DNA of 64,000 nucleotides from Gammaproteobacteria bacterium (GTDB lineage: Bacteria; Pseudomonadota; Gammaproteobacteria; Tethybacterales; Persebacteraceae): positions 1,785,643 to 1,849,642 of the forward strand of contig OZ244916.1 in the NCBI GenBank assembly GCA_965221835.1. Direction: 5' to 3'. Positions within the stretch are counted from its first letter, which is position 1. Each line of letters opens with the position of its first letter. A program made the translations under genes and the position numbers. Below the pieces are notes generated by a model. It was given only the letters and a program-made list of their open reading frames with translations, ran no database searches and was not told where the DNA came from. Positions 1 through 64,000 of this stretch are shown in pieces.

Positions 1-1369
1 TTGCCGCCACATTTTGATAAGTGCGGGCGTCGCCCATCACGCCGACAGTGCGCACCGGCAGCAACACCACAAACGCCTGCGCGGTTGCCGATTCCAAACC
101 GGCGGCGGCGAGTTCGGCGGTAAAAATCGCATCCGCCCGCCGCGCAATCGCAACCCGTGCGGGCGATACTTCGCCCAACACCCGCACCGCCAATCCCGGC
201 CCGGGAAACGGATGACGAAATATCAATTCGTGCGGCAATCCGAGTTCCAAACCGAGTTTGCGTACTTCGTCTTTAAACAATTCGCGCAAAGGTTCCAGCA
301 ATTTTAAATTCAATCGCGCCGGTAATCCGCCGACATTGTGATGCGATTTAATCATCGCTTTGCCGCCTTCCACGCCCGCCGATTCCACGACATCCGGATA
401 AATTGTACCTTGCGCCAAAAAGCGCACATCGTGCAACTTTTTCGCATGCGATTCAAACTCGGCGACAAATAAATTGCCGATGCGGCGGCGTTTTTCTTCC
501 GGGTCGCAAACGCCGCGCAATGCCGCAAAAAATCTATCCGCCGCGTCAATGACCGTCAATTCCGCACCAAATCTCCCGCACAATGCTTCGCGTACCGCCG
601 CGACTTCGCCTTCCCGCATCAGCCCGTTGTCTACTAGTACACAATGCAGACGGTCGCCGATAGCACGCTGCAAAAGTGCCGCCGCAACCGCCGAATCCAC
701 GCCGCCCGACAAGGCGAGAAGTACGCCGCCGCCGTCTGTCCGGCGGCGAATGTCATCCGCGGCGCGTTTAATAAAATTCGGCATCGTCCATTCGCCGCCG
801 CAACCGCAAATGTCGCGGACAAATCGCGCCAACAATTCGCGTCCGTGCGAAGTGTGCGCGACTTCGGGATGAAACTGCACGCCGTATCGCCCGCGTTTTT
901 CGTCCGCCATCGCGGCAACCGGCGACGAATCGGAAGAGGCGGCGGCGACAAATTCGGGCGGTGCGGATAAAACGCGGTCGCCATGACTCATCCACACCCG
1001 CAACTTTTCGGGCAATCCAAAAAAAAGTTTGCCGGGCGAATGCACAACAATATCGGCGGCGCCGTATTCGTGATTTTCGGCTTTTTCTACTTTGCCGCCG
1101 AACGCCGCCGCCATCGCCTGCATTCCGTAGCAAACGCCCAAAACAGGCGCACCGCATTCCCACACCGCTGCGGCAATTTGCGGCGCACCATCCGCCACGG
1201 CGGATTGCGGACCGCCCGACAAAATCACCCCCGCCGGATGCAAAGAATCCAACGCCGCCGCCGCATGCGAATGCGGATGAATTTCGCAATATGCGCCCAG
1301 TTCGCGCACCGCCCGCGCAATCAGTTGCGTAAATTGAGAACCATAATCCAATATCAGAATCGTTTGCAC
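1..1369 (-). CDS. guaA: GMP synthase (glutamine-hydrolysing), N-terminal ~455 codons; C-terminal end lies beyond window start
   Basis: Minus-strand frame translates from GTG at 1369 as VQTILILDYGSQFTQLIARAVRELGAYCEI (GATase N-terminus). PP-loop motif LSGGVDSAVAA is encoded around 680-718. No in-window stop, so it is absent from the ORF track. Confidence 0.88.
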   Translation of the reverse strand, partial: MQTILILDYGSQFTQLIARAVRELGAYCEIHPHSHAAAALDSLHPAGVILSGGPQSAVADGAPQIAAAVWECGAPVLGVCYGMQAMAAAFGGKVEKAENHEYGAADIVVHSPGKLFFGLPEKLRVWMSHGDRVLSAPPEFVAAASSDSSPVAAMADEKRGRYGVQFHPEVAHTSHGRELLARFVRDICGCGGEWTMPNFIKRAADDIRRRTDGGGVLLALSGGVDSAVAAALLQRAIGDRLHCVLVDNGLMREGEVAAVREALCGRFGAELTVIDAADRFFAALRGVCDPEEKRRRIGNLFVAEFESHAKKLHDVRFLAQGTIYPDVVESAGVEGGKAMIKSHHNVGGLPARLNLKLLEPLRELFKDEVRKLGLELGLPHELIFRHPFPGPGLAVRVLGEVSPARVAIARRADAIFTAELAAAGLESATAQAFVVLLPVRTVGVMGDARTYQNVAA

Positions 1370-1388
1370 GGAAGTTTGCGCGAAAAAA

Positions 1389-1811
1389 TTAATTCGTCCG
1401 CACTATCGGCGGCGGATATTGTCCGCTGTTTTTGTCCGCCTGAATTTGTGCGAGAAGGGCGGCGCATTTTTTTGTTTTTGCGGCGGCGGCAATGTCGTCC
1501 GGATTGCGGGAAAAATCAAATCCGCGCGGTTTGTCGCCGAATATGCCGGAAAATAGCGCAAACGGCGCCGTCAAAATCATTCCGAAAGTCATCATAACGC
1601 CCTCTTTTGTAACGGCGGGGCGGTCGTCATCCGGTGCGGCGTAATCCTTAATTAACCGATATTCGGTGTTCAGCCAATCGCAATCCACTTCCGGACTTTC
1701 GTAAGTCAGCGGCGATTCGGCGACGGCATTGCCCGACAAAACCGCGATCATAAACACAAGCGCGAAAAAACGCCCCGCAATGCGATTTAAATTGTTGCCG
1801 TTGCGATTCAT
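1389..1811 (-). CDS. hypothetical secreted protein (N-terminal signal peptide, 140 aa)
   Basis: ORF with hydrophobic N-terminus FALVFMIAVLSGNAVA-ES. No recognisable domain. Its 5' end and upstream region are part of a tandem duplication. Confidence 0.55.
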   Translation of the reverse strand: MNRNGNNLNRIAGRFFALVFMIAVLSGNAVAESPLTYESPEVDCDWLNTEYRLIKDYAAPDDDRPAVTKEGVMMTFGMILTAPFALFSGIFGDKPRGFDFSRNPDDIAAAAKTKKCAALLAQIQADKNSGQYPPPIVRTN

Positions 1812-2072
1812 AATTTAATTCCTTTTTTTGAAAGATTTTTTTTATTAACGATTTTCAAGAAATATCTTTTTCTGAACGATTTTTTTTATTAACGATTTTT
1901 AAGAAATATCCACCCGATAGTTCGGTACCTTTTAAATTGTTGCCGTTGCGATTCATAATTTAATTCCTTTTTTTGAAAGATTTTTTTTATTAACGATTTT
2001 CAAGAAATATCTTTTTTTGAACTATTTTTTTTATTAACGATTTTAAGAAATATCCACCCGATAGTTCGGTGC
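1786..2072. repeat. tandem segmental duplication (2 x ~143 bp) spanning the guaB 3' end and the 5' end/promoter of the 140-aa gene; each copy contains 2 copies of a ~30-bp AT-rich subrepeat
   Basis: Copy A ~1786-1929 and copy B ~1930-2072 are near-identical (aaattgttgccgttgcgattcataatttaattcc...ttaagaaatatccacccgatagttcggt). The last 30 nt of guaB (..NYRVDIS*) occur twice. Confidence 0.75.
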
Positions 2073-3494
2073 CTCGCGCGTGATTTGTACATCGTGAACA
2101 TGCGATTCGCGTACGGCGGCGGGTGACACGCGGATAAACTTTGCTTTTTTGAGTGCGACAATATCGGGCGCACCGACATAGCCCATCGCCGACCGCAAAC
2201 CGCCCAAAAGTTGATACAAAACTTCGGAAACTTTTCCCTTAAAAGGCACGCGCCCTTCAACGCCTTCGGGCACGAGTTTGCCGGGCAACTCGCCGTCTTG
2301 CGAATAGCGTTCGCCGCTGCCTCGCCGCATTGCCGCCAAAGAACCCATTCCGCGATACCGTTTGTAAGAACGCCCCTGATACAACTCAATCTCGCCCGGC
2401 GATTCTTCGGTACCGGCAAGCATTCCGCCCGCCATCACGGCGTCCGCACCGGCGGCAATTGCCTTTGCGACATCGCCCGAATAACGCAATCCGCCGTCCG
2501 CGATAATTGCCGGACCGTTTTTGCCGACCGCTTTTGCAACCGCGCGAATTGCCGAAAACTGCGGCACGCCCACGCCTGCTACCATTCGCGTTGTGCAAAT
2601 GGAACCGGGACCGATTCCGACTTTGACGACATCCGCACCGGCGGCGGCAATGTCTTTCGCACCGGCGGCGGTTGCAATGTTGCCGCCGACAATCAACACG
2701 CCCGCTGCGCGTATTTTTTTGAGTCGTTTAATAGCATCCAAAACGCCGCGACTATGCCCGTGTGCCGAATCCACAACCAACGCATCCGCCCCCGCTTCGG
2801 CGAGAAGGGCGGCGCGTTCGTCGTCATTAATGCCGATTGCCGCCGCCGCCCGCAGACGTTTTTTGTCGTCTTTGCTGGCATCCGGAAAAGTTTCGGCGCG
2901 AACAATATCTTTTACGGTGACAAGACCGCGCAATATCCCGCGCGCATCCGTAATCACAACCCGTTCAATACGGTGTTCGTGCATCAATGCTTTCACCCGC
3001 CGCATGCCAAATCCCGGGCGCACCGATACGAGTTTGTCTCGCGGCGTCATCAGTTCGTGCACGGGGCGGTCGGGGCGATTTTCAAAGCGAATATCGCGGT
3101 TAGTAATAATGCCTTGCACGACGCCGTCTTTGTCTACGACCGGCATTCCCGAAAATCCGCGTTTGTCTTTAATTTCGCGCACTTGTCCGATGGTCATATC
3201 GGGCGAAACGGTAGCGGGCGAAGAAACGATTCCGCTTTCAAATCGTTTCACTTTTTCCACTTCTTCCGCCTGATTTTGCGCGGACATATTTTTATGAATC
3301 ACACCCAGCCCGCCGAATTGGGCGATAGCAATCGCCATTTCGGCTTCGGTCACAGTATCCATTGCGGCGGAAATAAACGGCGCAGCAAGCGAAAAGTTTT
3401 CGTGCAACATAGTCCGCGTAGACGCATCTTTCGGCAAAACCCCCGAATACCCCGGCGTCAACAAAACATCATCAAAAGTCAGCTCCGCATCCAT
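2043..3494 (-). CDS. guaB: inosine-5'-monophosphate dehydrogenase
   Basis: [17 protein letters not shown]..., CBS pair, catalytic [11 protein letters not shown] loop. The ORF track start at 3710 is an upstream extension; ATG at 3494 gives 484 aa. Confidence 0.95.
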
Positions 3495-3562
3495 CCCCGA
3501 ATTATACGCCGATTTTCGGCGTTCCCCGAATCGTCCATTTTGCGGAAAAATGAATTGAACGG

Positions 3563-4309
3563 TTATACGGCGTGAATGACAATTTTCGGCATTTCGTCCC
3601 AAGTTCGTTTTTGGAAACTCCTGCCGTTGGCGTGTTTGCCGCGTTTTACGCCGTCCGCGCCCCACGCGCCCCATTGTTTGAAGAAAAATTTGGCATTCGC
3701 GGCGCGGCATTGCCGCTTAATATTCGCCACCCATTCTTTTTGCATCGGACGCGCCTTTCGTCCGGATTCGCCGCCGACAATAACCCAATGAATTCCTTCC
3801 AAACTACGCCGAATATCGCCGAGATCTTCCAGCAACGGTTCCACCGACAAAAAACGAACTTCGGCGGAGATGTCGCGCAATATGCCGATGCGCGGCACGC
3901 CGTGCCTTTTGTTTTCCACCGAAACGCCCAGCCACGCATTCGGCGGCGCGGCGCGAACGGAAAAATATTGTCGCATCACCTTCGGTCGTTTGGTAAGAAT
4001 TTGATAAGTATGCCGCGGCGTTTCGCGAATCGTGTCCATCACTTTGTCAATGAACGGGAACGGTACGCCGGGATGAAATAAATCGGACATGGAATTGACG
4101 AAATAAATTGTCGGCGTTTTGCGGCGGCGCGGTGCGTCCAATCGCCCCTCGTGAAGCGACAACGCGAATCCGTTTTCATATCCCGCCGCACCCATCGCCC
4201 GCAGACGGTGCGCCATCGTTTCGGCATAACAATTTTTGCACCCCGCCGACACCTTAGTACACCCAGTCACCGGATTCCAAGTTTGCTCCGTCCATTCAAT
4301 TGACGACAT
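3563..4309 (-). CDS. phage Gp37/Gp68 family protein (DUF5131), three-Cys motif
   Basis: MSSIEWTEQTWNPVTGCTKVSAGCKNCYAE N-terminus typical of the Gp37/Gp68 family. No adjacent TcmP-like partner gene. Confidence 0.7.
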   Translation of the reverse strand: MSSIEWTEQTWNPVTGCTKVSAGCKNCYAETMAHRLRAMGAAGYENGFALSLHEGRLDAPRRRKTPTIYFVNSMSDLFHPGVPFPFIDKVMDTIRETPRHTYQILTKRPKVMRQYFSVRAAPPNAWLGVSVENKRHGVPRIGILRDISAEVRFLSVEPLLEDLGDIRRSLEGIHWVIVGGESGRKARPMQKEWVANIKRQCRAANAKFFFKQWGAWGADGVKRGKHANGRSFQKRTWDEMPKIVIHAV

Positions 4310-4425
4310 TATGAGTTTCCTCCGTATTTGCTAAATAAATAATACGCTATTTTGTTTGCCGTGTGGTTTGCAAAACAAAATCGGCGAAAGTATAACAAAT
4401 TTTTAACGGCGCAAAAATGTTCCGC

Positions 4426-4479
4426 GGTGGACATTGCGGCAAAAATTGTGGACATTTTTTTGTTTCAATGTCCACATTT
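4426..4479. promoter_or_regulatory. operator-like site: inverted repeat TGTGGACATT-N10-AATGTCCACA plus an upstream direct half-site GTGGACATT
   Basis: Perfect 10-bp inverted repeat at 4447-4456 / 4467-4476. Extra half-site at 4428-4436. Lies in the upstream region of the Gp37/Gp68 gene. Confidence 0.4.
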
Positions 4480-4535
4480 AATCCGTTGCAAACCACATGT
4501 TCCGCCGTGCAACCATGCATTTGCGCGGAATTGCC

Positions 4536-4564
4536 GCCCCAAAATTTCCGCCTTTCGGGCGGGG
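4536..4564. repeat. 29-bp hairpin-forming repeat CCCCAAAATTTCCGCCTTTCGGGCGGGGG, copy 1 (copy 2 at 6146-6174)
   Basis: Identical 29-mer occurs twice as a direct repeat bracketing the RT gene and its upstream non-coding region. It contains the hairpin CCGCC-TTTC-GGGCGG. Confidence 0.75.
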
Positions 4565-4954
4565 GGGCGAAGTGCAAATCCGCACCAACGGATTCGCGGA
4601 GATGAAATTCCGCATGATTCTTCCGTTCGGCGGGCGGGGGAATCCTCGCCGTTGCCTTTTCCGAAAAAAATTATCCCCCGAAAGCGGAACATTGAAAAAT
4701 TTCATATTTTTGGGAGATCAGAGGTTGAAATTTTGTGGCGAAATCCATATAATGAAATTTATGAAATGGAAATAATTTCAATATCGGCGACAAGTGCTTT
4801 CAAGCCCTCTTTGTAGGGGAAATTTCGCTTATCGCCTTTCGATTTGCGCCAAATCAGCGCAATATCGCAAGGGCACAGTATCGCGACATCGTTTTTTTGC
4901 GTTTTTGCGCGATATTTGCAAAAAGTGAAACTATCAGCAGTAAAAAGCTGACGG

Positions 4955-5200
4955 TAAGGGTTTACTTGAAAACAAGGCAAATTTGGCATTTGTCGCTTAT
5001 TATGGCTGACGGAATAAGTATTCCGAATGTCATACGCAACCGGCATTGTGGTTAGCGGTCAGAACAGAAAGGAGGATAAAATGAACTGTTTAATATCATG
5101 CCGGGGTAAATTGCCTTGTTGGTTCTTTGCGATCGGTTGGAAAACGCCAAAATTTAGCGTTTCAATAATCATCGTGCGTTGGAATCAAGAGTAAACCCCA
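4955..5200 (+). ncRNA. candidate retron msr-msd non-coding RNA
   Basis: 9-bp inverted repeat GGGTTTACT (4958-4966) / AGTAAACCC (5190-5198) in a1/a2-like positions, with a2 ~30 nt upstream of the RT start. Internal 13-bp long-range inverted repeat (4971-4984 / 5108-5120). Small hairpins ggaataagtattcc and aaacgc-N9-gcgttt. Structural inference only. Confidence 0.35.
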
Positions 5201-5228
5201 ACAACCGCTTTTATATGAATGGTTTTTT

Positions 5229-6134
5229 ATGATTTGCACCCCAAACCCCATTATTCGCCCTGAATCGCTGTTGAGATTGTTGCGCATCAACAAAAAACAC
5301 CTGCACGACATTTTGTCCGACAAGGAACGCTTTTATACATCTAAAACGCTAACCAAGTGCGACAAAAAAAGGAATGTTTATATTATCAAGAAGCCGTTGA
5401 AACAAATTCTTGATACCATGAAAGACACTATTTTTCTGAATGTGCAATATCCCGCATATCTTCACGGTTCACTGCCGGGAAAAAGCCCGAAGACGAACGC
5501 TAGCGCGCATTGCGGTGCGGTTTCGGCAGTATTGATGGATATTCAATCCTTTTTCCCCTCTATCACTTGCGAGCATGTATATTATATGTTCCGGCATCGC
5601 TTCCAATTTTCCAAAAAAGTATCCAAAATGCTGGCGGACATTATCACATACGATGGGCGGCTTCCCCAAGGATCGCCCGTGAGTTCCTATATTGCAAATT
5701 TGGCGTTGCGAGGCGAAGGCGAATTATATCGGTCGCTTGTTGCCAAAAATTACTGCTATACGCGATATGTAGATGATATTGCCATTTCTTCGCGTTCTAG
5801 TTTGTCGGAGGTGGAATTGCTTAAAATTAAGAAAGAGGTTCAATGTTTGATTAAACATAACAATCTCCATATCAAACGAAAAAAGACCCAACTGTGCAGA
5901 GCGGGAGCGCGTATCGTAATCACCGGATTAGTTGCAGGATCTAACGGTCCCCGAATTCGCAAAGAATATGTTGCGGATGTGCTGGATGATATAAAAGAAA
6001 TATCAAGCCGCGGATTTCACAATGCCGAAATCCAAAGTATCCAAGGCAAGATTCAATATGTTCGCCAATTTTCCTCCTCCAAAAAAGAAGGAGATTATTT
6101 GGACAGACAATTAAGAATCGCCTTGGAAAATTAG
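5229..6134 (+). CDS. retron-type reverse transcriptase
   Basis: RT motifs DIQSFFPSI, LPQGSPVSSYIANLAL, YVDDIAISS. Retron-specific VTG-like motif (ARIVITGLVAG). 301 aa, typical retron RT size. Confidence 0.85.
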   Translation: MICTPNPIIRPESLLRLLRINKKHLHDILSDKERFYTSKTLTKCDKKRNVYIIKKPLKQILDTMKDTIFLNVQYPAYLHGSLPGKSPKTNASAHCGAVSAVLMDIQSFFPSITCEHVYYMFRHRFQFSKKVSKMLADIITYDGRLPQGSPVSSYIANLALRGEGELYRSLVAKNYCYTRYVDDIAISSRSSLSEVELLKIKKEVQCLIKHNNLHIKRKKTQLCRAGARIVITGLVAGSNGPRIRKEYVADVLDDIKEISSRGFHNAEIQSIQGKIQYVRQFSSSKKEGDYLDRQLRIALEN

Positions 6135-6145
6135 CGGGAAAATCA

Positions 6146-6174
6146 CAACTCCCTCCCCAAAATTTCCGCCTTTC
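6146..6174. repeat. 29-bp hairpin repeat, copy 2
   Basis: Identical to 4536-4564. Confidence 0.75.
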
Positions 6175-6509
6175 GGGCGGGGGCGGTTTTGATTTGTTTG
6201 CGGAAATCAGAAGCGATGTACGGAATCCAAACGGAGTTTTCCTTTGTTTGCGAAATCGCCGATTTGTCGCCAATTAAATCCGGCTGACTTTGCATGCTCG
6301 CAAACGTCTATACCCTCAAACGAAAGCGGCGATTTCGGCGTACTGCAACCCGTAATCAGTACGGCGGCGAAAAGAATAGCGGTTCCGATATACAAAGCCG
6401 ACAAAACGCAACGGGAAGAAATCGCCCTCGTTAAACAACGGCAATCCCGCCGCCGCAACGCCGAACGCGGCAAAGCGAAATCCGTCCTCAAATAGTTATA
6501 ATTCAAGGA

Positions 6510-7385
6510 ATGTTCCCAGCCGACATCCAAAAAGAGACCTTTTTTACTCTTGGCGATCAAACGCCGAGTCGCTATCAGTTGTTGGAAACGATTACCCGGT
6601 ATGATAAATGGGGGATGATAAAATTTAAGTTCTCCGACATAATTCAGCGTGCGTTTGCAAAGCAAACAGGACTGGATTTGTTCAATGATTGGCACGACTC
6701 CGAAGCGATGTGGCGCAAATTTGATTCTGATGAGGAATGCCAACTGGCGAAAAAATGGATAAACGAACAAGGGGGTAACACTGTGGTCATCCGCAGTTTG
6801 TTGTCGCTGTGTCTCGCCTTGGATTTTCAAATGCGGACCGGCGACGGGAAAATTGCAGGCAGAACGGAAACGGGAGAATTGGTATACCAAGCCAAACCCA
6901 AAAAAGGACAATCCGCATGGCTCGAAGAAAACCGGCGAGCCATCGGCGTGCTGGTCAACCTCCTCTCCGCAAAAATTCAAAATACCGCCGGCTATCAGAG
7001 TGCCGCATATATCGCCGCCGTTCCGTCCTCTCCCGACAAACCGCTGGATTTGCCGACGGAGTTGGCGAAGCGAATTGCGGAAAAAACGAATCTGCACGAC
7101 ATCGGTGCGGGATTTTCGTATGCCAGCGACAAATTAATGCTTAAAGAAGTTTCCGCGGATAAAAAATGGGTGGAGTTGGAAAAATCCGGAATGGCATTTG
7201 ACCGAAATAAAGGCGGCGCAACCAATCGGCAAAAAGGCGTGATTTTGTTGGACGATTTATATCAATCCGGTGCTACAATGCATTATGCCGCAATGCAGAT
7301 GCAGCGGGCGGGGATGTCGCGCATTTTGGGTTTGACGGCGGTGAAGACAATGCGAAACGATGACAATCAGCAACGAGACAATTGA
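6510..7385 (+). CDS. phosphoribosyltransferase (PRTase)-domain protein, ComF-like; putative retron effector component
   Basis: C-terminal type I PRTase PRPP-binding signature VILLDDLYQSGATM. N-terminal ~190 aa of unknown function. Confidence 0.7.
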   Translation: MFPADIQKETFFTLGDQTPSRYQLLETITRYDKWGMIKFKFSDIIQRAFAKQTGLDLFNDWHDSEAMWRKFDSDEECQLAKKWINEQGGNTVVIRSLLSLCLALDFQMRTGDGKIAGRTETGELVYQAKPKKGQSAWLEENRRAIGVLVNLLSAKIQNTAGYQSAAYIAAVPSSPDKPLDLPTELAKRIAEKTNLHDIGAGFSYASDKLMLKEVSADKKWVELEKSGMAFDRNKGGATNRQKGVILLDDLYQSGATMHYAAMQMQRAGMSRILGLTAVKTMRNDDNQQRDN

Positions 7386-8085
7386 AATTCCGCCGGAGCA
7401 TCGGCTGTATCCGGCGCGGGCGGAGGCGTTTTTGCGCGCGCGTCCGGTATTGTCGGCGATGGGCAACACTTCTTTGTTGACCGCCCCTTTTTCGCTGGGA
7501 ATATGCGGGTCGCGCACCGACGAACGCGGCATTGACGCCGCACGCGCGTTCGTGGAGCAACTCGCGCGCGAAATGCCGGAAATTGTCATTGTCTCCGGCA
7601 ATGCGGCGGGAACCGATTTGGCGGCGCATTACACCGCGCTGAAAAACGGTATTGGAACGATTTTTGTATTGCCGGAAGGCGTTTCGCATTTTCGCATCCG
7701 CAAACAACTGCGCGAAGTTTGGAGTTGGGAAAAAGTGTTGGTTGTCAGTCAATTTCCCGCGGACGCATGTTGGGCGGTGGGGCGGGCGATGGCGCGCAAT
7801 CATCTTATTTTGGCGTTGTCGCGCGCGATGCTGGTTTCCGCCGCCGGAAGTGTCGGCGGCACAAAAGCCGCCGCAGACGCCGCCGTCCGCCACAAAGTTC
7901 CGCTGTTCACTGTCGGCTACAAAGAAAGTTCCCCCGTTGGCAATGTGGATTTGCACCGCCGCCGCTATGCGTTGCCGGTCGGGAAAAAACCGGGCACCGA
8001 TCATGCGAATGTGGACAAAATCGTGCAGACGATAATCGCCTCCGGCGGCGCGGATTCGGCGCAAAACTCTTTCGCTTTGCAATAA
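7360..8085 (+). CDS. DprA/Smf-family (Rossmann/SLOG-like) protein, standalone
   Basis: IVIVSGNAAGTDLAAHYTAL and VLVVSQFPADACWAVGRAMARNHLILALSRAMLVSAAGSVGGT match the DprA Rossmann-fold core. Start overlaps the stop of the PRTase gene (translational coupling). Confidence 0.7.
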   Translation: MTISNETIEIPPEHRLYPARAEAFLRARPVLSAMGNTSLLTAPFSLGICGSRTDERGIDAARAFVEQLAREMPEIVIVSGNAAGTDLAAHYTALKNGIGTIFVLPEGVSHFRIRKQLREVWSWEKVLVVSQFPADACWAVGRAMARNHLILALSRAMLVSAAGSVGGTKAAADAAVRHKVPLFTVGYKESSPVGNVDLHRRRYALPVGKKPGTDHANVDKIVQTIIASGGADSAQNSFALQ

Positions 8086-8286
8086 TCGGCGAATAATCGC
8101 GTTGCGATATTCCCGCCCGTTGCAGTCAAAACGCGAGGCGTACAAACAAAGATATTCCGCGTTTTTGTCCTGCTGCAAATACGAAAACAACTGCCCGCCG
8201 TTGCCCTCCATTTTTTAGTTTCGTTGTCGCATTCCGCGCCCCAAGTTTTGCATTCAATATGCGCGAAAACATTTATAATTGCGGCG

Positions 8287-11200
8287 ATGGGAGAGCGACC
8301 GGTTATTTTGGATAATCAACGCGCGGCGGTGGCGGAATATCTGCGCGCGTGTTTGGAGGGCGCGGATTTGTTTCGCATCGTTTCGGCGTATTTTTCGGTT
8401 TTCGGATATGAAACGTTGGCGGAAAAACTGGAATCCGCGTCCGCGCCGAAAGTGCGTTTTTTGTTCGGCGCGCCCGATTCGGCGGACGATGCCGAATCGG
8501 GCGACAAAACGCAGCGCGTTTTTGCGTTGACCGAATCGGGTTTGTCGGCGAACGAAATGTTGCATCAGCGCGAACTCGCCGAACGATGCGCGGCGTGGAT
8601 TCAAAAAAGTACGGAAGTACGAAAAATTTCGCGACAAAATTTTTTGCACGGCAAAATGTATCATCTGGAATCGAACGCGGACGGCGCGGCGGTGGTCGGC
8701 AGTTCCAACTTTACGCGGCGCGGGATGGGAATGTCGCGAAATCCGAACATAGAAATTAATCTTGCAACGACGAACGCAGAAGATCTCGCCGCGCTGGCGG
8801 AATGGTTTGACGAAGTTTGGGAAGACGAAAAATTAACGGAAGATGCCAAACCGGATCTTCTCGCTGCATTGAAAAGATGGACGGCGGAATACGCACCCGA
8901 ATTTTTATATTACAAAGTTTTGTACGAATTGTTCCGCAACGAAATTCGTGCGCGCGAACAGGAGGGCGACGAATCCGCCGAACGGCTGGACGGTACCGAA
9001 ATATGGAAGACGCTGTACGAATTCCAAAAAGACGGCGCGAGAACCGTCGTCGGGCGGTTGTTGCGGCACGGCGGTTGCATTCTCGCCGACAGCGTGGGAC
9101 TCGGCAAAACTTACACCGCGTTGGCGGCGATAAAATATTTTGAAATGCGCAACAAAAACGTGCTGGTACTTTGTCCGAAAAAACTGGAACAAAACTGGCG
9201 TCTTTATCAGGCGAGTGCCGCCGTTCCGCGCAATCCGTTTGTCGCCGACAAATTCGGTTATCATCTTTTGTCGCACACCGATCTGGGACGCGAAAAAGGG
9301 AAAGTCGGCAACATTGATTTGTCTAAGTTTGATTGGGGCGTTTACGATCTTGTCGTCATTGACGAATCGCACAACTTTCGTAACGATTCTAAAAGTCGCA
9401 GCAACGAAAGCGGCGAAATCGTCCGCCGCAGCCGCTACGAAACATTGCTGGAAGATGTCATAAAAACGGGCGAAAAAACCAAAGTTCTGATGTTGTCGGC
9501 GACGCCGGTTAACAATTCGTTAACCGATTTGCGAAACCAAATTTATTTAATGACCGGCGGGCGCGAAGATGTTTTTGCCGATTCGCTGGGCGTGCGTCAT
9601 ATCAAAACGGTCGTTCGTGCGGCGCAAAGACAATTTCACGAATGGGAAAAACATTCGCACGAAAAGCGGGACAAAGGCGAACTGCTGGCGTCTTTGGGGG
9701 ATGATTTTTTGAATCTACTCGCAGGTGTTACTATCGCCCGTTCGCGGCGGCAGATTAAAAATTTTTACGCCGATTTTATCGCCCGGCATGGCGATTTTCC
9801 GAAGCGCGAAAAACCGCAAAACGAACATCCGCACGCCGATTCGCGCGGCGAGTTTTCGTACGATGAATTGCACGACGATCTTCTGGCATTGAATTTTCAC
9901 ATTTATCGTCCGTCCGATTATGTTGTCGGGGCGGGTGCGCGGGCGCGTTTGGACGAAGAGAAAAAGACGCGCAACTTTAATCAAAAAGATCGCGAAAAGT
10001 TTTTGGTCGCGATGATGCGCGTTAATTTTCTTAAACGATTGGAAAGTTCCGCGCATGCTTGCAAACTCACGCTGGAGCGAACGCTTGCAAAAACGGATGC
10101 GCAAATCGAAAAAATAAATAATTTTTTGCAGCGGCGGGAGGAGGAATCGCAAACAGAACTCCCCGGCGATTCTCCGCGCGAAGCGGAAGGCGAATCGGAG
10201 AACGAATATGCGGAAGACGAAGATTTTGTCGTCAACCGCCGGGCGATGACGCCGTATCGATTATCCGAATTGGATGTGGAAAAATGGCGCGCGGATATGG
10301 CAGAAGACCGGCGCGCTTTGCGGGCGGCGTTGGACAAAGTACAGAAAATTACGCCGGAACGGGACGGCAAAATCGCGCTGCTAAAAAAACAAATCGCCGA
10401 AAAAGCAAAACGCAAAAACCGCAAACTTCTCGTCTTTACCGCCTTTAAAGATACCGCAGAATATCTGTACAATCAACTGCGTAAATGCGCCGAAGAATCG
10501 GGAATAAAAATTGCGTTCGTCGCCGGAGATGAAACCTCTGCCGGCGGCGGGCGAAATGCCTTTCCGGATATTCTCAATCGCTTTTCGCCCCGCGCACGAG
10601 GCGGCGAACCGGGCGCTGATGAAATTGATTTATTAATCGCAACCGATTGCATTTCCGAAGGGCAAAATTTGCAAGATTGCGACACGGTACTAAACTACGA
10701 CATTCATTGGAATCCGGTGCGTTTGATTCAACGTTTCGGGCGCGTAGATCGCATCGGCAGTACGAACAAATCGGTGCGGATGATTAATTATTGGCCGACC
10801 GAAGATATGGATTTTTATCTTAAATTGGAAAACCGCGTACGCGCGCGGATGGCGTTGGCGGATATTGCCGGCACCGGCGACGATGATGCGCTGAACGAAA
10901 AAGAAATGGAAAAATCCGCGCAACAGGAACTGCATTTTCGCAACGAACAACTAAAACAAATGCGCGAGAAAATTAGCGATATGGAGGAAATGGACGATTC
11001 CGTTACGATGTCCGATTTGACATTGGATTATTTCATCACGCAACTTCTCCGTTATCTGCAAAAAAACAAAGACGATCTGGAAGCCGCACCGCCGGGAATT
11101 TATGCGGTCGCGAACGCCGCAGACGGAGAGGCGAAAACCGCACCGCACGACAACGGCGCGATATTTCTTTTTCGCCGCACGAACGCCGCCGAAGACGACC

Positions 11201-11595
11201 GGACGGGTTTTTATCTCGTGCATTGCGAAAACGGAAAAGTGCGCGCGGGGCATCTGAAAGTTCGCGAAACTTTGCGCATTTTTGAATCGCTGGCGAAAGA
11301 CAAAAACAAACCGCTGAAAAAGTTGTGCGACATTTTTTCGCGCGAATTGAAAAGCGAAAACGGCGCGCGCTTTTACGACAAAATGGCAAACGCCGCCGTG
11401 TGCGACATCGGCGACACCGCCGACCGCCGTGCGGGCGAATCGTTGCGGCGCGATGCCGGACGCGGCGGAATGTTGCCGAAAGTTTGCGAACGCCCCGCCG
11501 TCAACAATTTGGAACTCGTTGCGTGGCTGGTCGTCAAAAAAGATGAAATCGGCGCGACAGAGTTGCGCGCGCAACGAACCGCCGCCGATGGTTGA
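8287..11595 (+). CDS. PLD-like nuclease domain fused to SNF2-family helicase
   Basis: N-terminal HKD-like motif HGKMYHLESNADGAAVVGSSNFT. SNF2 motifs DSVGLGKT, DESHNFRN, LMLSATPVNNS, and C-terminal helicase LLIATDCISEGQNLQ...RFGRVDRIGS. ORF track start 8224 is TTG; the first ATG is 8287. Confidence 0.85.
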   Translation: MGERPVILDNQRAAVAEYLRACLEGADLFRIVSAYFSVFGYETLAEKLESASAPKVRFLFGAPDSADDAESGDKTQRVFALTESGLSANEMLHQRELAERCAAWIQKSTEVRKISRQNFLHGKMYHLESNADGAAVVGSSNFTRRGMGMSRNPNIEINLATTNAEDLAALAEWFDEVWEDEKLTEDAKPDLLAALKRWTAEYAPEFLYYKVLYELFRNEIRAREQEGDESAERLDGTEIWKTLYEFQKDGARTVVGRLLRHGGCILADSVGLGKTYTALAAIKYFEMRNKNVLVLCPKKLEQNWRLYQASAAVPRNPFVADKFGYHLLSHTDLGREKGKVGNIDLSKFDWGVYDLVVIDESHNFRNDSKSRSNESGEIVRRSRYETLLEDVIKTGEKTKVLMLSATPVNNSLTDLRNQIYLMTGGREDVFADSLGVRHIKTVVRAAQRQFHEWEKHSHEKRDKGELLASLGDDFLNLLAGVTIARSRRQIKNFYADFIARHGDFPKREKPQNEHPHADSRGEFSYDELHDDLLALNFHIYRPSDYVVGAGARARLDEEKKTRNFNQKDREKFLVAMMRVNFLKRLESSAHACKLTLERTLAKTDAQIEKINNFLQRREEESQTELPGDSPREAEGESENEYAEDEDFVVNRRAMTPYRLSELDVEKWRADMAEDRRALRAALDKVQKITPERDGKIALLKKQIAEKAKRKNRKLLVFTAFKDTAEYLYNQLRKCAEESGIKIAFVAGDETSAGGGRNAFPDILNRFSPRARGGEPGADEIDLLIATDCISEGQNLQDCDTVLNYDIHWNPVRLIQRFGRVDRIGSTNKSVRMINYWPTEDMDFYLKLENRVRARMALADIAGTGDDDALNEKEMEKSAQQELHFRNEQLKQMREKISDMEEMDDSVTMSDLTLDYFITQLLRYLQKNKDDLEAAPPGIYAVANAADGEAKTAPHDNGAIFLFRRTNAAEDDRTGFYLVHCENGKVRAGHLKVRETLRIFESLAKDKNKPLKKLCDIFSRELKSENGARFYDKMANAAVCDIGDTADRRAGESLRRDAGRGGMLPKVCERPAVNNLELVAWLVVKKDEIGATELRAQRTAADG

Positions 11596-11605
11596 AGTTT
11601 GAACA

Positions 11606-14600
11606 ATGGAAAAAACGATGAACGACAATTTGCTGCATAAAACTAAAAACGCCCTCGCCGAATGCATTCGTCCCGCCGAAAACTTCGCCGCCGCGGCGGA
11701 AAACTTACTAAACGCACTCGGCTACGAAAGCGACCGCAAACATGTCGGCGGCAATGATTCGGTACGCGATTTCGTTCGCGATTTTCCCGCGCCGCAAGCG
11801 GAAACAAAAACCGAATCGGAATTCGTCCGCGCCGCAAAATCCGCGCGCATCATCTTTCAATATACCGGAGAAGAAATTAGCAAATCGCAAAACATGTTCG
11901 GCGCGACATTTAACGAGGGCGACATTGAAAGTTTTTTGTTTGTCGCCGTAGAGTTAAAATCCGGCGATTATGCGCGCGGCAAATACGCCGAATTCGCGCG
12001 CGAAATCAACAAGCGATTTGGAATGCCGACGGTCGTTTTGTTTCGCACGGCGGACGGCGCAGATAAATTGTCGCTCGCGTTTGTCGGACGGCGCGCACAC
12101 AAAACCGATTCCGCCCGCGATGTTTTGGAAAAAGTTTCGCTGCTGCGCAATATCAATTGCAACAAACCGCACCGCGGACATTTGGATATTCTTTTGCAAC
12201 TGTCTTTGCAAAATCGGCTGGAATGGATGTCGCGCAACAGCAAGGAAAAAAACTTCGCCGGACTTCTCGCCGCATGGCTGGACGAACTCAACACGGACGC
12301 GTTAAATAAACGTTTTTATGGCGAACTGCTTTCGTGGTTTGAACGCGCAAATCAAAAAATCTGTTTTCCGGCGAACTTGCAAAACAAGCGCGAAGATTGG
12401 ACGATTCGCCTGATTACGCGCCTGCTTTTTGTCTGGTTCGTCAAAGAAAAAAATCTTGTCGCCGAAGATTTGTTTTACAAATCGCAAATTTGCCCGCTGT
12501 TAAAAAATGGTGCGAATCCAACCAACGATTCGTACTATCGCGTTGTTTTGCAAAATCTCTTTTTTGCGACTCTCAATACGCCGATAAAAGATCGCAAATT
12601 CAGCGAAGGCGGACGCGATGCGCATCGCGATTTTTCGCGGTGGCGATATGCCGCCGAAATCGCAAACGACAAATGCAAAGAAAAACTAAAACAACTCTTC
12701 GCGCAAACGCCGTTCATCAACGGCGGACTCTTTGATTGTTTGGACGGCTACGACAGCCCGGCGAGTGCGAAAAACGCCGGACGCGAAGGCGGCGAAGAAC
12801 GGACAGATTATTTTTCGGAATCGTATTACAAAGATTCGCGCATAAAAGACAAGTTGTCGGTTCCCGATTCTTTGTTTTTTGCCGAAAACGGATTGCTTTC
12901 TATTTTCCAAAAATATAAATTTACGGTGGAAGAAAATACGCCGATAGAACAAGAAGTGGCGTTGGATCCGGAACTGCTGGGGCGCGTCTTTGAAAACCTT
13001 CTCGCTTTTTACAATCCGGAAACGCGCGAAAATGCGCGCAAACAAACCGGTTCTTTTTATACCCCGCGCGAAGTTGTAGATTATATGACGCGCGAATCGG
13101 TGGCGGAATGTTTGGCGGCGAAAACCGGTGCGGACGGCGATAAAACGCGCGCGCTTTTGGATTATGCTGCACCTGCTGATCATTCGTTTTCGGCGGCGGA
13201 AGTTAAATCTTTAGTACGTGCAATTTCCGAAATTAAAATTTTTGATCCCGCCGCCGGATCGGGGGCGTTTCCGATGGGCGTTTTGCATCTTCTTACGCTC
13301 GCGCTTTCGCGTTTGGATTCGCAAAATGCGGAATGGCACGAACTGCAAAAAAATCGCGCGCAAAAAGATGCGGCGGAAACCTTTCATCGCGCCGACAAAT
13401 CCGAACGCGGCGAACGGCTGGATGAAATTAACGAAGTTTTTTCGCGCTATTCCGATTCCGATTTCGGGCGCAAATTGTTTCTCATACAAAACAGCATTTT
13501 CGGTGCGGACATTCAGCCGGTCGCATGTCAAATTTCCAAACTGCGATTTTTTATTTCGCTGGCGATAGAACAAAAGCGGGATGCGAACGCGGAAAACTTC
13601 GGCATAAAACCGCTGCCGAATTTGGAAACGCGATTCATCGCCGCCGATTCGCTGATTAAAATCGGCGGCAGGGGACAAGGCGCACTAAAATCGGAAGCGG
13701 CGGCGAAGTTGGAACGCGACCTCGCGGCGAATCGCGAACGGCATTTTAATGCGACCGCCCGCAAAACAAAATTGCACTGCAAAAACAAAGATGAAGAATT
13801 GCGCAAAAAACTTGCGGCAGAGTTGAAAAAAACCAGCGGATTTGATAACGAAGACGCCGGACGCATCGCTGTTTGGAATCCGTACGACCAAAACGCCGCC
13901 GCGAAATGGTTTGATGCGGAATATATGTTCGGCGTCGCCGACGGCTTCGACATCGTCATCGGCAATCCGCCGTATGTGCAATTGCAAAGAGACGGCGGAC
14001 GATTGGCAAATTTATACGCGCCGCAAAACTACGAAAGTTTCGCGCGCACGGGCGATTTGTATATGTTGTTTTACGAACGCGGATTGCAACTTTGCGCGTC
14101 CGGCGGCGGGCTGATGTTTATCACTTCCAACAGTTGGTTGCGCGCAAACTATGGCGCAAATTTGCGCGGCGTTCTCGCCCGCCATAATCCGCGTTTGCTG
14201 ATTAATATGGGCGCGAATGTTTTTGAAAATGTATCTGTTAGCGTGAACATTTTGGGCGTTCAAAATGCACCGAACCGTAATGAATTGTTGGCGAATGATT
14301 TTGTTCGCACGGGCGATTTTCCGCCGTCCGAATGGCATTCCATTGCGCCGAAAAATAAAGACGGATGGGCGATTGTATCCGCGTCTGAAAACACTTTGCG
14401 CGCGAAAATTGAACAGGCGGGAACACCAATTAAGAATTGGAATGTTCGCATGTTTTTCGGTATTAAAACCGGTTATGACAAAGCGTTTTTGATTGATGCG
14501 GCGACCAAACACCGTTTGTGCGCGGAAGATCCGGGCAGTGCGGAAATTATCAAACCGACGATTCGCGGGCGGAATATTGGTAGATACTTTTACGAATCTG

Positions 14601-15193
14601 CTGACGAGTATGTTATCGCTACATTTCCTTCCAAAAATTTGTCTATTGAAAATTTTCCGGCGGTGAAAAAATATTTGCAATCTTTCGGCGACCGTTTAGA
14701 GCAAAGCGGGCGTCCGGGTTGCCGCAAGAAAAGCGCGCATGCGTGGTTTGAAACACAGGACGCAGTCGCGTATTATCCGGAATTTGAAAAAGAAAAATTG
14801 ATTTGGACAGACATCGCCCAAGCCGGACGGTTTTTCTATGACACCGAAAAACTGTACCCGATGGCAAGCGGGTTTGTAATGACCGGAGAAGATATTCAAT
14901 ATCTTCTCGCCGTTCTTAACTCGCGCTTGATCACTTGGTATATGCCAAATGTCGCCGTGAATCTTGGCGATAGCGGGCTTCGATGGAAAAAGATATATGT
15001 GGAAAAACTCCCAATCCCGCAAATTCCCAAAGCGGAACAACGCCCGTTCATAGAGTTGGCACAAAAAATCACCGCCGCCAAAGCAGCAAACCCCGCCGCC
15101 GACACCCACGAATGGGAATCCGAAATAGACCACCGCGTCTACAAACTCTACAACCTAACCAAAAAAGAAATCGCCATAATAGAGGCGGAATGA
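11606..15193 (+). CDS. MmeI/Eco57I-family type IIG-like N6-adenine DNA methyltransferase with N-terminal PD-ExK nuclease-like domain and C-terminal TRD (1195 aa)
   Basis: N-terminal D-x10-ELK (GDIESFLFVAVELK). Motif X FYTPREVVDYM. Motif I DPAAGSGAF. Motif IV IGNPPYVQ. Long C-terminal region. Confidence 0.85.
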   Translation: MEKTMNDNLLHKTKNALAECIRPAENFAAAAENLLNALGYESDRKHVGGNDSVRDFVRDFPAPQAETKTESEFVRAAKSARIIFQYTGEEISKSQNMFGATFNEGDIESFLFVAVELKSGDYARGKYAEFAREINKRFGMPTVVLFRTADGADKLSLAFVGRRAHKTDSARDVLEKVSLLRNINCNKPHRGHLDILLQLSLQNRLEWMSRNSKEKNFAGLLAAWLDELNTDALNKRFYGELLSWFERANQKICFPANLQNKREDWTIRLITRLLFVWFVKEKNLVAEDLFYKSQICPLLKNGANPTNDSYYRVVLQNLFFATLNTPIKDRKFSEGGRDAHRDFSRWRYAAEIANDKCKEKLKQLFAQTPFINGGLFDCLDGYDSPASAKNAGREGGEERTDYFSESYYKDSRIKDKLSVPDSLFFAENGLLSIFQKYKFTVEENTPIEQEVALDPELLGRVFENLLAFYNPETRENARKQTGSFYTPREVVDYMTRESVAECLAAKTGADGDKTRALLDYAAPADHSFSAAEVKSLVRAISEIKIFDPAAGSGAFPMGVLHLLTLALSRLDSQNAEWHELQKNRAQKDAAETFHRADKSERGERLDEINEVFSRYSDSDFGRKLFLIQNSIFGADIQPVACQISKLRFFISLAIEQKRDANAENFGIKPLPNLETRFIAADSLIKIGGRGQGALKSEAAAKLERDLAANRERHFNATARKTKLHCKNKDEELRKKLAAELKKTSGFDNEDAGRIAVWNPYDQNAAAKWFDAEYMFGVADGFDIVIGNPPYVQLQRDGGRLANLYAPQNYESFARTGDLYMLFYERGLQLCASGGGLMFITSNSWLRANYGANLRGVLARHNPRLLINMGANVFENVSVSVNILGVQNAPNRNELLANDFVRTGDFPPSEWHSIAPKNKDGWAIVSASENTLRAKIEQAGTPIKNWNVRMFFGIKTGYDKAFLIDAATKHRLCAEDPGSAEIIKPTIRGRNIGRYFYESADEYVIATFPSKNLSIENFPAVKKYLQSFGDRLEQSGRPGCRKKSAHAWFETQDAVAYYPEFEKEKLIWTDIAQAGRFFYDTEKLYPMASGFVMTGEDIQYLLAVLNSRLITWYMPNVAVNLGDSGLRWKKIYVEKLPIPQIPKAEQRPFIELAQKITAAKAANPAADTHEWESEIDHRVYKLYNLTKKEIAIIEAE

Positions 15194-15196
15194 CCG
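15155..15196. repeat. direct repeat A (3' end of the MTase gene); second copy at 16248-16287
   Basis: ctaaccaaaaaagaaatcgccataatagaggcggaatgacc vs ctaaccaaagagggaatcgccataatagaggcggaatgacc (38/41 identical). Confidence 0.75.
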
Positions 15197-15388
15197 CATC
15201 CAAACCGAACGCGGCGCGGTGATAAAACTGAAAAAACGGGAAGAAATTCGTTCCGCATTTTCGCTGTTATTTGAGCAATCATGCGGGACTTATCAAAATC
15301 GCTATGCAGGAAAGTGTAGATGCGTGGGACTCTGGTGGAATGGCAAATTGATGTATAATTGCGCCGCAACCATTGCAGGAGGTAAAAA

Positions 15389-15715
15389 ATGAAAATATCC
15401 ATCGCCAAAGATTTTTCGGATGTGCCTATCGGGCGTGCCCGGTCGGACGGCGACTATACCGGCGAGGCGTTTCGGGAGGATTGGCTCGTTCCGAAACTGC
15501 GGAAGGCATCGGCGAACGATCCCTTAATCATCAATTTGGACGGCGCCGAGGGGTATCCTTCGTCGTTCCTGGAAGAGGCATTCGGAGGGCTGGTGCGAAA
15601 CGGATACACCGCCGCCGATCTGCACAAACTCTTGAAAATAGAGGCGGGTAGCGGCTATAAAACCTACCGGGATATCATCTGGGATTACATCAAAGCGGCG
15701 GATTCTCTCGATTAA
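15389..15715 (+). CDS. DUF4325 (STAS-like) small protein
   Basis: Strong RBS AGGAGG. Sequence pattern DFSDVPIGRARSDGDYTGEAFRE...LDGAEGYPSSFLEEAFGGLVR matches the DUF4325 family. Confidence 0.6.
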   Translation: MKISIAKDFSDVPIGRARSDGDYTGEAFREDWLVPKLRKASANDPLIINLDGAEGYPSSFLEEAFGGLVRNGYTAADLHKLLKIEAGSGYKTYRDIIWDYIKAADSLD

Positions 15716-16155
15716 TGATGTCGCCTCACATTGTCCAGGCGGTTGTGCTGGTTCTGTGCGTTATCATTACTTTTGTTTTTAACGCGATATTGCAGCATCG
15801 GCTTTTGCATCGGCAAGGCAGGGAAAAAATTATTGATGCTTTGCTGCAATTGGTGGAAGAACAAAAGCAGTTTTACGCCGCCTATTGGGAAAAAGACGCC
15901 GCCGATGGCGCAGTGTCCGCATCCATAAACGAGACGATGCAGCAAACCCGATTTGATGCGCTGTTGGAGTTTGCCGGACGGAAATACAAATTCCGCAATA
16001 TAAACGACATTAATCGTCAGTACAGGAAATTCTGCAAAACGGCAACCGGCGACAACTTTGGCGAAAAAAACAGGGCGGCGAATACCGAAAAAGCGCGGCA
16101 TATTCATGCCATTGCGAACCAAATATACATCATTCTTTTGGAAAACAAAGTGTAG
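15715..16155 (+). CDS. hypothetical membrane protein (1 N-terminal TM helix), translationally coupled to the DUF4325 gene
   Basis: TAATG overlap with upstream gene. N-terminal hydrophobic segment AVVLVLCVIITFVFNAIL. Confidence 0.5.
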   Translation: MMSPHIVQAVVLVLCVIITFVFNAILQHRLLHRQGREKIIDALLQLVEEQKQFYAAYWEKDAADGAVSASINETMQQTRFDALLEFAGRKYKFRNINDINRQYRKFCKTATGDNFGEKNRAANTEKARHIHAIANQIYIILLENKV

Positions 16156-16169
16156 GGACGCAGTGCCGC

Positions 16170-16234
16170 AAAACTCCGTTTTATATCCCGTTTCCGCGCC
16201 GTTTAATTCGGGGCGGTTGCCGGTTTCGGGGTTG
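16170..16234. repeat. direct repeat P' : duplicated 5' end of pip (copy of 17422-17486)
   Basis: aaaactccgttttatatcccgtttccgcgccgtttaattcggggcggtt..cggtttcggggttg is identical apart from 2 nt to the pip start region. It encodes SVLYPVSAPFNSGRL in an out-of-context position. Confidence 0.8.
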
Positions 16235-16247
16235 TATTTTCTACAAT

Positions 16248-16287
16248 CTAACCAAAGAGGGAATCGCCATAATAGAGGCGGAATGAC
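16248..16287. repeat. direct repeat A' (second copy of the MTase 3' end)
   Basis: See 15155-15196. Confidence 0.75.
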
Positions 16288-16321
16288 CAACAACAAAATC
16301 ACCAGCGAAGCGTTTGCTGCG

Positions 16322-16861
16322 TTATTCCCCGCTACCGAGATGTTCCTTGTAGCGTCTTATGAAATCAAGAAATTCCGGCAGAAATTCCTTTTTTTGCTTC
16401 TCATAATCGGCGTCAGAATCGGACGCCGGTTTTGCCACTTTTTCTTTCGCGTCATTCCTGCCGGGACCCCGGAACACCTCGCGCAATAATATGCCGTACA
16501 GCACGATAAAACTAAGGAACGCGCCCGAAACCAGCAACGCTTGCGCCACAGGATGAATCATTTTGATAATATCGGCTGGTTGCATAAAAACGATAAAAAC
16601 GAATGGGAATATCACCCAAGGCGCGATTAGCGTAATGACGATGCTGAAAAACCGAAACCAATAATATTGACGGGCGACAATTTGATTGTGTTCGGTAGTT
16701 GCCTTGTCTCGCTCCTCGGAGTTCTGATTGCGCGCCTCTTCGCGCTCAAAAAACTTCAACATTTTGCCCAGCATCTTCATTTCTTCCTGCCGACGCTCGG
16801 CGTCGTTGAGCATTCCGGCGGACTCGCTGCCAAGTTCGTGATGATTTTTTTCGCCGATCAC
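16322..16861 (-). CDS. membrane protein (2-3 TM), candidate toxin partner of the Panacea-domain gene
   Basis: Hydrophobic core FRFFSIVITLIAPWVIFPFVFIVFMQP...LVSGAFLSFIVLYGILL. ATGA overlap with the upstream Panacea gene. Confidence 0.5.
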   Translation of the reverse strand: MIGEKNHHELGSESAGMLNDAERRQEEMKMLGKMLKFFEREEARNQNSEERDKATTEHNQIVARQYYWFRFFSIVITLIAPWVIFPFVFIVFMQPADIIKMIHPVAQALLVSGAFLSFIVLYGILLREVFRGPGRNDAKEKVAKPASDSDADYEKQKKEFLPEFLDFIRRYKEHLGSGE

Positions 16862-17346
16862 GACAGATCCTTAATCAATTTTTCGTAGTATTCCTTGATG
16901 ATTTCGTTAGGAATCGTGCCGAAATATTGATCTTTGCACTGATCCCACGGCGTGCCTTCGCGGTGTGTTAAATCCGAAAGCGAGAATGCGCCCAAACGCG
17001 AATACCGTTCGTAAACTTTGCTTACGATGTCCGCTTCATCTTCGTTGAGTTTGGTCGTATAGTCCGGAAACTCGCCGAATTCCGGGTCGTACGGACGCGC
17101 CTTGTTTTTGATGACAAACTGCGGCGCGAACGCGCGATATACTTCTGGAATGACCGGTCCGAATTTCCACGCTTGCACCTGATGGCGAATCAGCGGCTTG
17201 CCGGTGTAGCCGAGAGTCCAGCCGTGCGCCAGATATACATATTTTACCAGCGGCATAATCGTCAGCCGCTTTTTCGCGGCGCGCGCTTTGTCGACAAAAA
17301 TGTTCGCAATCGCACGCGAATCATGTCCCTTTTTTCCGAATAGCAT
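16858..17346 (-). CDS. Panacea-domain (DUF4065, SocA-like) antitoxin-family protein
   Basis: LTIMPLVKYVYLAHGWTLGYTGKPLIRHQVQAWKFGPVIPEVY resembles the DUF4065/Panacea N-terminal core. Confidence 0.55.
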   Translation of the reverse strand: MLFGKKGHDSRAIANIFVDKARAAKKRLTIMPLVKYVYLAHGWTLGYTGKPLIRHQVQAWKFGPVIPEVYRAFAPQFVIKNKARPYDPEFGEFPDYTTKLNEDEADIVSKVYERYSRLGAFSLSDLTHREGTPWDQCKDQYFGTIPNEIIKEYYEKLIKDLS

Positions 17347-17414
17347 TGTTATTTCACCTTTCTGTATAATTATTCAGATTTTATCATATTTTCGCCCGCC
17401 GTTATAATCGGCGA

Positions 17415-18374
17415 ATGTCTGAAAACTCCGTTTTATATCCCGTTTCCGCGCCGTTTAATTCGGGGCGGTTGGCGGTTTCGGGGTTGCATTCGGTGGCGTT
17501 TGCGGAGTATGGAAATTCGCGGGGGATTCCGGTTGTTTATTTGCATGGCGGACCGGGCGGCGGCTCTTCGCCTTCGCAGGCGGCGTTTTTTTGTCCGCAA
17601 AAGTTTCGCGTTTTGTTGTTTGATCAGCGGGGTTGCGGCAGGTCTTTGCCGCATGCGGAGTTGCGCGAAAACACGACTTGGGATTTGGTTGCAGATATGG
17701 AAAAGTTGCGTGCGCATCTCGGCATTAAAAAATGGTTGGTGTGCGGCGGGTCGTGGGGAAGTGCGTTGGCGTTGGCGTATTCGCAAAAACATCCCGCCCG
17801 TTGTTTGGGAATGATTTTGCGCGGCATTTTTACTTTGCGGCGGGCGGAGTTGTTGTGGTTTTATCAAGAGGGTGCGAGTTGGATTTTTCCGGAGTTGTGG
17901 GCGGATTTTATCGCACCGATTCCGCCTGCCGAACGCGGCGATTTGCTTTCGGCGTATCATCGCCGATTGACTGGAAAAAACCGGGCGGAAATGAATCGGT
18001 GTGCGATTGCGTGGAGCAAATGGGAGGCGGCGACATTGTCGTTTGCGCGAAATGAAAAACGCGTTCGCGAATTTTCCGCGCCGCTTTTTGCGAAGGCGTT
18101 TGCGCGAATTGAATCGCATTATTTTGTTCACGGCGGATTTTTTGCGCGGGATGGACAACTGATTGCGGATGCGCAAAAACTTGCGGGCGTGCCGGGCGTT
18201 ATCATACAAGGGCGATACGATATTATTACGCCGACAAAAACCGCGTTTGATTTGCATCGCAACTGGCCGGGGTCGCGTTTGGAAATCGTTCCCGATGCCG
18301 GACACGCCGCCGACGAACCGGGAATCGCCGCCGCAATTCGCAAAGCCGCAGACGCGTTTGCGGAGAAATTTTAA
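17415..18374 (+). CDS. pip: proline iminopeptidase (S33)
   Basis: GIPVVYLHGGPGGG, GGSWGSALALAY nucleophile elbow, 319 aa. Confidence 0.9.
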   Translation: MSENSVLYPVSAPFNSGRLAVSGLHSVAFAEYGNSRGIPVVYLHGGPGGGSSPSQAAFFCPQKFRVLLFDQRGCGRSLPHAELRENTTWDLVADMEKLRAHLGIKKWLVCGGSWGSALALAYSQKHPARCLGMILRGIFTLRRAELLWFYQEGASWIFPELWADFIAPIPPAERGDLLSAYHRRLTGKNRAEMNRCAIAWSKWEAATLSFARNEKRVREFSAPLFAKAFARIESHYFVHGGFFARDGQLIADAQKLAGVPGVIIQGRYDIITPTKTAFDLHRNWPGSRLEIVPDAGHAADEPGIAAAIRKAADAFAEKF

Positions 18375-18414
18375 TTTGTTTGCGAAGTGCGAAATTTTTG
18401 CGCTTTGCGTTAAA

Positions 18415-18603
18415 GTTCGTTTTACGGCGCGAGAAAAAAATGTCTTCCATTTCCGTGAACGTTCGTTTTTCAGTGTGAGAAAAAATGTCTTCCATTTCCG
18501 TGAACGTTCGTTTTTACGGTGCGAGAAAAAATGTCTTCCATTTCCGCGAATGTTCGTTTTTACGATGCAAGAAAAAAATGTCTTCCATTTCCGTGAACGC
18601 GAG
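18415..18603. repeat. tandem repeat, ~46-bp unit x ~3.7 (gagaaaaaatgtcttccatttccgtgaacgttcgtttttacggtgc), containing the GAACGTTC palindrome
   Basis: Direct visual alignment of units at 18431, 18477, 18523 and 18570. Confidence 0.8.
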
Positions 18604-18741
18604 AATGAAAAAGGCGGCGGAGAGTTTGGGCGGAATTATTTTTTTCATCCGTTGCGGTTGTAAAAAAACTTCGTTCGGCGGGGAACAATGTAAAATGCAC
18701 GGTGAAACTTTTATTATTAAAATATGAAGGAGGAAACGGCG

Positions 18742-19368
18742 ATGGCATTTCGTGAACGGATAATTGAGATTTTGGAAAACGGCGCGCGCACTGTGTTTGC
18801 GCCGCAGACGGCGGGGCGCGAAAGTCCGGCGGCGAATTCGGCGGATACCGAAATGTCGGATGATGCGCGTCGGCATGCGGCGGCGTTGATGCGCGTGAAT
18901 CATTGCGGCGAAGTTTGCGCGCAGGCGTTGTATCAGGGGCAGGCGTTGTTTGCGCGCGATGCGGCGGTGCGCGAAAGTTTGCAGGAAGCGGCGGATGAAG
19001 AAATTGATCATCTCGCATGGACGGCGGAGCGAATTGAAGAACTCGGCGGACGACAAAGTTTTTTGAATCCGTTGTGGTTCGGCGGTGCATTCGCTATCGG
19101 TGCGGCGGCGGCGTTGGTGTCCGATAAAATCTCGCTGGGATTTGTCGCCGAAACCGAACGGCAAGTGTCGGCGCATCTGCAAAGTCATCTGGAAAAACTT
19201 CCGCCCGATGATGCGAAAAGCCGCCGCATCGTGGAACAAATGGATATTGACGAACAACGGCACGCCGCAAACGCCGTTGAAATGGGCGGTGCAGAACTGC
19301 CGCCGCCGATTAAAATCGCGATGCGTTTTGCCGGAAAAGTGATGACGCGCGGCAGTTATTGGATTTAG
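18742..19368 (+). CDS. coq7: demethoxyubiquinone hydroxylase (Coq7 family)
   Basis: [17 protein letters not shown], di-iron carboxylate EExxH motifs. AGGAGG RBS before ATG 18742; ORF track start 18724 is an upstream alternative. Confidence 0.85.
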
Positions 19369-19377
19369 TTTTTCGCC

Positions 19378-20589
19378 GTGCGAAGCGACATCGCCCCCGG
19401 TTTTTTGCCTGACGCCGAATCGCAGCGGGCGCAAGAAATTGTTCGCTCGTGCGTGCATTGCGGAATGTGTACCGCGGTGTGTCCGACTTATATTTTGGAT
19501 CGCGATGAACGCGATAGTCCGCGCGGGCGAATTTATTTAATCAGCGAAATGATGCAAGACGGTGCGCCGTCCGCTGTTGCGTTGCGACATTTGGATCGGT
19601 GCCTGACTTGTCGCGCATGTGAAACTGCATGTCCGTCCGGCGTGCGTTATGCGGAGTTGGCGGATATCGGGCGGCATGCCGCCGAACCGGCGCGCAAAAC
19701 TTCCGCGCGTTTGTCGCGCAATGTTGTTGCCGCGATTTTTGGAAGTCCGAAAACAATGCGCGCGGCGGGTGCGTTGGCGGCGGCGGGACGTTTGGTTTTG
19801 CCGGGCGGATTGCGGCGGCATTTTGCGCGGCGGCGTAAGACAAAAATGCGCGCGCATTCGCGAAAAATGATTATGCTTTTCGGTTGCGTTGAAGGCGCGT
19901 TGTCGCCGCAAACGCATGCCGCATTGTCGGATGTTTTGCATTCGGCGAAAATCGGATTAATCAATTCGCCCGCCGCCGGATGTTGCGGCGCGTTGCGTTT
20001 TCATTTGAATCAACAGGAACGGGCGAAAGAAGAAATGCGCCGCAATGTCGCGGCATGGGCGCCGCTGTTGCGAACAGGCGAAGCGGAAACGATTGCGATG
20101 ACGGCGAGCGGCTGTCATCAGATGGTCGCGCGCTACGGCGAATTGTTGCAAACGGAAGACGCGCATTTAGTTTCGCAAAAAACGCAAAGCGCCGCGGCGA
20201 TTGTCGCGCGCGAATGGCAACGCGCCCCGCCGCGTTTTGCAAAGATTGCGAACGCGGCGGTGTCGTATCATTCGCCTTGCACAATGCAACACGGTGCGGA
20301 CGGCGACGGGCGGGCGGAAGAATTGTTGACGCAAGCCGGTTATGCAGTTTGCGCGCCCGCCGAAAAAGGCGTTTGTTGCGGTTCCGCCGGGACTTATTCA
20401 ATTTTGCAACCCGCGCGGGCGCGAAGATTGCGAACGCGAAAACTGCGAAATCTTTCCGCCGCCGGTGCAAGACAAATCGCGACCGCAAATATCGGCTGTC
20501 AACTTTTTTTGTCGGCGGGCGGAAAAAAACCGGCACTGCACTGGCTGGAACTCCTCGCCGAAGCAATCTCCGCCCCGTCGGAAAACTAA
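19378..20589 (+). CDS. glcF: glycolate oxidase iron-sulfur subunit-like (Fe-S oxidoreductase, GlcF family)
   Basis: Two 4Fe-4S ferredoxin motifs CVHCGMCTAVCP and CLTCRACETACP, followed by CCG-type Cys-rich domains. Confidence 0.75.
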   Translation: MRSDIAPGFLPDAESQRAQEIVRSCVHCGMCTAVCPTYILDRDERDSPRGRIYLISEMMQDGAPSAVALRHLDRCLTCRACETACPSGVRYAELADIGRHAAEPARKTSARLSRNVVAAIFGSPKTMRAAGALAAAGRLVLPGGLRRHFARRRKTKMRAHSRKMIMLFGCVEGALSPQTHAALSDVLHSAKIGLINSPAAGCCGALRFHLNQQERAKEEMRRNVAAWAPLLRTGEAETIAMTASGCHQMVARYGELLQTEDAHLVSQKTQSAAAIVAREWQRAPPRFAKIANAAVSYHSPCTMQHGADGDGRAEELLTQAGYAVCAPAEKGVCCGSAGTYSILQPARARRLRTRKLRNLSAAGARQIATANIGCQLFLSAGGKKPALHWLELLAEAISAPSEN

Positions 20590-20610
20590 ATTCAAAATAC
20601 AAAAATAAGC

Positions 20611-20621
20611 GGGGGGGGGGG
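20611..20621. repeat. homopolymeric G11 tract between convergent glcF and serC 3' ends
   Basis: aagc-ggggggggggg-taaaa seen directly. Confidence 0.85.
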
Positions 20622-20709
20622 TAAAAATTCGTTTTATAAAACGATGGCGGATGCGCCGATTTGTTTGCGCCGCGAACGGATTCTGAATTCCGGATTTCGC
20701 GAAAAAAAA

Positions 20710-21780
20710 TTAACCGCGCCGTTTGGCGAAATCGCGCATGTAATCCGTGAGTTGACGAACGCCCGCAACGGGCATCGCGTTATAAATGGACGCGCGACAG
20801 CCGCCGAGAACGGCGTGTCCTTTAAGTCCAATCATTCCGTTTTGTTGCGCGCCCGTCAAAAAATCGGCAGTCAAAGAATCGTCCGGCAGAAAAAACGGCA
20901 CATTCATTCGCGAACGACAATCGGGTGAAACATCGTTGCGATAAAATCCTTCGTTTATGCAGTCGTATAACAGGCGCGATTTTTCATCGCTGCGGCGCGC
21001 CATTTCGGCGAGTCCGCCTTCGTTTTTAATCCATTCCAAAACCAGCGCGGACATATAAATCGGAAAAGTCGGCGGCGTATTAAACATAGAATCGTTTTCC
21101 GCTTGCAAATTATAATCCCAAACGCGCGGCGTTTGCGGGCGGGGGCGAACGAGCGATTTGCGAACGATAACGATTGTGACACCGGTCGGTCCGATATTTT
21201 TTTGCGCCCCGGCATAAATCAATCCATAATCGTTAATGTTTAGCGGACGCGAAAGAATGTTGGAAGACATATCCGCCACCAGCGGCACATCGGCAACGGG
21301 CGGATGCAAAAACTCCACGCCATGCACCGTTTCGTTGTCCGCATAGTGCAAATATGCCGCATTCGCCGCAACGGGTTCCGTTTTTTGCGGCAGCGAAGTG
21401 TGTTCGTCGCCGGTGTCGGCGACAATTTGCACGCGGCAATATTTTTTCGCTTCTTCGGCGGCGCGGCGCGACCAGTGTCCGGTAATCATATAGGCGGCGG
21501 TCGTGTTTTCATCGGCGGCGAGATTCATCGCCAACGCCGCCGCTTGTCCGGTCGCACCGCCGGTGAGAAATAAAACCGCGTAATCGTCGCCGACATTGAG
21601 CAACTCGCGCAACAACGAATGCGCCTTTTCGTAAATGTCCATAAACGCCGCCCCGCGATGTAAAATTTCCATCGCCGAAGCGCCCTCGCCGCGGTAAGTT
21701 AAAAATTCATCGTGCGCCCGCGCCATCACTTCGTCGGGCAATCCGCACGGACCGGGATTAAAATTGTAAGCGCGTTCCAT
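20710..21780 (-). CDS. serC: phosphoserine aminotransferase
   Basis: MERAYNFNPGPCGLPDEVM N-terminus, class V aminotransferase fold, 356 aa. Confidence 0.9.
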   Translation of the reverse strand: MERAYNFNPGPCGLPDEVMARAHDEFLTYRGEGASAMEILHRGAAFMDIYEKAHSLLRELLNVGDDYAVLFLTGGATGQAAALAMNLAADENTTAAYMITGHWSRRAAEEAKKYCRVQIVADTGDEHTSLPQKTEPVAANAAYLHYADNETVHGVEFLHPPVADVPLVADMSSNILSRPLNINDYGLIYAGAQKNIGPTGVTIVIVRKSLVRPRPQTPRVWDYNLQAENDSMFNTPPTFPIYMSALVLEWIKNEGGLAEMARRSDEKSRLLYDCINEGFYRNDVSPDCRSRMNVPFFLPDDSLTADFLTGAQQNGMIGLKGHAVLGGCRASIYNAMPVAGVRQLTDYMRDFAKRRG

Positions 21781-21836
21781 CCCGCCATTTTACCGCATTT
21801 CCCGCCGAATGCAAATTCAATTTGTCCGGCGATTTG

Positions 21837-22139
21837 TTAAAAATTAATTCGCCCGATTTCAAACGCGTCCGATTCTGCAATGTCCAACTGATATTTCGGA
21901 TTGCGCGGCGAACCATCGGCATTTCGTCCCTGCGAAAACATGCCGAGCGTTTTGCTGTTTGCGGCGGTAATTGTTAAAAATAAAATTTGCCGCAGAGTCG
22001 CGCGTGTTTTGCGATAGCGCGAAGTCGCGTTGCGCTCAATTCTATTGCGTTCGTATTTGGACAGTCCGCCTTTTAATTCGGAATGCCACTTTTGGAAAGT
22101 CCGATTTTCGTCGTTGTAGTCCACATCCAAAAGCGCCAT
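21837..22139 (-). CDS. hypothetical protein (100 aa); 3' end duplicated at 22296-22358
   Basis: ORF only. The 62-bp copy of its 3' end (gttaaaaattaattcgcccgatttcaaacgcgtccgattctgcaatgtccaactgatattt) recurs 460 bp away. Confidence 0.3.
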   Translation of the reverse strand: MALLDVDYNDENRTFQKWHSELKGGLSKYERNRIERNATSRYRKTRATLRQILFLTITAANSKTLGMFSQGRNADGSPRNPKYQLDIAESDAFEIGRINF

Positions 22140-22178
22140 AATAATTCCGATTTTACCGCGAAACTATGCCAAAAAACT

Positions 22179-22284
22179 CTCGCCCCTGACATTTGTCGGG
22201 GGCGAAACCAGCCGCAGCAGTTTACTGTTGCAAAACCCGGCATTTTCCGCGAACGATAGAAGGGCGGAGTAAACTCCGCCGAAT
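22179..22284. mobile_element. truncated copy of a MITE-like element (full copy at 58159-58291)
   Basis: ~100 bp >95% identical to 58159-58265, including the left TIR ctcgcccctgacatttgtcgggggcgaaa. Right TIR missing. Confidence 0.6.
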
Positions 22285-22473
22285 GTTTTTGTCCGGCGTT
22301 TCGTTAAAAATTAATTCGCCCGATTTCAAACGCGTCCGATTCTGCAATGTCCAACTGATATTTTCGCCCCGTTATTCCCGCGAATGCGAGAATTTAAATT
22401 GTTGGCGTAAATCGGAATTTTGGGATTTTTCGCTTGTGCGGGGAATGACAAATTTGCCGCCTGTTTTGCGAAT

Positions 22474-23304
22474 TTATTTTTGCAAACGCCGCAGGATGCG
22501 GTCAAGTGCGTCAAGGGAGGCGTAGTGCATAATGAGTTTGCCGCCTTTGCCGCGGGGGAGAATTTGTACGCGCGTTGACAACTTTGCCGATAGTTCCGAT
22601 TCTAGTCGCCGCGTGTCGCCGTCTTTGGCGGGGGCGGATTTTTTGGGTGAATCGTTTTGTTGCACTAAACGTTCTACGGCGCGCACCGGTAGTTTTTCGG
22701 CGGCTATTTTGCGCGCCAATGTGAGTTGACGCGCGGGCGATAGCGACAACAACGGGCGCGCATGTCCGCCGTCCATTTCGCCGTCTTCCAGCATTTTTAA
22801 TACCGGCGGCGACAGCGACAAAAGGCGCAAAAGATTGCTTACCGCCGCGCGCGACATTCCCAAATGTTCCGCCGCTTGCGCGTGTGTCATTTGCGTTTCT
22901 TCTAACAATCGGGCAATGCCGCGCGCTTGTTCGGCGGCGTTTAAATCGGCGCGCTGAATATTTTCCACCAGCGCGAAAAGCATCGCTTCGCGGTCGGACA
23001 ATTCGCGAACGATTGCCGGAATTTCGGCGAGTGCCGCCATTTGCGCCGCCCGCCAACGTCTTTCGCCGGCGACAATTTCCAATCCGTTTTTTGTTGGACG
23101 GGCGACAATCGGCTGAATGACGCCGCGTTGACGAATGGAATCGGCGAGTGCCGTCAATTCTGCTTGCGCAAAACGGCGGCGCGGTTGTCCCGCACCGGGA
23201 TGCAAATCGGCGAGAGGGATGCGGCGGATTCCTTCGCCGGACGAAGAGGCGGCGGCGGTCGCGCCCAACAATTCGTCCAGTCCGCGCCCAAGTCCGTGTT
23301 TCAT
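22474..23304 (-). CDS. parB: chromosome partitioning protein ParB
   Basis: MKHGLGRGLDELL, ParB box IVAGERRWRAA, HTH. True ATG at 23304; the ORF track's 405-aa ORF is an upstream extension. Confidence 0.9.
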   Translation of the reverse strand: MKHGLGRGLDELLGATAAASSSGEGIRRIPLADLHPGAGQPRRRFAQAELTALADSIRQRGVIQPIVARPTKNGLEIVAGERRWRAAQMAALAEIPAIVRELSDREAMLFALVENIQRADLNAAEQARGIARLLEETQMTHAQAAEHLGMSRAAVSNLLRLLSLSPPVLKMLEDGEMDGGHARPLLSLSPARQLTLARKIAAEKLPVRAVERLVQQNDSPKKSAPAKDGDTRRLESELSAKLSTRVQILPRGKGGKLIMHYASLDALDRILRRLQK

Positions 23305-24059
23305 GCGAAGCGCGCCAAAAACTCGTCGCCCAAACGGCGATAGCCGTCCGCACCGGGCGAACGCGGCGCATATCGCAACACCGGCAAACAATGACTCGGC
23401 GCTTCTGCTACTCGCACATTGCGCAAAATGGCGGTGGAAAAAACTTTTTCGCCGAAGTGCCGTTCTAGTTCGTCGGAAATGTTGCGCGCCAAAATATTGC
23501 GCCGGTCCAACATTGAACGGACGATTCCCGCGATATGCAAAGACGGATTCCAGCCCGCCCGCAAACGGCGAATCGTCGCCGCCAAATCCGAAAGTCCTTC
23601 CATCGCAAAATATTCGCACTGCATCGGAATCAAAACGCGTTCCGCCGCCACCAATGCGTTGACGGTCAACGCGCCCAAAGACGGCGGGCAATCTATCAGC
23701 GCAAAATCAAACTCGCTTTTTAGCGGACGCAATCCTTTTTGCAGTCGCTGTTGCCAGTCGGTTGCGCCGGCGAGTTCCATTTCCGCGCCCGCCAAATTCA
23801 TGTTCGCCGCCAGCATCCAATATTTTCCCGCGCACGAATAAATGAGTTTGTCGGCGGCGGGTGCGCCGTCCAATACTTCGTAAATGCCGCCGGCGATTCG
23901 CCATTTGTCTATGCCGCTGCCAGAAGTTGCGTTGCCTTGCGGGTCGGAATCGATGAGGAGTACTTTTTTGCCGCATTCGGCGAGACGCGCTGCCAGATTT
24001 AAACTGACTGTCGTTTTGCCGGTGCCGCCTTTTTGGTTGATGATGGCGAAAATTTTCAT
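23301..24059 (-). CDS. parA: chromosome partitioning ATPase ParA/Soj
   Basis: MKIFAIINQKGGTGKTT deviant Walker A. ATGA overlap with parB. Confidence 0.9.
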   Translation of the reverse strand: MKIFAIINQKGGTGKTTVSLNLAARLAECGKKVLLIDSDPQGNATSGSGIDKWRIAGGIYEVLDGAPAADKLIYSCAGKYWMLAANMNLAGAEMELAGATDWQQRLQKGLRPLKSEFDFALIDCPPSLGALTVNALVAAERVLIPMQCEYFAMEGLSDLAATIRRLRAGWNPSLHIAGIVRSMLDRRNILARNISDELERHFGEKVFSTAILRNVRVAEAPSHCLPVLRYAPRSPGADGYRRLGDEFLARFA

Positions 24060-25879
24060 TTTCGTTTTGTACGCGCGCGCAAAAAAACCGCCAGCAACGA
24101 CAACGCCGCCGGAGTCATTCCGCCGATTCGCCGCGCCTGCCGCACATTCGCCGGACGATGGCGGACGAACAATTCGCGCACTTCGCACGACAAACCGGAA
24201 ACGGCGGCGAAATCAAAATCGTCTGGAATATGCATTTCGTCTTCGTCTTGCGCCCGCGAAAGTCGCACCGATTGATGCCGAATGTAGCCGGCGTACTTAA
24301 AACGCGATTCAATTTCTGCAATGTCGGCGGGGGCGGAAAGTCGTTTTTCCGGCAAATCGGCGTAAGAATTTTCGGGTTTGCAAATCCATGCGGCGGCGGT
24401 TTGCGGCGGCGAGTTTGGCGGGCGAATTATTTCTTTTTGCAACCGCTGTTCTTCGTTTTGCAAACGATCGCGGCGCGCACAAAACGATTCCCATCGCGCA
24501 TCGCAGATGAGATTCAATTCCCGCCCGACCGGCGTCAAACGCAAATCGGCGTTGTCTTCGCGCAACGACAAACGGCATTCGGCACGGCTGGTAAACATCC
24601 GGTACGGTTCCGATACGCCGCGCGCGGTAATGTCGTCAATCAGCACGCCGATATACGATTCTTCGCGGCGCGGAATCCATGGCGCAATGTCTTTTGCAAA
24701 ATGTGCGGCGTTTAATCCGGCGACGAGTCCTTGCGCCGCCGCTTCTTCGTAACCGGTCGTGCCGTTGATTTGTCCGGCGAAAAATAAACCGGCAACGGCG
24801 CGCGTTTGCAAAGACGGCGACAACGCGCGCGGATCAAAATAATCGTATTCCACCGCGTAGCCGAATTGCAAAATGCGCGCGTTTTCTAGACCGGCAACTT
24901 GCGCGACAAACGCCGATTGTGTTTGCTCAGGCAATGCGGTAGAAATGCCGTTCGGATAATAAACGCGCCCGTCCAAAGTTTCCGGTTCCAAAAAAATGCG
25001 GTGCGAATCGCGTTCGGGAAAACGCGCAACTTTGTCTTCCACGGACGGACAATAACGCGGTCCCGCGCCGCCGATTGCGCCGCTGAATGCGGGCGATTCG
25101 TGCGTTGCCGCGCGAATGATTTCGTGCGCTTTTTCGTTCGTGCGCGTGATATGACACGGCATTTCCGGCGGACGGCGGCGGGCGGTTTCCAAAAACGAAA
25201 ACTGCGGGCGGGGCGAATCGCCGTGTTGCGTTTCCAGATTTGCAAAATTAATACTCGCGCCGTCTAATCGCGGCGGCGTGCCGGTTTTGAGTCGTCCGAC
25301 CGGCAAATTCAATTCGCGCAACTTTTGGGCGAGACGCGAAGAATCGGAATCGCCCGCCCGTCCGCCGGGTGTTTGTTTTGCGCCGGTGTGCAAAACGCCG
25401 CCCAAAAAAGTTCCGGCGGTTAGTACCACCGCTGCGGCGGAAAATAAATCGCCGCCCGCCCGCACACCCGCCGCCCGTCCGTTGCGAATCAGAATATCAT
25501 CCGCCGCGCATTCGGCGATTTGCACCGGCGATTCGGCGATGGCAAATCGCATTGCGCGGCGATATAATTCGCGGTCGGTTTGCATTCGGGTTGCGCGTAC
25601 TGCCGCGCCGCGACTGCTGTTTAAGCGGCGGCATTGAATGCCGGAATCGTCTGCGGCTTGCGCCATTGCGCCGCCGAGTGCGTCAATTTCTTTTACTAAA
25701 TGCCCCTTGCCGATGCCGCCGATGGCGGGATTGCACGACATTCGCCCGATTGCCGATTCGGAATGCGTCAGCAAAAGTGCGGATGCGCCCGCACGACAGG
25801 CGGCGAGGGCGGCTTCCGCCCCGGCGTGTCCGCCGCCGACAACGACAACATCAAATTGTTTTTCCATAATGCGAATCAT
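24056..25879 (-). CDS. mnmG: tRNA uridine 5-carboxymethylaminomethyl modification enzyme MnmG (GidA)
   Basis: FDVVVVGGGHAGAEAA...MSCNPAIGGIGKGHLVKEIDALGG. Confidence 0.92.
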   Translation of the reverse strand: MIRIMEKQFDVVVVGGGHAGAEAALAACRAGASALLLTHSESAIGRMSCNPAIGGIGKGHLVKEIDALGGAMAQAADDSGIQCRRLNSSRGAAVRATRMQTDRELYRRAMRFAIAESPVQIAECAADDILIRNGRAAGVRAGGDLFSAAAVVLTAGTFLGGVLHTGAKQTPGGRAGDSDSSRLAQKLRELNLPVGRLKTGTPPRLDGASINFANLETQHGDSPRPQFSFLETARRRPPEMPCHITRTNEKAHEIIRAATHESPAFSGAIGGAGPRYCPSVEDKVARFPERDSHRIFLEPETLDGRVYYPNGISTALPEQTQSAFVAQVAGLENARILQFGYAVEYDYFDPRALSPSLQTRAVAGLFFAGQINGTTGYEEAAAQGLVAGLNAAHFAKDIAPWIPRREESYIGVLIDDITARGVSEPYRMFTSRAECRLSLREDNADLRLTPVGRELNLICDARWESFCARRDRLQNEEQRLQKEIIRPPNSPPQTAAAWICKPENSYADLPEKRLSAPADIAEIESRFKYAGYIRHQSVRLSRAQDEDEMHIPDDFDFAAVSGLSCEVRELFVRHRPANVRQARRIGGMTPAALSLLAVFLRARTKRK

Positions 25880-25926
25880 ACTCTACGCGCCGCATTTTGC
25901 GAAAATCGGCGTTTATGAATTCCGGC

Positions 25927-26066
25927 GTTCACGGGAATGGAAGATTTTTTCATGATTTTTCCATGTCGCTTTTGTTCACGGGAATGGAAGATTTTTTCAT
26001 GATTTTTTCATGTCGCTTTCGTTCACGGGAATGGAATGTTTTTTCCATGTCGCTTTTCATTTACGG
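25927..26066. repeat. tandem repeat ~47-bp unit x3 (gttcacgggaatggaagattttttcatgatttttccatgtcgctttt), inverted relative to the array at 18415-18603
   Basis: Units at 25927, 25974 and 26021. The core gttcacggRaatggaaga is the reverse complement of the tcttccatttccgtgaac core at 18.4 kb. Confidence 0.75.
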
Positions 26067-26112
26067 AAAAAAACGCTTTTTTCTCGCAAGCGCCGGGACA
26101 ATCAATTAAAAC

Positions 26113-26200
26113 TGGAAAATCGTAAACCGTAAAACTGGAAAATCGCAAAATCGCAAAATCGCAAAATCGCAAAATCGGAAAATCGTAAAACCGAAAAAGC
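26113..26200. repeat. octanucleotide tandem repeat (N-AAAATCG) x ~10, with 5 perfect consecutive CAAAATCG units
   Basis: Seen directly in the divergent mnmG/pheA intergenic region. Confidence 0.8.
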
Positions 26201-26250
26201 GGGGCGGATGTTGACGGCGAAACTTTGCAAATCGGTTAAAATATAACGCG

Positions 26251-27336
26251 ATGGAGAAAGGGCTGCCGGAAGTGCGTGCGCAAATAGATGCGCTGGACGA
26301 CGAATTGATTGCGTTGCTGCGGCGGCGTGCCGATTTGACTGCCGCCGCCGGCGAAGTTAAACGGGCGGCGGGCGCGGAAGTATTCGCCCGTTTGGACCGG
26401 GAAGCCGAAATTTTGCGCAGAGTCGCTCCTCGCGGCGGGGCGCTTTCTGAAACCGCAATGTATGCCATTTTTCGCGAAGTTATTTCGGCGTGTTTGGCGG
26501 TGGAATGTCCGCAAACCATTTGCTATCTCGGTCCGCCGCACACTTTTACGCACGAGGCGGCGCGCAAACATTTCGGCGAAAGCGCGAATTGTCTGCCCGC
26601 AGAATCGATTCGCGAAACGGTCGGACGGGCGGAAAAAGGATTGTGCAATTTTGCCGTCGTGCCGTTTGAAAATTCCGGCGAAGGAACTGTGGGCGATACT
26701 TTTGATGCGTTGCTGGATACTTCAATGGAAATCGGCGGCGAAATTATTTTTCGCATTCGCCACAATTTGTTGGCGGCACAAAAAATCGCGCCCGACAAAA
26801 TACAAACTATTTACGCACATCCGCAAGCGTTCGCGCAATGCCGCCGCTGGCTGGAACATTACGCGCCGGGGGCTGCGCATTCGCCGTGCGAAAGCAATGC
26901 CGCCGCCGCCCGATTCGTTTCGGCAAAAAATGAAAACGCCGCCGCCGCTATCGCTTCCGATTCCGCGGGACGTTATTACAAACTGGCGACAGTTGCCGCC
27001 GATATTGAAGATTCCGCCGCAAATAGTACGCGATTTTTAATTTTAGGAAATGCGCGTCCCGCCCCGACCGGTGCGGATAAAACATCGTTCGTGATGCAAA
27101 TGCCGGCGTCCGACAAGGCGGGAACTCTGTATCAACTTTTGGAACCGATGTCGCGGTTGGGCGTGAATATGACGAAGTTTGAATCGCGTCCGGCGGGCAA
27201 ATTCGGCGAGTATTATTTTTATGTGGACGCGGACGGGCATCGGGAAGACGAGGCGGTATCGCGGGCGTTGGACGAAATTCGGGCGCGTGCCGCATTTGTT
27301 AAAGTGTTGGGTTCATACCCGCGGGCGGCGGGATAA
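26251..27336 (+). CDS. pheA: bifunctional chorismate mutase / prephenate dehydratase (P-protein)
   Basis: N-terminal CM domain ([16 protein letters not shown]), PDT domain, C-terminal ACT domain. Confidence 0.9.
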
Positions 27337-28106
27337 TGTCTCTCGCAAGTCGCATCATTCCGTGTCTGGATATTGACGGCGGCAGAGTCGTAAAAGGCGT
27401 GCGTTTTCTCAATTTGCGCGATGCCGGCGACCCGGTGGAAGCCGCAACCCGCTATGATTGCGGCGGTGCGGACGAGATTGTTTTTTTGGACATTACCGCG
27501 ACAAGCGGCGAACGAATGATTTTGCTGGATATTGTTCGGCAGGTGGCGGAATCTATTACGATTCCGCTGACTGTCGGCGGCGGCGTGCGGTCGGCGGACG
27601 ATTTTCAAATGTTGTTGCGGGCGGGGGCGGACAAAGTAAGCATCAACTCCGCCGCTGTCGCCCGCCCCGAATTGTTGGGCGAATGCGCGCGATATTTCGG
27701 TTCGCAATGCGTTATGTTGGCGGCGGATGTGCGAAAAACCGGGCAAGGCGAATGGGAAGTGGTGACGCACGGCGGGCGGCGTCCGACCGGCATGGACGCG
27801 ATTGAATGGTTGCGGCGGGCGGAAGACGAAGGCGCGGGCGAGATTTTATTGACAAGTATGGATGCGGACGGTACGCGAGATGGTTACGATTTACCGTTGT
27901 TGCAGGCGGCGACTTCCGCGGTTGGTTTGCCGGTGATTGCAAGCGGCGGCGGCGGCGAACCGGCGCATTTTGCGGCGGCATTTTTGGAAGGCGGCGCGGA
28001 TGCGGTGTTGGCGGCGGGGATTTTTCATGACGGCGTTTTTACTATCGGCGAAGTCAAACAATTTCTGGCGGCGCGCGGATTGGAAATTCGCGGCGAGGCG
28101 AAATGA
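27336..28106 (+). CDS. hisF: imidazole glycerol phosphate synthase cyclase subunit
   Basis: [16 protein letters not shown]...[13 protein letters not shown]. Confidence 0.92.
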
Positions 28107-28432
28107 CGCGGCGCGTTTGCATACTCGGCGAATTGGCGGCAATGGCGGAACGGCGCAAAACCGCGTCTCCGGACGATTCGTATACCGCGCGTTTGTTGCA
28201 AGGCGATGAAGATTCGTTGCTTAAAAAACTCGCCGAAGAGGCGGGCGAAGCGGCGTTGGCGGCGAAAGGCGGCAACCGCGAAAAACTCGCCGCCGAAATT
28301 GCCGATTTGGCGTATCACGCCGTTGTCGTCTTGGCGCGTTATAATGTCTCACTGGAACAAGTCGCGGCGGCATTGCGCGCGCGCCGGGGCGGTTCGGGAC
28401 TTAGCGAAAAATCCGCGCGCGAAAGGAAATAA
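28103..28432 (+). CDS. hisE: phosphoribosyl-ATP pyrophosphatase
   Basis: SYTARLL...[11 protein letters not shown]...[14 protein letters not shown]. Confidence 0.85.
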
Positions 28433-28435
28433 AAA

Positions 28436-28651
28436 ATGGGAGCATTTAGCGTTTGGCATTGGTTAATTGTGTTGCTGGTCGTGGTGCTTTTGTTCGGCAC
28501 AAAAAAGTTGCGCGGGTTGGGCGGCGATTTGGGCGCCGCTATCAAGGGATTTAAGCAGGGAGTGAAAGAGGACGGCGCGAAAACGTTAGAATCGTCCGCC
28601 GAAGAATCTCCCGCCGCTGACAAAACCGATTCCCGCGACCGCACCGCCTGA
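28436..28651 (+). CDS. tatA: twin-arginine translocase subunit TatA
   Basis: [40 protein letters not shown]. Confidence 0.88.
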
Positions 28652-28658
28652 CACGCGG

Positions 28659-29129
28659 ATGTTTAACATCAGTTTCGGCGAAGTCGTTGTCGTTGCGGTG
28701 ATAGGTTTGATTGTCATCGGTCCGAAACGATTGCCGGAGGCGGCGCGATTTGTGGGACATTTGCTGTCGCGGGTGCAGCGGCAGGTAGCAGATGTCAAAT
28801 CCGATATTCGCCGCGAAATGGATCTTGAAGATTTAAAATCCATTCAGCGCGAATACGAAAGTGCGGCGCGCGATATAAAAGATGATTTTTCCGCACACAC
28901 GCGCGAAGTAAAAGACGCAGTTGCGGACGGCAAAGCGGCGATGACGGCGCAATGGCCGGGCGCATCCGAACAGAAGAACGCGGCGAATACCGAAAAACGC
29001 GCGGATAATTTCAACTCCAATTCTGATTCCGATTCGGCAACGGCAACGGCAACGGCAACGACTTCTGCCGCACACGGAACACCGGAATCGACTCCGGAAA
29101 AAACGCCGGAAAAGATCCCGCCCCGATGA
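28659..29129 (+). CDS. tatB: twin-arginine translocase subunit TatB
   Basis: MFNISFGEVVVVAVIGLIVIGPKRLPEAARFVG. Contains an in-frame (GCAACG)x4 hexanucleotide repeat at ~29037-29062. Confidence 0.82.
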   Translation: MFNISFGEVVVVAVIGLIVIGPKRLPEAARFVGHLLSRVQRQVADVKSDIRREMDLEDLKSIQREYESAARDIKDDFSAHTREVKDAVADGKAAMTAQWPGASEQKNAANTEKRADNFNSNSDSDSATATATATTSAAHGTPESTPEKTPEKIPPR

Positions 29130-29905
29130 GCAGCGACACGGCGACGGACGGGCTTCTCGGGCATCTGGCGGAGTTGCGCGGCGGATTGTTGCGATGTGTC
29201 ACAGTACTTCTGATATTAATTTTCGCGCAGTTGATTCCGTACAACGGCGTTTCGTTCGCCGGCATTTTGGTGGAAACGCTTGCGTTGCCGCTTTCGCGTA
29301 CGCTGGCGGAATCGTCATTGCCGGGGGGCACTTTAATTTCTACCGGCGTATTGGATCCGTTTTTGGTGCAGATTACGACCGCCGCGTTGGCATCTTTTTT
29401 GGTCGGGTTGCCGTATTTTTTGTTTGAGACATGGCGGTTTGTCGCCCCGGGATTGTACAAACACGAAAAAAAATTGGTGTTGCCGCTGATTGTCAGCAGT
29501 ACCGCATTGTTTTATTTGGGAATGTTGTTTGCCTATTTTTTGGTGTTTCGCACGGTGTTTCATTTTGTCGCAGCGGTCGCACCGGAAGGCATTGCATGGA
29601 CGCCGGACATCATGCGTTTTTTCAGTTTCGCGCTTACTATTTTTATCGCTTTCGGAGTCGCGTTTGAAACGCCGGTGGTGGTGTATTTGTTGGTGCGCGG
29701 CGGAGTTGTGGAGAAAGACAATTTACGGCGGGCGCGGCGATATGTCATTGTCGGTGCGTTTGTCGTTGCCGCAATTTTTACGCCGCCCGATATTATTTCG
29801 CAATTGTTGTTGGCGATTCCGTGCTGGCTGCTTTTTGAGTTGGGATTATTTTTGGCGCCTTCCAAAAAACGCGATGAGGCGAGCAAAAATGATGCGGAAA
29901 ATTAA
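29126..29905 (+). CDS. tatC: twin-arginine translocase subunit TatC
   Basis: 6-TM protein with conserved HLAELR and FTPPD motifs. Confidence 0.88.
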   Translation: MSSDTATDGLLGHLAELRGGLLRCVTVLLILIFAQLIPYNGVSFAGILVETLALPLSRTLAESSLPGGTLISTGVLDPFLVQITTAALASFLVGLPYFLFETWRFVAPGLYKHEKKLVLPLIVSSTALFYLGMLFAYFLVFRTVFHFVAAVAPEGIAWTPDIMRFFSFALTIFIAFGVAFETPVVVYLLVRGGVVEKDNLRRARRYVIVGAFVVAAIFTPPDIISQLLLAIPCWLLFELGLFLAPSKKRDEASKNDAEN

Positions 29906-29996
29906 AATGGCAAAGACCATAAAAAACGCCGCGTTTTGTGTCAAAATGTTCCGCGTTGACAGCGAAAAAATTAATAACAAAGTCGGAGAACAATAA

Positions 29997-31259
29997 ATGC
30001 CCGCATCCAACCGCCGCAAAATTCTTGTCGTCGACGACGAGATCGGCATACGCGAACTATTGACGGAAATTTTAACGGACGAAGGATACGCCGTTGTCGC
30101 CGCCGCAGATGCCGAAGAGGCGTGGAGCATTCGTACGCGCGAACAATTTTCGCTGATTCTTTTGGATATTTGGATGCCCGACAAAGACGGGTTGACTTTG
30201 CTGAAACAATGGCAGGATGCGGGATTGCTGGGAATTCCGATTGTGGTGATGTCCGGACACGCGACTATCAACACCGCCGTGGAAGCGATGAAACTCGGCG
30301 CGCTGGAAGTGTTAGAAAAACCGATTGCAACCAACCGATTGCTGGCGACGGTGGAAAAATCGGTGCGCAGTCCGAGAGAAAAACAAGGCAATATAGAAAT
30401 TCAACAAACCAATTTCGGGCGCGGTGAAGTGTTGCAACGTTTTAAGCACAACTTGTTTCAAGCGTCTGCCGGTTCGTATCCGGTGCTGATGGTCGGACCG
30501 CCGAACGCGGGCGCGACTTTTTATGCGCAAATGCTGGCACCGCCGCAAGGCGATGTCGTTTTTATCAGTTGTCATTCGCAACTGCAAGGCAACTTGGGAC
30601 AGATTTTGCGCCGTGCTGCAGGCGGTTTGGTTATCGTGCCGATGATTGACGGATTGAATTCTATGCAGCAAAACGGTCTTCTCGCATTGATGAATGAGGC
30701 GGCACGCATTCATTCTCGCGTTGTCGCTTCGGCGGCGGAATCGCCCGAAAAGTTGGCAGTCGGGCGCGATTTCAATCCCGCGCTGCTAAAAATACTGGAG
30801 CATATCGTCATACAGCCGCCGATGGCGCAATATATGGAAGACATTCCCTATATCGTGGATATTGTCACGCGCCGCTTAACCAAAAATACGGGAATGGCGA
30901 ATTGTCGTCTGACCGCTTCGGCGGTGGAGGTGCTGATGAATCACCGTTATGAAAACGATTTTTTGGAACTGCAATCGCTGGTGCGGTGCGCGATAATGCT
31001 GGCGGAATCGGAACAGGTTGATGCAGACCATGTACATCGGGCGATTGATCAATTTTCGCTTGGCGTGCCGTCGTTAAATCGCGTTGTCGGCGGCGATATT
31101 TTTTCCATGACTTTGCGCGATGCGCGCATTGCGTTTGAACGCGAATATTTTCGCCGTCTGTTGGAAATGACTCAAAACAATATTCAACAAGCGACTCAAA
31201 TTTCCGGGTTGGAACGCACTTACTTGTACCGCAAATTAAAACAACACAAATACAGTTAA
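29997..31259 (+). CDS. NtrC-family response regulator with receiver domain, degenerate AAA+ sigma-54 activator domain and C-terminal Fis-type HTH (NtrX-like)
   Basis: Receiver KILVVDDEIGIRELL...D-56-like residue. Central domain lacks a canonical GESGTGKE Walker A (GPPNAGAT instead). C-terminal HTH. Confidence 0.7.
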   Translation: MPASNRRKILVVDDEIGIRELLTEILTDEGYAVVAAADAEEAWSIRTREQFSLILLDIWMPDKDGLTLLKQWQDAGLLGIPIVVMSGHATINTAVEAMKLGALEVLEKPIATNRLLATVEKSVRSPREKQGNIEIQQTNFGRGEVLQRFKHNLFQASAGSYPVLMVGPPNAGATFYAQMLAPPQGDVVFISCHSQLQGNLGQILRRAAGGLVIVPMIDGLNSMQQNGLLALMNEAARIHSRVVASAAESPEKLAVGRDFNPALLKILEHIVIQPPMAQYMEDIPYIVDIVTRRLTKNTGMANCRLTASAVEVLMNHRYENDFLELQSLVRCAIMLAESEQVDADHVHRAIDQFSLGVPSLNRVVGGDIFSMTLRDARIAFEREYFRRLLEMTQNNIQQATQISGLERTYLYRKLKQHKYS

Positions 31260-31267
31260 TCGCGGAA

Positions 31268-34200
31268 ATGTTCGCGCCGGATATCGCCGCCGGATTGTCG
31301 CCGCCGCCTGCGCCGGGCAATGTCGTGTGCGCCGCCGCTCCCGCCGGTGCGGGCGAATCGCTGGCGGTGGCGGCATGGTATTCTCTGCATCGGCGACCGA
31401 TTTTGTGGCTGGTGCGGGATGCGCGTACGGCGGCTTATGCGGCGGCAGAACTCGCTTTTTTCGCGCCCGATGCGCCCGTTCATTTGTTGCCCGATTGGGA
31501 AACATTGCCGTTCGCCGCTGTGTCGCCGCCGCCCGATTTGCAAACCGCCCGCATGGCGGCGTTGGCGGCAATGTGCGGCGGCGGAATCACTGTTGCAACG
31601 GCAGCGGCGGCACTTTTGCCGTGTCCGCCTCCGGCATTTGTCGCCGCCCGTGCGATGCGTGCCGGGGATCACATTTCGCCCGCCGCACTGATTTCGGGAT
31701 TGGTAGAATTCGGTTATGCGCGCACCGACCGCGTTTTGGCGGCGGGCGAGTTTGCGGTTTATGGCGGGCAAATTGACATTTTTCCGCCGGATGCCGCCGC
31801 GCCGTACCGATTGGTTTTGGAAGATGACGAAATTGAACAAATTCGCGTTTTTGATGCACAAACGCAAATGTCGTCCGGGCGCGCCGAAGAGTTTCGCTTG
31901 TTTCCGGCGGGGGAATGCGATTTGTCGGCGGCGGGGATTGCGCGTTTTCGCCGGGCGTTTACCGCACGATTCGGCGATGCGGACGATGAAACGGTGCGGG
32001 CGATTGTTGCCGGAAAAGCGGCGCCGGGAATGGAGTTTTTGCTGCCGCTATTTTTTGACAAAATCGCGCGATTGCCCGATTATCTGGCGGCGGATACATT
32101 AGTTATTTTCGGGCGGGGCGGACGCGAAGCGGCGGAACGGTTTATGACATTGGCGAGGCGGCGGCGCGACAACGCGGAAATTTACGAACATCGCGCCGCA
32201 TTGCAAGCCGAGGAAGTTTTTTTGCCGCCCGAAGAATTGCAAAAAAAGTTTTCACAATTCGCCGCGGTGGAATGGGACGGCGAATCGGCAACGCCGCCGC
32301 CGATAGAAATTAACCGCCGCGATTCCGATTCGCATGCGGCATTGAAATCTTTTTTGCGTACTGCGGCGGGGCGCGTGATTCTCGCCGCCGATAGCGCGGG
32401 GCGGCGCGATTCTTTGCATTCCGCATTGTCCGGCGATTTGCAAGAGTTGCGAAAAGCGGATTCTTTTGCCGATTGTGCAGAAGGTATTTCGTTGACCGTC
32501 GCGCCGTTGCGGGGAGGTTTTTCCATGCCGGAATTGACGGTGTTGACAGAAGCGGAAATTTTTGCAACGCGTTCCGCACCGCGCCGCCGCACACATTCTG
32601 CACCGTCGCCGGCGGACGAATTGACAATCGGCGAGGCGGTCATTCATCGCGATTATGGAATCGGGCGTTATGCGGGAATTGTGGAACGCACCGGTGCCGC
32701 GCGCGGAGAGTTTTTGCAAATTGAATATGCGGACGGGCAGCGATTACTTTTACCGGCGGCGCACTTGCATTTGTTGCTGCCGTATCACGGCGAACCGGCG
32801 GCACTTTCCAAACTCGGCGGTGCGCGATGGAAACGCGTTCGCGCCCGCGCACAAAAAAATGCGCGCGATACAGCGGCGCGAATGTTGGCAATGCAAGCGC
32901 GGCGGGAAGCGGCGCGCGACAAGCGGCAAACGCCGGATGCCCGCGCGTTGGCGCGATTTGTAGACGAGTTTCCGTACACCGAAACGCCTGATCAAGCGGA
33001 GGCGTGTCGCGCTGTTTTGTGCGATATGCAATCGTCAAAACCGATGGACCGGGTTGTCGTCGCCGATGTCGGATTTGGCAAAACCGAAGTCGCGATGCGC
33101 GCCGCCGCCGCCGCCGTTCTGGCGGGAATGCAAACCGCAGTACTGGCGCCTACGACTCTTTTGGCAGAACAACACGCGCGTACATTTACTGATCGTTTTG
33201 CCGGTTTTCCGGCGCGAATTGTATCGTTAACCCGCCTGTCGTCCGCTGCCGAAAAACGCCGCGCGCTGGCGGAAATCGGCGACGGACGCGCCGACATCGT
33301 CATCGGCACGCACGCGTTACTCGGCAAATCCATGCAGTTTGCAAAACCGGGGCTGGCGGTAATAGACGAAGAACATCGTTTCGGCGTACGGCAAAAAGAA
33401 CATTTCAAAACGATGCGCGCGAACATGGATATTCTCGCGTTGTCGGCGACTCCAATTCCGCGTACGATGGCGATGGCGATGGAGGGAATTCGCGACATTT
33501 CCGTAATTGCAACGCCGCCGCCGGGACGGCTGGCAATACGCACCCGCATCGCGTCTTTTTCGCGTACAGAAATAACAGACGCATGCGAACGCGAATTGTT
33601 GCGCGGCGGACAAATTTATTTTGTGCATAACGACATTCGCGGACTTCCCGAAATGGAATCGCGTTTGCGCGAGTGGTTGCCCGAAATGACCATTGTCGCC
33701 GTCCACGGCGCTATGCATAGCGCGGACATTGCGCGCGCGATGCGGCAATTTGTGCGCGGCGATGTGGATATGTTGCTGGCGACTTCCATCGTGGAAAGCG
33801 GTTTGGATATTGCGCGTGCGAATACGATGATTATCAATCGCGCGGATCGGATGGGGATTTCGCGTTTGCATCAGTTGCGCGGACGGGTCGGGCGTTCGGA
33901 TGTGCGCGCGCATGTTTTGTTGCTGACTTCGCCGGAAGGGGCGGCAACTGCGCGCGGCGAAGCGCGACTGAACGCATTGTCGGAATGCACCGCACCGGGA
34001 GACGGATTTTTGATTGCGTTGCGCGATTTGGAAACGCGCGGTGCGGGAGAGATTTTCGGCGAACGACAAAGCGGCGAGTTGGCGGCGGTGGGTTATGCGA
34101 TGTATCAAAAAATGGTGCGGGCTGCAGTACGCGAATTGACGGACGGCGATGAAGAATCGGCGGCAGTGGTGGATTTTTCGGCACCGGCGCTTTTGCCCGC

Positions 34201-34609
34201 CGATTATGCACCATCGCCGGGCGAACGATTGCGCTATTATCGCCGTTTGTCGGCGGCAAAAACAGCAGCAGACATTACCGCCGTGCGATTGGAATGGGAA
34301 GATCGTTTCGGCACACCGCCGCCGCCGGCACAACTTTTGTTGGCATCGCACAAACTTCGTTTGCTGGCGGATGCAGCACAAATTACGCAACTGCGCGCAA
34401 ATGACGGTGCGGCAACGGCGGCGTTTGTCGCCGCACCAAAATGCCGCGACAAACTACTTCTAAAAATCGCCGAAAAAAAATGTCGCCCGCAAAAAGACGG
34501 CGCAATCCACATCGTCAACTTATCCCGCGATGCCTTGCAATGTGCCGCGCAACTGGAAGATTTTTTGCGCGATTTAATCGCAGATGCGCCCGCCGATTCC
34601 GCCGATTAA
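31268..34609 (+). CDS. mfd: transcription-repair coupling factor
   Basis: UvrB-homology N-terminus, RNAP-interaction domain, SF2 helicase motifs (VADVGFGKTEVA, DEEHRFGV), TRCF C-terminus. 1113 aa. Confidence 0.92.
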   Translation: MFAPDIAAGLSPPPAPGNVVCAAAPAGAGESLAVAAWYSLHRRPILWLVRDARTAAYAAAELAFFAPDAPVHLLPDWETLPFAAVSPPPDLQTARMAALAAMCGGGITVATAAAALLPCPPPAFVAARAMRAGDHISPAALISGLVEFGYARTDRVLAAGEFAVYGGQIDIFPPDAAAPYRLVLEDDEIEQIRVFDAQTQMSSGRAEEFRLFPAGECDLSAAGIARFRRAFTARFGDADDETVRAIVAGKAAPGMEFLLPLFFDKIARLPDYLAADTLVIFGRGGREAAERFMTLARRRRDNAEIYEHRAALQAEEVFLPPEELQKKFSQFAAVEWDGESATPPPIEINRRDSDSHAALKSFLRTAAGRVILAADSAGRRDSLHSALSGDLQELRKADSFADCAEGISLTVAPLRGGFSMPELTVLTEAEIFATRSAPRRRTHSAPSPADELTIGEAVIHRDYGIGRYAGIVERTGAARGEFLQIEYADGQRLLLPAAHLHLLLPYHGEPAALSKLGGARWKRVRARAQKNARDTAARMLAMQARREAARDKRQTPDARALARFVDEFPYTETPDQAEACRAVLCDMQSSKPMDRVVVADVGFGKTEVAMRAAAAAVLAGMQTAVLAPTTLLAEQHARTFTDRFAGFPARIVSLTRLSSAAEKRRALAEIGDGRADIVIGTHALLGKSMQFAKPGLAVIDEEHRFGVRQKEHFKTMRANMDILALSATPIPRTMAMAMEGIRDISVIATPPPGRLAIRTRIASFSRTEITDACERELLRGGQIYFVHNDIRGLPEMESRLREWLPEMTIVAVHGAMHSADIARAMRQFVRGDVDMLLATSIVESGLDIARANTMIINRADRMGISRLHQLRGRVGRSDVRAHVLLLTSPEGAATARGEARLNALSECTAPGDGFLIALRDLETRGAGEIFGERQSGELAAVGYAMYQKMVRAAVRELTDGDEESAAVVDFSAPALLPADYAPSPGERLRYYRRLSAAKTAADITAVRLEWEDRFGTPPPPAQLLLASHKLRLLADAAQITQLRANDGAATAAFVAAPKCRDKLLLKIAEKKCRPQKDGAIHIVNLSRDALQCAAQLEDFLRDLIADAPADSAD

Positions 34610-34654
34610 ATCCGCCGCCATTATTTTCAAAACACCGTTGCCGCAACGGCAAAT

Positions 34655-35299
34655 TTATTCCATCAACGCCGCAGGAATAAATGCACCCAACATTAAAATC
34701 GCTATCGCAATATTAAAAACGCGCACACGAATCGGATTGGCGTGCAGAAATTTTCCGATAGTCGCACCGCAAAATCCCCATATCCACATACACGGCACAT
34801 CCACAAGAAAAAAAGTCGCAGTCATCAAAACCGCCTCCAACACCGCACCGTGTTCTGCCGAAATAAACGCCGCTGTCGCACCGCCGCACATCACCCACGA
34901 TTTTGGATTAATCCACTGAAATGTTGCCATCTGAAAAAATGTCGGCGGTTTTGTCGCCCGCGATTTTTCGGCGTTGCCGGCAGACGCGATTTTCCATGCC
35001 AGCCAACACATAAACACGATACCCGTCCAGCGAAGCACATCGTGCAAAAACGGATAACGGGCGAAAATAAATCCGCCGCCCAACGCCACAATCAGCAGCA
35101 TCGCCGCAAATCCAAAATTCACGCCGAAAATTACCCGCGCCGTTTTAACGAGACCAAAATTAACCGCCGCCGTTGCGATAATCATGGTATTCGGACCGGG
35201 GATTATAGAAGTTGCAAACGCAAACAACGCAATCCCCCCAAAAAAATCCCATCCCGGCATTACCCCCCCTTTCCAATTTTTCACAATAAAAAATTCCAT
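34655..35299 (-). CDS. LysE/RhtB-family amino-acid exporter
   Basis: 6-TM, ~200 aa, IPGPNTM motif region. Confidence 0.75.
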   Translation of the reverse strand: MEFFIVKNWKGGVMPGWDFFGGIALFAFATSIIPGPNTMIIATAAVNFGLVKTARVIFGVNFGFAAMLLIVALGGGFIFARYPFLHDVLRWTGIVFMCWLAWKIASAGNAEKSRATKPPTFFQMATFQWINPKSWVMCGGATAAFISAEHGAVLEAVLMTATFFLVDVPCMWIWGFCGATIGKFLHANPIRVRVFNIAIAILMLGAFIPAALME

Positions 35300-35558
35300 T
35301 ATAAACGAATATAAACGAATCGCTGCCGCATGCTTTTACGGAAAGCAAAAGTAATTTGTTGTATAATGCCGTGCGAGTTTGTTTTTCCGTCTTCCTTTTT
35401 TCATTCCCCAGCGCAGCCGCAATAGAGATATATTTCGTAGATATTGCGCAATAAACCCATTGCGCCTTTTGTCGCAATCAAAACGGAAACATGGTATAAT
35501 TGTTCCGTTGCGGATTCATTTCCGCTTTTAATCCCTACAAATAATAAGGAGAAAAACG

Positions 35559-36041
35559 ATGAACGACAATGATAAGAAATTACTTGCAAATAAGAAATTG
35601 TTTGATGCAATTAAGAAAGGCAAGGAAATAGCCCGAGACGATACCAAAAACAAATTGGATGAATTGAATAAAGAAATCAAGGATCTGATTACTAAAGAAA
35701 ACGCGAGTCCGAATGCGAAAATGGATGACGGTTGGACGGTTTTGATGGAGGCGGCAAATGTCGGAAATCTCGAAATTGCCCAAACTCTGATAAATGCAGG
35801 GGCGAATCCGAATGCGGCGAAGGGCTATGGCTGGACGGCTTTGATGGAGGCGGCATATTACGGACATATGACAATTGTCTCTCTTCTGCTGGAAAAAGTG
35901 GTAAATCGGAATGCGGCATTAAATGCGAATTGGACTGCTTTGGATGCCGCAAATCTGGCGTGGCAAAATGCGAAAACTCCGGAAGAGGCGAAAAAGTTTC
36001 AGACAATTGTGGATATGTTTCAAGGGAAAAAGACGGGATAA
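35559..36041 (+). CDS. ankyrin-repeat protein (no signal peptide)
   Basis: Repeats GWTVLMEAANVGNLEIAQTLINAGANPNA / GYGWTALMEAAYYGH. AAGGAG RBS. Confidence 0.8.
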   Translation: MNDNDKKLLANKKLFDAIKKGKEIARDDTKNKLDELNKEIKDLITKENASPNAKMDDGWTVLMEAANVGNLEIAQTLINAGANPNAAKGYGWTALMEAAYYGHMTIVSLLLEKVVNRNAALNANWTALDAANLAWQNAKTPEEAKKFQTIVDMFQGKKTG

Positions 36042-36044
36042 CAA

Positions 36045-36078
36045 AACCGGCGGGGATTCAATGTCCCCGCTTTTTTTG
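36045..36078 (+). terminator. rho-independent terminator (family hairpin CCGGCGGGGATTCAATGTCCCCGC + T7)
   Basis: GC stem followed by T-run immediately after the ank stop codon. Confidence 0.7.
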
Positions 36079-36111
36079 TATTTCTTTACAAAACCAAAAG
36101 GAAAAATCATT

Positions 36112-36438
36112 ATGAAAATCAAATCTATTATTTTGCCGCTGTTTGCGGTTTTTGTTTTGGGTGTGTCCGGTTGTGCGGACAAATCTGGACCGAAATTACG
36201 CGAAATTGAACGAGTTTCGGAAATGTCGGACGAGGAAATTGCCGCCGCAAGAGAGGCGTGTCATCTTATTTCCACAACCGATTATAACTGTTCAGAATTG
36301 GTAAATCCGATTCACGGAATGACTCCGGACGAATGGAAAATTCTCACCGAATCTACGAAAGAATGTCGCAAAAATCAGTTGCTGTCATTTCATCATTGTC
36401 TGCGAGGAAAAGGCGTACGGTACGCCGAATATAATTAA
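36112..36438 (+). CDS. small lipoprotein (conserved MKIKSIILPLFAVF signal, lipobox LGVSGC)
   Basis: ATG at 36112 with RBS AAAGGAAAAATCATT-ATG. Cys-rich mature part. Confidence 0.65.
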   Translation: MKIKSIILPLFAVFVLGVSGCADKSGPKLREIERVSEMSDEEIAAAREACHLISTTDYNCSELVNPIHGMTPDEWKILTESTKECRKNQLLSFHHCLRGKGVRYAEYN

Positions 36439-36441
36439 GCC

Positions 36442-37551
36442 ATGTTTGCCCGTTATGTTTGGATAATCGCCCCGCTGTTTGCGGCGGGGTGCGGCGGGAT
36501 TAACATTTTGCCGGAACCGTTTACTCGCGAACGGGTGGACGGAAAAATTCCGGTAAAAGTAGAATTGATTCGCAAACAAGTACGGGCGGAGTTGGACGGC
36601 GTTCCAGAAGGCGAAGCGGAAGTTTTGCGATGGCAGGTGATTGAAAAAGATTATAACAAATGCCGTTTGTCATCCGCCCGTGCAACAAAATCGGAAGCGG
36701 AGGAAGTTTTCGCCGTGTGCATGTCCGAACAAGGATATGTTTATATGTTGCCGATTGACGCCGAACAATTTCATTGGGATATTGCGGAAAAAGAGGAGGG
36801 TATTTACGCAGAGGAAAAACGAGTAGCGGAAGAACGCCGAATTGCCGCTGAAAAAGAACTGGAAAAACTCCGAGTTGCCGCCGAAAAAAAAGCGGAAGAG
36901 GAACGAATCGCTGCCGAAAAGAAAGCGGAAGAGGAACGAATTGCTGCCGCTGTAAAAGCGGAACAGGAGCGTTTAGAAAACAATTTGAGAATTTATGCAA
37001 GAGACAATGAATTGTCGGAAGTGCGGCGTTTACTTTCTTTGGGCGTTAATCCTAATGCGGTGAATGATGGCGGTGTGACGGCTTTGATGGGGGCTGCATA
37101 TAATGGACATGCCGAAATTGCGAAAATGCTGTTATCGGCAGGGGCGAATCCGAATGTGGTAAATAAGGACGGCTTGACGGCTTTGATAGTGGCGGGAAAT
37201 AGCGAACATGCCGAAATTGCGAAAATGCTGTTAGACGGCGGTGCGAATCCGAATGCGGCGATTATTAACGGCTGGACGGCTTTGATTTTGGTAGCAAATA
37301 AGGGACATGCCGAAGTTGCGAAAATTTTATTGTCGGCGAGGGCGAATCCGAATGCGGTTGATAATAAAGGTATGACGGCTTTGATGGTAGCAGCATTGAA
37401 AGGACATGCCGAAATTATAAAGATATTGATAGCGGGCGGAGCGGAAGTTAATCAGCGTACGCCCGAAGGAAGTACAGCTTTGAGTTTGGCAAAATATAGG
37501 GGCTTTTCCGAGATTGAACGCATTTTGCGAGCGGCGGGGGCGAAAGAATAA
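36442..37551 (+). CDS. lipoprotein with coiled-coil (AEEERIAAEKKAEEERIAA) and C-terminal ankyrin repeats, ending ERILRAAGAKE
   Basis: Signal/lipobox LFAAGC. 4-5 ANK repeats (TALMGAAYNGHAEIAKMLLSAGANPN...). Confidence 0.8.
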   Translation: MFARYVWIIAPLFAAGCGGINILPEPFTRERVDGKIPVKVELIRKQVRAELDGVPEGEAEVLRWQVIEKDYNKCRLSSARATKSEAEEVFAVCMSEQGYVYMLPIDAEQFHWDIAEKEEGIYAEEKRVAEERRIAAEKELEKLRVAAEKKAEEERIAAEKKAEEERIAAAVKAEQERLENNLRIYARDNELSEVRRLLSLGVNPNAVNDGGVTALMGAAYNGHAEIAKMLLSAGANPNVVNKDGLTALIVAGNSEHAEIAKMLLDGGANPNAAIINGWTALILVANKGHAEVAKILLSARANPNAVDNKGMTALMVAALKGHAEIIKILIAGGAEVNQRTPEGSTALSLAKYRGFSEIERILRAAGAKE

Positions 37552-37588
37552 CGGCGAGGATTCCATTTCCCCGCCGTTTTTTTTTACA
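37552..37588 (+). terminator. rho-independent terminator (family hairpin)
   Basis: acggcgaggattccatttccccgccg + T9. Confidence 0.7.
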
Positions 37589-37609
37589 AAACTAAAATGA
37601 AAAATCATT

Positions 37610-38101
37610 ATGAAAAATGACATAAATAAACAATTGATTAAAGCGTGTATTGACGACAATTTAGAGGAAGTTAATCGTCTAATTGCGGCTGGTGCGAATC
37701 CGAATGTGGTAAATAAGGACGGCTTGACGGCTTTGATATTGGCGGCATTTTATGGATATACCGAAATTGCGAAAGTGTTGTTAGACGGCGGTGCGAATCC
37801 GAATGCGGCGATTATTAACGGCTGGACGGCTTTGATTTTGGCGGCAAATAAGGGACATGCCGAAATTGCGAAAATTCTGTTGTCGGCGGGGGCGAATCCG
37901 AATGGGACGGGTAATGACAACTTGACGGCTTTAATGCGTGCGACAGTGGAAGGATATGCCGAAATTGTAAAGATATTGATAGCTGGTGGAGCGGAAGTTA
38001 ATCAGCGTACGCACGACGGAGTCACGGCTTTGGATCTTGCGAAACATGGGGGCTTTTCCAAGATTGAACGCATTTTGCGGGCGGCGGGGGCGAAAGAATA
38101 G
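37610..38101 (+). CDS. ankyrin-repeat protein, ends ERILRAAGAKE
   Basis: 4 ANK repeats. A degenerate copy of the MKIKSII start lies upstream as a 7-codon ORF (atgaaaaatcattatgaaaaatga). Confidence 0.8.
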   Translation: MKNDINKQLIKACIDDNLEEVNRLIAAGANPNVVNKDGLTALILAAFYGYTEIAKVLLDGGANPNAAIINGWTALILAANKGHAEIAKILLSAGANPNGTGNDNLTALMRATVEGYAEIVKILIAGGAEVNQRTHDGVTALDLAKHGGFSKIERILRAAGAKE

Positions 38102-38136
38102 CGGCGGGGATTCCGTGTCCTCGCCGGTTTTTTTTG
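38102..38136 (+). terminator. rho-independent terminator (family hairpin)
   Basis: cggcggggattccgtgtcctcgccgg + T8. Confidence 0.75.
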
Positions 38137-38185
38137 CGTTTTTACGAATTCGGCGGGATAGGGTTGTTTTCAACCGAAAGAGGAG

Positions 38186-39265
38186 ATGATGGGCGAAAAG
38201 GACAAACAATTTATTAAAGCAATTATAGAATGCGATTTGAATTTGGTCAAGCAACTGATTGATGAAGGTGCGAATCTGAATGCGGTGGATGAATGGAACC
38301 AGCCGGCTTTGTATAATGTGGTAGTACGACGACTTGACGAATTTACGAAAATTCTGATTGCGGCGGGTGCAAATCCAAATGCGGCGAATAAAGACGGCAT
38401 GACGGCTTTGATGTTGGCGGGACAAGAAGGATATACCGAAGTTGCAAAAATGCTGTTGTCGGCGGGGGCGAATCCGAATGCGGCAAATAAATACGGCATG
38501 ACGGCTTTGATGCTTGTGGCATGGAACGGAAATGCCGAAGTTGCCGAGTTGCTGTTATCGGCGGGGGCGGATGTGAATGCGGTGACTGATAAAAGAGATA
38601 GGGCTTTTAATAAAGGCGATACGGCTTTGATGTTTGCGGCAAGGAAAGGACATGAAGTTGCGAAAATACTGTTGTCGGCGGGGGCGAATCCGAATGCGGC
38701 GAATTATGGCGGCTATACGGCTTTGATGCAGGCGGCATCATACAAAAACACCGAAGTTGTAAAAATGCTAATAGCGGCGGGGGCGGATGTGAATGCGGCG
38801 AAGTATGACGGCACAACGGCTTTGAATGGGGCGGCGAATGACGAAATTAGATGCATGTTGCAGGCGGCGGGAGCGAAATTCCGTGTCCCCGCTGTTTTAG
38901 AAAAACAAAAGAATTCCTTTTCTGTTTTTGATTTTATAATGGATATCACTGTTTTTGATATTATCATCACTATCGTCTTATTTGTTATACTTGTTTTACA
39001 AGGTTCAATCGCTTTAATAGTTTTGTCAATTGCGTTGATCTGCTTTCTTGCATTTGCTTTCGTATTTGGTCATGTTTTTTTTCTCGCCGTGGCTTTTGAT
39101 TTTGGAGTTGTCGGCATAATCGCTTATGTTGCCGCATGGATTTTTATGGCTCCCATAATGATAATTTTAGGAGCTGTCGCAGGGGTTATATCTTTTATAG
39201 GGGTTCTTCTAGGATTTCTACCTTTTTTCGAAAAATGGCGGAACTTTGGCGACAAAAATGCGTAA
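38186..39265 (+). CDS. ankyrin-repeat protein with C-terminal ~4-TM membrane domain
   Basis: 6 ANK repeats, then ...LQAAGAKFRVPAVLEKQ... reads through into a hydrophobic 130-aa tail (IITIVLFVILVLQGSIALIVLSIALICFLAFAFVFGHVFFLAVAF...). Confidence 0.75.
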   Translation: MMGEKDKQFIKAIIECDLNLVKQLIDEGANLNAVDEWNQPALYNVVVRRLDEFTKILIAAGANPNAANKDGMTALMLAGQEGYTEVAKMLLSAGANPNAANKYGMTALMLVAWNGNAEVAELLLSAGADVNAVTDKRDRAFNKGDTALMFAARKGHEVAKILLSAGANPNAANYGGYTALMQAASYKNTEVVKMLIAAGADVNAAKYDGTTALNGAANDEIRCMLQAAGAKFRVPAVLEKQKNSFSVFDFIMDITVFDIIITIVLFVILVLQGSIALIVLSIALICFLAFAFVFGHVFFLAVAFDFGVVGIIAYVAAWIFMAPIMIILGAVAGVISFIGVLLGFLPFFEKWRNFGDKNA

Positions 39266-39430
39266 ATTTTTTTTGATTTTCCGCGTGTTTGCGGCATTTT
39301 GATTATCTACCAAATGATTCCGTATATCTACAAAATGCACACCGAAGGGGATATTTAATGGCATAATTGCGAGGCGGGGAAAAGGATTTTCGCCGCATTT
39401 TTTAATCATTATCAAAAAACAAGGAGAAAA

Positions 39431-39940
39431 ATGATGAAGAGTGATTACAAGAAATTGTCCAAAGCCCTGAAAGATGGAAAAGTGGATGACTTTAAGAATT
39501 TGCTTAAAGAGGGCGCAAATCCGAATGCGCCTGATCACCGGCATGAATCGATTCTGCATTTGGCGGTGCGCAAAGGCAATGCCGAAAATTCCGAAATAAC
39601 CGTTGATTATCTGTTAAACAAAGCGGTTAATAAGGCGAATCCGAATACGGCAACGCCGGACGGATGGACGGCTTTGATGGAAGCGGCGCATGTCGGAAAA
39701 TGCAATGTTGCCAAAATTTTGTTAGAAGCGGGGGCGAATCCAAATGCGGCGAAGGGCTACGGTTGGACGGCTTTAATGTCGGCGGCATTTGAGGGACATG
39801 ACAAAGTTGTAGATATTCTGTTGAAACGGGGGGCGAATCCGAATGCCGCATTAAACGCAGATTGGACGGCTTTGTTTTCCGCATATGAAGCCGGACATTC
39901 CAAAGTCGTCAAAATTTTGGAAAAGAAGGCGAAAAAATAA
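39431..39940 (+). CDS. ankyrin-repeat protein (no signal peptide)
   Basis: GWTALMEAAHVGKCNVAKILLEAGANPNAAKGYGWTALMSAAFEGH. AAGGAG RBS. Confidence 0.8.
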   Translation: MMKSDYKKLSKALKDGKVDDFKNLLKEGANPNAPDHRHESILHLAVRKGNAENSEITVDYLLNKAVNKANPNTATPDGWTALMEAAHVGKCNVAKILLEAGANPNAAKGYGWTALMSAAFEGHDKVVDILLKRGANPNAALNADWTALFSAYEAGHSKVVKILEKKAKK

Positions 39941-39944
39941 CAAA

Positions 39945-39980
39945 AATCGGCGGGGATTCCATGTTCCGCCGTTTTATTTA
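39945..39980 (+). terminator. rho-independent terminator (family hairpin)
   Basis: tcggcggggattccatgttccgccg + T-rich. Confidence 0.65.
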
Positions 39981-40003
39981 CAAAACCGAAAGGAAAAATT
40001 ATT

Positions 40004-41008
40004 ATGAAAATCAAATCTATTATTTTGCCGCTGTTTGCGGTTTTTGCGTTGATAGTTTCGCCGTCTGCTTTTACCGATGAAGGCGATGAAGTCCATCAAG
40101 GGCTTTTTGCCAATCCGTTGACGCACGCCTCTGTGCACGGCAATTTGGCGGAAGTTAAGCGGTTGCTTGCGGCGGATGCAAATCCGAATGAGGCGAATGA
40201 TTACGGTACTACGGCTTTAATGTGGGCGACAAGCAAAGGACATGCCGAAGTTGCCGAGTTGCTATTGTCGGCAGGGGCTAATCCGAATGCGGCGAATATT
40301 TACGGCTTTACGGCTTTGCATGATGCAAAATGGGGACATGCCGAAGTTGTCGAGGTTTTGTTGGCGGCGGGGGCGAATCCGAATGCGGAGAATAATGTCG
40401 GCGAGACGGCTTTGATAGTTGTTGTAAGAGAAGGATATACCGAAATGGTAAAAATGATGTTGGCGGCGGGGGCGAATCCGAATGCGGCAACTAATAACGG
40501 CAGGACGGCTTTGATGGGGGCGGCATGGAAAGGACATGCTGAAATTGCCGAGATGTTATTATCGGCAGGGGCGAATCCGAATGCGGCAACTAATAACGGC
40601 AGGACGGCTTTGATGGGGGCGGCAAGGAACGGACATGCCGAAGTTGCGAAAATGCTGTTGTCGGCGGGGGTAGATGTTAATGCGGCGATTGATGAAGGTA
40701 CAACGGCTTTGATGCTGACTGCATGGAAAGGACATGCTGAAATTGCCGAGATGTTATTATCGGCAGGGGCGAATCCGAAGGTGACGGATAAATCGGGCAA
40801 AACGGCTTTGATGTGGGCGGTAAGAAGAGGAAATGCCGAAGTTACCGAGATATTGTTGGAAGAGGATACGTATTTGTATGCAACAGATAAGGAAGGCAAA
40901 AACGTTTTGGATTATGCAAACGAAGAATGGTCGGAAGCGAAAACGCAAGAAGAAGCATTGGAGTATAAGCGGATTGTAGAAATGTTGCGGGCGGCGGGGG
41001 CGAAATAA
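40004..41008 (+). CDS. secreted ankyrin-repeat protein (signal peptide MKIKSIILPLFAVFALIVSPSAF), ends MLRAAGAK
   Basis: 8 ANK repeats including two near-identical units (NNGRTALMGAAWKGHAEIAEMLLSAGANPNAAT x2). Confidence 0.8.
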   Translation: MKIKSIILPLFAVFALIVSPSAFTDEGDEVHQGLFANPLTHASVHGNLAEVKRLLAADANPNEANDYGTTALMWATSKGHAEVAELLLSAGANPNAANIYGFTALHDAKWGHAEVVEVLLAAGANPNAENNVGETALIVVVREGYTEMVKMMLAAGANPNAATNNGRTALMGAAWKGHAEIAEMLLSAGANPNAATNNGRTALMGAARNGHAEVAKMLLSAGVDVNAAIDEGTTALMLTAWKGHAEIAEMLLSAGANPKVTDKSGKTALMWAVRRGNAEVTEILLEEDTYLYATDKEGKNVLDYANEEWSEAKTQEEALEYKRIVEMLRAAGAK

Positions 41009-41012
41009 CAAA

Positions 41013-41048
41013 AACCGGCGGGGATTTCGTGTCTCCGCCGTTTTTTTA
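41013..41048 (+). terminator. rho-independent terminator (family hairpin)
   Basis: ccggcggggatttcgtgtctccgccg + T7. Confidence 0.75.
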
Positions 41049-41067
41049 ATAATCAAAAAGGATAACA

Positions 41068-41289
41068 ATGAATAAAATTCTGAAATTCATCCTTTCGCCG
41101 GTTATTATTCCGACTGCTTTTGCGAAATCGGCGAAAAACAGCAAGGTGATGCGGGTGTTGCTATATCTATACTTGCTTGTTTTCGTTTTGACTACTCCGT
41201 ATGCATGGCTTTTCGGGCTTATTCCATTATTTATTCATTTGTTATTCTTTCTGCATAAAGTAATGATGAAGGTCATTAACGAAGAATGA
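41068..41289 (+). CDS. small hydrophobic membrane protein (73 aa, 2 TM)
   Basis: ORF followed by a family terminator hairpin at 41293-41327. Confidence 0.45.
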   Translation: MNKILKFILSPVIIPTAFAKSAKNSKVMRVLLYLYLLVFVLTTPYAWLFGLIPLFIHLLFFLHKVMMKVINEE

Positions 41290-41292
41290 CAA

Positions 41293-41327
41293 AACCGGCG
41301 GGGATTTCGAATCCTCGCCGTTTTTTA
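41293..41327 (+). terminator. rho-independent terminator (family hairpin)
   Basis: ccggcggggatttcgaatcctcgccg + T6. Confidence 0.7.
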
Positions 41328-41350
41328 CAAAACCAAAAGGAAAAATCATT

Positions 41351-41416
41351 ATGAAAATCAAATCTATTATTTTGTCGCTGTTTGCCGCCGTGTTTGCGGC
41401 GGGGTGTGGGCGGTGA
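41351..41416 (+). pseudogene. frameshifted lipoprotein signal-peptide segment (MKIKSIILSLFAAVFAAGCGR-stop) upstream of, and out of frame with, the next ankyrin gene
   Basis: Conserved family start plus lipobox AAGC terminates after 21 codons. The ANK ORF continues in another frame from 41404/41416. Confidence 0.55.
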
Positions 41417-42597
41417 TGGCGTCTTTTGTAGGTAAAATTTTACATTCTATGGTGGGGAATGGATTAACACCATTCGCTCAACTAATGCTTTGGCTGGGTA
41501 CGAATCCGAATGCGGCAGTGGATGACGGATTTACGGCTTTGATGTCGGCGGCATTTGACGGAAATGCCAAAATTGCCAAGTTGCTGTTGACAGCAGGGGC
41601 GAATCCGAATGCGGTGACTAATGACGGCAGGACGGCTTTAATGGCGGCGGCAATCAAAGGACATGCCGAAGTTGCGAAAGTGTTGTTAGACGGCAAGGCG
41701 AATCAGAATGCGGCGGCTAATAAAAGCGTGACGGCTTTGATGGTGGCGGCAGGGGAAGGACATACCGAGGTTGCGAAAGTGTTGTTAGACGGCGGGGCGA
41801 ATCTGAATGCAGCGAATGATGACGGCTATACGGCTTTGATGTTGGCGGCAGTGGAAGGACATGCCGAAGTTGCGAAAGTTCTGATTGCGGCGGGGGCGAA
41901 TCCGAATGCGGCGAATGATAGTGGCAATACGGCTTTGCATTTGGTGGCAGTTAAAGGGCATGCTGAAGTTGCGAAAATACTGTTAGCGGCGGGGGCGAAT
42001 CCGAATGCGGCGAGAGATGGCGGCTGGACGGCTTTAATGTTTGCGGCAATTGACGGACATGCCGAAGTTGCGAAAGTATTGTTAGACGGCGGGGCAAATC
42101 CGAATGCGGCGGGTAATAACGGCGAAACAGCTTTGGGAGGGGCGGCAAAAATAGGACATGCCGAAGTTGCTAAAATTCTATTATCGGCGGGGGCGAATCC
42201 GAATGCAGTGGACAACGACAGCTGGACGGCTTTGAGGTGGGCAGCATATAAGGGACATACCGAAGTTGCGAAAATTCTGTTATCGGCGAGGGCGAATCCG
42301 AATGCGGCGAATGATTACGGCGATACGGCTTTGATACTTGCATCAATATCAGGACATTCCGAAGTTGCGAAAATTCTGATTGCGGCGAAGGCGAATCCGA
42401 ATGCGACGGATAATAACGGCAGGACGGCTTTGATTCAGGCAGTAGATAAAGGACATGCCGAAATTGTAAAGATATTGATAGCGAGTGGAGCGGAAGTTAA
42501 TCAGCGTACGTCCAAAGAATTCACAGCTTTGGGTATAGCGAAAGCACTCGGCTTTTCCAAGATTGAACGCATTTTGCGGGCGGCGGGGGCGAAGTAG
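41416..42597 (+). CDS. ankyrin-repeat protein (11 repeats), ends ERILRAAGAK; signal peptide disrupted by frameshift
   Basis: ORF track start 41404 is GTG. First ATG is 41416. Repeats TALMxAAxxGHAEVAKVLLDGGANPNAA throughout. Confidence 0.75.
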   Translation: MASFVGKILHSMVGNGLTPFAQLMLWLGTNPNAAVDDGFTALMSAAFDGNAKIAKLLLTAGANPNAVTNDGRTALMAAAIKGHAEVAKVLLDGKANQNAAANKSVTALMVAAGEGHTEVAKVLLDGGANLNAANDDGYTALMLAAVEGHAEVAKVLIAAGANPNAANDSGNTALHLVAVKGHAEVAKILLAAGANPNAARDGGWTALMFAAIDGHAEVAKVLLDGGANPNAAGNNGETALGGAAKIGHAEVAKILLSAGANPNAVDNDSWTALRWAAYKGHTEVAKILLSARANPNAANDYGDTALILASISGHSEVAKILIAAKANPNATDNNGRTALIQAVDKGHAEIVKILIASGAEVNQRTSKEFTALGIAKALGFSKIERILRAAGAK

Positions 42598-42680
42598 CAT
42601 AATCTAACTTTGGCGGCGGTCGCTTTGTTTCATCGGCGGGCGATTGCTTTTTATTCATTCTATCCGAAAGGAGAATTACG

Positions 42681-43364
42681 ATGAACGAAAACGACACAAA
42701 TTTATTTAATGCGATTAAACTCAACAAAGATCCGGAAGAGGTCAAGCGTCTGATTAAGGCGGGGGCGAATCCGAATGCCGTGGATGATGACGAATTGACG
42801 GCTTTGATGTGGGTGGCGTGGGGCGGAGGAGGCAAAGAAGAGAAAGTAAGATTGCCCGACAATACTCGGAATTGCGTAGGGCGTATCGGTTGGACTATTT
42901 TGCCCGCAGATCCCAGAAAAGAAGATGCCGAAATAGCCGAAGTATTGTTATCGGAGAAAGCGGAGCCCAATGCGGCAAGAAGTGATGGCATCACAGCATT
43001 GATGATGGCAGCGTATAACGGACATGCCGAAGTTGTCAAGATGTTGTTGTCGGCGGGGGCGAATGTGGATGCGGCGAATGATGACGGCGTGACGGCTTTG
43101 ATGGCGGCGGCACAAGAAGGGTATACCGAAGTTGTCAAAATTTTGATTGCGGCGGGTGCAAATCTAAATGCGGCGGATAAAGACGGCTGGACGACTTTGA
43201 TGTTTGCGGCACAAAAAGGGCATACCGAAGTTGCTGAAATTCTGTTGTCGGTGGAGGCGAATCCGAATACGGAAAATAAATACGGCAGGACGGCTTTGGA
43301 TATTGCGGAAGAAGAGGGGCATGACGAATTCATCCGCATTTTGGAAGAGGCGGGGGCGGAATAA
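42681..43364 (+). CDS. ankyrin-repeat protein (no signal peptide)
   Basis: GITALMMAAYNGHAEVVKMLLSAGANVDAANDDGVTALMAAAQEGYTEVVKILIAAGANLNA. AAGGAG RBS. Confidence 0.8.
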   Translation: MNENDTNLFNAIKLNKDPEEVKRLIKAGANPNAVDDDELTALMWVAWGGGGKEEKVRLPDNTRNCVGRIGWTILPADPRKEDAEIAEVLLSEKAEPNAARSDGITALMMAAYNGHAEVVKMLLSAGANVDAANDDGVTALMAAAQEGYTEVVKILIAAGANLNAADKDGWTTLMFAAQKGHTEVAEILLSVEANPNTENKYGRTALDIAEEEGHDEFIRILEEAGAE

Positions 43365-43368
43365 CAAA

Positions 43369-43404
43369 AACCGGCGGGGATTTCGTGTCCTCGCCGGTTT
43401 TTTG
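43369..43404 (+). terminator. rho-independent terminator (family hairpin)
   Basis: ccggcggggatttcgtgtcctcgccgg + T6. Confidence 0.75.
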
Positions 43405-43709
43405 CGGGGATTTGGGGGTTTTGTTCTGAATTCGCAATTTGCTCTTGATATTTGTCGGGCGGGGCGGTTGGGGATTTGGGGGGATTTTCGCGTTCGCGAG
43501 AATGGAATTGGGGTTGCCGAAAAATGTTTATGCGTTGCGGGCGTTTTTGCGTCCGAATTGGCGGATTTTTCGCGCAAATAAAGCGTTTTTTTCCGATTCC
43601 GGCGGGGCAAATCGTGCGGGCGGCGATTATCCGGCGGCGGCATTTTTCTTAAAACGGAGTCGGCGGACGGACGGGCGTGCATTAAACAGGCGATTCGTAT
43701 TAAAATTGA

Positions 43710-43766
43710 AAAATGACAATGCTAAATAACATTCTTTCCATTTTGATTTGGTTTCCGATTGCGGGC
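43710..43766. repeat. 57-bp direct repeat: duplicated 5' end of nuoM (second copy 46076-46132 is the real gene start)
   Basis: aaaaatgacaatgctaaataacattctttccattttgatttggtttccgattgcggg is identical at both positions. Brackets the RM1 insertion. Confidence 0.85.
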
Positions 43767-43807
43767 GTCCGAAACGGCGGGGGCGTTAAATCAGTTGCGG
43801 GGACGAG

Positions 43808-45187
43808 ATGAAAATTGACATTGAAAAATTGAAACGCGAGTTGTATGAAATGGATGCCTTGCGCAAAAAAGATGATGTGCAGTGCGACACGGCGGGGCGT
43901 ATTGAGCCGCAATATTTTGACGGCGATTTGTCGGAGTTGGGATTGTCGCCGAAAGTCGCCGAGGCGATGCGCAAAGAGTTGGGCGACAAAAAATTGTATC
44001 AACATCAGGCGGATGCGATTCGGGCATCAATGCGGGGCGACAATGTCGTTTTGGAATCCCCGACCGCAAGCGGCAAAACGCTATCATTCACCGCCCCGAT
44101 GCTGGAAAGCGTTTGCGGCGGCGGCGGCTGGCGAATTATTTGCGGCGAATGTATTTCCGTCTTAAAACAATTGCCGGACAAATCCGCCAATTTAATTTTC
44201 GCCGACCCGCCGTACAATTTGCAATTAAAAAACGAGTTATACCGCCCGAACATGACTCGCGTGGACGGCGTTTCCGATTCGTGGGACAAGTTTGCATCTT
44301 TTGCGGAATATGATATTTTTTGCGATTCGTGGTTGCGCGAATGTCGCCGCGTTTTGGCGGATGACGGCGCGATTTGGGTAATCGGTACTTATCACAACAT
44401 CGGGCGTTTGTCGCGTCTTATGCAGGATTTGGGTTTTTGGATGCAAAACGATGTGATTTGGCACAAGACGAATCCGATGCCGAATTTTCGCGGCGTGCGG
44501 TTTACGAATGCAACTGAAACTTTATTGTGGGCGAAAAAATCGGAAAAATCACGCGCGGTTTTCAATCACAAAAAAATGAAAGCGGAAAACGGCGGCAAAC
44601 AAATGACGAATGTTTGGCGTTTTCCGATTTGCGGCGGGGCGGAGCGTTTGCGCGATGCGGCGGGAAAGAAATTGCATTCAACACAAAAACCGGAATCGCT
44701 TTTGCGGCGAATCATTCTCGCAACAAGCCGCCCGGGCGATGTCGTATTGGATCCTTTTTCCGGCAGCGGCACGACGGTCGCGGTCGCGCGTTCTTTGCAA
44801 AGAATCGGAATCGGCATAGAACGCGAAAAAAAATATATCACAATTTCGGCAAAACGAATCGCCGCAATTGTACCGGAGGAAATTCCCGCCGAAGATTCCG
44901 CCCCCGCCCCTCGCCGCGTACCGTTTTCGGAATTGATTGCGCGCGGATTAATTAAACCCGGCGAAACTTTGTATTCAAGCAACGGCAAATCACGCGCGCA
45001 AGTTTTGCAAAACGGCGACATTAAAATTAATGGCGCGATTAACGCCGAAGGTTCCATCCACAAAATCGGCGCGAAAGCCGCGGGGACTCCGTCTTGCAAC
45101 GGCTGGAATTTTTGGTACGCGAAAACTGACGGCGGCAAAGTGTTGCTGAACGATTTGCGCGAACGGGCGCGAAAAACGGAGGCGTAA
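43808..45187 (+). CDS. beta-class DNA methyltransferase (DPPY...FSGSGTT order) carrying an in-frame N-terminal ~98-aa fragment of a DEAD/DEAH-box helicase; probable MTase start at ATG 44101
   Basis: Residues 60-98 LYQHQADAIRASMRGDNVVLESPTASGKTLSF = helicase Q-motif plus Walker A. From MLESV onward it is a typical ~360-aa MTase: IICGECISVLKQLP, LIFADPPYNL, LDPFSGSGTT. Confidence 0.8.
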   Translation: MKIDIEKLKRELYEMDALRKKDDVQCDTAGRIEPQYFDGDLSELGLSPKVAEAMRKELGDKKLYQHQADAIRASMRGDNVVLESPTASGKTLSFTAPMLESVCGGGGWRIICGECISVLKQLPDKSANLIFADPPYNLQLKNELYRPNMTRVDGVSDSWDKFASFAEYDIFCDSWLRECRRVLADDGAIWVIGTYHNIGRLSRLMQDLGFWMQNDVIWHKTNPMPNFRGVRFTNATETLLWAKKSEKSRAVFNHKKMKAENGGKQMTNVWRFPICGGAERLRDAAGKKLHSTQKPESLLRRIILATSRPGDVVLDPFSGSGTTVAVARSLQRIGIGIEREKKYITISAKRIAAIVPEEIPAEDSAPAPRRVPFSELIARGLIKPGETLYSSNGKSRAQVLQNGDIKINGAINAEGSIHKIGAKAAGTPSCNGWNFWYAKTDGGKVLLNDLRERARKTEA

Positions 45188-45190
45188 TTT

Positions 45191-46084
45191 ATGAATTATG
45201 ATCAATTTTCCCGCCTTATTAACCGTACTGTTTTCTCCGATTCCAAGGTGAAACTGTTGCGGAGCATCGCTCGTCAACCGGAGAATTTTGTCGGACTTTT
45301 CCGACCGACGACGCCGGAGGTGAAAATTGCCCAAAATTTATCTCAATCTCATGAGATTAAGTTCGGCTACGCATTTGAGGAATTGGTGCGCCTGTATCTC
45401 AAAGAAAACGGATGTCAAATATTTGATTCTTCTATTGTCATTGATGGCAAAAGAAAAGATTTGGATATTTATTTTCGCAAGGATGGTAAGGATTATCTCG
45501 TGGAGCAAAAGACGCGGGATAACCACGACTCCACGAAAAAGCTCGGGCAAGCCGATGACTTTGAGAAAAAATTGGTAGCGGTGTCCGATGGCGGAAAAAA
45601 AGCGGTGTGCGGCGTTCTATTCTTTTTAGACCCCGGTATGTCCAAAAACAAAATATTCTATGAAGAGCGTCTGCCCGAGATTACACAGCGACACGGACTC
45701 GAGACGCGCCTCGTATATGGCGGGGAATTTTTTAATATGTTGTCGTTGGATGTTTGGGATGAGATTGAAAAGTATCTCATTCGGTGGCGCGCGGAATTGC
45801 CGGGATTCCCGGAATTTAACTATGACCGAAATCCGGAGGAAAGTTTTAACGAAATCAAAGACATGAGTCCCGCTGATTTTTGTAAAATTTTCACGCACGA
45901 AGAAATAGGCAAACACATTCTGCCGATTCTCTTTCCGGAGCAAAAAACGCTTAAAATGTTGGTTGACTATTGGGCGTGCAAACCCGAAGGCGTTCGGGCG
46001 CGCAAATCTGACGGCGTTCGCATTTCCCGGTTAATAAATGAACGAATTTCGGAGATGTTGCGGGCGGCGGGGACGAAAAAATGA
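45191..46084 (+). CDS. putative type II restriction endonuclease (PD-(D/E)xK)
   Basis: D-x13-EQK pattern (KDLDIYFRKDGKDYLVEQKTRD). Position immediately 3' of the MTase. C-terminal codons share ttgcgggcggcgggg-cgaaa with the ank gene 3' ends. Stop overlaps nuoM ATG (ATGA). Confidence 0.55.
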   Translation: MNYDQFSRLINRTVFSDSKVKLLRSIARQPENFVGLFRPTTPEVKIAQNLSQSHEIKFGYAFEELVRLYLKENGCQIFDSSIVIDGKRKDLDIYFRKDGKDYLVEQKTRDNHDSTKKLGQADDFEKKLVAVSDGGKKAVCGVLFFLDPGMSKNKIFYEERLPEITQRHGLETRLVYGGEFFNMLSLDVWDEIEKYLIRWRAELPGFPEFNYDRNPEESFNEIKDMSPADFCKIFTHEEIGKHILPILFPEQKTLKMLVDYWACKPEGVRARKSDGVRISRLINERISEMLRAAGTKK

Positions 46085-47565
46085 CAATGCTAAATAACAT
46101 TCTTTCCATTTTGATTTGGTTTCCGATTGCGGGGGGGGTGGTGGTGTTGGTTTGCGGGGCGGCGGGGGTTTGTCCGTACCGAATTAAGGCGGGCGGGATT
46201 GCGGTATCGGGTGCGGCGTTTTTGATTTCGTTGCCGCTGTTTTTTATGTTTGATAGCGGCACGGCGGCGATGCAATTTGTTGAAGATGCTGCGTGGATAG
46301 ACCGGTTTAATATCCGCTACGGGTTGGGCGTGGACGGCTTTTCAATGCTGATGATTTTGCTGAATACTTTTACGACCGTGCTTGTTTTGGCGGCGTGCTG
46401 GCAATCGGTGCAGACGCGGGTTGCAGGTTATGTGGCGGCATTTTTGATGATGTCGGGGCTGACAAACGGCGTTTTTGCGGCGACCGATGCGGCGTTGTTT
46501 TATGTTTTTTGGGAGGCGACTCTCATTCCGCTGTTTATTGTCATCGGCGTTTGGGGCGGCGAACGGCGCGTTTATGCGGCGATTAAATTCTTTTTGTATA
46601 CGCTTGTCGGTTCGTTGCTGATGCTGATTGCGCTTTTGTATTTATACAACGAAACCGGCGATTTTTCTATCGCATCTTTTCACGATGTGCCGATTTCCAT
46701 GACTGCACAAACATTTTTATTTTTCGCATTTTTGGCGGCGTTTGCGGTAAAAGTGCCGATGACGCCTGTGCATACTTGGTTGCCGGATGCGCATGTGGAG
46801 GCGCCGACAGGCGGTTCTATTGTGCTGGCGGCGGTGATGTTAAAACTCGGCGCGTACGGATTTTTGCGTTTTTCGTTGCCGGTCGCCCCCGATGCGAGTG
46901 TGGAATTCGCGTGGCTGATTATCGCGTTGTCTTTGGCGGCGATTGTTTATATCGGCTTGGTTGCGCTGGTGCAAGATGATATGAAAAAACTCATCGCCTA
47001 TTCGTCGGTTGCGCACATGGGATTTGTAACGCTTGGATTTTTTCTGTTTGACGAACTCGGAATGAAAGGCGGAATCGCGCAAATGGTGTCGCACGGTTTT
47101 GTATCGGGCGCGATGTTTTTCGGCGTGGGCGTGGTATATGACCGGATGCATACGCGCAAAATTGCGGACTACGGCGGCATTGCAAACACGATGCCGAAAT
47201 ATGCGGCGTTTATGATGTTGTTTGCGATGGCGAATGCGGGATTGCCCGGCACGAGCGGATTTGTCGGCGAGTTTATGGTGATTTTGGCGGCGGTGCGCAC
47301 CGATTTATGGATAGGATTGTTGTGCGCAACGACTTTAATTACCGGCGCGGCGTATACTTTGTGGATGTACAAACGCGTCTTTTTCGGCGAAATCGCAAAC
47401 GATGCGGTGCGCGAAATGCGCGATGCAACACCGCGCGAAATATTAATAATGTCGCTTTTCGCCGCGCTGATAATGCTGATGGGATTGTGGCCGTTTCCAT
47501 TTCTGGAAACGCTGGACGCAACAACCGCGAATCTACTCGCCCATGTGCGGGAGGGGAAGTTGTGA
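46081..47565 (+). CDS. nuoM: NADH-quinone oxidoreductase subunit M
   Basis: 14-TM antiporter-like subunit. MTMLNNILSILIWFPIAGG..., WLPDAHVEAPTGGS. Confidence 0.92.
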   Translation: MTMLNNILSILIWFPIAGGVVVLVCGAAGVCPYRIKAGGIAVSGAAFLISLPLFFMFDSGTAAMQFVEDAAWIDRFNIRYGLGVDGFSMLMILLNTFTTVLVLAACWQSVQTRVAGYVAAFLMMSGLTNGVFAATDAALFYVFWEATLIPLFIVIGVWGGERRVYAAIKFFLYTLVGSLLMLIALLYLYNETGDFSIASFHDVPISMTAQTFLFFAFLAAFAVKVPMTPVHTWLPDAHVEAPTGGSIVLAAVMLKLGAYGFLRFSLPVAPDASVEFAWLIIALSLAAIVYIGLVALVQDDMKKLIAYSSVAHMGFVTLGFFLFDELGMKGGIAQMVSHGFVSGAMFFGVGVVYDRMHTRKIADYGGIANTMPKYAAFMMLFAMANAGLPGTSGFVGEFMVILAAVRTDLWIGLLCATTLITGAAYTLWMYKRVFFGEIANDAVREMRDATPREILIMSLFAALIMLMGLWPFPFLETLDATTANLLAHVREGKL

Positions 47566-48551
47566 ACAACGCGACCGCCGTTTCCTTTTTTAATGATTCG
47601 CGGAATGCGGCGGCGTTCGCGCCGTCCGACAACAAGCGGGCGGACGGGCGATATTACACGCGCGGCGATCCGTTTTCGCATGCGGCGTTTTGCGAATGGG
47701 CGCGCGTTGCCGGACTGCCGCAAGCGAAAGTTTTGGAACCGTTTGCCGGCGCGAACAATTTAATTAAGACGTTGCGCGCTGCCGGTTTGTGCGAAACATT
47801 CGCGGCGTTTGATATTTTGCCCGGCGACAAATCTGTCAAACGGCGCGATACGCTGGCGGATTTTCCGCGCGGCTTTAATGTCTGCATTACAAATCCGCCG
47901 TGGCTGGCGCGCAACTCTGCGACCCGCCGCGGATTGCCGTATCCGCAAACTCGCTACGACGATTTGTACAAACATTGTCTCGCCGAGTGTCTCGCGCATT
48001 GCGGTTATGTTGCCGCGTTGGTGCCGGAATCGTTTATTCGCGGCGGTTTGTTTACGCCGCGCCTTTCGGCGTTTGTTTCGCTGAACAACGGCATGTTCGC
48101 CGATACCGAACATCCGGTCGGACTCGCGCTTTTTGTCCCGCGCGCGCTCAATACTATTTTATATTGCGGCGCGACAAAAATCGGCGAGTTGCGGCGGTTG
48201 CGCGAATATTGCCCGCCCGCATCCCGCGATGGCGGCGGCGTTTCGTTCAATTCGCCGGACGGCAATTTGGGATTGATTGCGTTGGATAATAATTTTTGCG
48301 CGAGCATTCGTTTTTGCGAAGCGGCGGAGTTGGACGGTTACGAAGTGCGACAAAGTTGCCGCGCGATTACCAAAATTCGCGTTCCCGGACGCCCGCAAAT
48401 CGGCGCGTATAATCGTTTTATCAATTCCTTTCGCAAAAACACGATGGATGTTTTTTTAACGGCATATCGCGGTTTGCGCAAAGACGGATTTTACCGCCGC
48501 CGTTTGGATTACGCGCTAGCGCGGGATATTATTTCTTATGTCGGATTCTAA
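47562..48551 (+). CDS. gamma-class N6-adenine DNA methyltransferase (FxGxG then NPPW)
   Basis: Motif I VLEPFAGANN, motif IV VCITNPPWLA. GTG start overlapping the nuoM stop (GTGA). ORF track start 47307 overlaps nuoM and is rejected. Confidence 0.75.
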   Translation: MNNATAVSFFNDSRNAAAFAPSDNKRADGRYYTRGDPFSHAAFCEWARVAGLPQAKVLEPFAGANNLIKTLRAAGLCETFAAFDILPGDKSVKRRDTLADFPRGFNVCITNPPWLARNSATRRGLPYPQTRYDDLYKHCLAECLAHCGYVAALVPESFIRGGLFTPRLSAFVSLNNGMFADTEHPVGLALFVPRALNTILYCGATKIGELRRLREYCPPASRDGGGVSFNSPDGNLGLIALDNNFCASIRFCEAAELDGYEVRQSCRAITKIRVPGRPQIGAYNRFINSFRKNTMDVFLTAYRGLRKDGFYRRRLDYALARDIISYVGF

Positions 48552-49242
48552 AATGCCGCCGCCGGATTGGGAGGGAGAAGCGATGCGCAAAATGTGGCGC
48601 AAAAACGCCGCTGCTGTGCCGTCCGAAGTTGAGACAGGCGACAGCGGGATGATGAAAAAAATCGCGACTTATTGCGATAACTTCGGTTATGCTGCGCGGG
48701 AAGTTATTGCCAAAATTTCCGGCGATAAAATGTTTGCCGCGCACTTTGCCAAAAATCCTGGTACTCAAGGAATTCACGAACAAATCGCTGCCGATTATTT
48801 ACAAAAAATTTCCCTGGTCGGAAATTTTGAGATTTTGCCGAGAAGCGGAAAGGATGCGCTGTTTATCAATGCGCGAGGCGAATTGTTAAAGCGCAAAGAC
48901 AAATCGCAAACGAGTGCGCAAGATTCTAAATCGCTGGATTTTTGTTGGAAAACCGGCGGATTTGTCTGCTACGCGAGTCACAAGTATACGAAAGAATCGG
49001 GCGGGGCGCAAGACCATCAATTTCGCGATCAAAAACGGTTTCTGGAAAATTTTCGCGAACATAATAATCCGCGGGCGGCGTGTTTTGCGATTTGCGATGG
49101 CGCATTTTACACCGAAGAAAAAATGCAGGAGTTGGAAAGTGTGACGCGCAAAAAACCGCCGATAAGTTTCGCCGTACATATTGAAGATGTCGCCGAAAAT
49201 TTGCAAAAACTTGCGGCATTAAAGGATAATTCGCTACAATGA
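48538..49242 (+). CDS. hypothetical protein, candidate restriction endonuclease partner of the preceding MTase
   Basis: Overlaps MTase 3' end by 14 nt. No clear catalytic motif (possible D-x12-SHK). Assignment by context only. Confidence 0.4.
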   Translation: MSDSKMPPPDWEGEAMRKMWRKNAAAVPSEVETGDSGMMKKIATYCDNFGYAAREVIAKISGDKMFAAHFAKNPGTQGIHEQIAADYLQKISLVGNFEILPRSGKDALFINARGELLKRKDKSQTSAQDSKSLDFCWKTGGFVCYASHKYTKESGGAQDHQFRDQKRFLENFREHNNPRAACFAICDGAFYTEEKMQELESVTRKKPPISFAVHIEDVAENLQKLAALKDNSLQ

Positions 49243-50696
49243 CCGCCGCTGAGTTGATGATTTCCGCTGCGAGTGTGGAGATATTTTTGTTTGTTGCCGG
49301 GTGCGCGGTGTTGTGCGCGGATTTGTTTTTGCCCGATTCGTATCGCGCGCGGTTGCATTGGGCGGTGATTGCCGCATTGTTGGTTGCAGCCGCCGCCGTT
49401 GCGGGATCGGTTGCGGATGCGCCGATTGCGGCGTTGCACGGATTTTTTGTTTCCGACCCGCTGGCGGCAATTCTCAAAACAACCGCATTGTTGGCGGTCG
49501 CCGGGTCGCTGGCATTTTCGCGCGGTTATTTGCAGTCGGCGGGAATGTTGCGCGGCGAATTTCATGCGCTGGCTTTGTTTGCTGCTTTGGGAATGGCGGT
49601 GATGATTTCGGCGGGGCATTTTCTTTCGCTGTATCTCGGATTGGAATTGATGTCGCTGTCGTTGTATGCGATGATTGCGATGCGGCGCGAAAGTGCGCAT
49701 GCGGTGGAAGCGGCGATTAAATATTTCGTGTTGGGCGCGTTGGCGTCGGGTTTATTTTTGTATGGCGTATCGGTAATTTACGGCGCGACCGGCGGAAAAT
49801 TGTACATTGCCGAAGTCGCAGAAGCCGCGGCGGCGGGCGGCGAATCGTCCATGGCGCTTTCGCTCGGATTGGTGTTTGCGTTGGCGGGTTTGGCATTCAA
49901 ACTCGGCGCCGCGCCGTTTCACATGTGGCTGCCGGATGTTTACGAAGGTGCGCCTGCGCCGATGACTTTGTTTGCGGCGGCGGCGCCGAAAGTTGCGGCG
50001 ATGGCGATGATGTTGCGCGTGTTGACGGATGCGTTGCCGGCGTTGCATGGCGAATGGCGCGATATGCTGATTGTGTTGGGGCTGGCGTCTTTGGCGGTGG
50101 GCAACATTACCGCTATCGCGCAAACCGATATTAAACGAATGCTGGCTTATTCGGCGATTGCGCACAGCGGATTTATGGTGTTGGGCGTGTTGGCGGGCGA
50201 TGCGGACGGCGTGGCGGCGGCGGTGTTTTATGTTGCCGCGTACGCGCTGATGACGGTCGGCGGATTCGGCGTGGTGGTTTTGCTGGCGCCGGACGGACGC
50301 GAAAATGGCGCGCTGGAATCGTTAAAAGGAATGTCGTCTCGCAACATTCTCGTCGCCGGCGTACTCGCTGCGCTGATGTTGTCTATGGCGGGCGTGCCGC
50401 CGGTTGTGGGATTTGTCGCCAAACTGACGATTTTGCAGGCGGTGGCGGATGCGGGATTGGTGTGGCTGGCGGTGGCGGCGGTCGTATTTTCGGCAATCGG
50501 CGCGTTTTATTATTTGCGCGTCATCAAATTGATGTTTTTTGATCCGCCGCCGGATGGTGCTGCCGCTGTGCGTTTGTCGCCGGCGGGGGGTGCGATGGTT
50601 GCGTTGGTCGGATTTTTGATTTTGATATTGGGAATATTTCCCGGTGCGCTTTTGTCGGCATGCGAAGCGGCGGCAAAAATCGCGCTAACAACATGA
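49239..50696 (+). CDS. nuoN: NADH-quinone oxidoreductase subunit N
   Basis: 14-TM. LYLGLELMSLSLYAMIAMRRES...KLGAAPFHMWLPDVYEGAPAP. Confidence 0.92.
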   Translation: MTAAELMISAASVEIFLFVAGCAVLCADLFLPDSYRARLHWAVIAALLVAAAAVAGSVADAPIAALHGFFVSDPLAAILKTTALLAVAGSLAFSRGYLQSAGMLRGEFHALALFAALGMAVMISAGHFLSLYLGLELMSLSLYAMIAMRRESAHAVEAAIKYFVLGALASGLFLYGVSVIYGATGGKLYIAEVAEAAAAGGESSMALSLGLVFALAGLAFKLGAAPFHMWLPDVYEGAPAPMTLFAAAAPKVAAMAMMLRVLTDALPALHGEWRDMLIVLGLASLAVGNITAIAQTDIKRMLAYSAIAHSGFMVLGVLAGDADGVAAAVFYVAAYALMTVGGFGVVVLLAPDGRENGALESLKGMSSRNILVAGVLAALMLSMAGVPPVVGFVAKLTILQAVADAGLVWLAVAAVVFSAIGAFYYLRVIKLMFFDPPPDGAAAVRLSPAGGAMVALVGFLILILGIFPGALLSACEAAAKIALTT

Positions 50697-51241
50697 ACGC
50701 GCGTCCCGATTTTCGCGAACGCCGCATATCGGGAAAAACCGCGTTTCGCGGGCGCATTATAGAAGTGCAAACGGACGAAGTATTGTTGCCGGACGGCAAA
50801 ACTGCTTCGCGCGAAGTGGCGCGTCATCCCGGTGCGGCGGTGATTGTGCCGCTTCTGGATTCGCAAACGGTGTTGTTGGCGTGGCAGTACCGATATCCGC
50901 TGGGGCGGCATTTGTTGGAGTTTCCGGCGGGCAAACTGGATGCGGGCGAGTTGCCGCAAAACGCAGCGGTGCGCGAATTGTTGGAAGAAACCGGCTATCG
51001 CGCGCGCAAATGGTCGCACATTCTTACGACAGAAACCAGCCCGGGATTTTGCGACGAGGCGGCGTTTTTGTATCTGGCGCAAGAGTTGGAATATGAAGGG
51101 CATCCGGGCGAGGCGGACGAGTTTGTCGCAACCGAAAAAACGCCGCTGTCGCGCGCGTTGCAAATGCTGGCGGACGGCGAAATCACAGACGCGAAAACGA
51201 TCATCGGTTTGCTCTGGTTGCAACAAAAATTTTGTGTCTGA
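50693..51241 (+). CDS. NUDIX hydrolase (ADP-ribose pyrophosphatase-like)
   Basis: Nudix box GKLDAGELPQNAAVRELLEETGY. ATG overlaps the nuoN stop. Confidence 0.85.
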   Translation: MNARPDFRERRISGKTAFRGRIIEVQTDEVLLPDGKTASREVARHPGAAVIVPLLDSQTVLLAWQYRYPLGRHLLEFPAGKLDAGELPQNAAVRELLEETGYRARKWSHILTTETSPGFCDEAAFLYLAQELEYEGHPGEADEFVATEKTPLSRALQMLADGEITDAKTIIGLLWLQQKFCV

Positions 51242-51332
51242 TTCGCCGCCGCCGCCTGATTTCGCCGCTTGATTTGCCGCCGGAAAAAATTCGCCCGATT
51301 TTCGCGTATCTTGTATAATATGGAACGGAAAA

Positions 51333-51878
51333 ATGATCAGTTTTAGCAACCATTTTTTAATCGCGACATCCAAACTGGATCGGTCGGTATTTTCCGATTC
51401 GGTGATTTATGTCTGCCGGCACGACGCCGATGGTGCGTTCGGTATCGTGCTGAACAAACCCAGCGATACTTCGGTGCGCGAACTTTTGGAATCGCTTAAA
51501 ATTCCGCCCGCCGCCGGACACGCGAATGTTTTGCAAGGCGGTCCGGTAAAACCGGAACAGGTTTTTATTTTGCACAGTCCGCCCGGCGAATACGATGTGA
51601 CGATTCGCGTGAATGACAATATCGGCGTGACGATGTCTAAGGATATTCTTTCCGCCATTGCCGAAAATCGCGCGCCCGAAAAAATGCAATTCGCTTTCGG
51701 TTATGCCGGATGGGATTCCGACCAACTGGAAAATGAAATCCGCGAAAACGCATGGATTGCCATTCCCGCCAGCCCCGATATTATTTTTGATATGCCGCCG
51801 CCGCAGCGAATGTCTGAAGCCGCCCGCCGACTCGGTTTTGACATTAAAAGTTTGTCGGCGGATATAGGTCGCGCTTGA
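51333..51878 (+). CDS. YqgE/AlgH family protein (UPF0301)
   Basis: HFLIATSKLDRSVFSDSVIYVCRHDADGAFGIVLNKP. Confidence 0.85.
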   Translation: MISFSNHFLIATSKLDRSVFSDSVIYVCRHDADGAFGIVLNKPSDTSVRELLESLKIPPAAGHANVLQGGPVKPEQVFILHSPPGEYDVTIRVNDNIGVTMSKDILSAIAENRAPEKMQFAFGYAGWDSDQLENEIRENAWIAIPASPDIIFDMPPPQRMSEAARRLGFDIKSLSADIGRA

Positions 51879-52276
51879 TGATTCTTCTCGCTTTTGATGT
51901 CGGACGCAAAAAAACCGGCGTCGCCGTCGGCAGTTTTTTGACCGGCGGTGCGCGCCCCGTTGCGGTTGTGTGCGGCGATGCGGGCGACCAAATTGTCGCC
52001 GCCGCAAAATATATCCGGGAATGGGCGCCGCAAATTCTGGTTGTCGGACTGCCGCGTTATTTGGACGGCGGCGAACACAAAATGACACGTTTTTGTCGCA
52101 CTTTCGCCGAAAAACTGCGGGACCAATTTCGCCTGCCGGTGGAGTTTGCGGACGAACGTCTCACGACTTATTGCGCCCGCACCGAAGCCGGCAAACGCGA
52201 CAAAATAGATGCGGTTGCCGCCGAAATTATTTTGCGCGACTGGATACAATCGCGGCAATCGCGCGCCGCCGAATAA
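51878..52276 (+). CDS. ruvX: putative pre-16S rRNA nuclease / Holliday-junction resolvase-like YqgF
   Basis: ILLAFDVGRKKTGVAVG...LVVGLP...LTT. Overlaps yqgE stop. Confidence 0.85.
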   Translation: MILLAFDVGRKKTGVAVGSFLTGGARPVAVVCGDAGDQIVAAAKYIREWAPQILVVGLPRYLDGGEHKMTRFCRTFAEKLRDQFRLPVEFADERLTTYCARTEAGKRDKIDAVAAEIILRDWIQSRQSRAAE

Positions 52277-52325
52277 TTTTTTTTGACAAACTGATTTTTT
52301 TTGACAAACAAAAAGGAGTAAAAAA

Positions 52326-53645
52326 ATGACAAACACAAACATGAACGCATTTTGGATGCCCTATTCGTCCAACAAAAATTTCAAAGCAAAACCGCGCCTT
52401 ATCGCGCGTGCGGAAGGCATGTATTGCTACGATCCCGCCGGACGAAAAATGCTCGATTCCACCGCCGGACTTTGGTATTGCAACGCCGGACACTGCCGCA
52501 AACCCATCGTGGAAGCGATACAAAAACAAGCGGCACTTTTAGATTGCGCACCGACTTTTCATTTGGGACATCCTTATGTTTTTGATTTCGCGCATCGCTT
52601 GACTGGTTATTCGCCCGATGGTTTGGACGCAGTATTTCTCACCAACTCCGGTTCCGAAGCCGCCGATAGCGCGCTTAAAATCGCGCTCGCTTATCACAAA
52701 ATTCGCGGCAACGGCGGACGGCAACTAATTATCGGACGCGAACGCGGCTATCATGGCGTCGGTTTCGGCGGAATGTCTGCGGGCGGTCTCGTCAAAAATC
52801 GCATGTGGTTCGGCAATCAATTGTTGCGCACCGATCATTTGCCGCACACTTGTCTGCCGCAAAATGTTTTTTCGCGCGGACAACCCGAAAACGGTGCAAA
52901 CGAATGCGCCGATGCGCTTTCGGCGTTGGTTGCGTTTCATGATCCGTCCACTATTGCGGCGGTGATTGTGGAACCGGTTGCCGGTTCGGCGGGCGTTTTG
53001 CCGCCGCCGAAAGGGTATTTGCAAAAACTGCGCGCGATTTGCGATGCGCATGATATTTTGCTGATTTTTGACGAAGTCATCACCGGTTTCGGGCGGCTGG
53101 GTGCAAAAACCGCGTCCGAATTTTTCGGCGTTACGCCCGATATGTTGACTTTCGCGAAAGGCGTGACAAGCGGCAGCGCACCGCTCGGCGGCGTGTTTGT
53201 GCGCAACGAAATCCGGCAGGCGTTTTTGGATGCGGCGGGCGATATTGACATAGATTTTTTCCACGGCTACACCTATTCCGGGCATCCGCTTTCGGTTGCG
53301 GCGGGCGAAGGAACTTTGGATGTATACGAATCCGAAAAACTGATGACGCGCATCGGCGACGAAAATCTCGCCGATTATTTTGCAGACGCGTTGCATTCCA
53401 TGCGCGATTTGCCGAATGTGCGCGACATTCGCAACATCGGATTTATGGGCGCGGTGGAGTTGGAAAGCGATGGAAATCCGGGGCGGCGCGCTTTCAATAT
53501 TTTTGAACGCTGTTTCCACGAAAAAGATTTGTTGTTGCGCGTGACTGGCGACACGGTAGCGTTTTCGCCGCCGCTTATCGCCGAAAAAACGCATCTGGAC
53601 GAAATTTTCGGCAAGTTTGCGGACGCGTTGCGGGAATATCAATAA
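52326..53645 (+). CDS. class III (omega) aminotransferase, omega-amino acid:pyruvate type
   Basis: NAGHCRKPIVEAIQKQ, PLP-lysine region IFDEVITGFGRLG, 439 aa. Confidence 0.8.
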   Translation: MTNTNMNAFWMPYSSNKNFKAKPRLIARAEGMYCYDPAGRKMLDSTAGLWYCNAGHCRKPIVEAIQKQAALLDCAPTFHLGHPYVFDFAHRLTGYSPDGLDAVFLTNSGSEAADSALKIALAYHKIRGNGGRQLIIGRERGYHGVGFGGMSAGGLVKNRMWFGNQLLRTDHLPHTCLPQNVFSRGQPENGANECADALSALVAFHDPSTIAAVIVEPVAGSAGVLPPPKGYLQKLRAICDAHDILLIFDEVITGFGRLGAKTASEFFGVTPDMLTFAKGVTSGSAPLGGVFVRNEIRQAFLDAAGDIDIDFFHGYTYSGHPLSVAAGEGTLDVYESEKLMTRIGDENLADYFADALHSMRDLPNVRDIRNIGFMGAVELESDGNPGRRAFNIFERCFHEKDLLLRVTGDTVAFSPPLIAEKTHLDEIFGKFADALREYQ

Positions 53646-53659
53646 AACCGGCGGGCGCA

Positions 53660-55846
53660 ATGTTCAGCAACCGCCGCACACTGTTTCACGAAACTTTTTT
53701 GGTGTTCGGCGGGTTGCTGACCGCCTTGCTGTTTCTGATGTTGCTAACTTATTCGCCGAATGATCCGGCGTGGACTTCGTTGCAAAGCGCGGATACTGAA
53801 ACAAAAATTCAAAACCGTCTCGGCATGGTCGGGGCGTATGTCGCCGATATTTTATTTGCAATGCTGGGCAATTCTTCGTATCTGCTTTGCATCATAATTT
53901 TTATCGCGTTGCGCGGTACTTTGTCTTCGGCGGGCAAAGGCGAACGCATCGGAGGATGGTGGTGCGCGCTCGGTTTGCTGCTTTTTATATTATCTTCGGC
54001 GGCGTTGGAACGCATTCGCTTTTCGGCATTCGCCGTGGAGTTGCCGAACGCGGCGGGGGGCGCAATCGGCGAATTGGTCGCCGGGGGAATGTTAGGATTG
54101 TTCGGCGAAACCGGTTCGGTTTTAATTCTGTTATGCATCTGGATTGTCAGTTGGAGTTTGTCGTCCAATTTGTCGTGGTTTTCGTTTTGCGAATTGATTG
54201 GCGAACGCGTGGAAAAAATATTTTTCGCCGCCGCCGCCGCATTAGAAAGACGGCGCAATTTAAGACGCGGAAAAATTGCCGGATTGCGCCGTGCCGCCGC
54301 CGCCGAAGAGTTGCGCCGCACAACTCCGCATACGCTGAGTATTTCATCTTCCGCCGCCAAAAAACCGGTGCGTTCTCGTCCGCATTCCGCATCTAAACCC
54401 GCCGCCGCACAACTGCCGCTCGCCGATTTGTCCGCCCGGACGCCGGTGTCGTCCGAAGGACTTTGGGACCGGCGTGACGATTCACGCGCGGAGTTGTCGC
54501 CGCAAAAGTTGGAAGAAATGTCCGCGCTCATAAAAGAAACCCTAAAAAGTTTCGGCATTGCCGTTGAAGTTTTGGCGGCACATCCCGGACCGGTCATTAC
54601 GCGTTACGATATTCGTCCGGAAGCGGGCGTAAAAGGTGCGCAAATCGTCAGTTTAGTGCGCGACATTGCGCGCGCGTTGTCGGTATCAGGCATTCGCGTG
54701 TTGGAAACGATTCCGGGAAAAGATTGTATGGGATTGGAAATTCCGAATCAAATTCGCGAAACGGTTTATTTTGAAGATTTAATTGAAGACGATTCTTATT
54801 TGCGGGACAAACATATTTTGCCGCTGGCGTTGGGAAAAAACGCGCTTGGTGCGCCGCTGGTGGCGGATCTCACAAAAATGCCGCATTTGCTGGTGGCAGG
54901 TGCGACCGGTTCCGGAAAATCGGTTTGCATTAATGCGATGTTGTTGAGTTTGTTGCTGTCGTCCCCGCCCGACAAAATGCGCCTGATTCTCATTGACCCG
55001 AAAATGCTGGAACTCGCCTCATACAACGATATTCCGCATCTTCTCGCACCGGTAATTACCGATGTAACGCAAGTGCCCGCCGTGCTGAATTGGGCGGTGG
55101 GCGAAATGGAATCGCGTTACCGGATGATGTCCGAAACCGGCGCACGCAACATTGATTCGTACAACCGGCAAATCGCCGATTCCGCAGATGGCGAAAACAA
55201 ACCGCTGCCCTATATCGTTATCGTCATTGACGAACTCGCCGATTTGATGATGACGACCGGCAAAAAAGTGGAAATGACAATCAGCCGCCTCGCCCAAAAA
55301 GCGCGCGCCGCCGGCATTCATCTTATTTTGGCAACGCAACGCCCTTCGGTGGATGTGATTACCGGATTGATTAAGGCGAATGTCCCTTGCCGCATTGCGT
55401 TTCAAGTCGCTTCCAAAGTAGATTCGCGGACGATTATCGATCAAATGGGCGCAGAAATGCTACTCGGAATGGGCGATATGCTATATTTGCCCGCCGGTAC
55501 CGGCACGCCGCAACGGGTGCATGGCGCGTTCGTGTCGGACGGCGAAGTATCCCGCACCGCCGAACGCCTGCGCGAATCGGGCGAACGCAACTACGAAATA
55601 GATTTCAGTGTGCCGCCGTCCGCCGCCGGTGCGGAAGACGAAACGGATGCGGAAAGCGATGAAATGTATGATCAAGCGGTGGAAACGGTATTGTCGACAA
55701 GCCGCCCGTCCATTTCTTTGGTGCAACGAAAGTTGCGAATCGGCTACAATCGTGCCGCCCGCCTGATTGAAGCGATGGAACGGGCGGGAATCATATCCCC
55801 GCCGGACGAAAACGGCGTCCGCAAAATCATCGCCCCGAATAAATAA
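53660..55846 (+). CDS. ftsK: DNA translocase FtsK
   Basis: N-terminal 4 TM, Walker A LVAGATGSGKSV, Walker B IVIVIDELADL, gamma domain wHTH (LVQRKLRIGYNRAARLIEAME). Confidence 0.92.
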   Translation: MFSNRRTLFHETFLVFGGLLTALLFLMLLTYSPNDPAWTSLQSADTETKIQNRLGMVGAYVADILFAMLGNSSYLLCIIIFIALRGTLSSAGKGERIGGWWCALGLLLFILSSAALERIRFSAFAVELPNAAGGAIGELVAGGMLGLFGETGSVLILLCIWIVSWSLSSNLSWFSFCELIGERVEKIFFAAAAALERRRNLRRGKIAGLRRAAAAEELRRTTPHTLSISSSAAKKPVRSRPHSASKPAAAQLPLADLSARTPVSSEGLWDRRDDSRAELSPQKLEEMSALIKETLKSFGIAVEVLAAHPGPVITRYDIRPEAGVKGAQIVSLVRDIARALSVSGIRVLETIPGKDCMGLEIPNQIRETVYFEDLIEDDSYLRDKHILPLALGKNALGAPLVADLTKMPHLLVAGATGSGKSVCINAMLLSLLLSSPPDKMRLILIDPKMLELASYNDIPHLLAPVITDVTQVPAVLNWAVGEMESRYRMMSETGARNIDSYNRQIADSADGENKPLPYIVIVIDELADLMMTTGKKVEMTISRLAQKARAAGIHLILATQRPSVDVITGLIKANVPCRIAFQVASKVDSRTIIDQMGAEMLLGMGDMLYLPAGTGTPQRVHGAFVSDGEVSRTAERLRESGERNYEIDFSVPPSAAGAEDETDAESDEMYDQAVETVLSTSRPSISLVQRKLRIGYNRAARLIEAMERAGIISPPDENGVRKIIAPNK

Positions 55847-55909
55847 CCGCCGCCCGATTCCATTCCCGCCCGCTTAATTTTCGCGTAAAATGTGCGGTTT
55901 TACCCCGTC

Positions 55910-55929
55910 ATTCCCGCGAACGCGGGAAT
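55910..55929. repeat. dRS3-type repeat ATTCCC-N8-GGGAAT
   Basis: attcccgcgaacgcgggaat followed by tttaccgacaaatcc, as in the 58.36 kb copy. Confidence 0.7.
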
Positions 55930-55972
55930 CTATTTTTACCGACAAATCCGCCGCCCCTCATTCCATTCCCGC

Positions 55973-56157
55973 AAATGTTTTAAGATGTCTCAAAAATGTT
56001 TTGCGAGGTCTACGAAATGTTTTAAGATGTCTCGCAAATGTTTTAACAGGTCTACGAAATGTTTTGAGATGTCTCGGAAATGTTTTGCGAGGTCTACGAA
56101 ATGTTTTAAGATGTCTCGGAAATGTTTTGCGAGGTCTACGAAATGTTTTAAGAACCC
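55973..56157. repeat. tandem repeat array, ~21-bp units alternating between two variants (aaatgttttaagatgtctcg / aaatgttttgcgaggtctacg), ~8.5 units
   Basis: Direct alignment. Lies upstream of the 56381 gene and is in-frame with it in the ORF track, giving KCFxRSTKCFKMSR repeats. Confidence 0.85.
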
Positions 56158-56216
56158 TATTTTTTCGCCGCCGGAGTCCGAAAAATGCCATTTTTCAGCG
56201 ATTTGCGCGTTTTCTT

Positions 56217-56335
56217 GCCGAACCCGCCCGTTTTTTTGCGAATTCGGGCGGGCAAAACATGCCCATCGGATTTTTGCGAACTTGATTTTTGCGAACATGC
56301 CGAACCCGCCCGTTTTTTTTGCAGATTCGGGCGGG
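56217..56335. promoter_or_regulatory. two copies of a 36-bp hairpin element (gccgaacccgcccg-T7-gc-r-aattcgggcggg) in the promoter region; the second copy is followed by a TATACT -10-like box
   Basis: Copies at 56217-56252 and 56299-56335. 8-bp GC stem with T-rich loop, no downstream T-run. Confidence 0.45.
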
Positions 56336-56380
56336 ATGTGTTATACTTTCGCCCATAGTTTACAAAAAAGGAGTTCTCAA

Positions 56381-58105
56381 ATGAAAAATGCAATCCAAAA
56401 AATCATTATTGTCGCCGCCGTTGTAGCGGGAGTTTCGCAAGTCGCAAATGCGGCGGGATATGTGGTACGAATTGTAGAAAATATTTATGCGGCAACGAAC
56501 TACCCCGAATATACCGCCGGCGTATCCGACGACGAAAGGGCTCGTTATGCCATAGCGGCGGCGGAGTTTCTATGCACGAATGCCGGAAACACTTATCTAG
56601 AATGCACTGAGACAATGGGACGGAATGCTCCGAATTTCCTTCGCACCAACTTTTCGGATTTTGTTGATGGGGGAACGCGGCATATCTATGCGTTTGCATC
56701 GTTTACCAGAAATACACGCTTTGATGTAAGGGCGGCGACCGTAGGGGATGCAGCTGTGCGGCTTATTGCAGCATGCGAAGAGAGGCATACTAGGAGCACA
56801 ACCTGCACAACCGAAGTGACTAGTAACGGTTGGATATGCGGAGACGGGGACGGATTTGACATCGTTAACACCGCTCTGATTCCTCCTCGAACTCAAAACT
56901 GCAACACAGAAACGACTTCGTTCAATTTTGACAACATTGACCGCCCAAGCGATTGCCCGGATGGACAAGTTTGGGACAATACGGGATGCCTCTGGGCAAC
57001 GGCGGAAGTTTGCAGTGCAATGCCGATTCCTCAAATTTTTGATAACGATTCGGAGGTCGGCAATGATGATCTCGGCGGATCTTGCATCCTGCCGAGGAAT
57101 AGTAACGACTGCAGAACTTTGCACGGAAATTTGCAGCCGGTGTTTGCGGCGGACGAAGATGACAGATGCGAACCGATGACGAATTGCGGCACGGGAACGA
57201 CGGGAACGGCAAATGCTCAAAATGAATGCGAATGTCTTGATGACACATATAGATTTGTTGCAGGTTCTACGACAATGTGCGCACCGATTCCGCCGGGTGC
57301 CGCAATCTGCGGGGCGAATGCGATAAATGCGGAAGATATTACGATGTGCGTTTGCGTTGACGACCATAGATTTGTTGCAGGTTCTACGACAATGTGCGAA
57401 CCGATTCCGCCGGATGCCGCAAACTGCGGGGCGAATGCGATAAATGATCCGAACGATAATACGAATTGCGTTTGCGTTGACAACCATAGATTTGTTGAAG
57501 GTTCTGCGACGAAATGCGAAGCGATTCCGCAAACAAGCGGCGGCGGAAATGGCAGCGGCGGCAAGTTTATTCTTAGCGGAATCGGTTTGTTTTGGGCGGT
57601 TTATTCATGGAAAAACGGTGCGGGCGAATTCAACTTTTCGCCCGATGTCGGCTACGCCTTCACCGAAAGCGGCTACTCCGCAAACGCCGCCGGACAACTC
57701 AATTTCCGTGACGAAAATCTGCATATTTATTGGCGTGCCGGTCAACAAAACGCAAACGGCAACTTCGGCGATTTGCGTTACGAAAGCGGCGGAAAATACA
57801 CGGCGGATTTTTGGACAGCAACATTTTCCGAATCGATTTCCGGCGAAACGGCGAATTATGATTTTTCGCTTTCGGCAAATTTACAAAACAGAATCTGGAA
57901 TATATCGCCCGTTTACCGTTTGCATTCCGAATGGAAAGAATCCGATTCCGGCATAAAAACCGATACTCGCAACGAATTAAATTTGCAAGGAAATTTCCGT
58001 TATAACGGCTGGACAATCCGCCCCGCCGCCGGTTTCCGCTGGCAAAATGCAAACGATTTTTCCGAAAATGCCCGATTCCAAATAAACGCGATTCATCGGT
58101 TTTAA
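56381..58105 (+). CDS. secreted protein with Cys-rich tandem motifs and a C-terminal region ending in Phe (possible outer-membrane beta-barrel / autotransporter-like)
   Basis: RBS AAAAGGAG. Signal peptide MKNAIQKIIIVAAVVAGVSQVANAAG. Three ~42-aa Cys-containing repeats (C-x-C-[LV]DD-x-RFV-x-GS-x3-C-x-[PA]IP...CGANAIN). C-terminal ...FQINAIHRF. Confidence 0.65.
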   Translation: MKNAIQKIIIVAAVVAGVSQVANAAGYVVRIVENIYAATNYPEYTAGVSDDERARYAIAAAEFLCTNAGNTYLECTETMGRNAPNFLRTNFSDFVDGGTRHIYAFASFTRNTRFDVRAATVGDAAVRLIAACEERHTRSTTCTTEVTSNGWICGDGDGFDIVNTALIPPRTQNCNTETTSFNFDNIDRPSDCPDGQVWDNTGCLWATAEVCSAMPIPQIFDNDSEVGNDDLGGSCILPRNSNDCRTLHGNLQPVFAADEDDRCEPMTNCGTGTTGTANAQNECECLDDTYRFVAGSTTMCAPIPPGAAICGANAINAEDITMCVCVDDHRFVAGSTTMCEPIPPDAANCGANAINDPNDNTNCVCVDNHRFVEGSATKCEAIPQTSGGGNGSGGKFILSGIGLFWAVYSWKNGAGEFNFSPDVGYAFTESGYSANAAGQLNFRDENLHIYWRAGQQNANGNFGDLRYESGGKYTADFWTATFSESISGETANYDFSLSANLQNRIWNISPVYRLHSEWKESDSGIKTDTRNELNLQGNFRYNGWTIRPAAGFRWQNANDFSENARFQINAIHRF

Positions 58106-58122
58106 TTTCGGAAAAAAAAGAA

Positions 58123-58152
58123 AAGGCGGCGGGGAAACTCGCCGCTTTTTTT
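58123..58152 (+). terminator. rho-independent terminator
   Basis: aaaaggcggcggggaaactcgccgc + T8. Confidence 0.7.
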
Positions 58153-58158
58153 GGTTTA

Positions 58159-58291
58159 CTCGCCCCTGACATTTGTCGGGGGCGAAATCAGCCGCAGCAG
58201 TTTACTGCTGCAAAACCCGGCATTTTCCGCGAACGATAGAATCGGGGGGCGGAGTAAACTCCGCCGTACTTGTTTCGCCCCCGACAAATGT
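58159..58291. mobile_element. MITE-like element (133 bp) with 29-bp terminal inverted repeats
   Basis: Left ctcgcccctgacatttgtcgggggcgaaa / right tttcgcccccgacaaatgtcgggggcgag. Second, truncated copy at 22179-22284. Confidence 0.7.
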
Positions 58292-58358
58292 CGGGGGCGA
58301 GTCATGAACGCGGAAAATGGTAAATTTTATTTTCGGCGGAATTTCGCCGCGTTCACCT

Positions 58359-58491
58359 CGTCATTCCCGCGAAATCGGGAATCCATTTTTACCGACAAAT
58401 CCCCGCATTTATCTCGTTTTTTGCAAAAAAAATTCGCGGAAATTCCAAAATTAATCGCCCCGAATGGATTCCCGCTTTCGCGGGAATGACG
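58359..58491. mobile_element. dRS3-bounded small inverted-repeat element (two inverted dRS3 copies, 58363-58382 and 58468-58487, flanking ~85 bp)
   Basis: gtcattcccgcgaaatcgggaatccatt ... aatggattcccgctttcgcgggaatgac form 28-bp terminal inverted repeats. Confidence 0.65.
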
Positions 58492-58524
58492 GCGTTTTTT
58501 CGCGGAATTCCATCTTTGCGGAAG

Positions 58525-60705
58525 TTAGGGGCGGGCGGGGCGGACGGTGATTTGTCCGGCGGCGTTTTCGTTTATGGTGTATTGTTTTCCGGTGACAACA
58601 TTGCCTTCCGATTCTGCCATCGCCAGCGGGTCTATAACTCGCGTTCGCAATAAACGTTCCACGGCACGGGCGCCTGTTTCGGGCGATAATCCGTCTCGCA
58701 CGAGAGAAGCGTGCAATCGTTTTCCCGCCCGCACGGTAATTTGTTTGTCGGTGCGCAAACGGTCGTTCAATTCGCGCAATCGCAAATCCACAATTCGCGC
58801 AACTGCTGCGCGCGATAGCGGTTGAAAACGAATGACCGCATCCAGCCGGTTGCGAAACTCCCGCGAAAAACGCCGCGAAATCTCTTCCGCCCCCGCTGCC
58901 GCCGCATCATCCCGCCCGAAACCGGCGGGCGCGCGTTCCCATTCCGCCGCCCCGGCGTTGGAAGTCATTATTAAAATCGCGTTGGAAAAATCGGCACGGC
59001 GTCCGGCGTTGTCGGTCAGCGCACCGTAATCCATCACTTGCAAAAAAATATGCAAAATATCGGGATGCGCCTTTTCAATTTCGTCCAATAATAAAACCGC
59101 GTCCGGATGACGGAAAATTTGCTCCGTTAAACCGCCGCTTTGTTCAAATCCGACATAGCCCGGCGGTGCGCCGATAAGACGCGAAACGGAATGCGATTCC
59201 ATATATTCGGACATGTCAAAACGCAAAAGTTTTGCGTCCAATGCCGCCGCGAGTTGTCGCGCCATTTCGGTTTTGCCGGTGCCGGTCGGACCCGCAAACA
59301 AAAACGCCCCCGCCGTGCGTCCGTTGTCGTGATAGCCCAGCCGCCGCCGCAATACTGCCGCCGACAAATGCGCCGCCGCCTGCGGTTGTGCCATTACTTT
59401 CGCCGACAAATGCGCCGCCAGATTCGCCGCGTTTTCGCTGTCTTTCGCGGGCAATCCCGCAGCCGTTCGCGCGACGATAATAATATCGTTTTCGGCAACC
59501 GGCGACGAGTCGCCGCGCAGTTTTTTTTGCGAACCGGCATCGTCCAGCAAATCTATCGCTTTGTCCGGCAAAAAGCGCGAAGGCAAAAATCGCCGCGAAT
59601 AGCGCACCGCAAAATCCGCCGCTTGCGGTGCATATTTAACGCGATGATGGGCGGACAATCCGGTTATTACGCCGGATAAAATTACTTGCAATTCGCGTCC
59701 GCCCGGTTCTGCAATGTCAATTTTGTGAAATCGCCGCGACAATGCCGCATCGCGTTCAAAAATGCGGCGATATTCGGCGTAAGTTGTCGCACCGATGCAT
59801 CGCACGCCGCCGGTCAGCAGCGGTTTCATTAAATTGGCGGCATCCAGCGCGCCGCCCGATACTGCGCCCGCGCCGATGATGGTGTGAATTTCGTCTATGA
59901 ATAAAACCGCGTTCGGGCGGGCGCGACATTTTTCGAGTAACTGCCGCATCCGTTGTTCAAAATCGCCGCGGTATTTTGTGCCGGCAACCAGATCGCCGAC
60001 GGAAATGGCGGTTAGCGAAAAATCCGCCAAAGACGGCGGCGCATCTTCGCGCAATGCGTAGTGCGCGAGTTTATGTACGACGGCGGTTTTGCCCACGCCC
60101 GGCTCGCCGACCAAAATCGGATTATTTTTGTATTTGCGTCCGATAACGCGTACGATTTCGGCAATTTCCGCGTCTCGTCCGAACGGTTTTTCCAGCCGTC
60201 CGGCGGCGGCGAGGGCGACCAAATCGTTTTCGGTATCGGCGGCGGATTGCGATTGCGGTTGCGATTCCAATTCGGCGGTTTTGAAGGCGGATTTTTGATT
60301 TGCATGCGCCAGTACTGCCAGCCGTTCAACGCCGTGTTTGCAAAGATAATAGGCGGCACGCGAATCGGGTTCGGCGAAAACCGCCGCCAAAACATGCGCG
60401 CCGGAAACGCCGCCGGATGAATAGGTGCGCGTTTGCAAAACCGCCCGCTTAATGACGCGGTCAAACTCGGCGGTCGGTGCGGGGCGTTTCGCGCCCGAAT
60501 GCGATTTTTGCGATTCAATGCAGTGCGCCAGATCTTGCCGCAAACTTTCCACATCCGCCTTGCAACGCGACAAACAATGGCGCACCGAAGAGTTGTCTAT
60601 CAGTACCAAAACCAGATGTTCCAGCGTAACCGCCTCCAGCCGCCGCCGCCTCGCGTCGGTATAGGTGAAGTTAATGTTATCCTCCAACTCCGGCGTAATC
60701 ATCAT
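58525..60705 (-). CDS. clpA: ATP-dependent Clp protease ATP-binding subunit ClpA
   Basis: Clp N-domain, two AAA+ modules (GEPGVGKT, GPTGTGKT). 726 aa. No clpS upstream. Confidence 0.9.
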   Translation of the reverse strand: MMITPELEDNINFTYTDARRRRLEAVTLEHLVLVLIDNSSVRHCLSRCKADVESLRQDLAHCIESQKSHSGAKRPAPTAEFDRVIKRAVLQTRTYSSGGVSGAHVLAAVFAEPDSRAAYYLCKHGVERLAVLAHANQKSAFKTAELESQPQSQSAADTENDLVALAAAGRLEKPFGRDAEIAEIVRVIGRKYKNNPILVGEPGVGKTAVVHKLAHYALREDAPPSLADFSLTAISVGDLVAGTKYRGDFEQRMRQLLEKCRARPNAVLFIDEIHTIIGAGAVSGGALDAANLMKPLLTGGVRCIGATTYAEYRRIFERDAALSRRFHKIDIAEPGGRELQVILSGVITGLSAHHRVKYAPQAADFAVRYSRRFLPSRFLPDKAIDLLDDAGSQKKLRGDSSPVAENDIIIVARTAAGLPAKDSENAANLAAHLSAKVMAQPQAAAHLSAAVLRRRLGYHDNGRTAGAFLFAGPTGTGKTEMARQLAAALDAKLLRFDMSEYMESHSVSRLIGAPPGYVGFEQSGGLTEQIFRHPDAVLLLDEIEKAHPDILHIFLQVMDYGALTDNAGRRADFSNAILIMTSNAGAAEWERAPAGFGRDDAAAAGAEEISRRFSREFRNRLDAVIRFQPLSRAAVARIVDLRLRELNDRLRTDKQITVRAGKRLHASLVRDGLSPETGARAVERLLRTRVIDPLAMAESEGNVVTGKQYTINENAAGQITVRPARP

Positions 60706-60788
60706 CTTAATAAGTATAATGCAAACTTCGCCGCAAAGCGGGAATTAATTTGCGGCGGATTTTTTTACGGACAAATCGCCCGCGATTT

Positions 60789-61601
60789 TCATAACGCCGC
60801 CGCCTCGCCGTCAAAAATGTTTTCGTGCAAATTCGGATTTTCGCGGGCGTAATCGCGCGCCGTTTTGCCGCCCGATTCCGCAAAATCCGGATTCGCGCCC
60901 GCTGCAAGAAGAAGTTTTATGATTTCGCCGTGTCCGCCCGCCGCCGCCTGATGTAAAGCCGTGTTGCCGTCTTCGTCCGCCAAATCGGGAGACGCTTTTG
61001 CCGCCAAAAGCATTCGGACAATTTCGGTGCGTTTGCGGTATGCCGCCAAATGCAAAGGTGTGCCGCCGGTATCGGTCGCCGCATCCGGATTCGCACCCGC
61101 TGCGAGTAGCATTTCGGCGATTCCGATATTTCCGAAATACGCCGCCCAATACAAAGCGGTTTCTTTGTTTGCGGTCGCCGCATTTGGATTCGCCCCCGCC
61201 GCCAAAAGTAGACGAACATTTTCGGCATTTTGCGCAAATGCCGCCTGAAATAAAGGCGTTCCGCCGTCCCGCGTTTCCGCATTCGGATTCGCCCCCGCCG
61301 CCAACAATGCCGCAACGATTTCGCCATCTTCGCCGCCCGCCGCAAAATGCAAAACCGTCCATTCGGAACCGGAGTGCGCGTTCGGATTTCCGCAAAACTT
61401 CAATAGCATTTTGGCAATCGCGGAAAAATTTCCGATAACTGCCAAAGTCAAAAACGAATCGCACAAGGTTGTCGAAGGCGGTGCAAAAATTTCGTCCGCT
61501 TCCGATTCGGCAGCGGCGGACGGCGAAAACGCCGCGATTATAGCGACCAAAACGGCGGATAAAACGGCGGATAAAACGGCGGATAAAACAGCGTTTTTCA
61601 T
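60789..61601 (-). CDS. secreted ankyrin-repeat protein (paralogue of the 35.5-43.4 kb array) with (AVLS)x3 repeat in the signal peptide
   Basis: LLAAGANPNA repeats x6. Signal peptide encoded partly by a 15-nt tandem repeat (ggataaaacggcgga x3 at ~61556-61600). Start ATG 61601 (or 61631). Confidence 0.75.
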   Translation of the reverse strand: MKNAVLSAVLSAVLSAVLVAIIAAFSPSAAAESEADEIFAPPSTTLCDSFLTLAVIGNFSAIAKMLLKFCGNPNAHSGSEWTVLHFAAGGEDGEIVAALLAAGANPNAETRDGGTPLFQAAFAQNAENVRLLLAAGANPNAATANKETALYWAAYFGNIGIAEMLLAAGANPDAATDTGGTPLHLAAYRKRTEIVRMLLAAKASPDLADEDGNTALHQAAAGGHGEIIKLLLAAGANPDFAESGGKTARDYARENPNLHENIFDGEAAAL

Positions 61602-61721
61602 TGCGGCGAATCTTGCGCAATTATAAAACATGGTTGCGGGCGGCGGAAATTTGGGATTCGCCGCCGCGGCGGGTTAAAATAAAAATCCGCCGCACGAATT
61701 TACGCGGCTTTGGAAAAAATA

Positions 61722-62600
61722 ATGACAGCAAAATCCGCCGGTGCAAAACTTCGCCTTGCAATGAAAGAGGAAAATCCTCTTCTCGTCGCCGGCACGGTCA
61801 ACGCTTTTTGCGCGATACTCGCCGAACACGCCGGTTTTCGCGCGATTTATCTTTCCGGCGGCGGAGTTGCCGCTTGTATGGGAATGCCCGATTTGGCGGC
61901 GACAACAATGCACGATGTCATCGCCGATGCCGGACGCATCACCGCCGCCTCGCCGCTGCCGTTGTTGGTGGACGCCGATACCGGATTTGGTTCGTGGATT
62001 AATATCGCGCGGACGACAAAAGAACTCGCGCGAGTCGGTGCGGCGGGAATGCATTTGGAAGATCAGATTCAGGCGAAACGATGCGGACATCGCCCCAACA
62101 AATCTCTCGTGCCGCCCGCCGAAATGGCGGACCGCATCCGTGCCGCCGTGGATGCGCGCGACAACGCCGAATTCGTTATTATGGCGCGCACCGATGCGTT
62201 GGCGAATGAAACGCGCGATTCTGCCGTTGCCCGCGCAAAATTGTACGCCGATGCCGGCGCCGATATGATTTTTGCCGAAGCCGCGAAAAGTTTGGATGAT
62301 TATCGCGCTTTCAAAACCGGATGCGGCGTGCCGGTGCTGGCAAACATTACCGAATTCGGGCAAACGCCGATGTTTACCGCCGCCGAATTGCAAAGCGCTG
62401 GCGTAGATTTAATGCTGTTTCCGCTGTCCGCATTCCGCGGGATGAACCGCGCCGCCGCCGACATATACGCCGCCATTCGCAAAGACGGCGGACAAAAATC
62501 GGTTGTTGCGATGATGCAAACGCGCGATGAATTGTACGAACGCCTTCGCTATCACGATTACGAAAAGAAAATGGATTCCCTTTTTGGAGGACAACAATGA
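61722..62600 (+). CDS. prpB: 2-methylisocitrate lyase
   Basis: PEP mutase/ICL family. [23 protein letters not shown] track TTG start at 61710; ATG at 61722. Confidence 0.85.
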
Positions 62601-63706
62601 GCACAAATCAAGGATTGCGCGGCGTATATGCCGGGCGCACCGCCATCTGCACATGCGGTCACGACGGGCGCGGGTTAGATTATCGCGGTTATCGCATAGA
62701 AGATCTCGCAACAAGTGCGGGATTTGAAGAAACCGCGTTTTTACTTTTGCACGGCGAGTTGCCGACTGCCGCCGCACTGACGGCATTCAAAACGCGCCTC
62801 GCCGGACTTCGCGAATTGCCGCCTGCGGTGCGGGATACGCTGGAACGAATCCCCGCGCACGCCCATCCGATGGATGTGATGCGCACTGCGTGTTCGGTTC
62901 TCGGTGCGGTGGAAGCGGAAGACGAAGACGACAAAAAAACCGCCGAACGCTTACTCGCTTTTTTCCCGTCCGCAATTGGTTACTGGCACCGCTTTGTGCA
63001 AACCGGCGAACGCGCGGAAGTCGACACGCCGGACGAAGATATTGCCGCGCAGTTGTTGCGGCTGATTACCGGCGCACCGCCCCAAAAATCGCATGTCGCG
63101 GCGATGAACATATCGCTGGTACTGTACGCCGAACATGAATTTAACGCCTCTACTTTTACCGCGCGAGTAGTGACGGCGACTTTGTCCGATTTTCATTCGG
63201 CGACAACCGCCGCTATCGGTGCGTTGCGCGGTCCCTTGCATGGCGGTGCGAACGAGGCGGCAATGGCGCTCATAGAACGCTTTTCGTCGCCCGCTGCGGC
63301 GGCGGCGGGAATTGAAAAAATGCTGGCGGCAAAAGAAAAAATTATGGGATTCGGGCATGCTGTTTATTCCGAATGCGACCCGCGCAGCGACATTATCAAA
63401 AGCGAATCGCGGCGGCTGGCGGCGGGGCATCCGGATGCGCATTTGTTTCCCGTTTCCGAGGCGGTAGAAAAAGTGATGTGGGACGAAAAAAAGTTGTTTC
63501 CGAATCTGGATTTTTACAGCGCTTCGGCGTATCATTTTATGGGCGTTCCGACGCCGCTTTTTACGCCGATTTTTGTCGTGTCGCGAATGGCGGGATGGGC
63601 GGCGCACATTATGGAGCAGCGCGCCGACAACCGTCTTATTCGCCCTAACGCCGAATATATCGGTCCGGCGACTCGCCCGTTTACGCCGCTGGCAGAACGG
63701 GGATGA
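62597..63706 (+). CDS. prpC: 2-methylcitrate synthase / citrate synthase family
   Basis: Citrate synthase signature [34 protein letters not shown]. Confidence 0.85.
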
Positions 63707-63784
63707 ACGCGTCCGCCGCCTGATGAGGTTGACATCGGCGGGGGATGGCGGTATAATTTTAATTTTTTCTTGGAGCAATCGGGA

Positions 63785-64000
63785 ATGTCCAGAGTTTGTC
63801 AGGTAACCGGAAAAGGCGCGATGAGCGGCAACAATGTATCGCACGCGAACAACAAAAACAAGCGCGTGTTTTTGCCGAATTTACACAAAAAACGCTTTTG
63901 GGTGCCGTCCGAAAAACGTTATATTACTTTGCGCGTGTCCTCGCACGGCATTCGCACGATTGACAAACGCGGCATTGAAACCGTCGTCGGCGATTTGCGC
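63785..64000 (+). CDS. rpmB: 50S ribosomal protein L28 (3' end beyond window)
   Basis: [63 protein letters not shown]. Confidence 0.9.

Follow-up and report, generated by a model that had tools for sequence, protein, structure and literature searches.

The window analysed here is a stretch of 64,000 nucleotides from a contig of the gammaproteobacterial family Persebacteraceae, and all features described below lie on its forward (+) strand. An ORF at 43808–45187 encodes 459 amino acids and continues in an uninterrupted frame from a helicase fragment into a DNA methyltransferase. Pfam annotation of its product gave DEAD (PF00270) at residues 65–102 (28.5 bits, E 1.5e-6, against a gathering score of 26), N6_N4_Mtase (PF01555) at residues 128–348 (211.8 bits, profile positions 2–220 of 221) and RAMA (PF18755) at residues 362–457 (60.3 bits). 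The N-terminal ~105 residues are of the MrfA/YprA helicase type, with the Q motif and Walker A only. The Pfam matches, the open frame and a 98 % match to a complete helicase, described below, confirmed the proposal of an earlier note that a helicase N-terminus is joined here in frame to a methyltransferase. The fragment that it had delimited at ~98 codons, to 44100, is real, with its actual end slightly further along, at ~44116–44125 (codons 103–106).

The same fusion was present in at least three contigs besides the window. P0140 (NCBI and ENA; 1.98-Mb contig) carries an ORF identical to that of the window, while L085 (1.68-Mb contig, 464x coverage) and L086, which is from a different sample, carry the fusion at 98.3 % identity and without a stop in any of its 459 codons. 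Exact look-ups of the fusion and R proteins of the window in a contig index gave no match, although P0140 was in the protein collection.

Upstream, the last ankyrin-repeat gene is separated from the cassette by a non-coding spacer (43365–43708) that is ~98 % conserved in L085, L086 and a sister strain, L090. The spacer opens with an element of ~39 nt that is present after every ankyrin gene stop, its 5' 39 nt matching 38102–38133, 41009–41047 and 41291–41326. A scan of the + strand found no sigma-70-like promoter upstream of the cassette. The spacer is followed by the left copy (43709–43765) of a perfect 57-nt direct repeat, which duplicates the start region of nuoM (its first 53 nt and the 4 nt before them) and is 100 % identical to the right copy at 46077–46133, where the functional start of nuoM lies. 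A mini-ORF of 32 codons, a nuoM' remnant read from the sequence (43713–43811, MTMLNNILSILIWFPIAG...), ends in a TGA that overlaps the ATG of the fusion ORF (ATGA), an arrangement that would allow translational coupling. The 42 nt between repeat and fusion ORF (43766–43807) are the native leader of the helicase, with a Shine–Dalgarno-like GGGGACGAG just 5' of the ATG, and are identical in L085, L086 and L090.

The helicase fragment and its intact counterpart

The helicase-derived segment, here termed hel' (43808–44116), comprises the first 103 codons of an MrfA/YprA-family helicase gene, as indicated by the Pfam DEAD match and by protein and DNA matches to L090. It contains the N-terminal extension, the Q motif (LYQHQ) and motif I/Walker A (PTASGKT, aligned as ESPTASGKT), and the sequence turns into methyltransferase at codon ~104–106. 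The breakpoint falls inside RecA1, between motif I and motif Ia, which in the MrfA alignment (VYPMKA..DQ) begins just past it. Since the Q motif and P-loop are kept while the DEAH box, motifs Ia–VI, RecA2 and the Zn-binding MZB (DUF1998) domain are missing from the ORF, the fragment is incapable of helicase action. At most, it would supply a ribosome-binding site, a start codon and an N-terminal tag, and it is best regarded as a tag that the enzyme tolerates.

Residues 1–103 matched the N-termini of 12 members of the helicase family at 41–53 % identity, aligned from residue 1. In an exhaustive HMMER search, the best match was to residues 1–103 of P0177, a 762-aa helicase (98 % identity, E 3e-57), followed by a match at 54 %; similarity to P0177 of this degree is well outside what chance would produce. 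Full-length helicases searched by tblastn against the window aligned to 43811–44107 only, and MZB was not found. A scan of GTDB found no genome with the helicase fragment at >60 % identity, so the representative of the source species is either absent from it or lacks the gene. Short matches (98–181 aa) returned for the 104-aa fragment by a word-indexed protein search were considered as a possible family of mini-proteins, which was rejected when their context identified them as frameshifted pieces of ~750-aa genes.

The complete gene, which the earlier note had suggested looking for in related strains, was found in L090. There, P0177 (DEAD, Helicase_C and MZB/DUF1998) is intact and lies between the same spacer and nuoM. 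Gene order in L090 is that of the window: mfd, LysE, ankyrin genes, spacer, 57-nt repeat, 42-nt leader, helicase, nuoM, the gene in the nuoM–nuoN slot, nuoN and NUDIX. The DNA of window 43363–44125 is 98.0 % identical to L090 9558–10318, and nuoM is 97.8 % identical between the two, with flanks at ~98 %; the first ~200 nt of nuoM are identical among strains. In L090, the left repeat copy (9902–9958, 100 % identical) lies upstream of the intact helicase and the 42-nt leader precedes it, while the right copy (12264–12325, 92 % identical) forms the last codons of the helicase. The L090 allele comes from one low-coverage assembly, a 16.9-kb contig at 3x; its helicase ORF is uninterrupted and L090 has its own SNP pattern. 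Strains that otherwise share 98 % identity were observed to differ in which genes occupy the nuoM-adjacent slot.

The best full-length matches of P0177 were to TIGR03817 (NCBIfam, 370 bits, under the cutoff of 874) and to Bacillus subtilis MrfA/YprA (6ZNP), with which it aligned end to end (residues 49–714, E 1e-65). The MZB domain was found in P0177, L011, L014 and L047. Together with the 98 % match of the fragment to P0177, this domain content (DEAD, Helicase_C and MZB) bears out the YprA/MrfA-like, DUF1998-associated origin that had been proposed for the fragment.

The methyltransferase and restriction endonuclease

The remainder of the fusion ORF, 'M (44117–45187), encodes a CcrM/M.HinfI-like beta-class N6-adenine DNA methyltransferase with a C-terminal RAMA domain, as annotated by Pfam, NCBIfam and 6PBD. 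The motifs are in beta order, with ADPPYNL at residues ~132–138 and then DPFSGSGTT at ~315–323. Residues 109–455 align with CcrM (PDB 6PBD, E 7e-119), and the alignment reaches 6PBD residue 362 of 366. The enzyme is not complete, as had been thought, but 5'-truncated: it is without its own start codon and first 17 codons, homology starting at codon 18 of the native 370-aa enzyme, whose relatives are 370–390 aa long and have their own N-terminus with the start MTDIFAAADGLPARIRKGGDGW. The NCBIfam CcrM model (NF050803) gave 481.4 bits against a cutoff of 830, and by this comparison 'M is a CcrM homologue but not a CcrM equivalog.

The gene R (45191–46084) encodes a predicted type II restriction endonuclease of the HpyAIV/HinfI family of 297 aa. 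It starts 3 nt past the stop of M, with GGAGG upstream, and its stop overlaps the nuoM start (ATGA). The NCBIfam model NF045832 gave 201.9 bits against a cutoff of 160 (residues 1–256 on profile positions 1–268 of 269) and PADLOC REase_II gave 237 bits; the L085 orthologue carries a precomputed match to Pfam PF09520 (HinfI). The homologues of R are 285–297 aa long and collinear with it. An extension of ~40 aa at the C-terminus, considered because the profile stops at residue 256, was dismissed on alignment with these homologues, in which the last ~8 residues alone are foreign. That tail (46055–46078) encodes (EM)LRAAGT.. in place of the native C-terminus (...EMENNAE or similar in homologues) and derives from the tail of an ankyrin gene, with 23 of 24 nt identical to the ankyrin gene 3' end at 40982–41005 and further matches at 38075–38095 and 42574–42593. 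Downstream, nuoM (46081–47565) encodes NADH:quinone oxidoreductase chain M (Pfam Proton_antipo_M, 273 bits); its native start is probably the ATG at 46087, and its DNA is 82.5 % identical to the nuoM of L005 from 46086.

As R scores above the HpyAIV cutoff and M is a close homologue of CcrM, both point to GANTC as the specificity of the pair. GANTC sites in the window showed no depletion (334 observed vs 316 expected). A second, native copy of M lies ~49 kb away in the L085 genome. Activity of the fusion product is a prediction, for which an intact R is no proof given this second copy. Copies of the methyltransferase gene are situated at either end of a split operon. In related lineages, too, overlaps between stop and start codons were observed to tie the M–R pair into the operon of respiratory complex I.

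The junction

The two parts of the ORF meet in a 9-nt GGC tract at 44117–44125 (GGCGGCGGC), delimited by the homology limits on either side and common to the helicase and methyltransferase alignments: DNA homology to the L090 helicase stops at 44125, and DNA homology to the native methyltransferase of L001 and L005 begins at 44117. The L085 sequence, with helicase-type TGCGGGGGCG and then M-type A(T)GGCTGG, implies that the microhomology was GGCG. The hel' DNA of L085 is identical to the 5' end of the intact L090 helicase, which points to a recent event. Divergence of M was 3.8 %, against 0.2–1.4 % in the flanks. This raised divergence and the ankyrin-derived tail of R show that more than one event shaped the cassette.

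Origin of the fusion

The N-terminal ~105 codons of the fusion ORF are very probably the stump of a resident MrfA/YprA-family helicase gene, the rest of which was replaced by the restriction–modification (RM) pair. Replacement of helicase codons ~107–762 is indicated by the intact gene of L090, which occupies the same position and is 98 % identical over the first 103 residues, and it was this allele that substantiated the suspicion of a scar. The state before the event in this species, which was assembled from ENA metagenomes, would have been a 762-aa helicase gene directly upstream of nuoM, flanked by direct repeats of the nuoM start. A single recombination in the lineage of the window would then have removed helicase codons ~107–762 and brought in R and a CcrM/HinfI-type M truncated at the 5' end (from codon 18). 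The left joint would have formed at the short GGC/GGCG microhomology, in frame by chance, and the right side would have been rejoined at nuoM or inside it. The simplest route would be homology-facilitated illegitimate recombination with DNA of a relative that had the ancestral order nuoL-M-R-nuoM; no donor of the 'M–R segment was found. The leader, Shine–Dalgarno sequence, ATG and 105 codons of the helicase would now provide the sole in-frame translation start of M, at 43808, save for a weak internal ATG at codon 98. A staggered-inversion model, in which the remainder of the helicase would lie beside the native M1 copy after nuoL, was rejected, as tblastn with full-length helicases against L001, L084 and L087 was empty.

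The order nuoL-M-R-nuoM-Mrr-nuoN, with overlapping stops and starts, was found in L088 and is described here as the ancestral arrangement; L005 has nuoL-M-nuoM. In the wider clade, the M–R pair is the older resident of the nuoL/nuoM junction, as in these two loci, so the history is one of a swap at a hot spot rather than the simple arrival of a foreign cassette. Of the overwriting by an RM cassette that had been suggested, the replacement of the helicase by the RM pair stands. A broader proposal is that the 5' end of nuoM, with the nuoM/nuoN gap, is a dedicated integrase-free exchange site for cassettes of repair and defence genes, coupled to the complex I operon, and that M has come to depend on the stump, by exaptation, as its translation-initiation module. 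Under this proposal, YprA-like helicase, HinfI-type RM pair, Mrr, a second RM pair and ankyrin genes would be swapped by long-target-duplication or anchor-plus-microhomology recombination and expressed through translational coupling to the operon. We regard it as doubtful.

That the stump instead marks a defence system of several genes built around a helicase (DISARM, Druantia, Dpd or ARMADA-like) and overwritten by the RM cassette is quite improbable. Helicases of the YprA family are the core component of DISARM, Dpd, Druantia and ARMADA (bioRxiv 10.1101/2025.09.15.676423), RM and Mrr genes have a hot spot at this locus and partial PADLOC matches to the SngC, DruE, BrxH, DrmA and DpdF models were obtained; these matches, however, were confined to the generic helicase core, whereas the best full-length matches were those to TIGR03817 and MrfA/YprA given above. 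In the known systems, partners (DrmB/C/D/M, DruH etc., Dpd genes, or BrxHII-like and PglX-like genes) lie next to the YprA-like helicase, while in L090 the helicase directly adjoins the spacer and nuoM with no partner gene, and no partner was conserved across 73 GTDB loci, where no neighbour family was common to more than 5–7. Tblastn with M and R over 75 helicase loci found only unrelated N6_N4 methyltransferases, in a few loci, and R in none, so a link of the helicase family to this methyltransferase or endonuclease was rejected. A 'YprA only' or repair branch without conserved gene context exists within the family (bioRxiv 10.1101/2025.09.15.676423). The helicase family is a solo gene closest, in structural and sequence matches, to the repair helicase MrfA of B. 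subtilis, and the label of a defence system, as used in the earlier note, is not supported.

A genuine fusion had been offered as the alternative to a scar; if functional, its helicase-like N-terminus would be under selection as a domain that regulates the methyltransferase or binds DNA or ATP. The frame is open in at least three assemblies (window/P0140, L085 and L086) and the P-loop and Q motif are intact, but neither DEAD nor this N-terminal extension was present in the best 120 methyltransferase homologues of 8000 scored (283–413 aa), and the fragment stops within RecA1 past motif I rather than at a domain boundary. Further, it matches the 5' end of the intact helicase gene at this locus exactly or at 98 % identity, the differences between strains in this region (two in total) are both nonsynonymous and a native M copy is present in the same genome. 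This alternative is rejected as very improbable. Still less credible is the reverse direction, with the fusion as the older state and the complete helicase of the sister strain restored later by recombination. Which state came first is an inference, and nothing speaks directly for this order, which would need a donor with a complete helicase, the same 42-nt leader and the nuoM repeats, while the derived features (17 missing native M codons and the foreign R tail) sit in the fusion. An assembly or sequencing artefact, such as a chimeric contig or frameshift, might be suspected in a metagenome-assembled genome, many database homologues of the helicase being frameshifted fragments, but is hardly conceivable, since independently assembled contigs of two samples, one covered 464x, share the junction and have distinguishing SNPs, the junction microhomology is clean and both partners are otherwise collinear with their native genes.

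Replacement of a resident helicase gene by the RM pair is the reading carried forward here. The locus offers a natural example of RM movement and genome remodelling, with the states before (L090) and after (window) and a junction placed within 9 nucleotides. As a natural system, it lends itself to the study of how genes are exchanged without integrases in uncultured bacteria. It is also a warning for annotation: the DEAD match on the methyltransferase marks a pseudogene stump here rather than any new defence architecture. More unusual than the fusion is the context, with a GANTC-type RM pair in the complex I operon, a duplicated methyltransferase and a slot beside nuoM whose genes vary between strains.

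Comparison with known systems

The L090 helicase resembles B. subtilis MrfA/YprA (6ZNP/6ZNQ/6ZNS; PMC7797055) in length (762 vs 751 aa) and in the order DEAD, Helicase_C, MZB/DUF1998, and the window fragment retains the corresponding N-terminal part along with the Q motif and motif I. The window differs in having ~14 % of the gene, and no MrfB-like exonuclease partner was found in L090 or the 73 other loci. The methyltransferase resembles CcrM of Caulobacter (6PBD), M.HinfI and M.HpyAIV in having DPPY before FxGxG, a C-terminal RAMA domain and an endonuclease partner of the HpyAIV/HinfI family, and differs from them in that 105 helicase codons replace the native first 17.

Two classes of RM-linked rearrangement described by Furuta et al. 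2010 (PMC2853133) are allelic substitution and insertion with long target duplication, the latter defined by R and M in an insert of <20 kb between direct repeats of >30 bp that match a single-copy target. The present unit has R and M in an integrase-free insert of 2.3 kb between perfect 57-bp direct target repeats; no empty-site genome was found. As in the substitution class, another gene occupies the same place in the sister strain, and neighbouring slots hold alternative RM and Mrr genes. In contrast to the published cases, the repeats here are older than the RM pair; because they already flank the L090 helicase, the RM event itself would be a substitution. The unit differs also in lying inside the complex I operon and in having an in-frame chimera at either end (hel'::M and R::ankyrin tail). 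With homology-facilitated illegitimate recombination (PMC3240628) it shares one end at a 4–9-nt microhomology and the other in a long homologous anchor (nuoM), although here the mechanism is deduced from the product. Against these systems, the fusion is a recombination scar of a well-documented type and not a new kind of enzyme.

The fusion ORF and its domains

The ORF hel'::'M (43808–45187, forward strand), a helicase 5' stump joined to a methyltransferase without its own start, encodes 459 aa with Pfam matches to DEAD/DEAH (PF00270; residues 65–102, 28.5 bits against a gathering score of 26, E 1.5e-6), N6_N4_Mtase (residues 128–348, 211.8 bits) and RAMA (residues 362–457, 60.3 bits). Helicase-family N-termini align from residue 1 with residues 1–103 of the fusion; 20 columns are invariant, among them HQ..A and ESPTASGKT. 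These results confirmed the in-frame fusion described in the earlier note, with the helicase part extending to about codon 103–106 (44116–44125) rather than about 98 codons. The methyltransferase had also been described as complete, which does not hold: DNA homology to the nearest native enzymes, P0013 (370 aa, 96 % identical) and P0014 (83 %), which have their own N-terminus (MTDIFAAADGLPARIRKGGDGW...), begins at 44117, only at their codon 18. The sole alternative in-frame start for the methyltransferase is ATG 44099 (codon 98), without a recognisable Shine–Dalgarno sequence, and the in-frame junction would make the helicase leader (GGGGACGAG), the helicase ATG and 105 helicase codons usable by the enzyme.

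An intact helicase at the same site

An exhaustive HMMER search of the 103-aa fragment against 1.84 billion representatives returned the 762-aa helicase P0177, 98 % identical across residues 1–103 (E 3e-57); the runner-up was 54 % identical. The locus encoding P0177 (L090), from the same metagenome as another fusion-bearing locus (L085), has the gene order of the window: mfd, LysE, ankyrin genes, spacer, helicase (DEAD, Helicase_C, MZB), nuoM, Mrr, nuoN and NUDIX. Window 43363–44125 is 98.0 % identical to L090 9558–10318, and nuoM is 97.8 % identical between the two. Because synteny and flank identities match, the intact helicase of this sister strain occupies the exact place of hel'::'M and the restriction gene R in the window. 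An intact gene was thus found at the locus in a related strain, bearing out the earlier proposals that the fragment is a relic of a longer YprA-type helicase gene and that the ORF is the scar of a helicase overwritten by the RM cassette.

At the junction, the native helicase reads ...APMLESVCGGGTALMVYPMKA..., the window ...APMLESVCGGGGWRIICGEC and the native methyltransferase ...RIRKGGDGWRIICGEC, and the two homologies overlap in GGCGGCGGC (44117–44125). In L085, helicase-type TGCGGGGGCG adjoins M-type A(T)GGCTGG, implying a GGCG microhomology at the left junction. The helicase sequence breaks off after motif I and before motif Ia, leaving a stump without DEAH box, RecA2 or MZB. No further helicase remnant was found in the window or beside the second methyltransferase (M) copy.

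The parent helicase family

Short database proteins, considered as a stand-alone family, proved to be frameshifted pieces of ~750-aa DEAD + Helicase_C + MZB (DUF1998) genes; the helicase gene is frameshifted in several GTDB assemblies. A GTDB scan found the family at 75 loci (median ORF length 760 aa), nearly all from MAGs and in many phyla, several with sponge-associated names (Dehalococcoidia, Poribacteria, Latescibacterota, Poriferihabitaceae, Spongiisociaceae and others). The ~755-aa MrfA/YprA-like helicase (L009–L083) was also seen, for example, in Chloroflexota, Binatia, Acidobacteriota and Gammaproteobacteria MAGs, with 39–60 % identity across the matched N-terminal ~100 residues. The helicase had no conserved neighbour, the commonest gene families reaching only 5–7 of 73 loci. 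The many phyla, this N-terminal identity and the lack of a conserved neighbour suggest horizontal spread within these communities.

The helicase matched B. subtilis YprA/MrfA (E 1e-65, residues 49–714) and, across its entire length, TIGR03817 (370 bits, under its cutoff); PADLOC returned generic-core matches only. Given the PADLOC result and the neighbour counts, the suggestion that a helicase-based defence system was overwritten is unsupported. A recent YprA-family survey separates a repair or "YprA only" branch, in which no genomic context is conserved, from a defence branch (10.1101/2025.09.15.676423); the family here looks like the former.

Methyltransferase and restriction gene

The methyltransferase part is a close CcrM homologue (PDB 6PBD, E 7e-119, residues 109–455) that scored 481 bits with the NCBIfam CcrM model, below the equivalog cutoff of 830. 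The best 120 of 8000 scored homologues were 283–413 aa long with ~77 % of the query covered, and none of these 120 had a DEAD domain. A new helicase–methyltransferase architecture was rejected in favour of a chimeric ORF produced by RM-linked replacement. R (45191–46084) scores above the NCBIfam threshold for restriction enzymes of the HpyAIV family (201.9 bits; cutoff 160) and is collinear with 285–297-aa homologues, by which the two genes are assigned to a HinfI/HpyAIV-type RM pair, with GANTC the target predicted by family. The alignment with CcrM starts only at query residue 109, so the conserved core was probably left untouched when the 17 native codons were lost. The intact R is no proof that the fused methyltransferase is active, because a native copy of the same family (M1) is present in the genome.

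R, whose stop codon overlaps the start of nuoM, takes its last ~8 codons (LRAAGTKK; 46055–46084) from an ankyrin-gene tail, with 23 of 24 nt matching 40982–41005. A second in-frame chimera is thus present at the opposite cassette end from hel'::'M, and a shared GAGATG suggests another microhomology junction.

Recurrence and divergence

The window fusion is identical to P0140 (NCBI and ENA, 1.98-Mb contig), and the fusion recurs with 459 of 459 codons open in L085 (1.68-Mb contig, 464x) and L086 (a different sample), at 98.3 % identity to window 43363–47569. The hel' DNA of L085 is identical to the 5' end of the intact L090 helicase, and that of the window differs by two changes, both nonsynonymous. 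Divergence between the window and L085 was uneven across the cassette, at 0.65 % for hel', 0.2 % for R, 1.4 % for nuoM and 3.8 % for M (pN/pS 0.13). At M sites where each fused copy agrees with a native copy, L085 agrees with M1 of its own genome (L087) and the window with M1 of L001, a pattern consistent with gene conversion between paralogues. The two M copies share ~1 kb at 94–96 % identity, with mosaic sites that likewise suggest conversion.

The complex I operon and its variable slots

In related lineages the RM pair lies inside the complex I operon, arranged as nuoL-M-R-nuoM-Mrr-nuoN-NUDIX with 4-nt stop/start overlaps (L088) or nuoL-M-nuoM-Mrr-nuoN (L005). In this species the operon is in two parts: nuoJKL, followed by the native 370-aa M1, lies inverted ~49 kb from the fusion, with both on one 1.68-Mb contig (L087 6001–7113; L085 10001–11338). 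The two inverted M copies could mediate inversion of the segment between them. Window 1–3908 is 99 % identical to the region beside a nuoL-M1 locus (L001). The start of nuoM is present as a perfect 57-nt direct repeat at the two cassette boundaries (43709–43765 and 46077–46133), and the intact helicase in L090 is already flanked by the same repeats; the left repeat yields a nuoM' mini-ORF of 32 codons, with a TGA that overlaps the fusion ATG. What makes the locus interesting is that it is a hot spot for cassettes integrated into the complex I operon.

Between nuoM and nuoN (47570–49242) lies a second RM-like pair, an ORF ending at 48551 with a weak Eco57I-type methyltransferase match and an ORF (48538–49242) with a weak Tsp45I-type endonuclease match. 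Where the flanks are shared, other strains and species have either Mrr_cat (L090, L005, L088) or a 176-aa ORF (L085) in this slot, which is therefore a second exchange hot spot of the operon. An ankyrin-repeat gene array (35559–43364), with a conserved C-terminal tail (...LRAAGAK*) and a ~39-nt conserved element after every stop, is wholly different among the window, L085 and L090 despite 98 % identical flanks. In L001 an extra BsaWI-type restriction gene and methyltransferase (14315–16286) separate lpxK from a CN-hydrolase gene. The pair is missing from L087, which is otherwise collinear, and is therefore another strain-variable RM insertion.

Short palindromes were extremely rarer than Markov expectation in the window (1–64000): 5 GGCC were observed against 362 expected, 27 TCGA against 297, 23 ACGT against 140, 74 GATC against 266, 0 AGNCT against 37 and 4 CCAGG against 24. 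GANTC, the target predicted for the RM pair of the cassette, was not depleted there (334 against 316). The depletion suggests that many other RM systems have acted on the genome over a long period.

Proposed mechanism and comparison with known systems

The event is of an ordinary kind, an RM-linked gene replacement leaving a chimeric ORF, and the case is notable for its unusually good documentation. To the observed chimeric structure, alternative allele and junction may be added a proposed course of events. Donor DNA carrying M-R-nuoM from a relative would have recombined with a helicase-bearing chromosome, by homologous exchange within nuoM, the first ~200 nt of which are identical among strains, and by illegitimate joining at the GGC tract. 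Overall this would amount to homology-facilitated illegitimate recombination (compare PMC3240628). Following the classification of Furuta et al. (PMC2853133), the helicase lies within a "long target duplication", and the arrival of the RM pair is a substitution.
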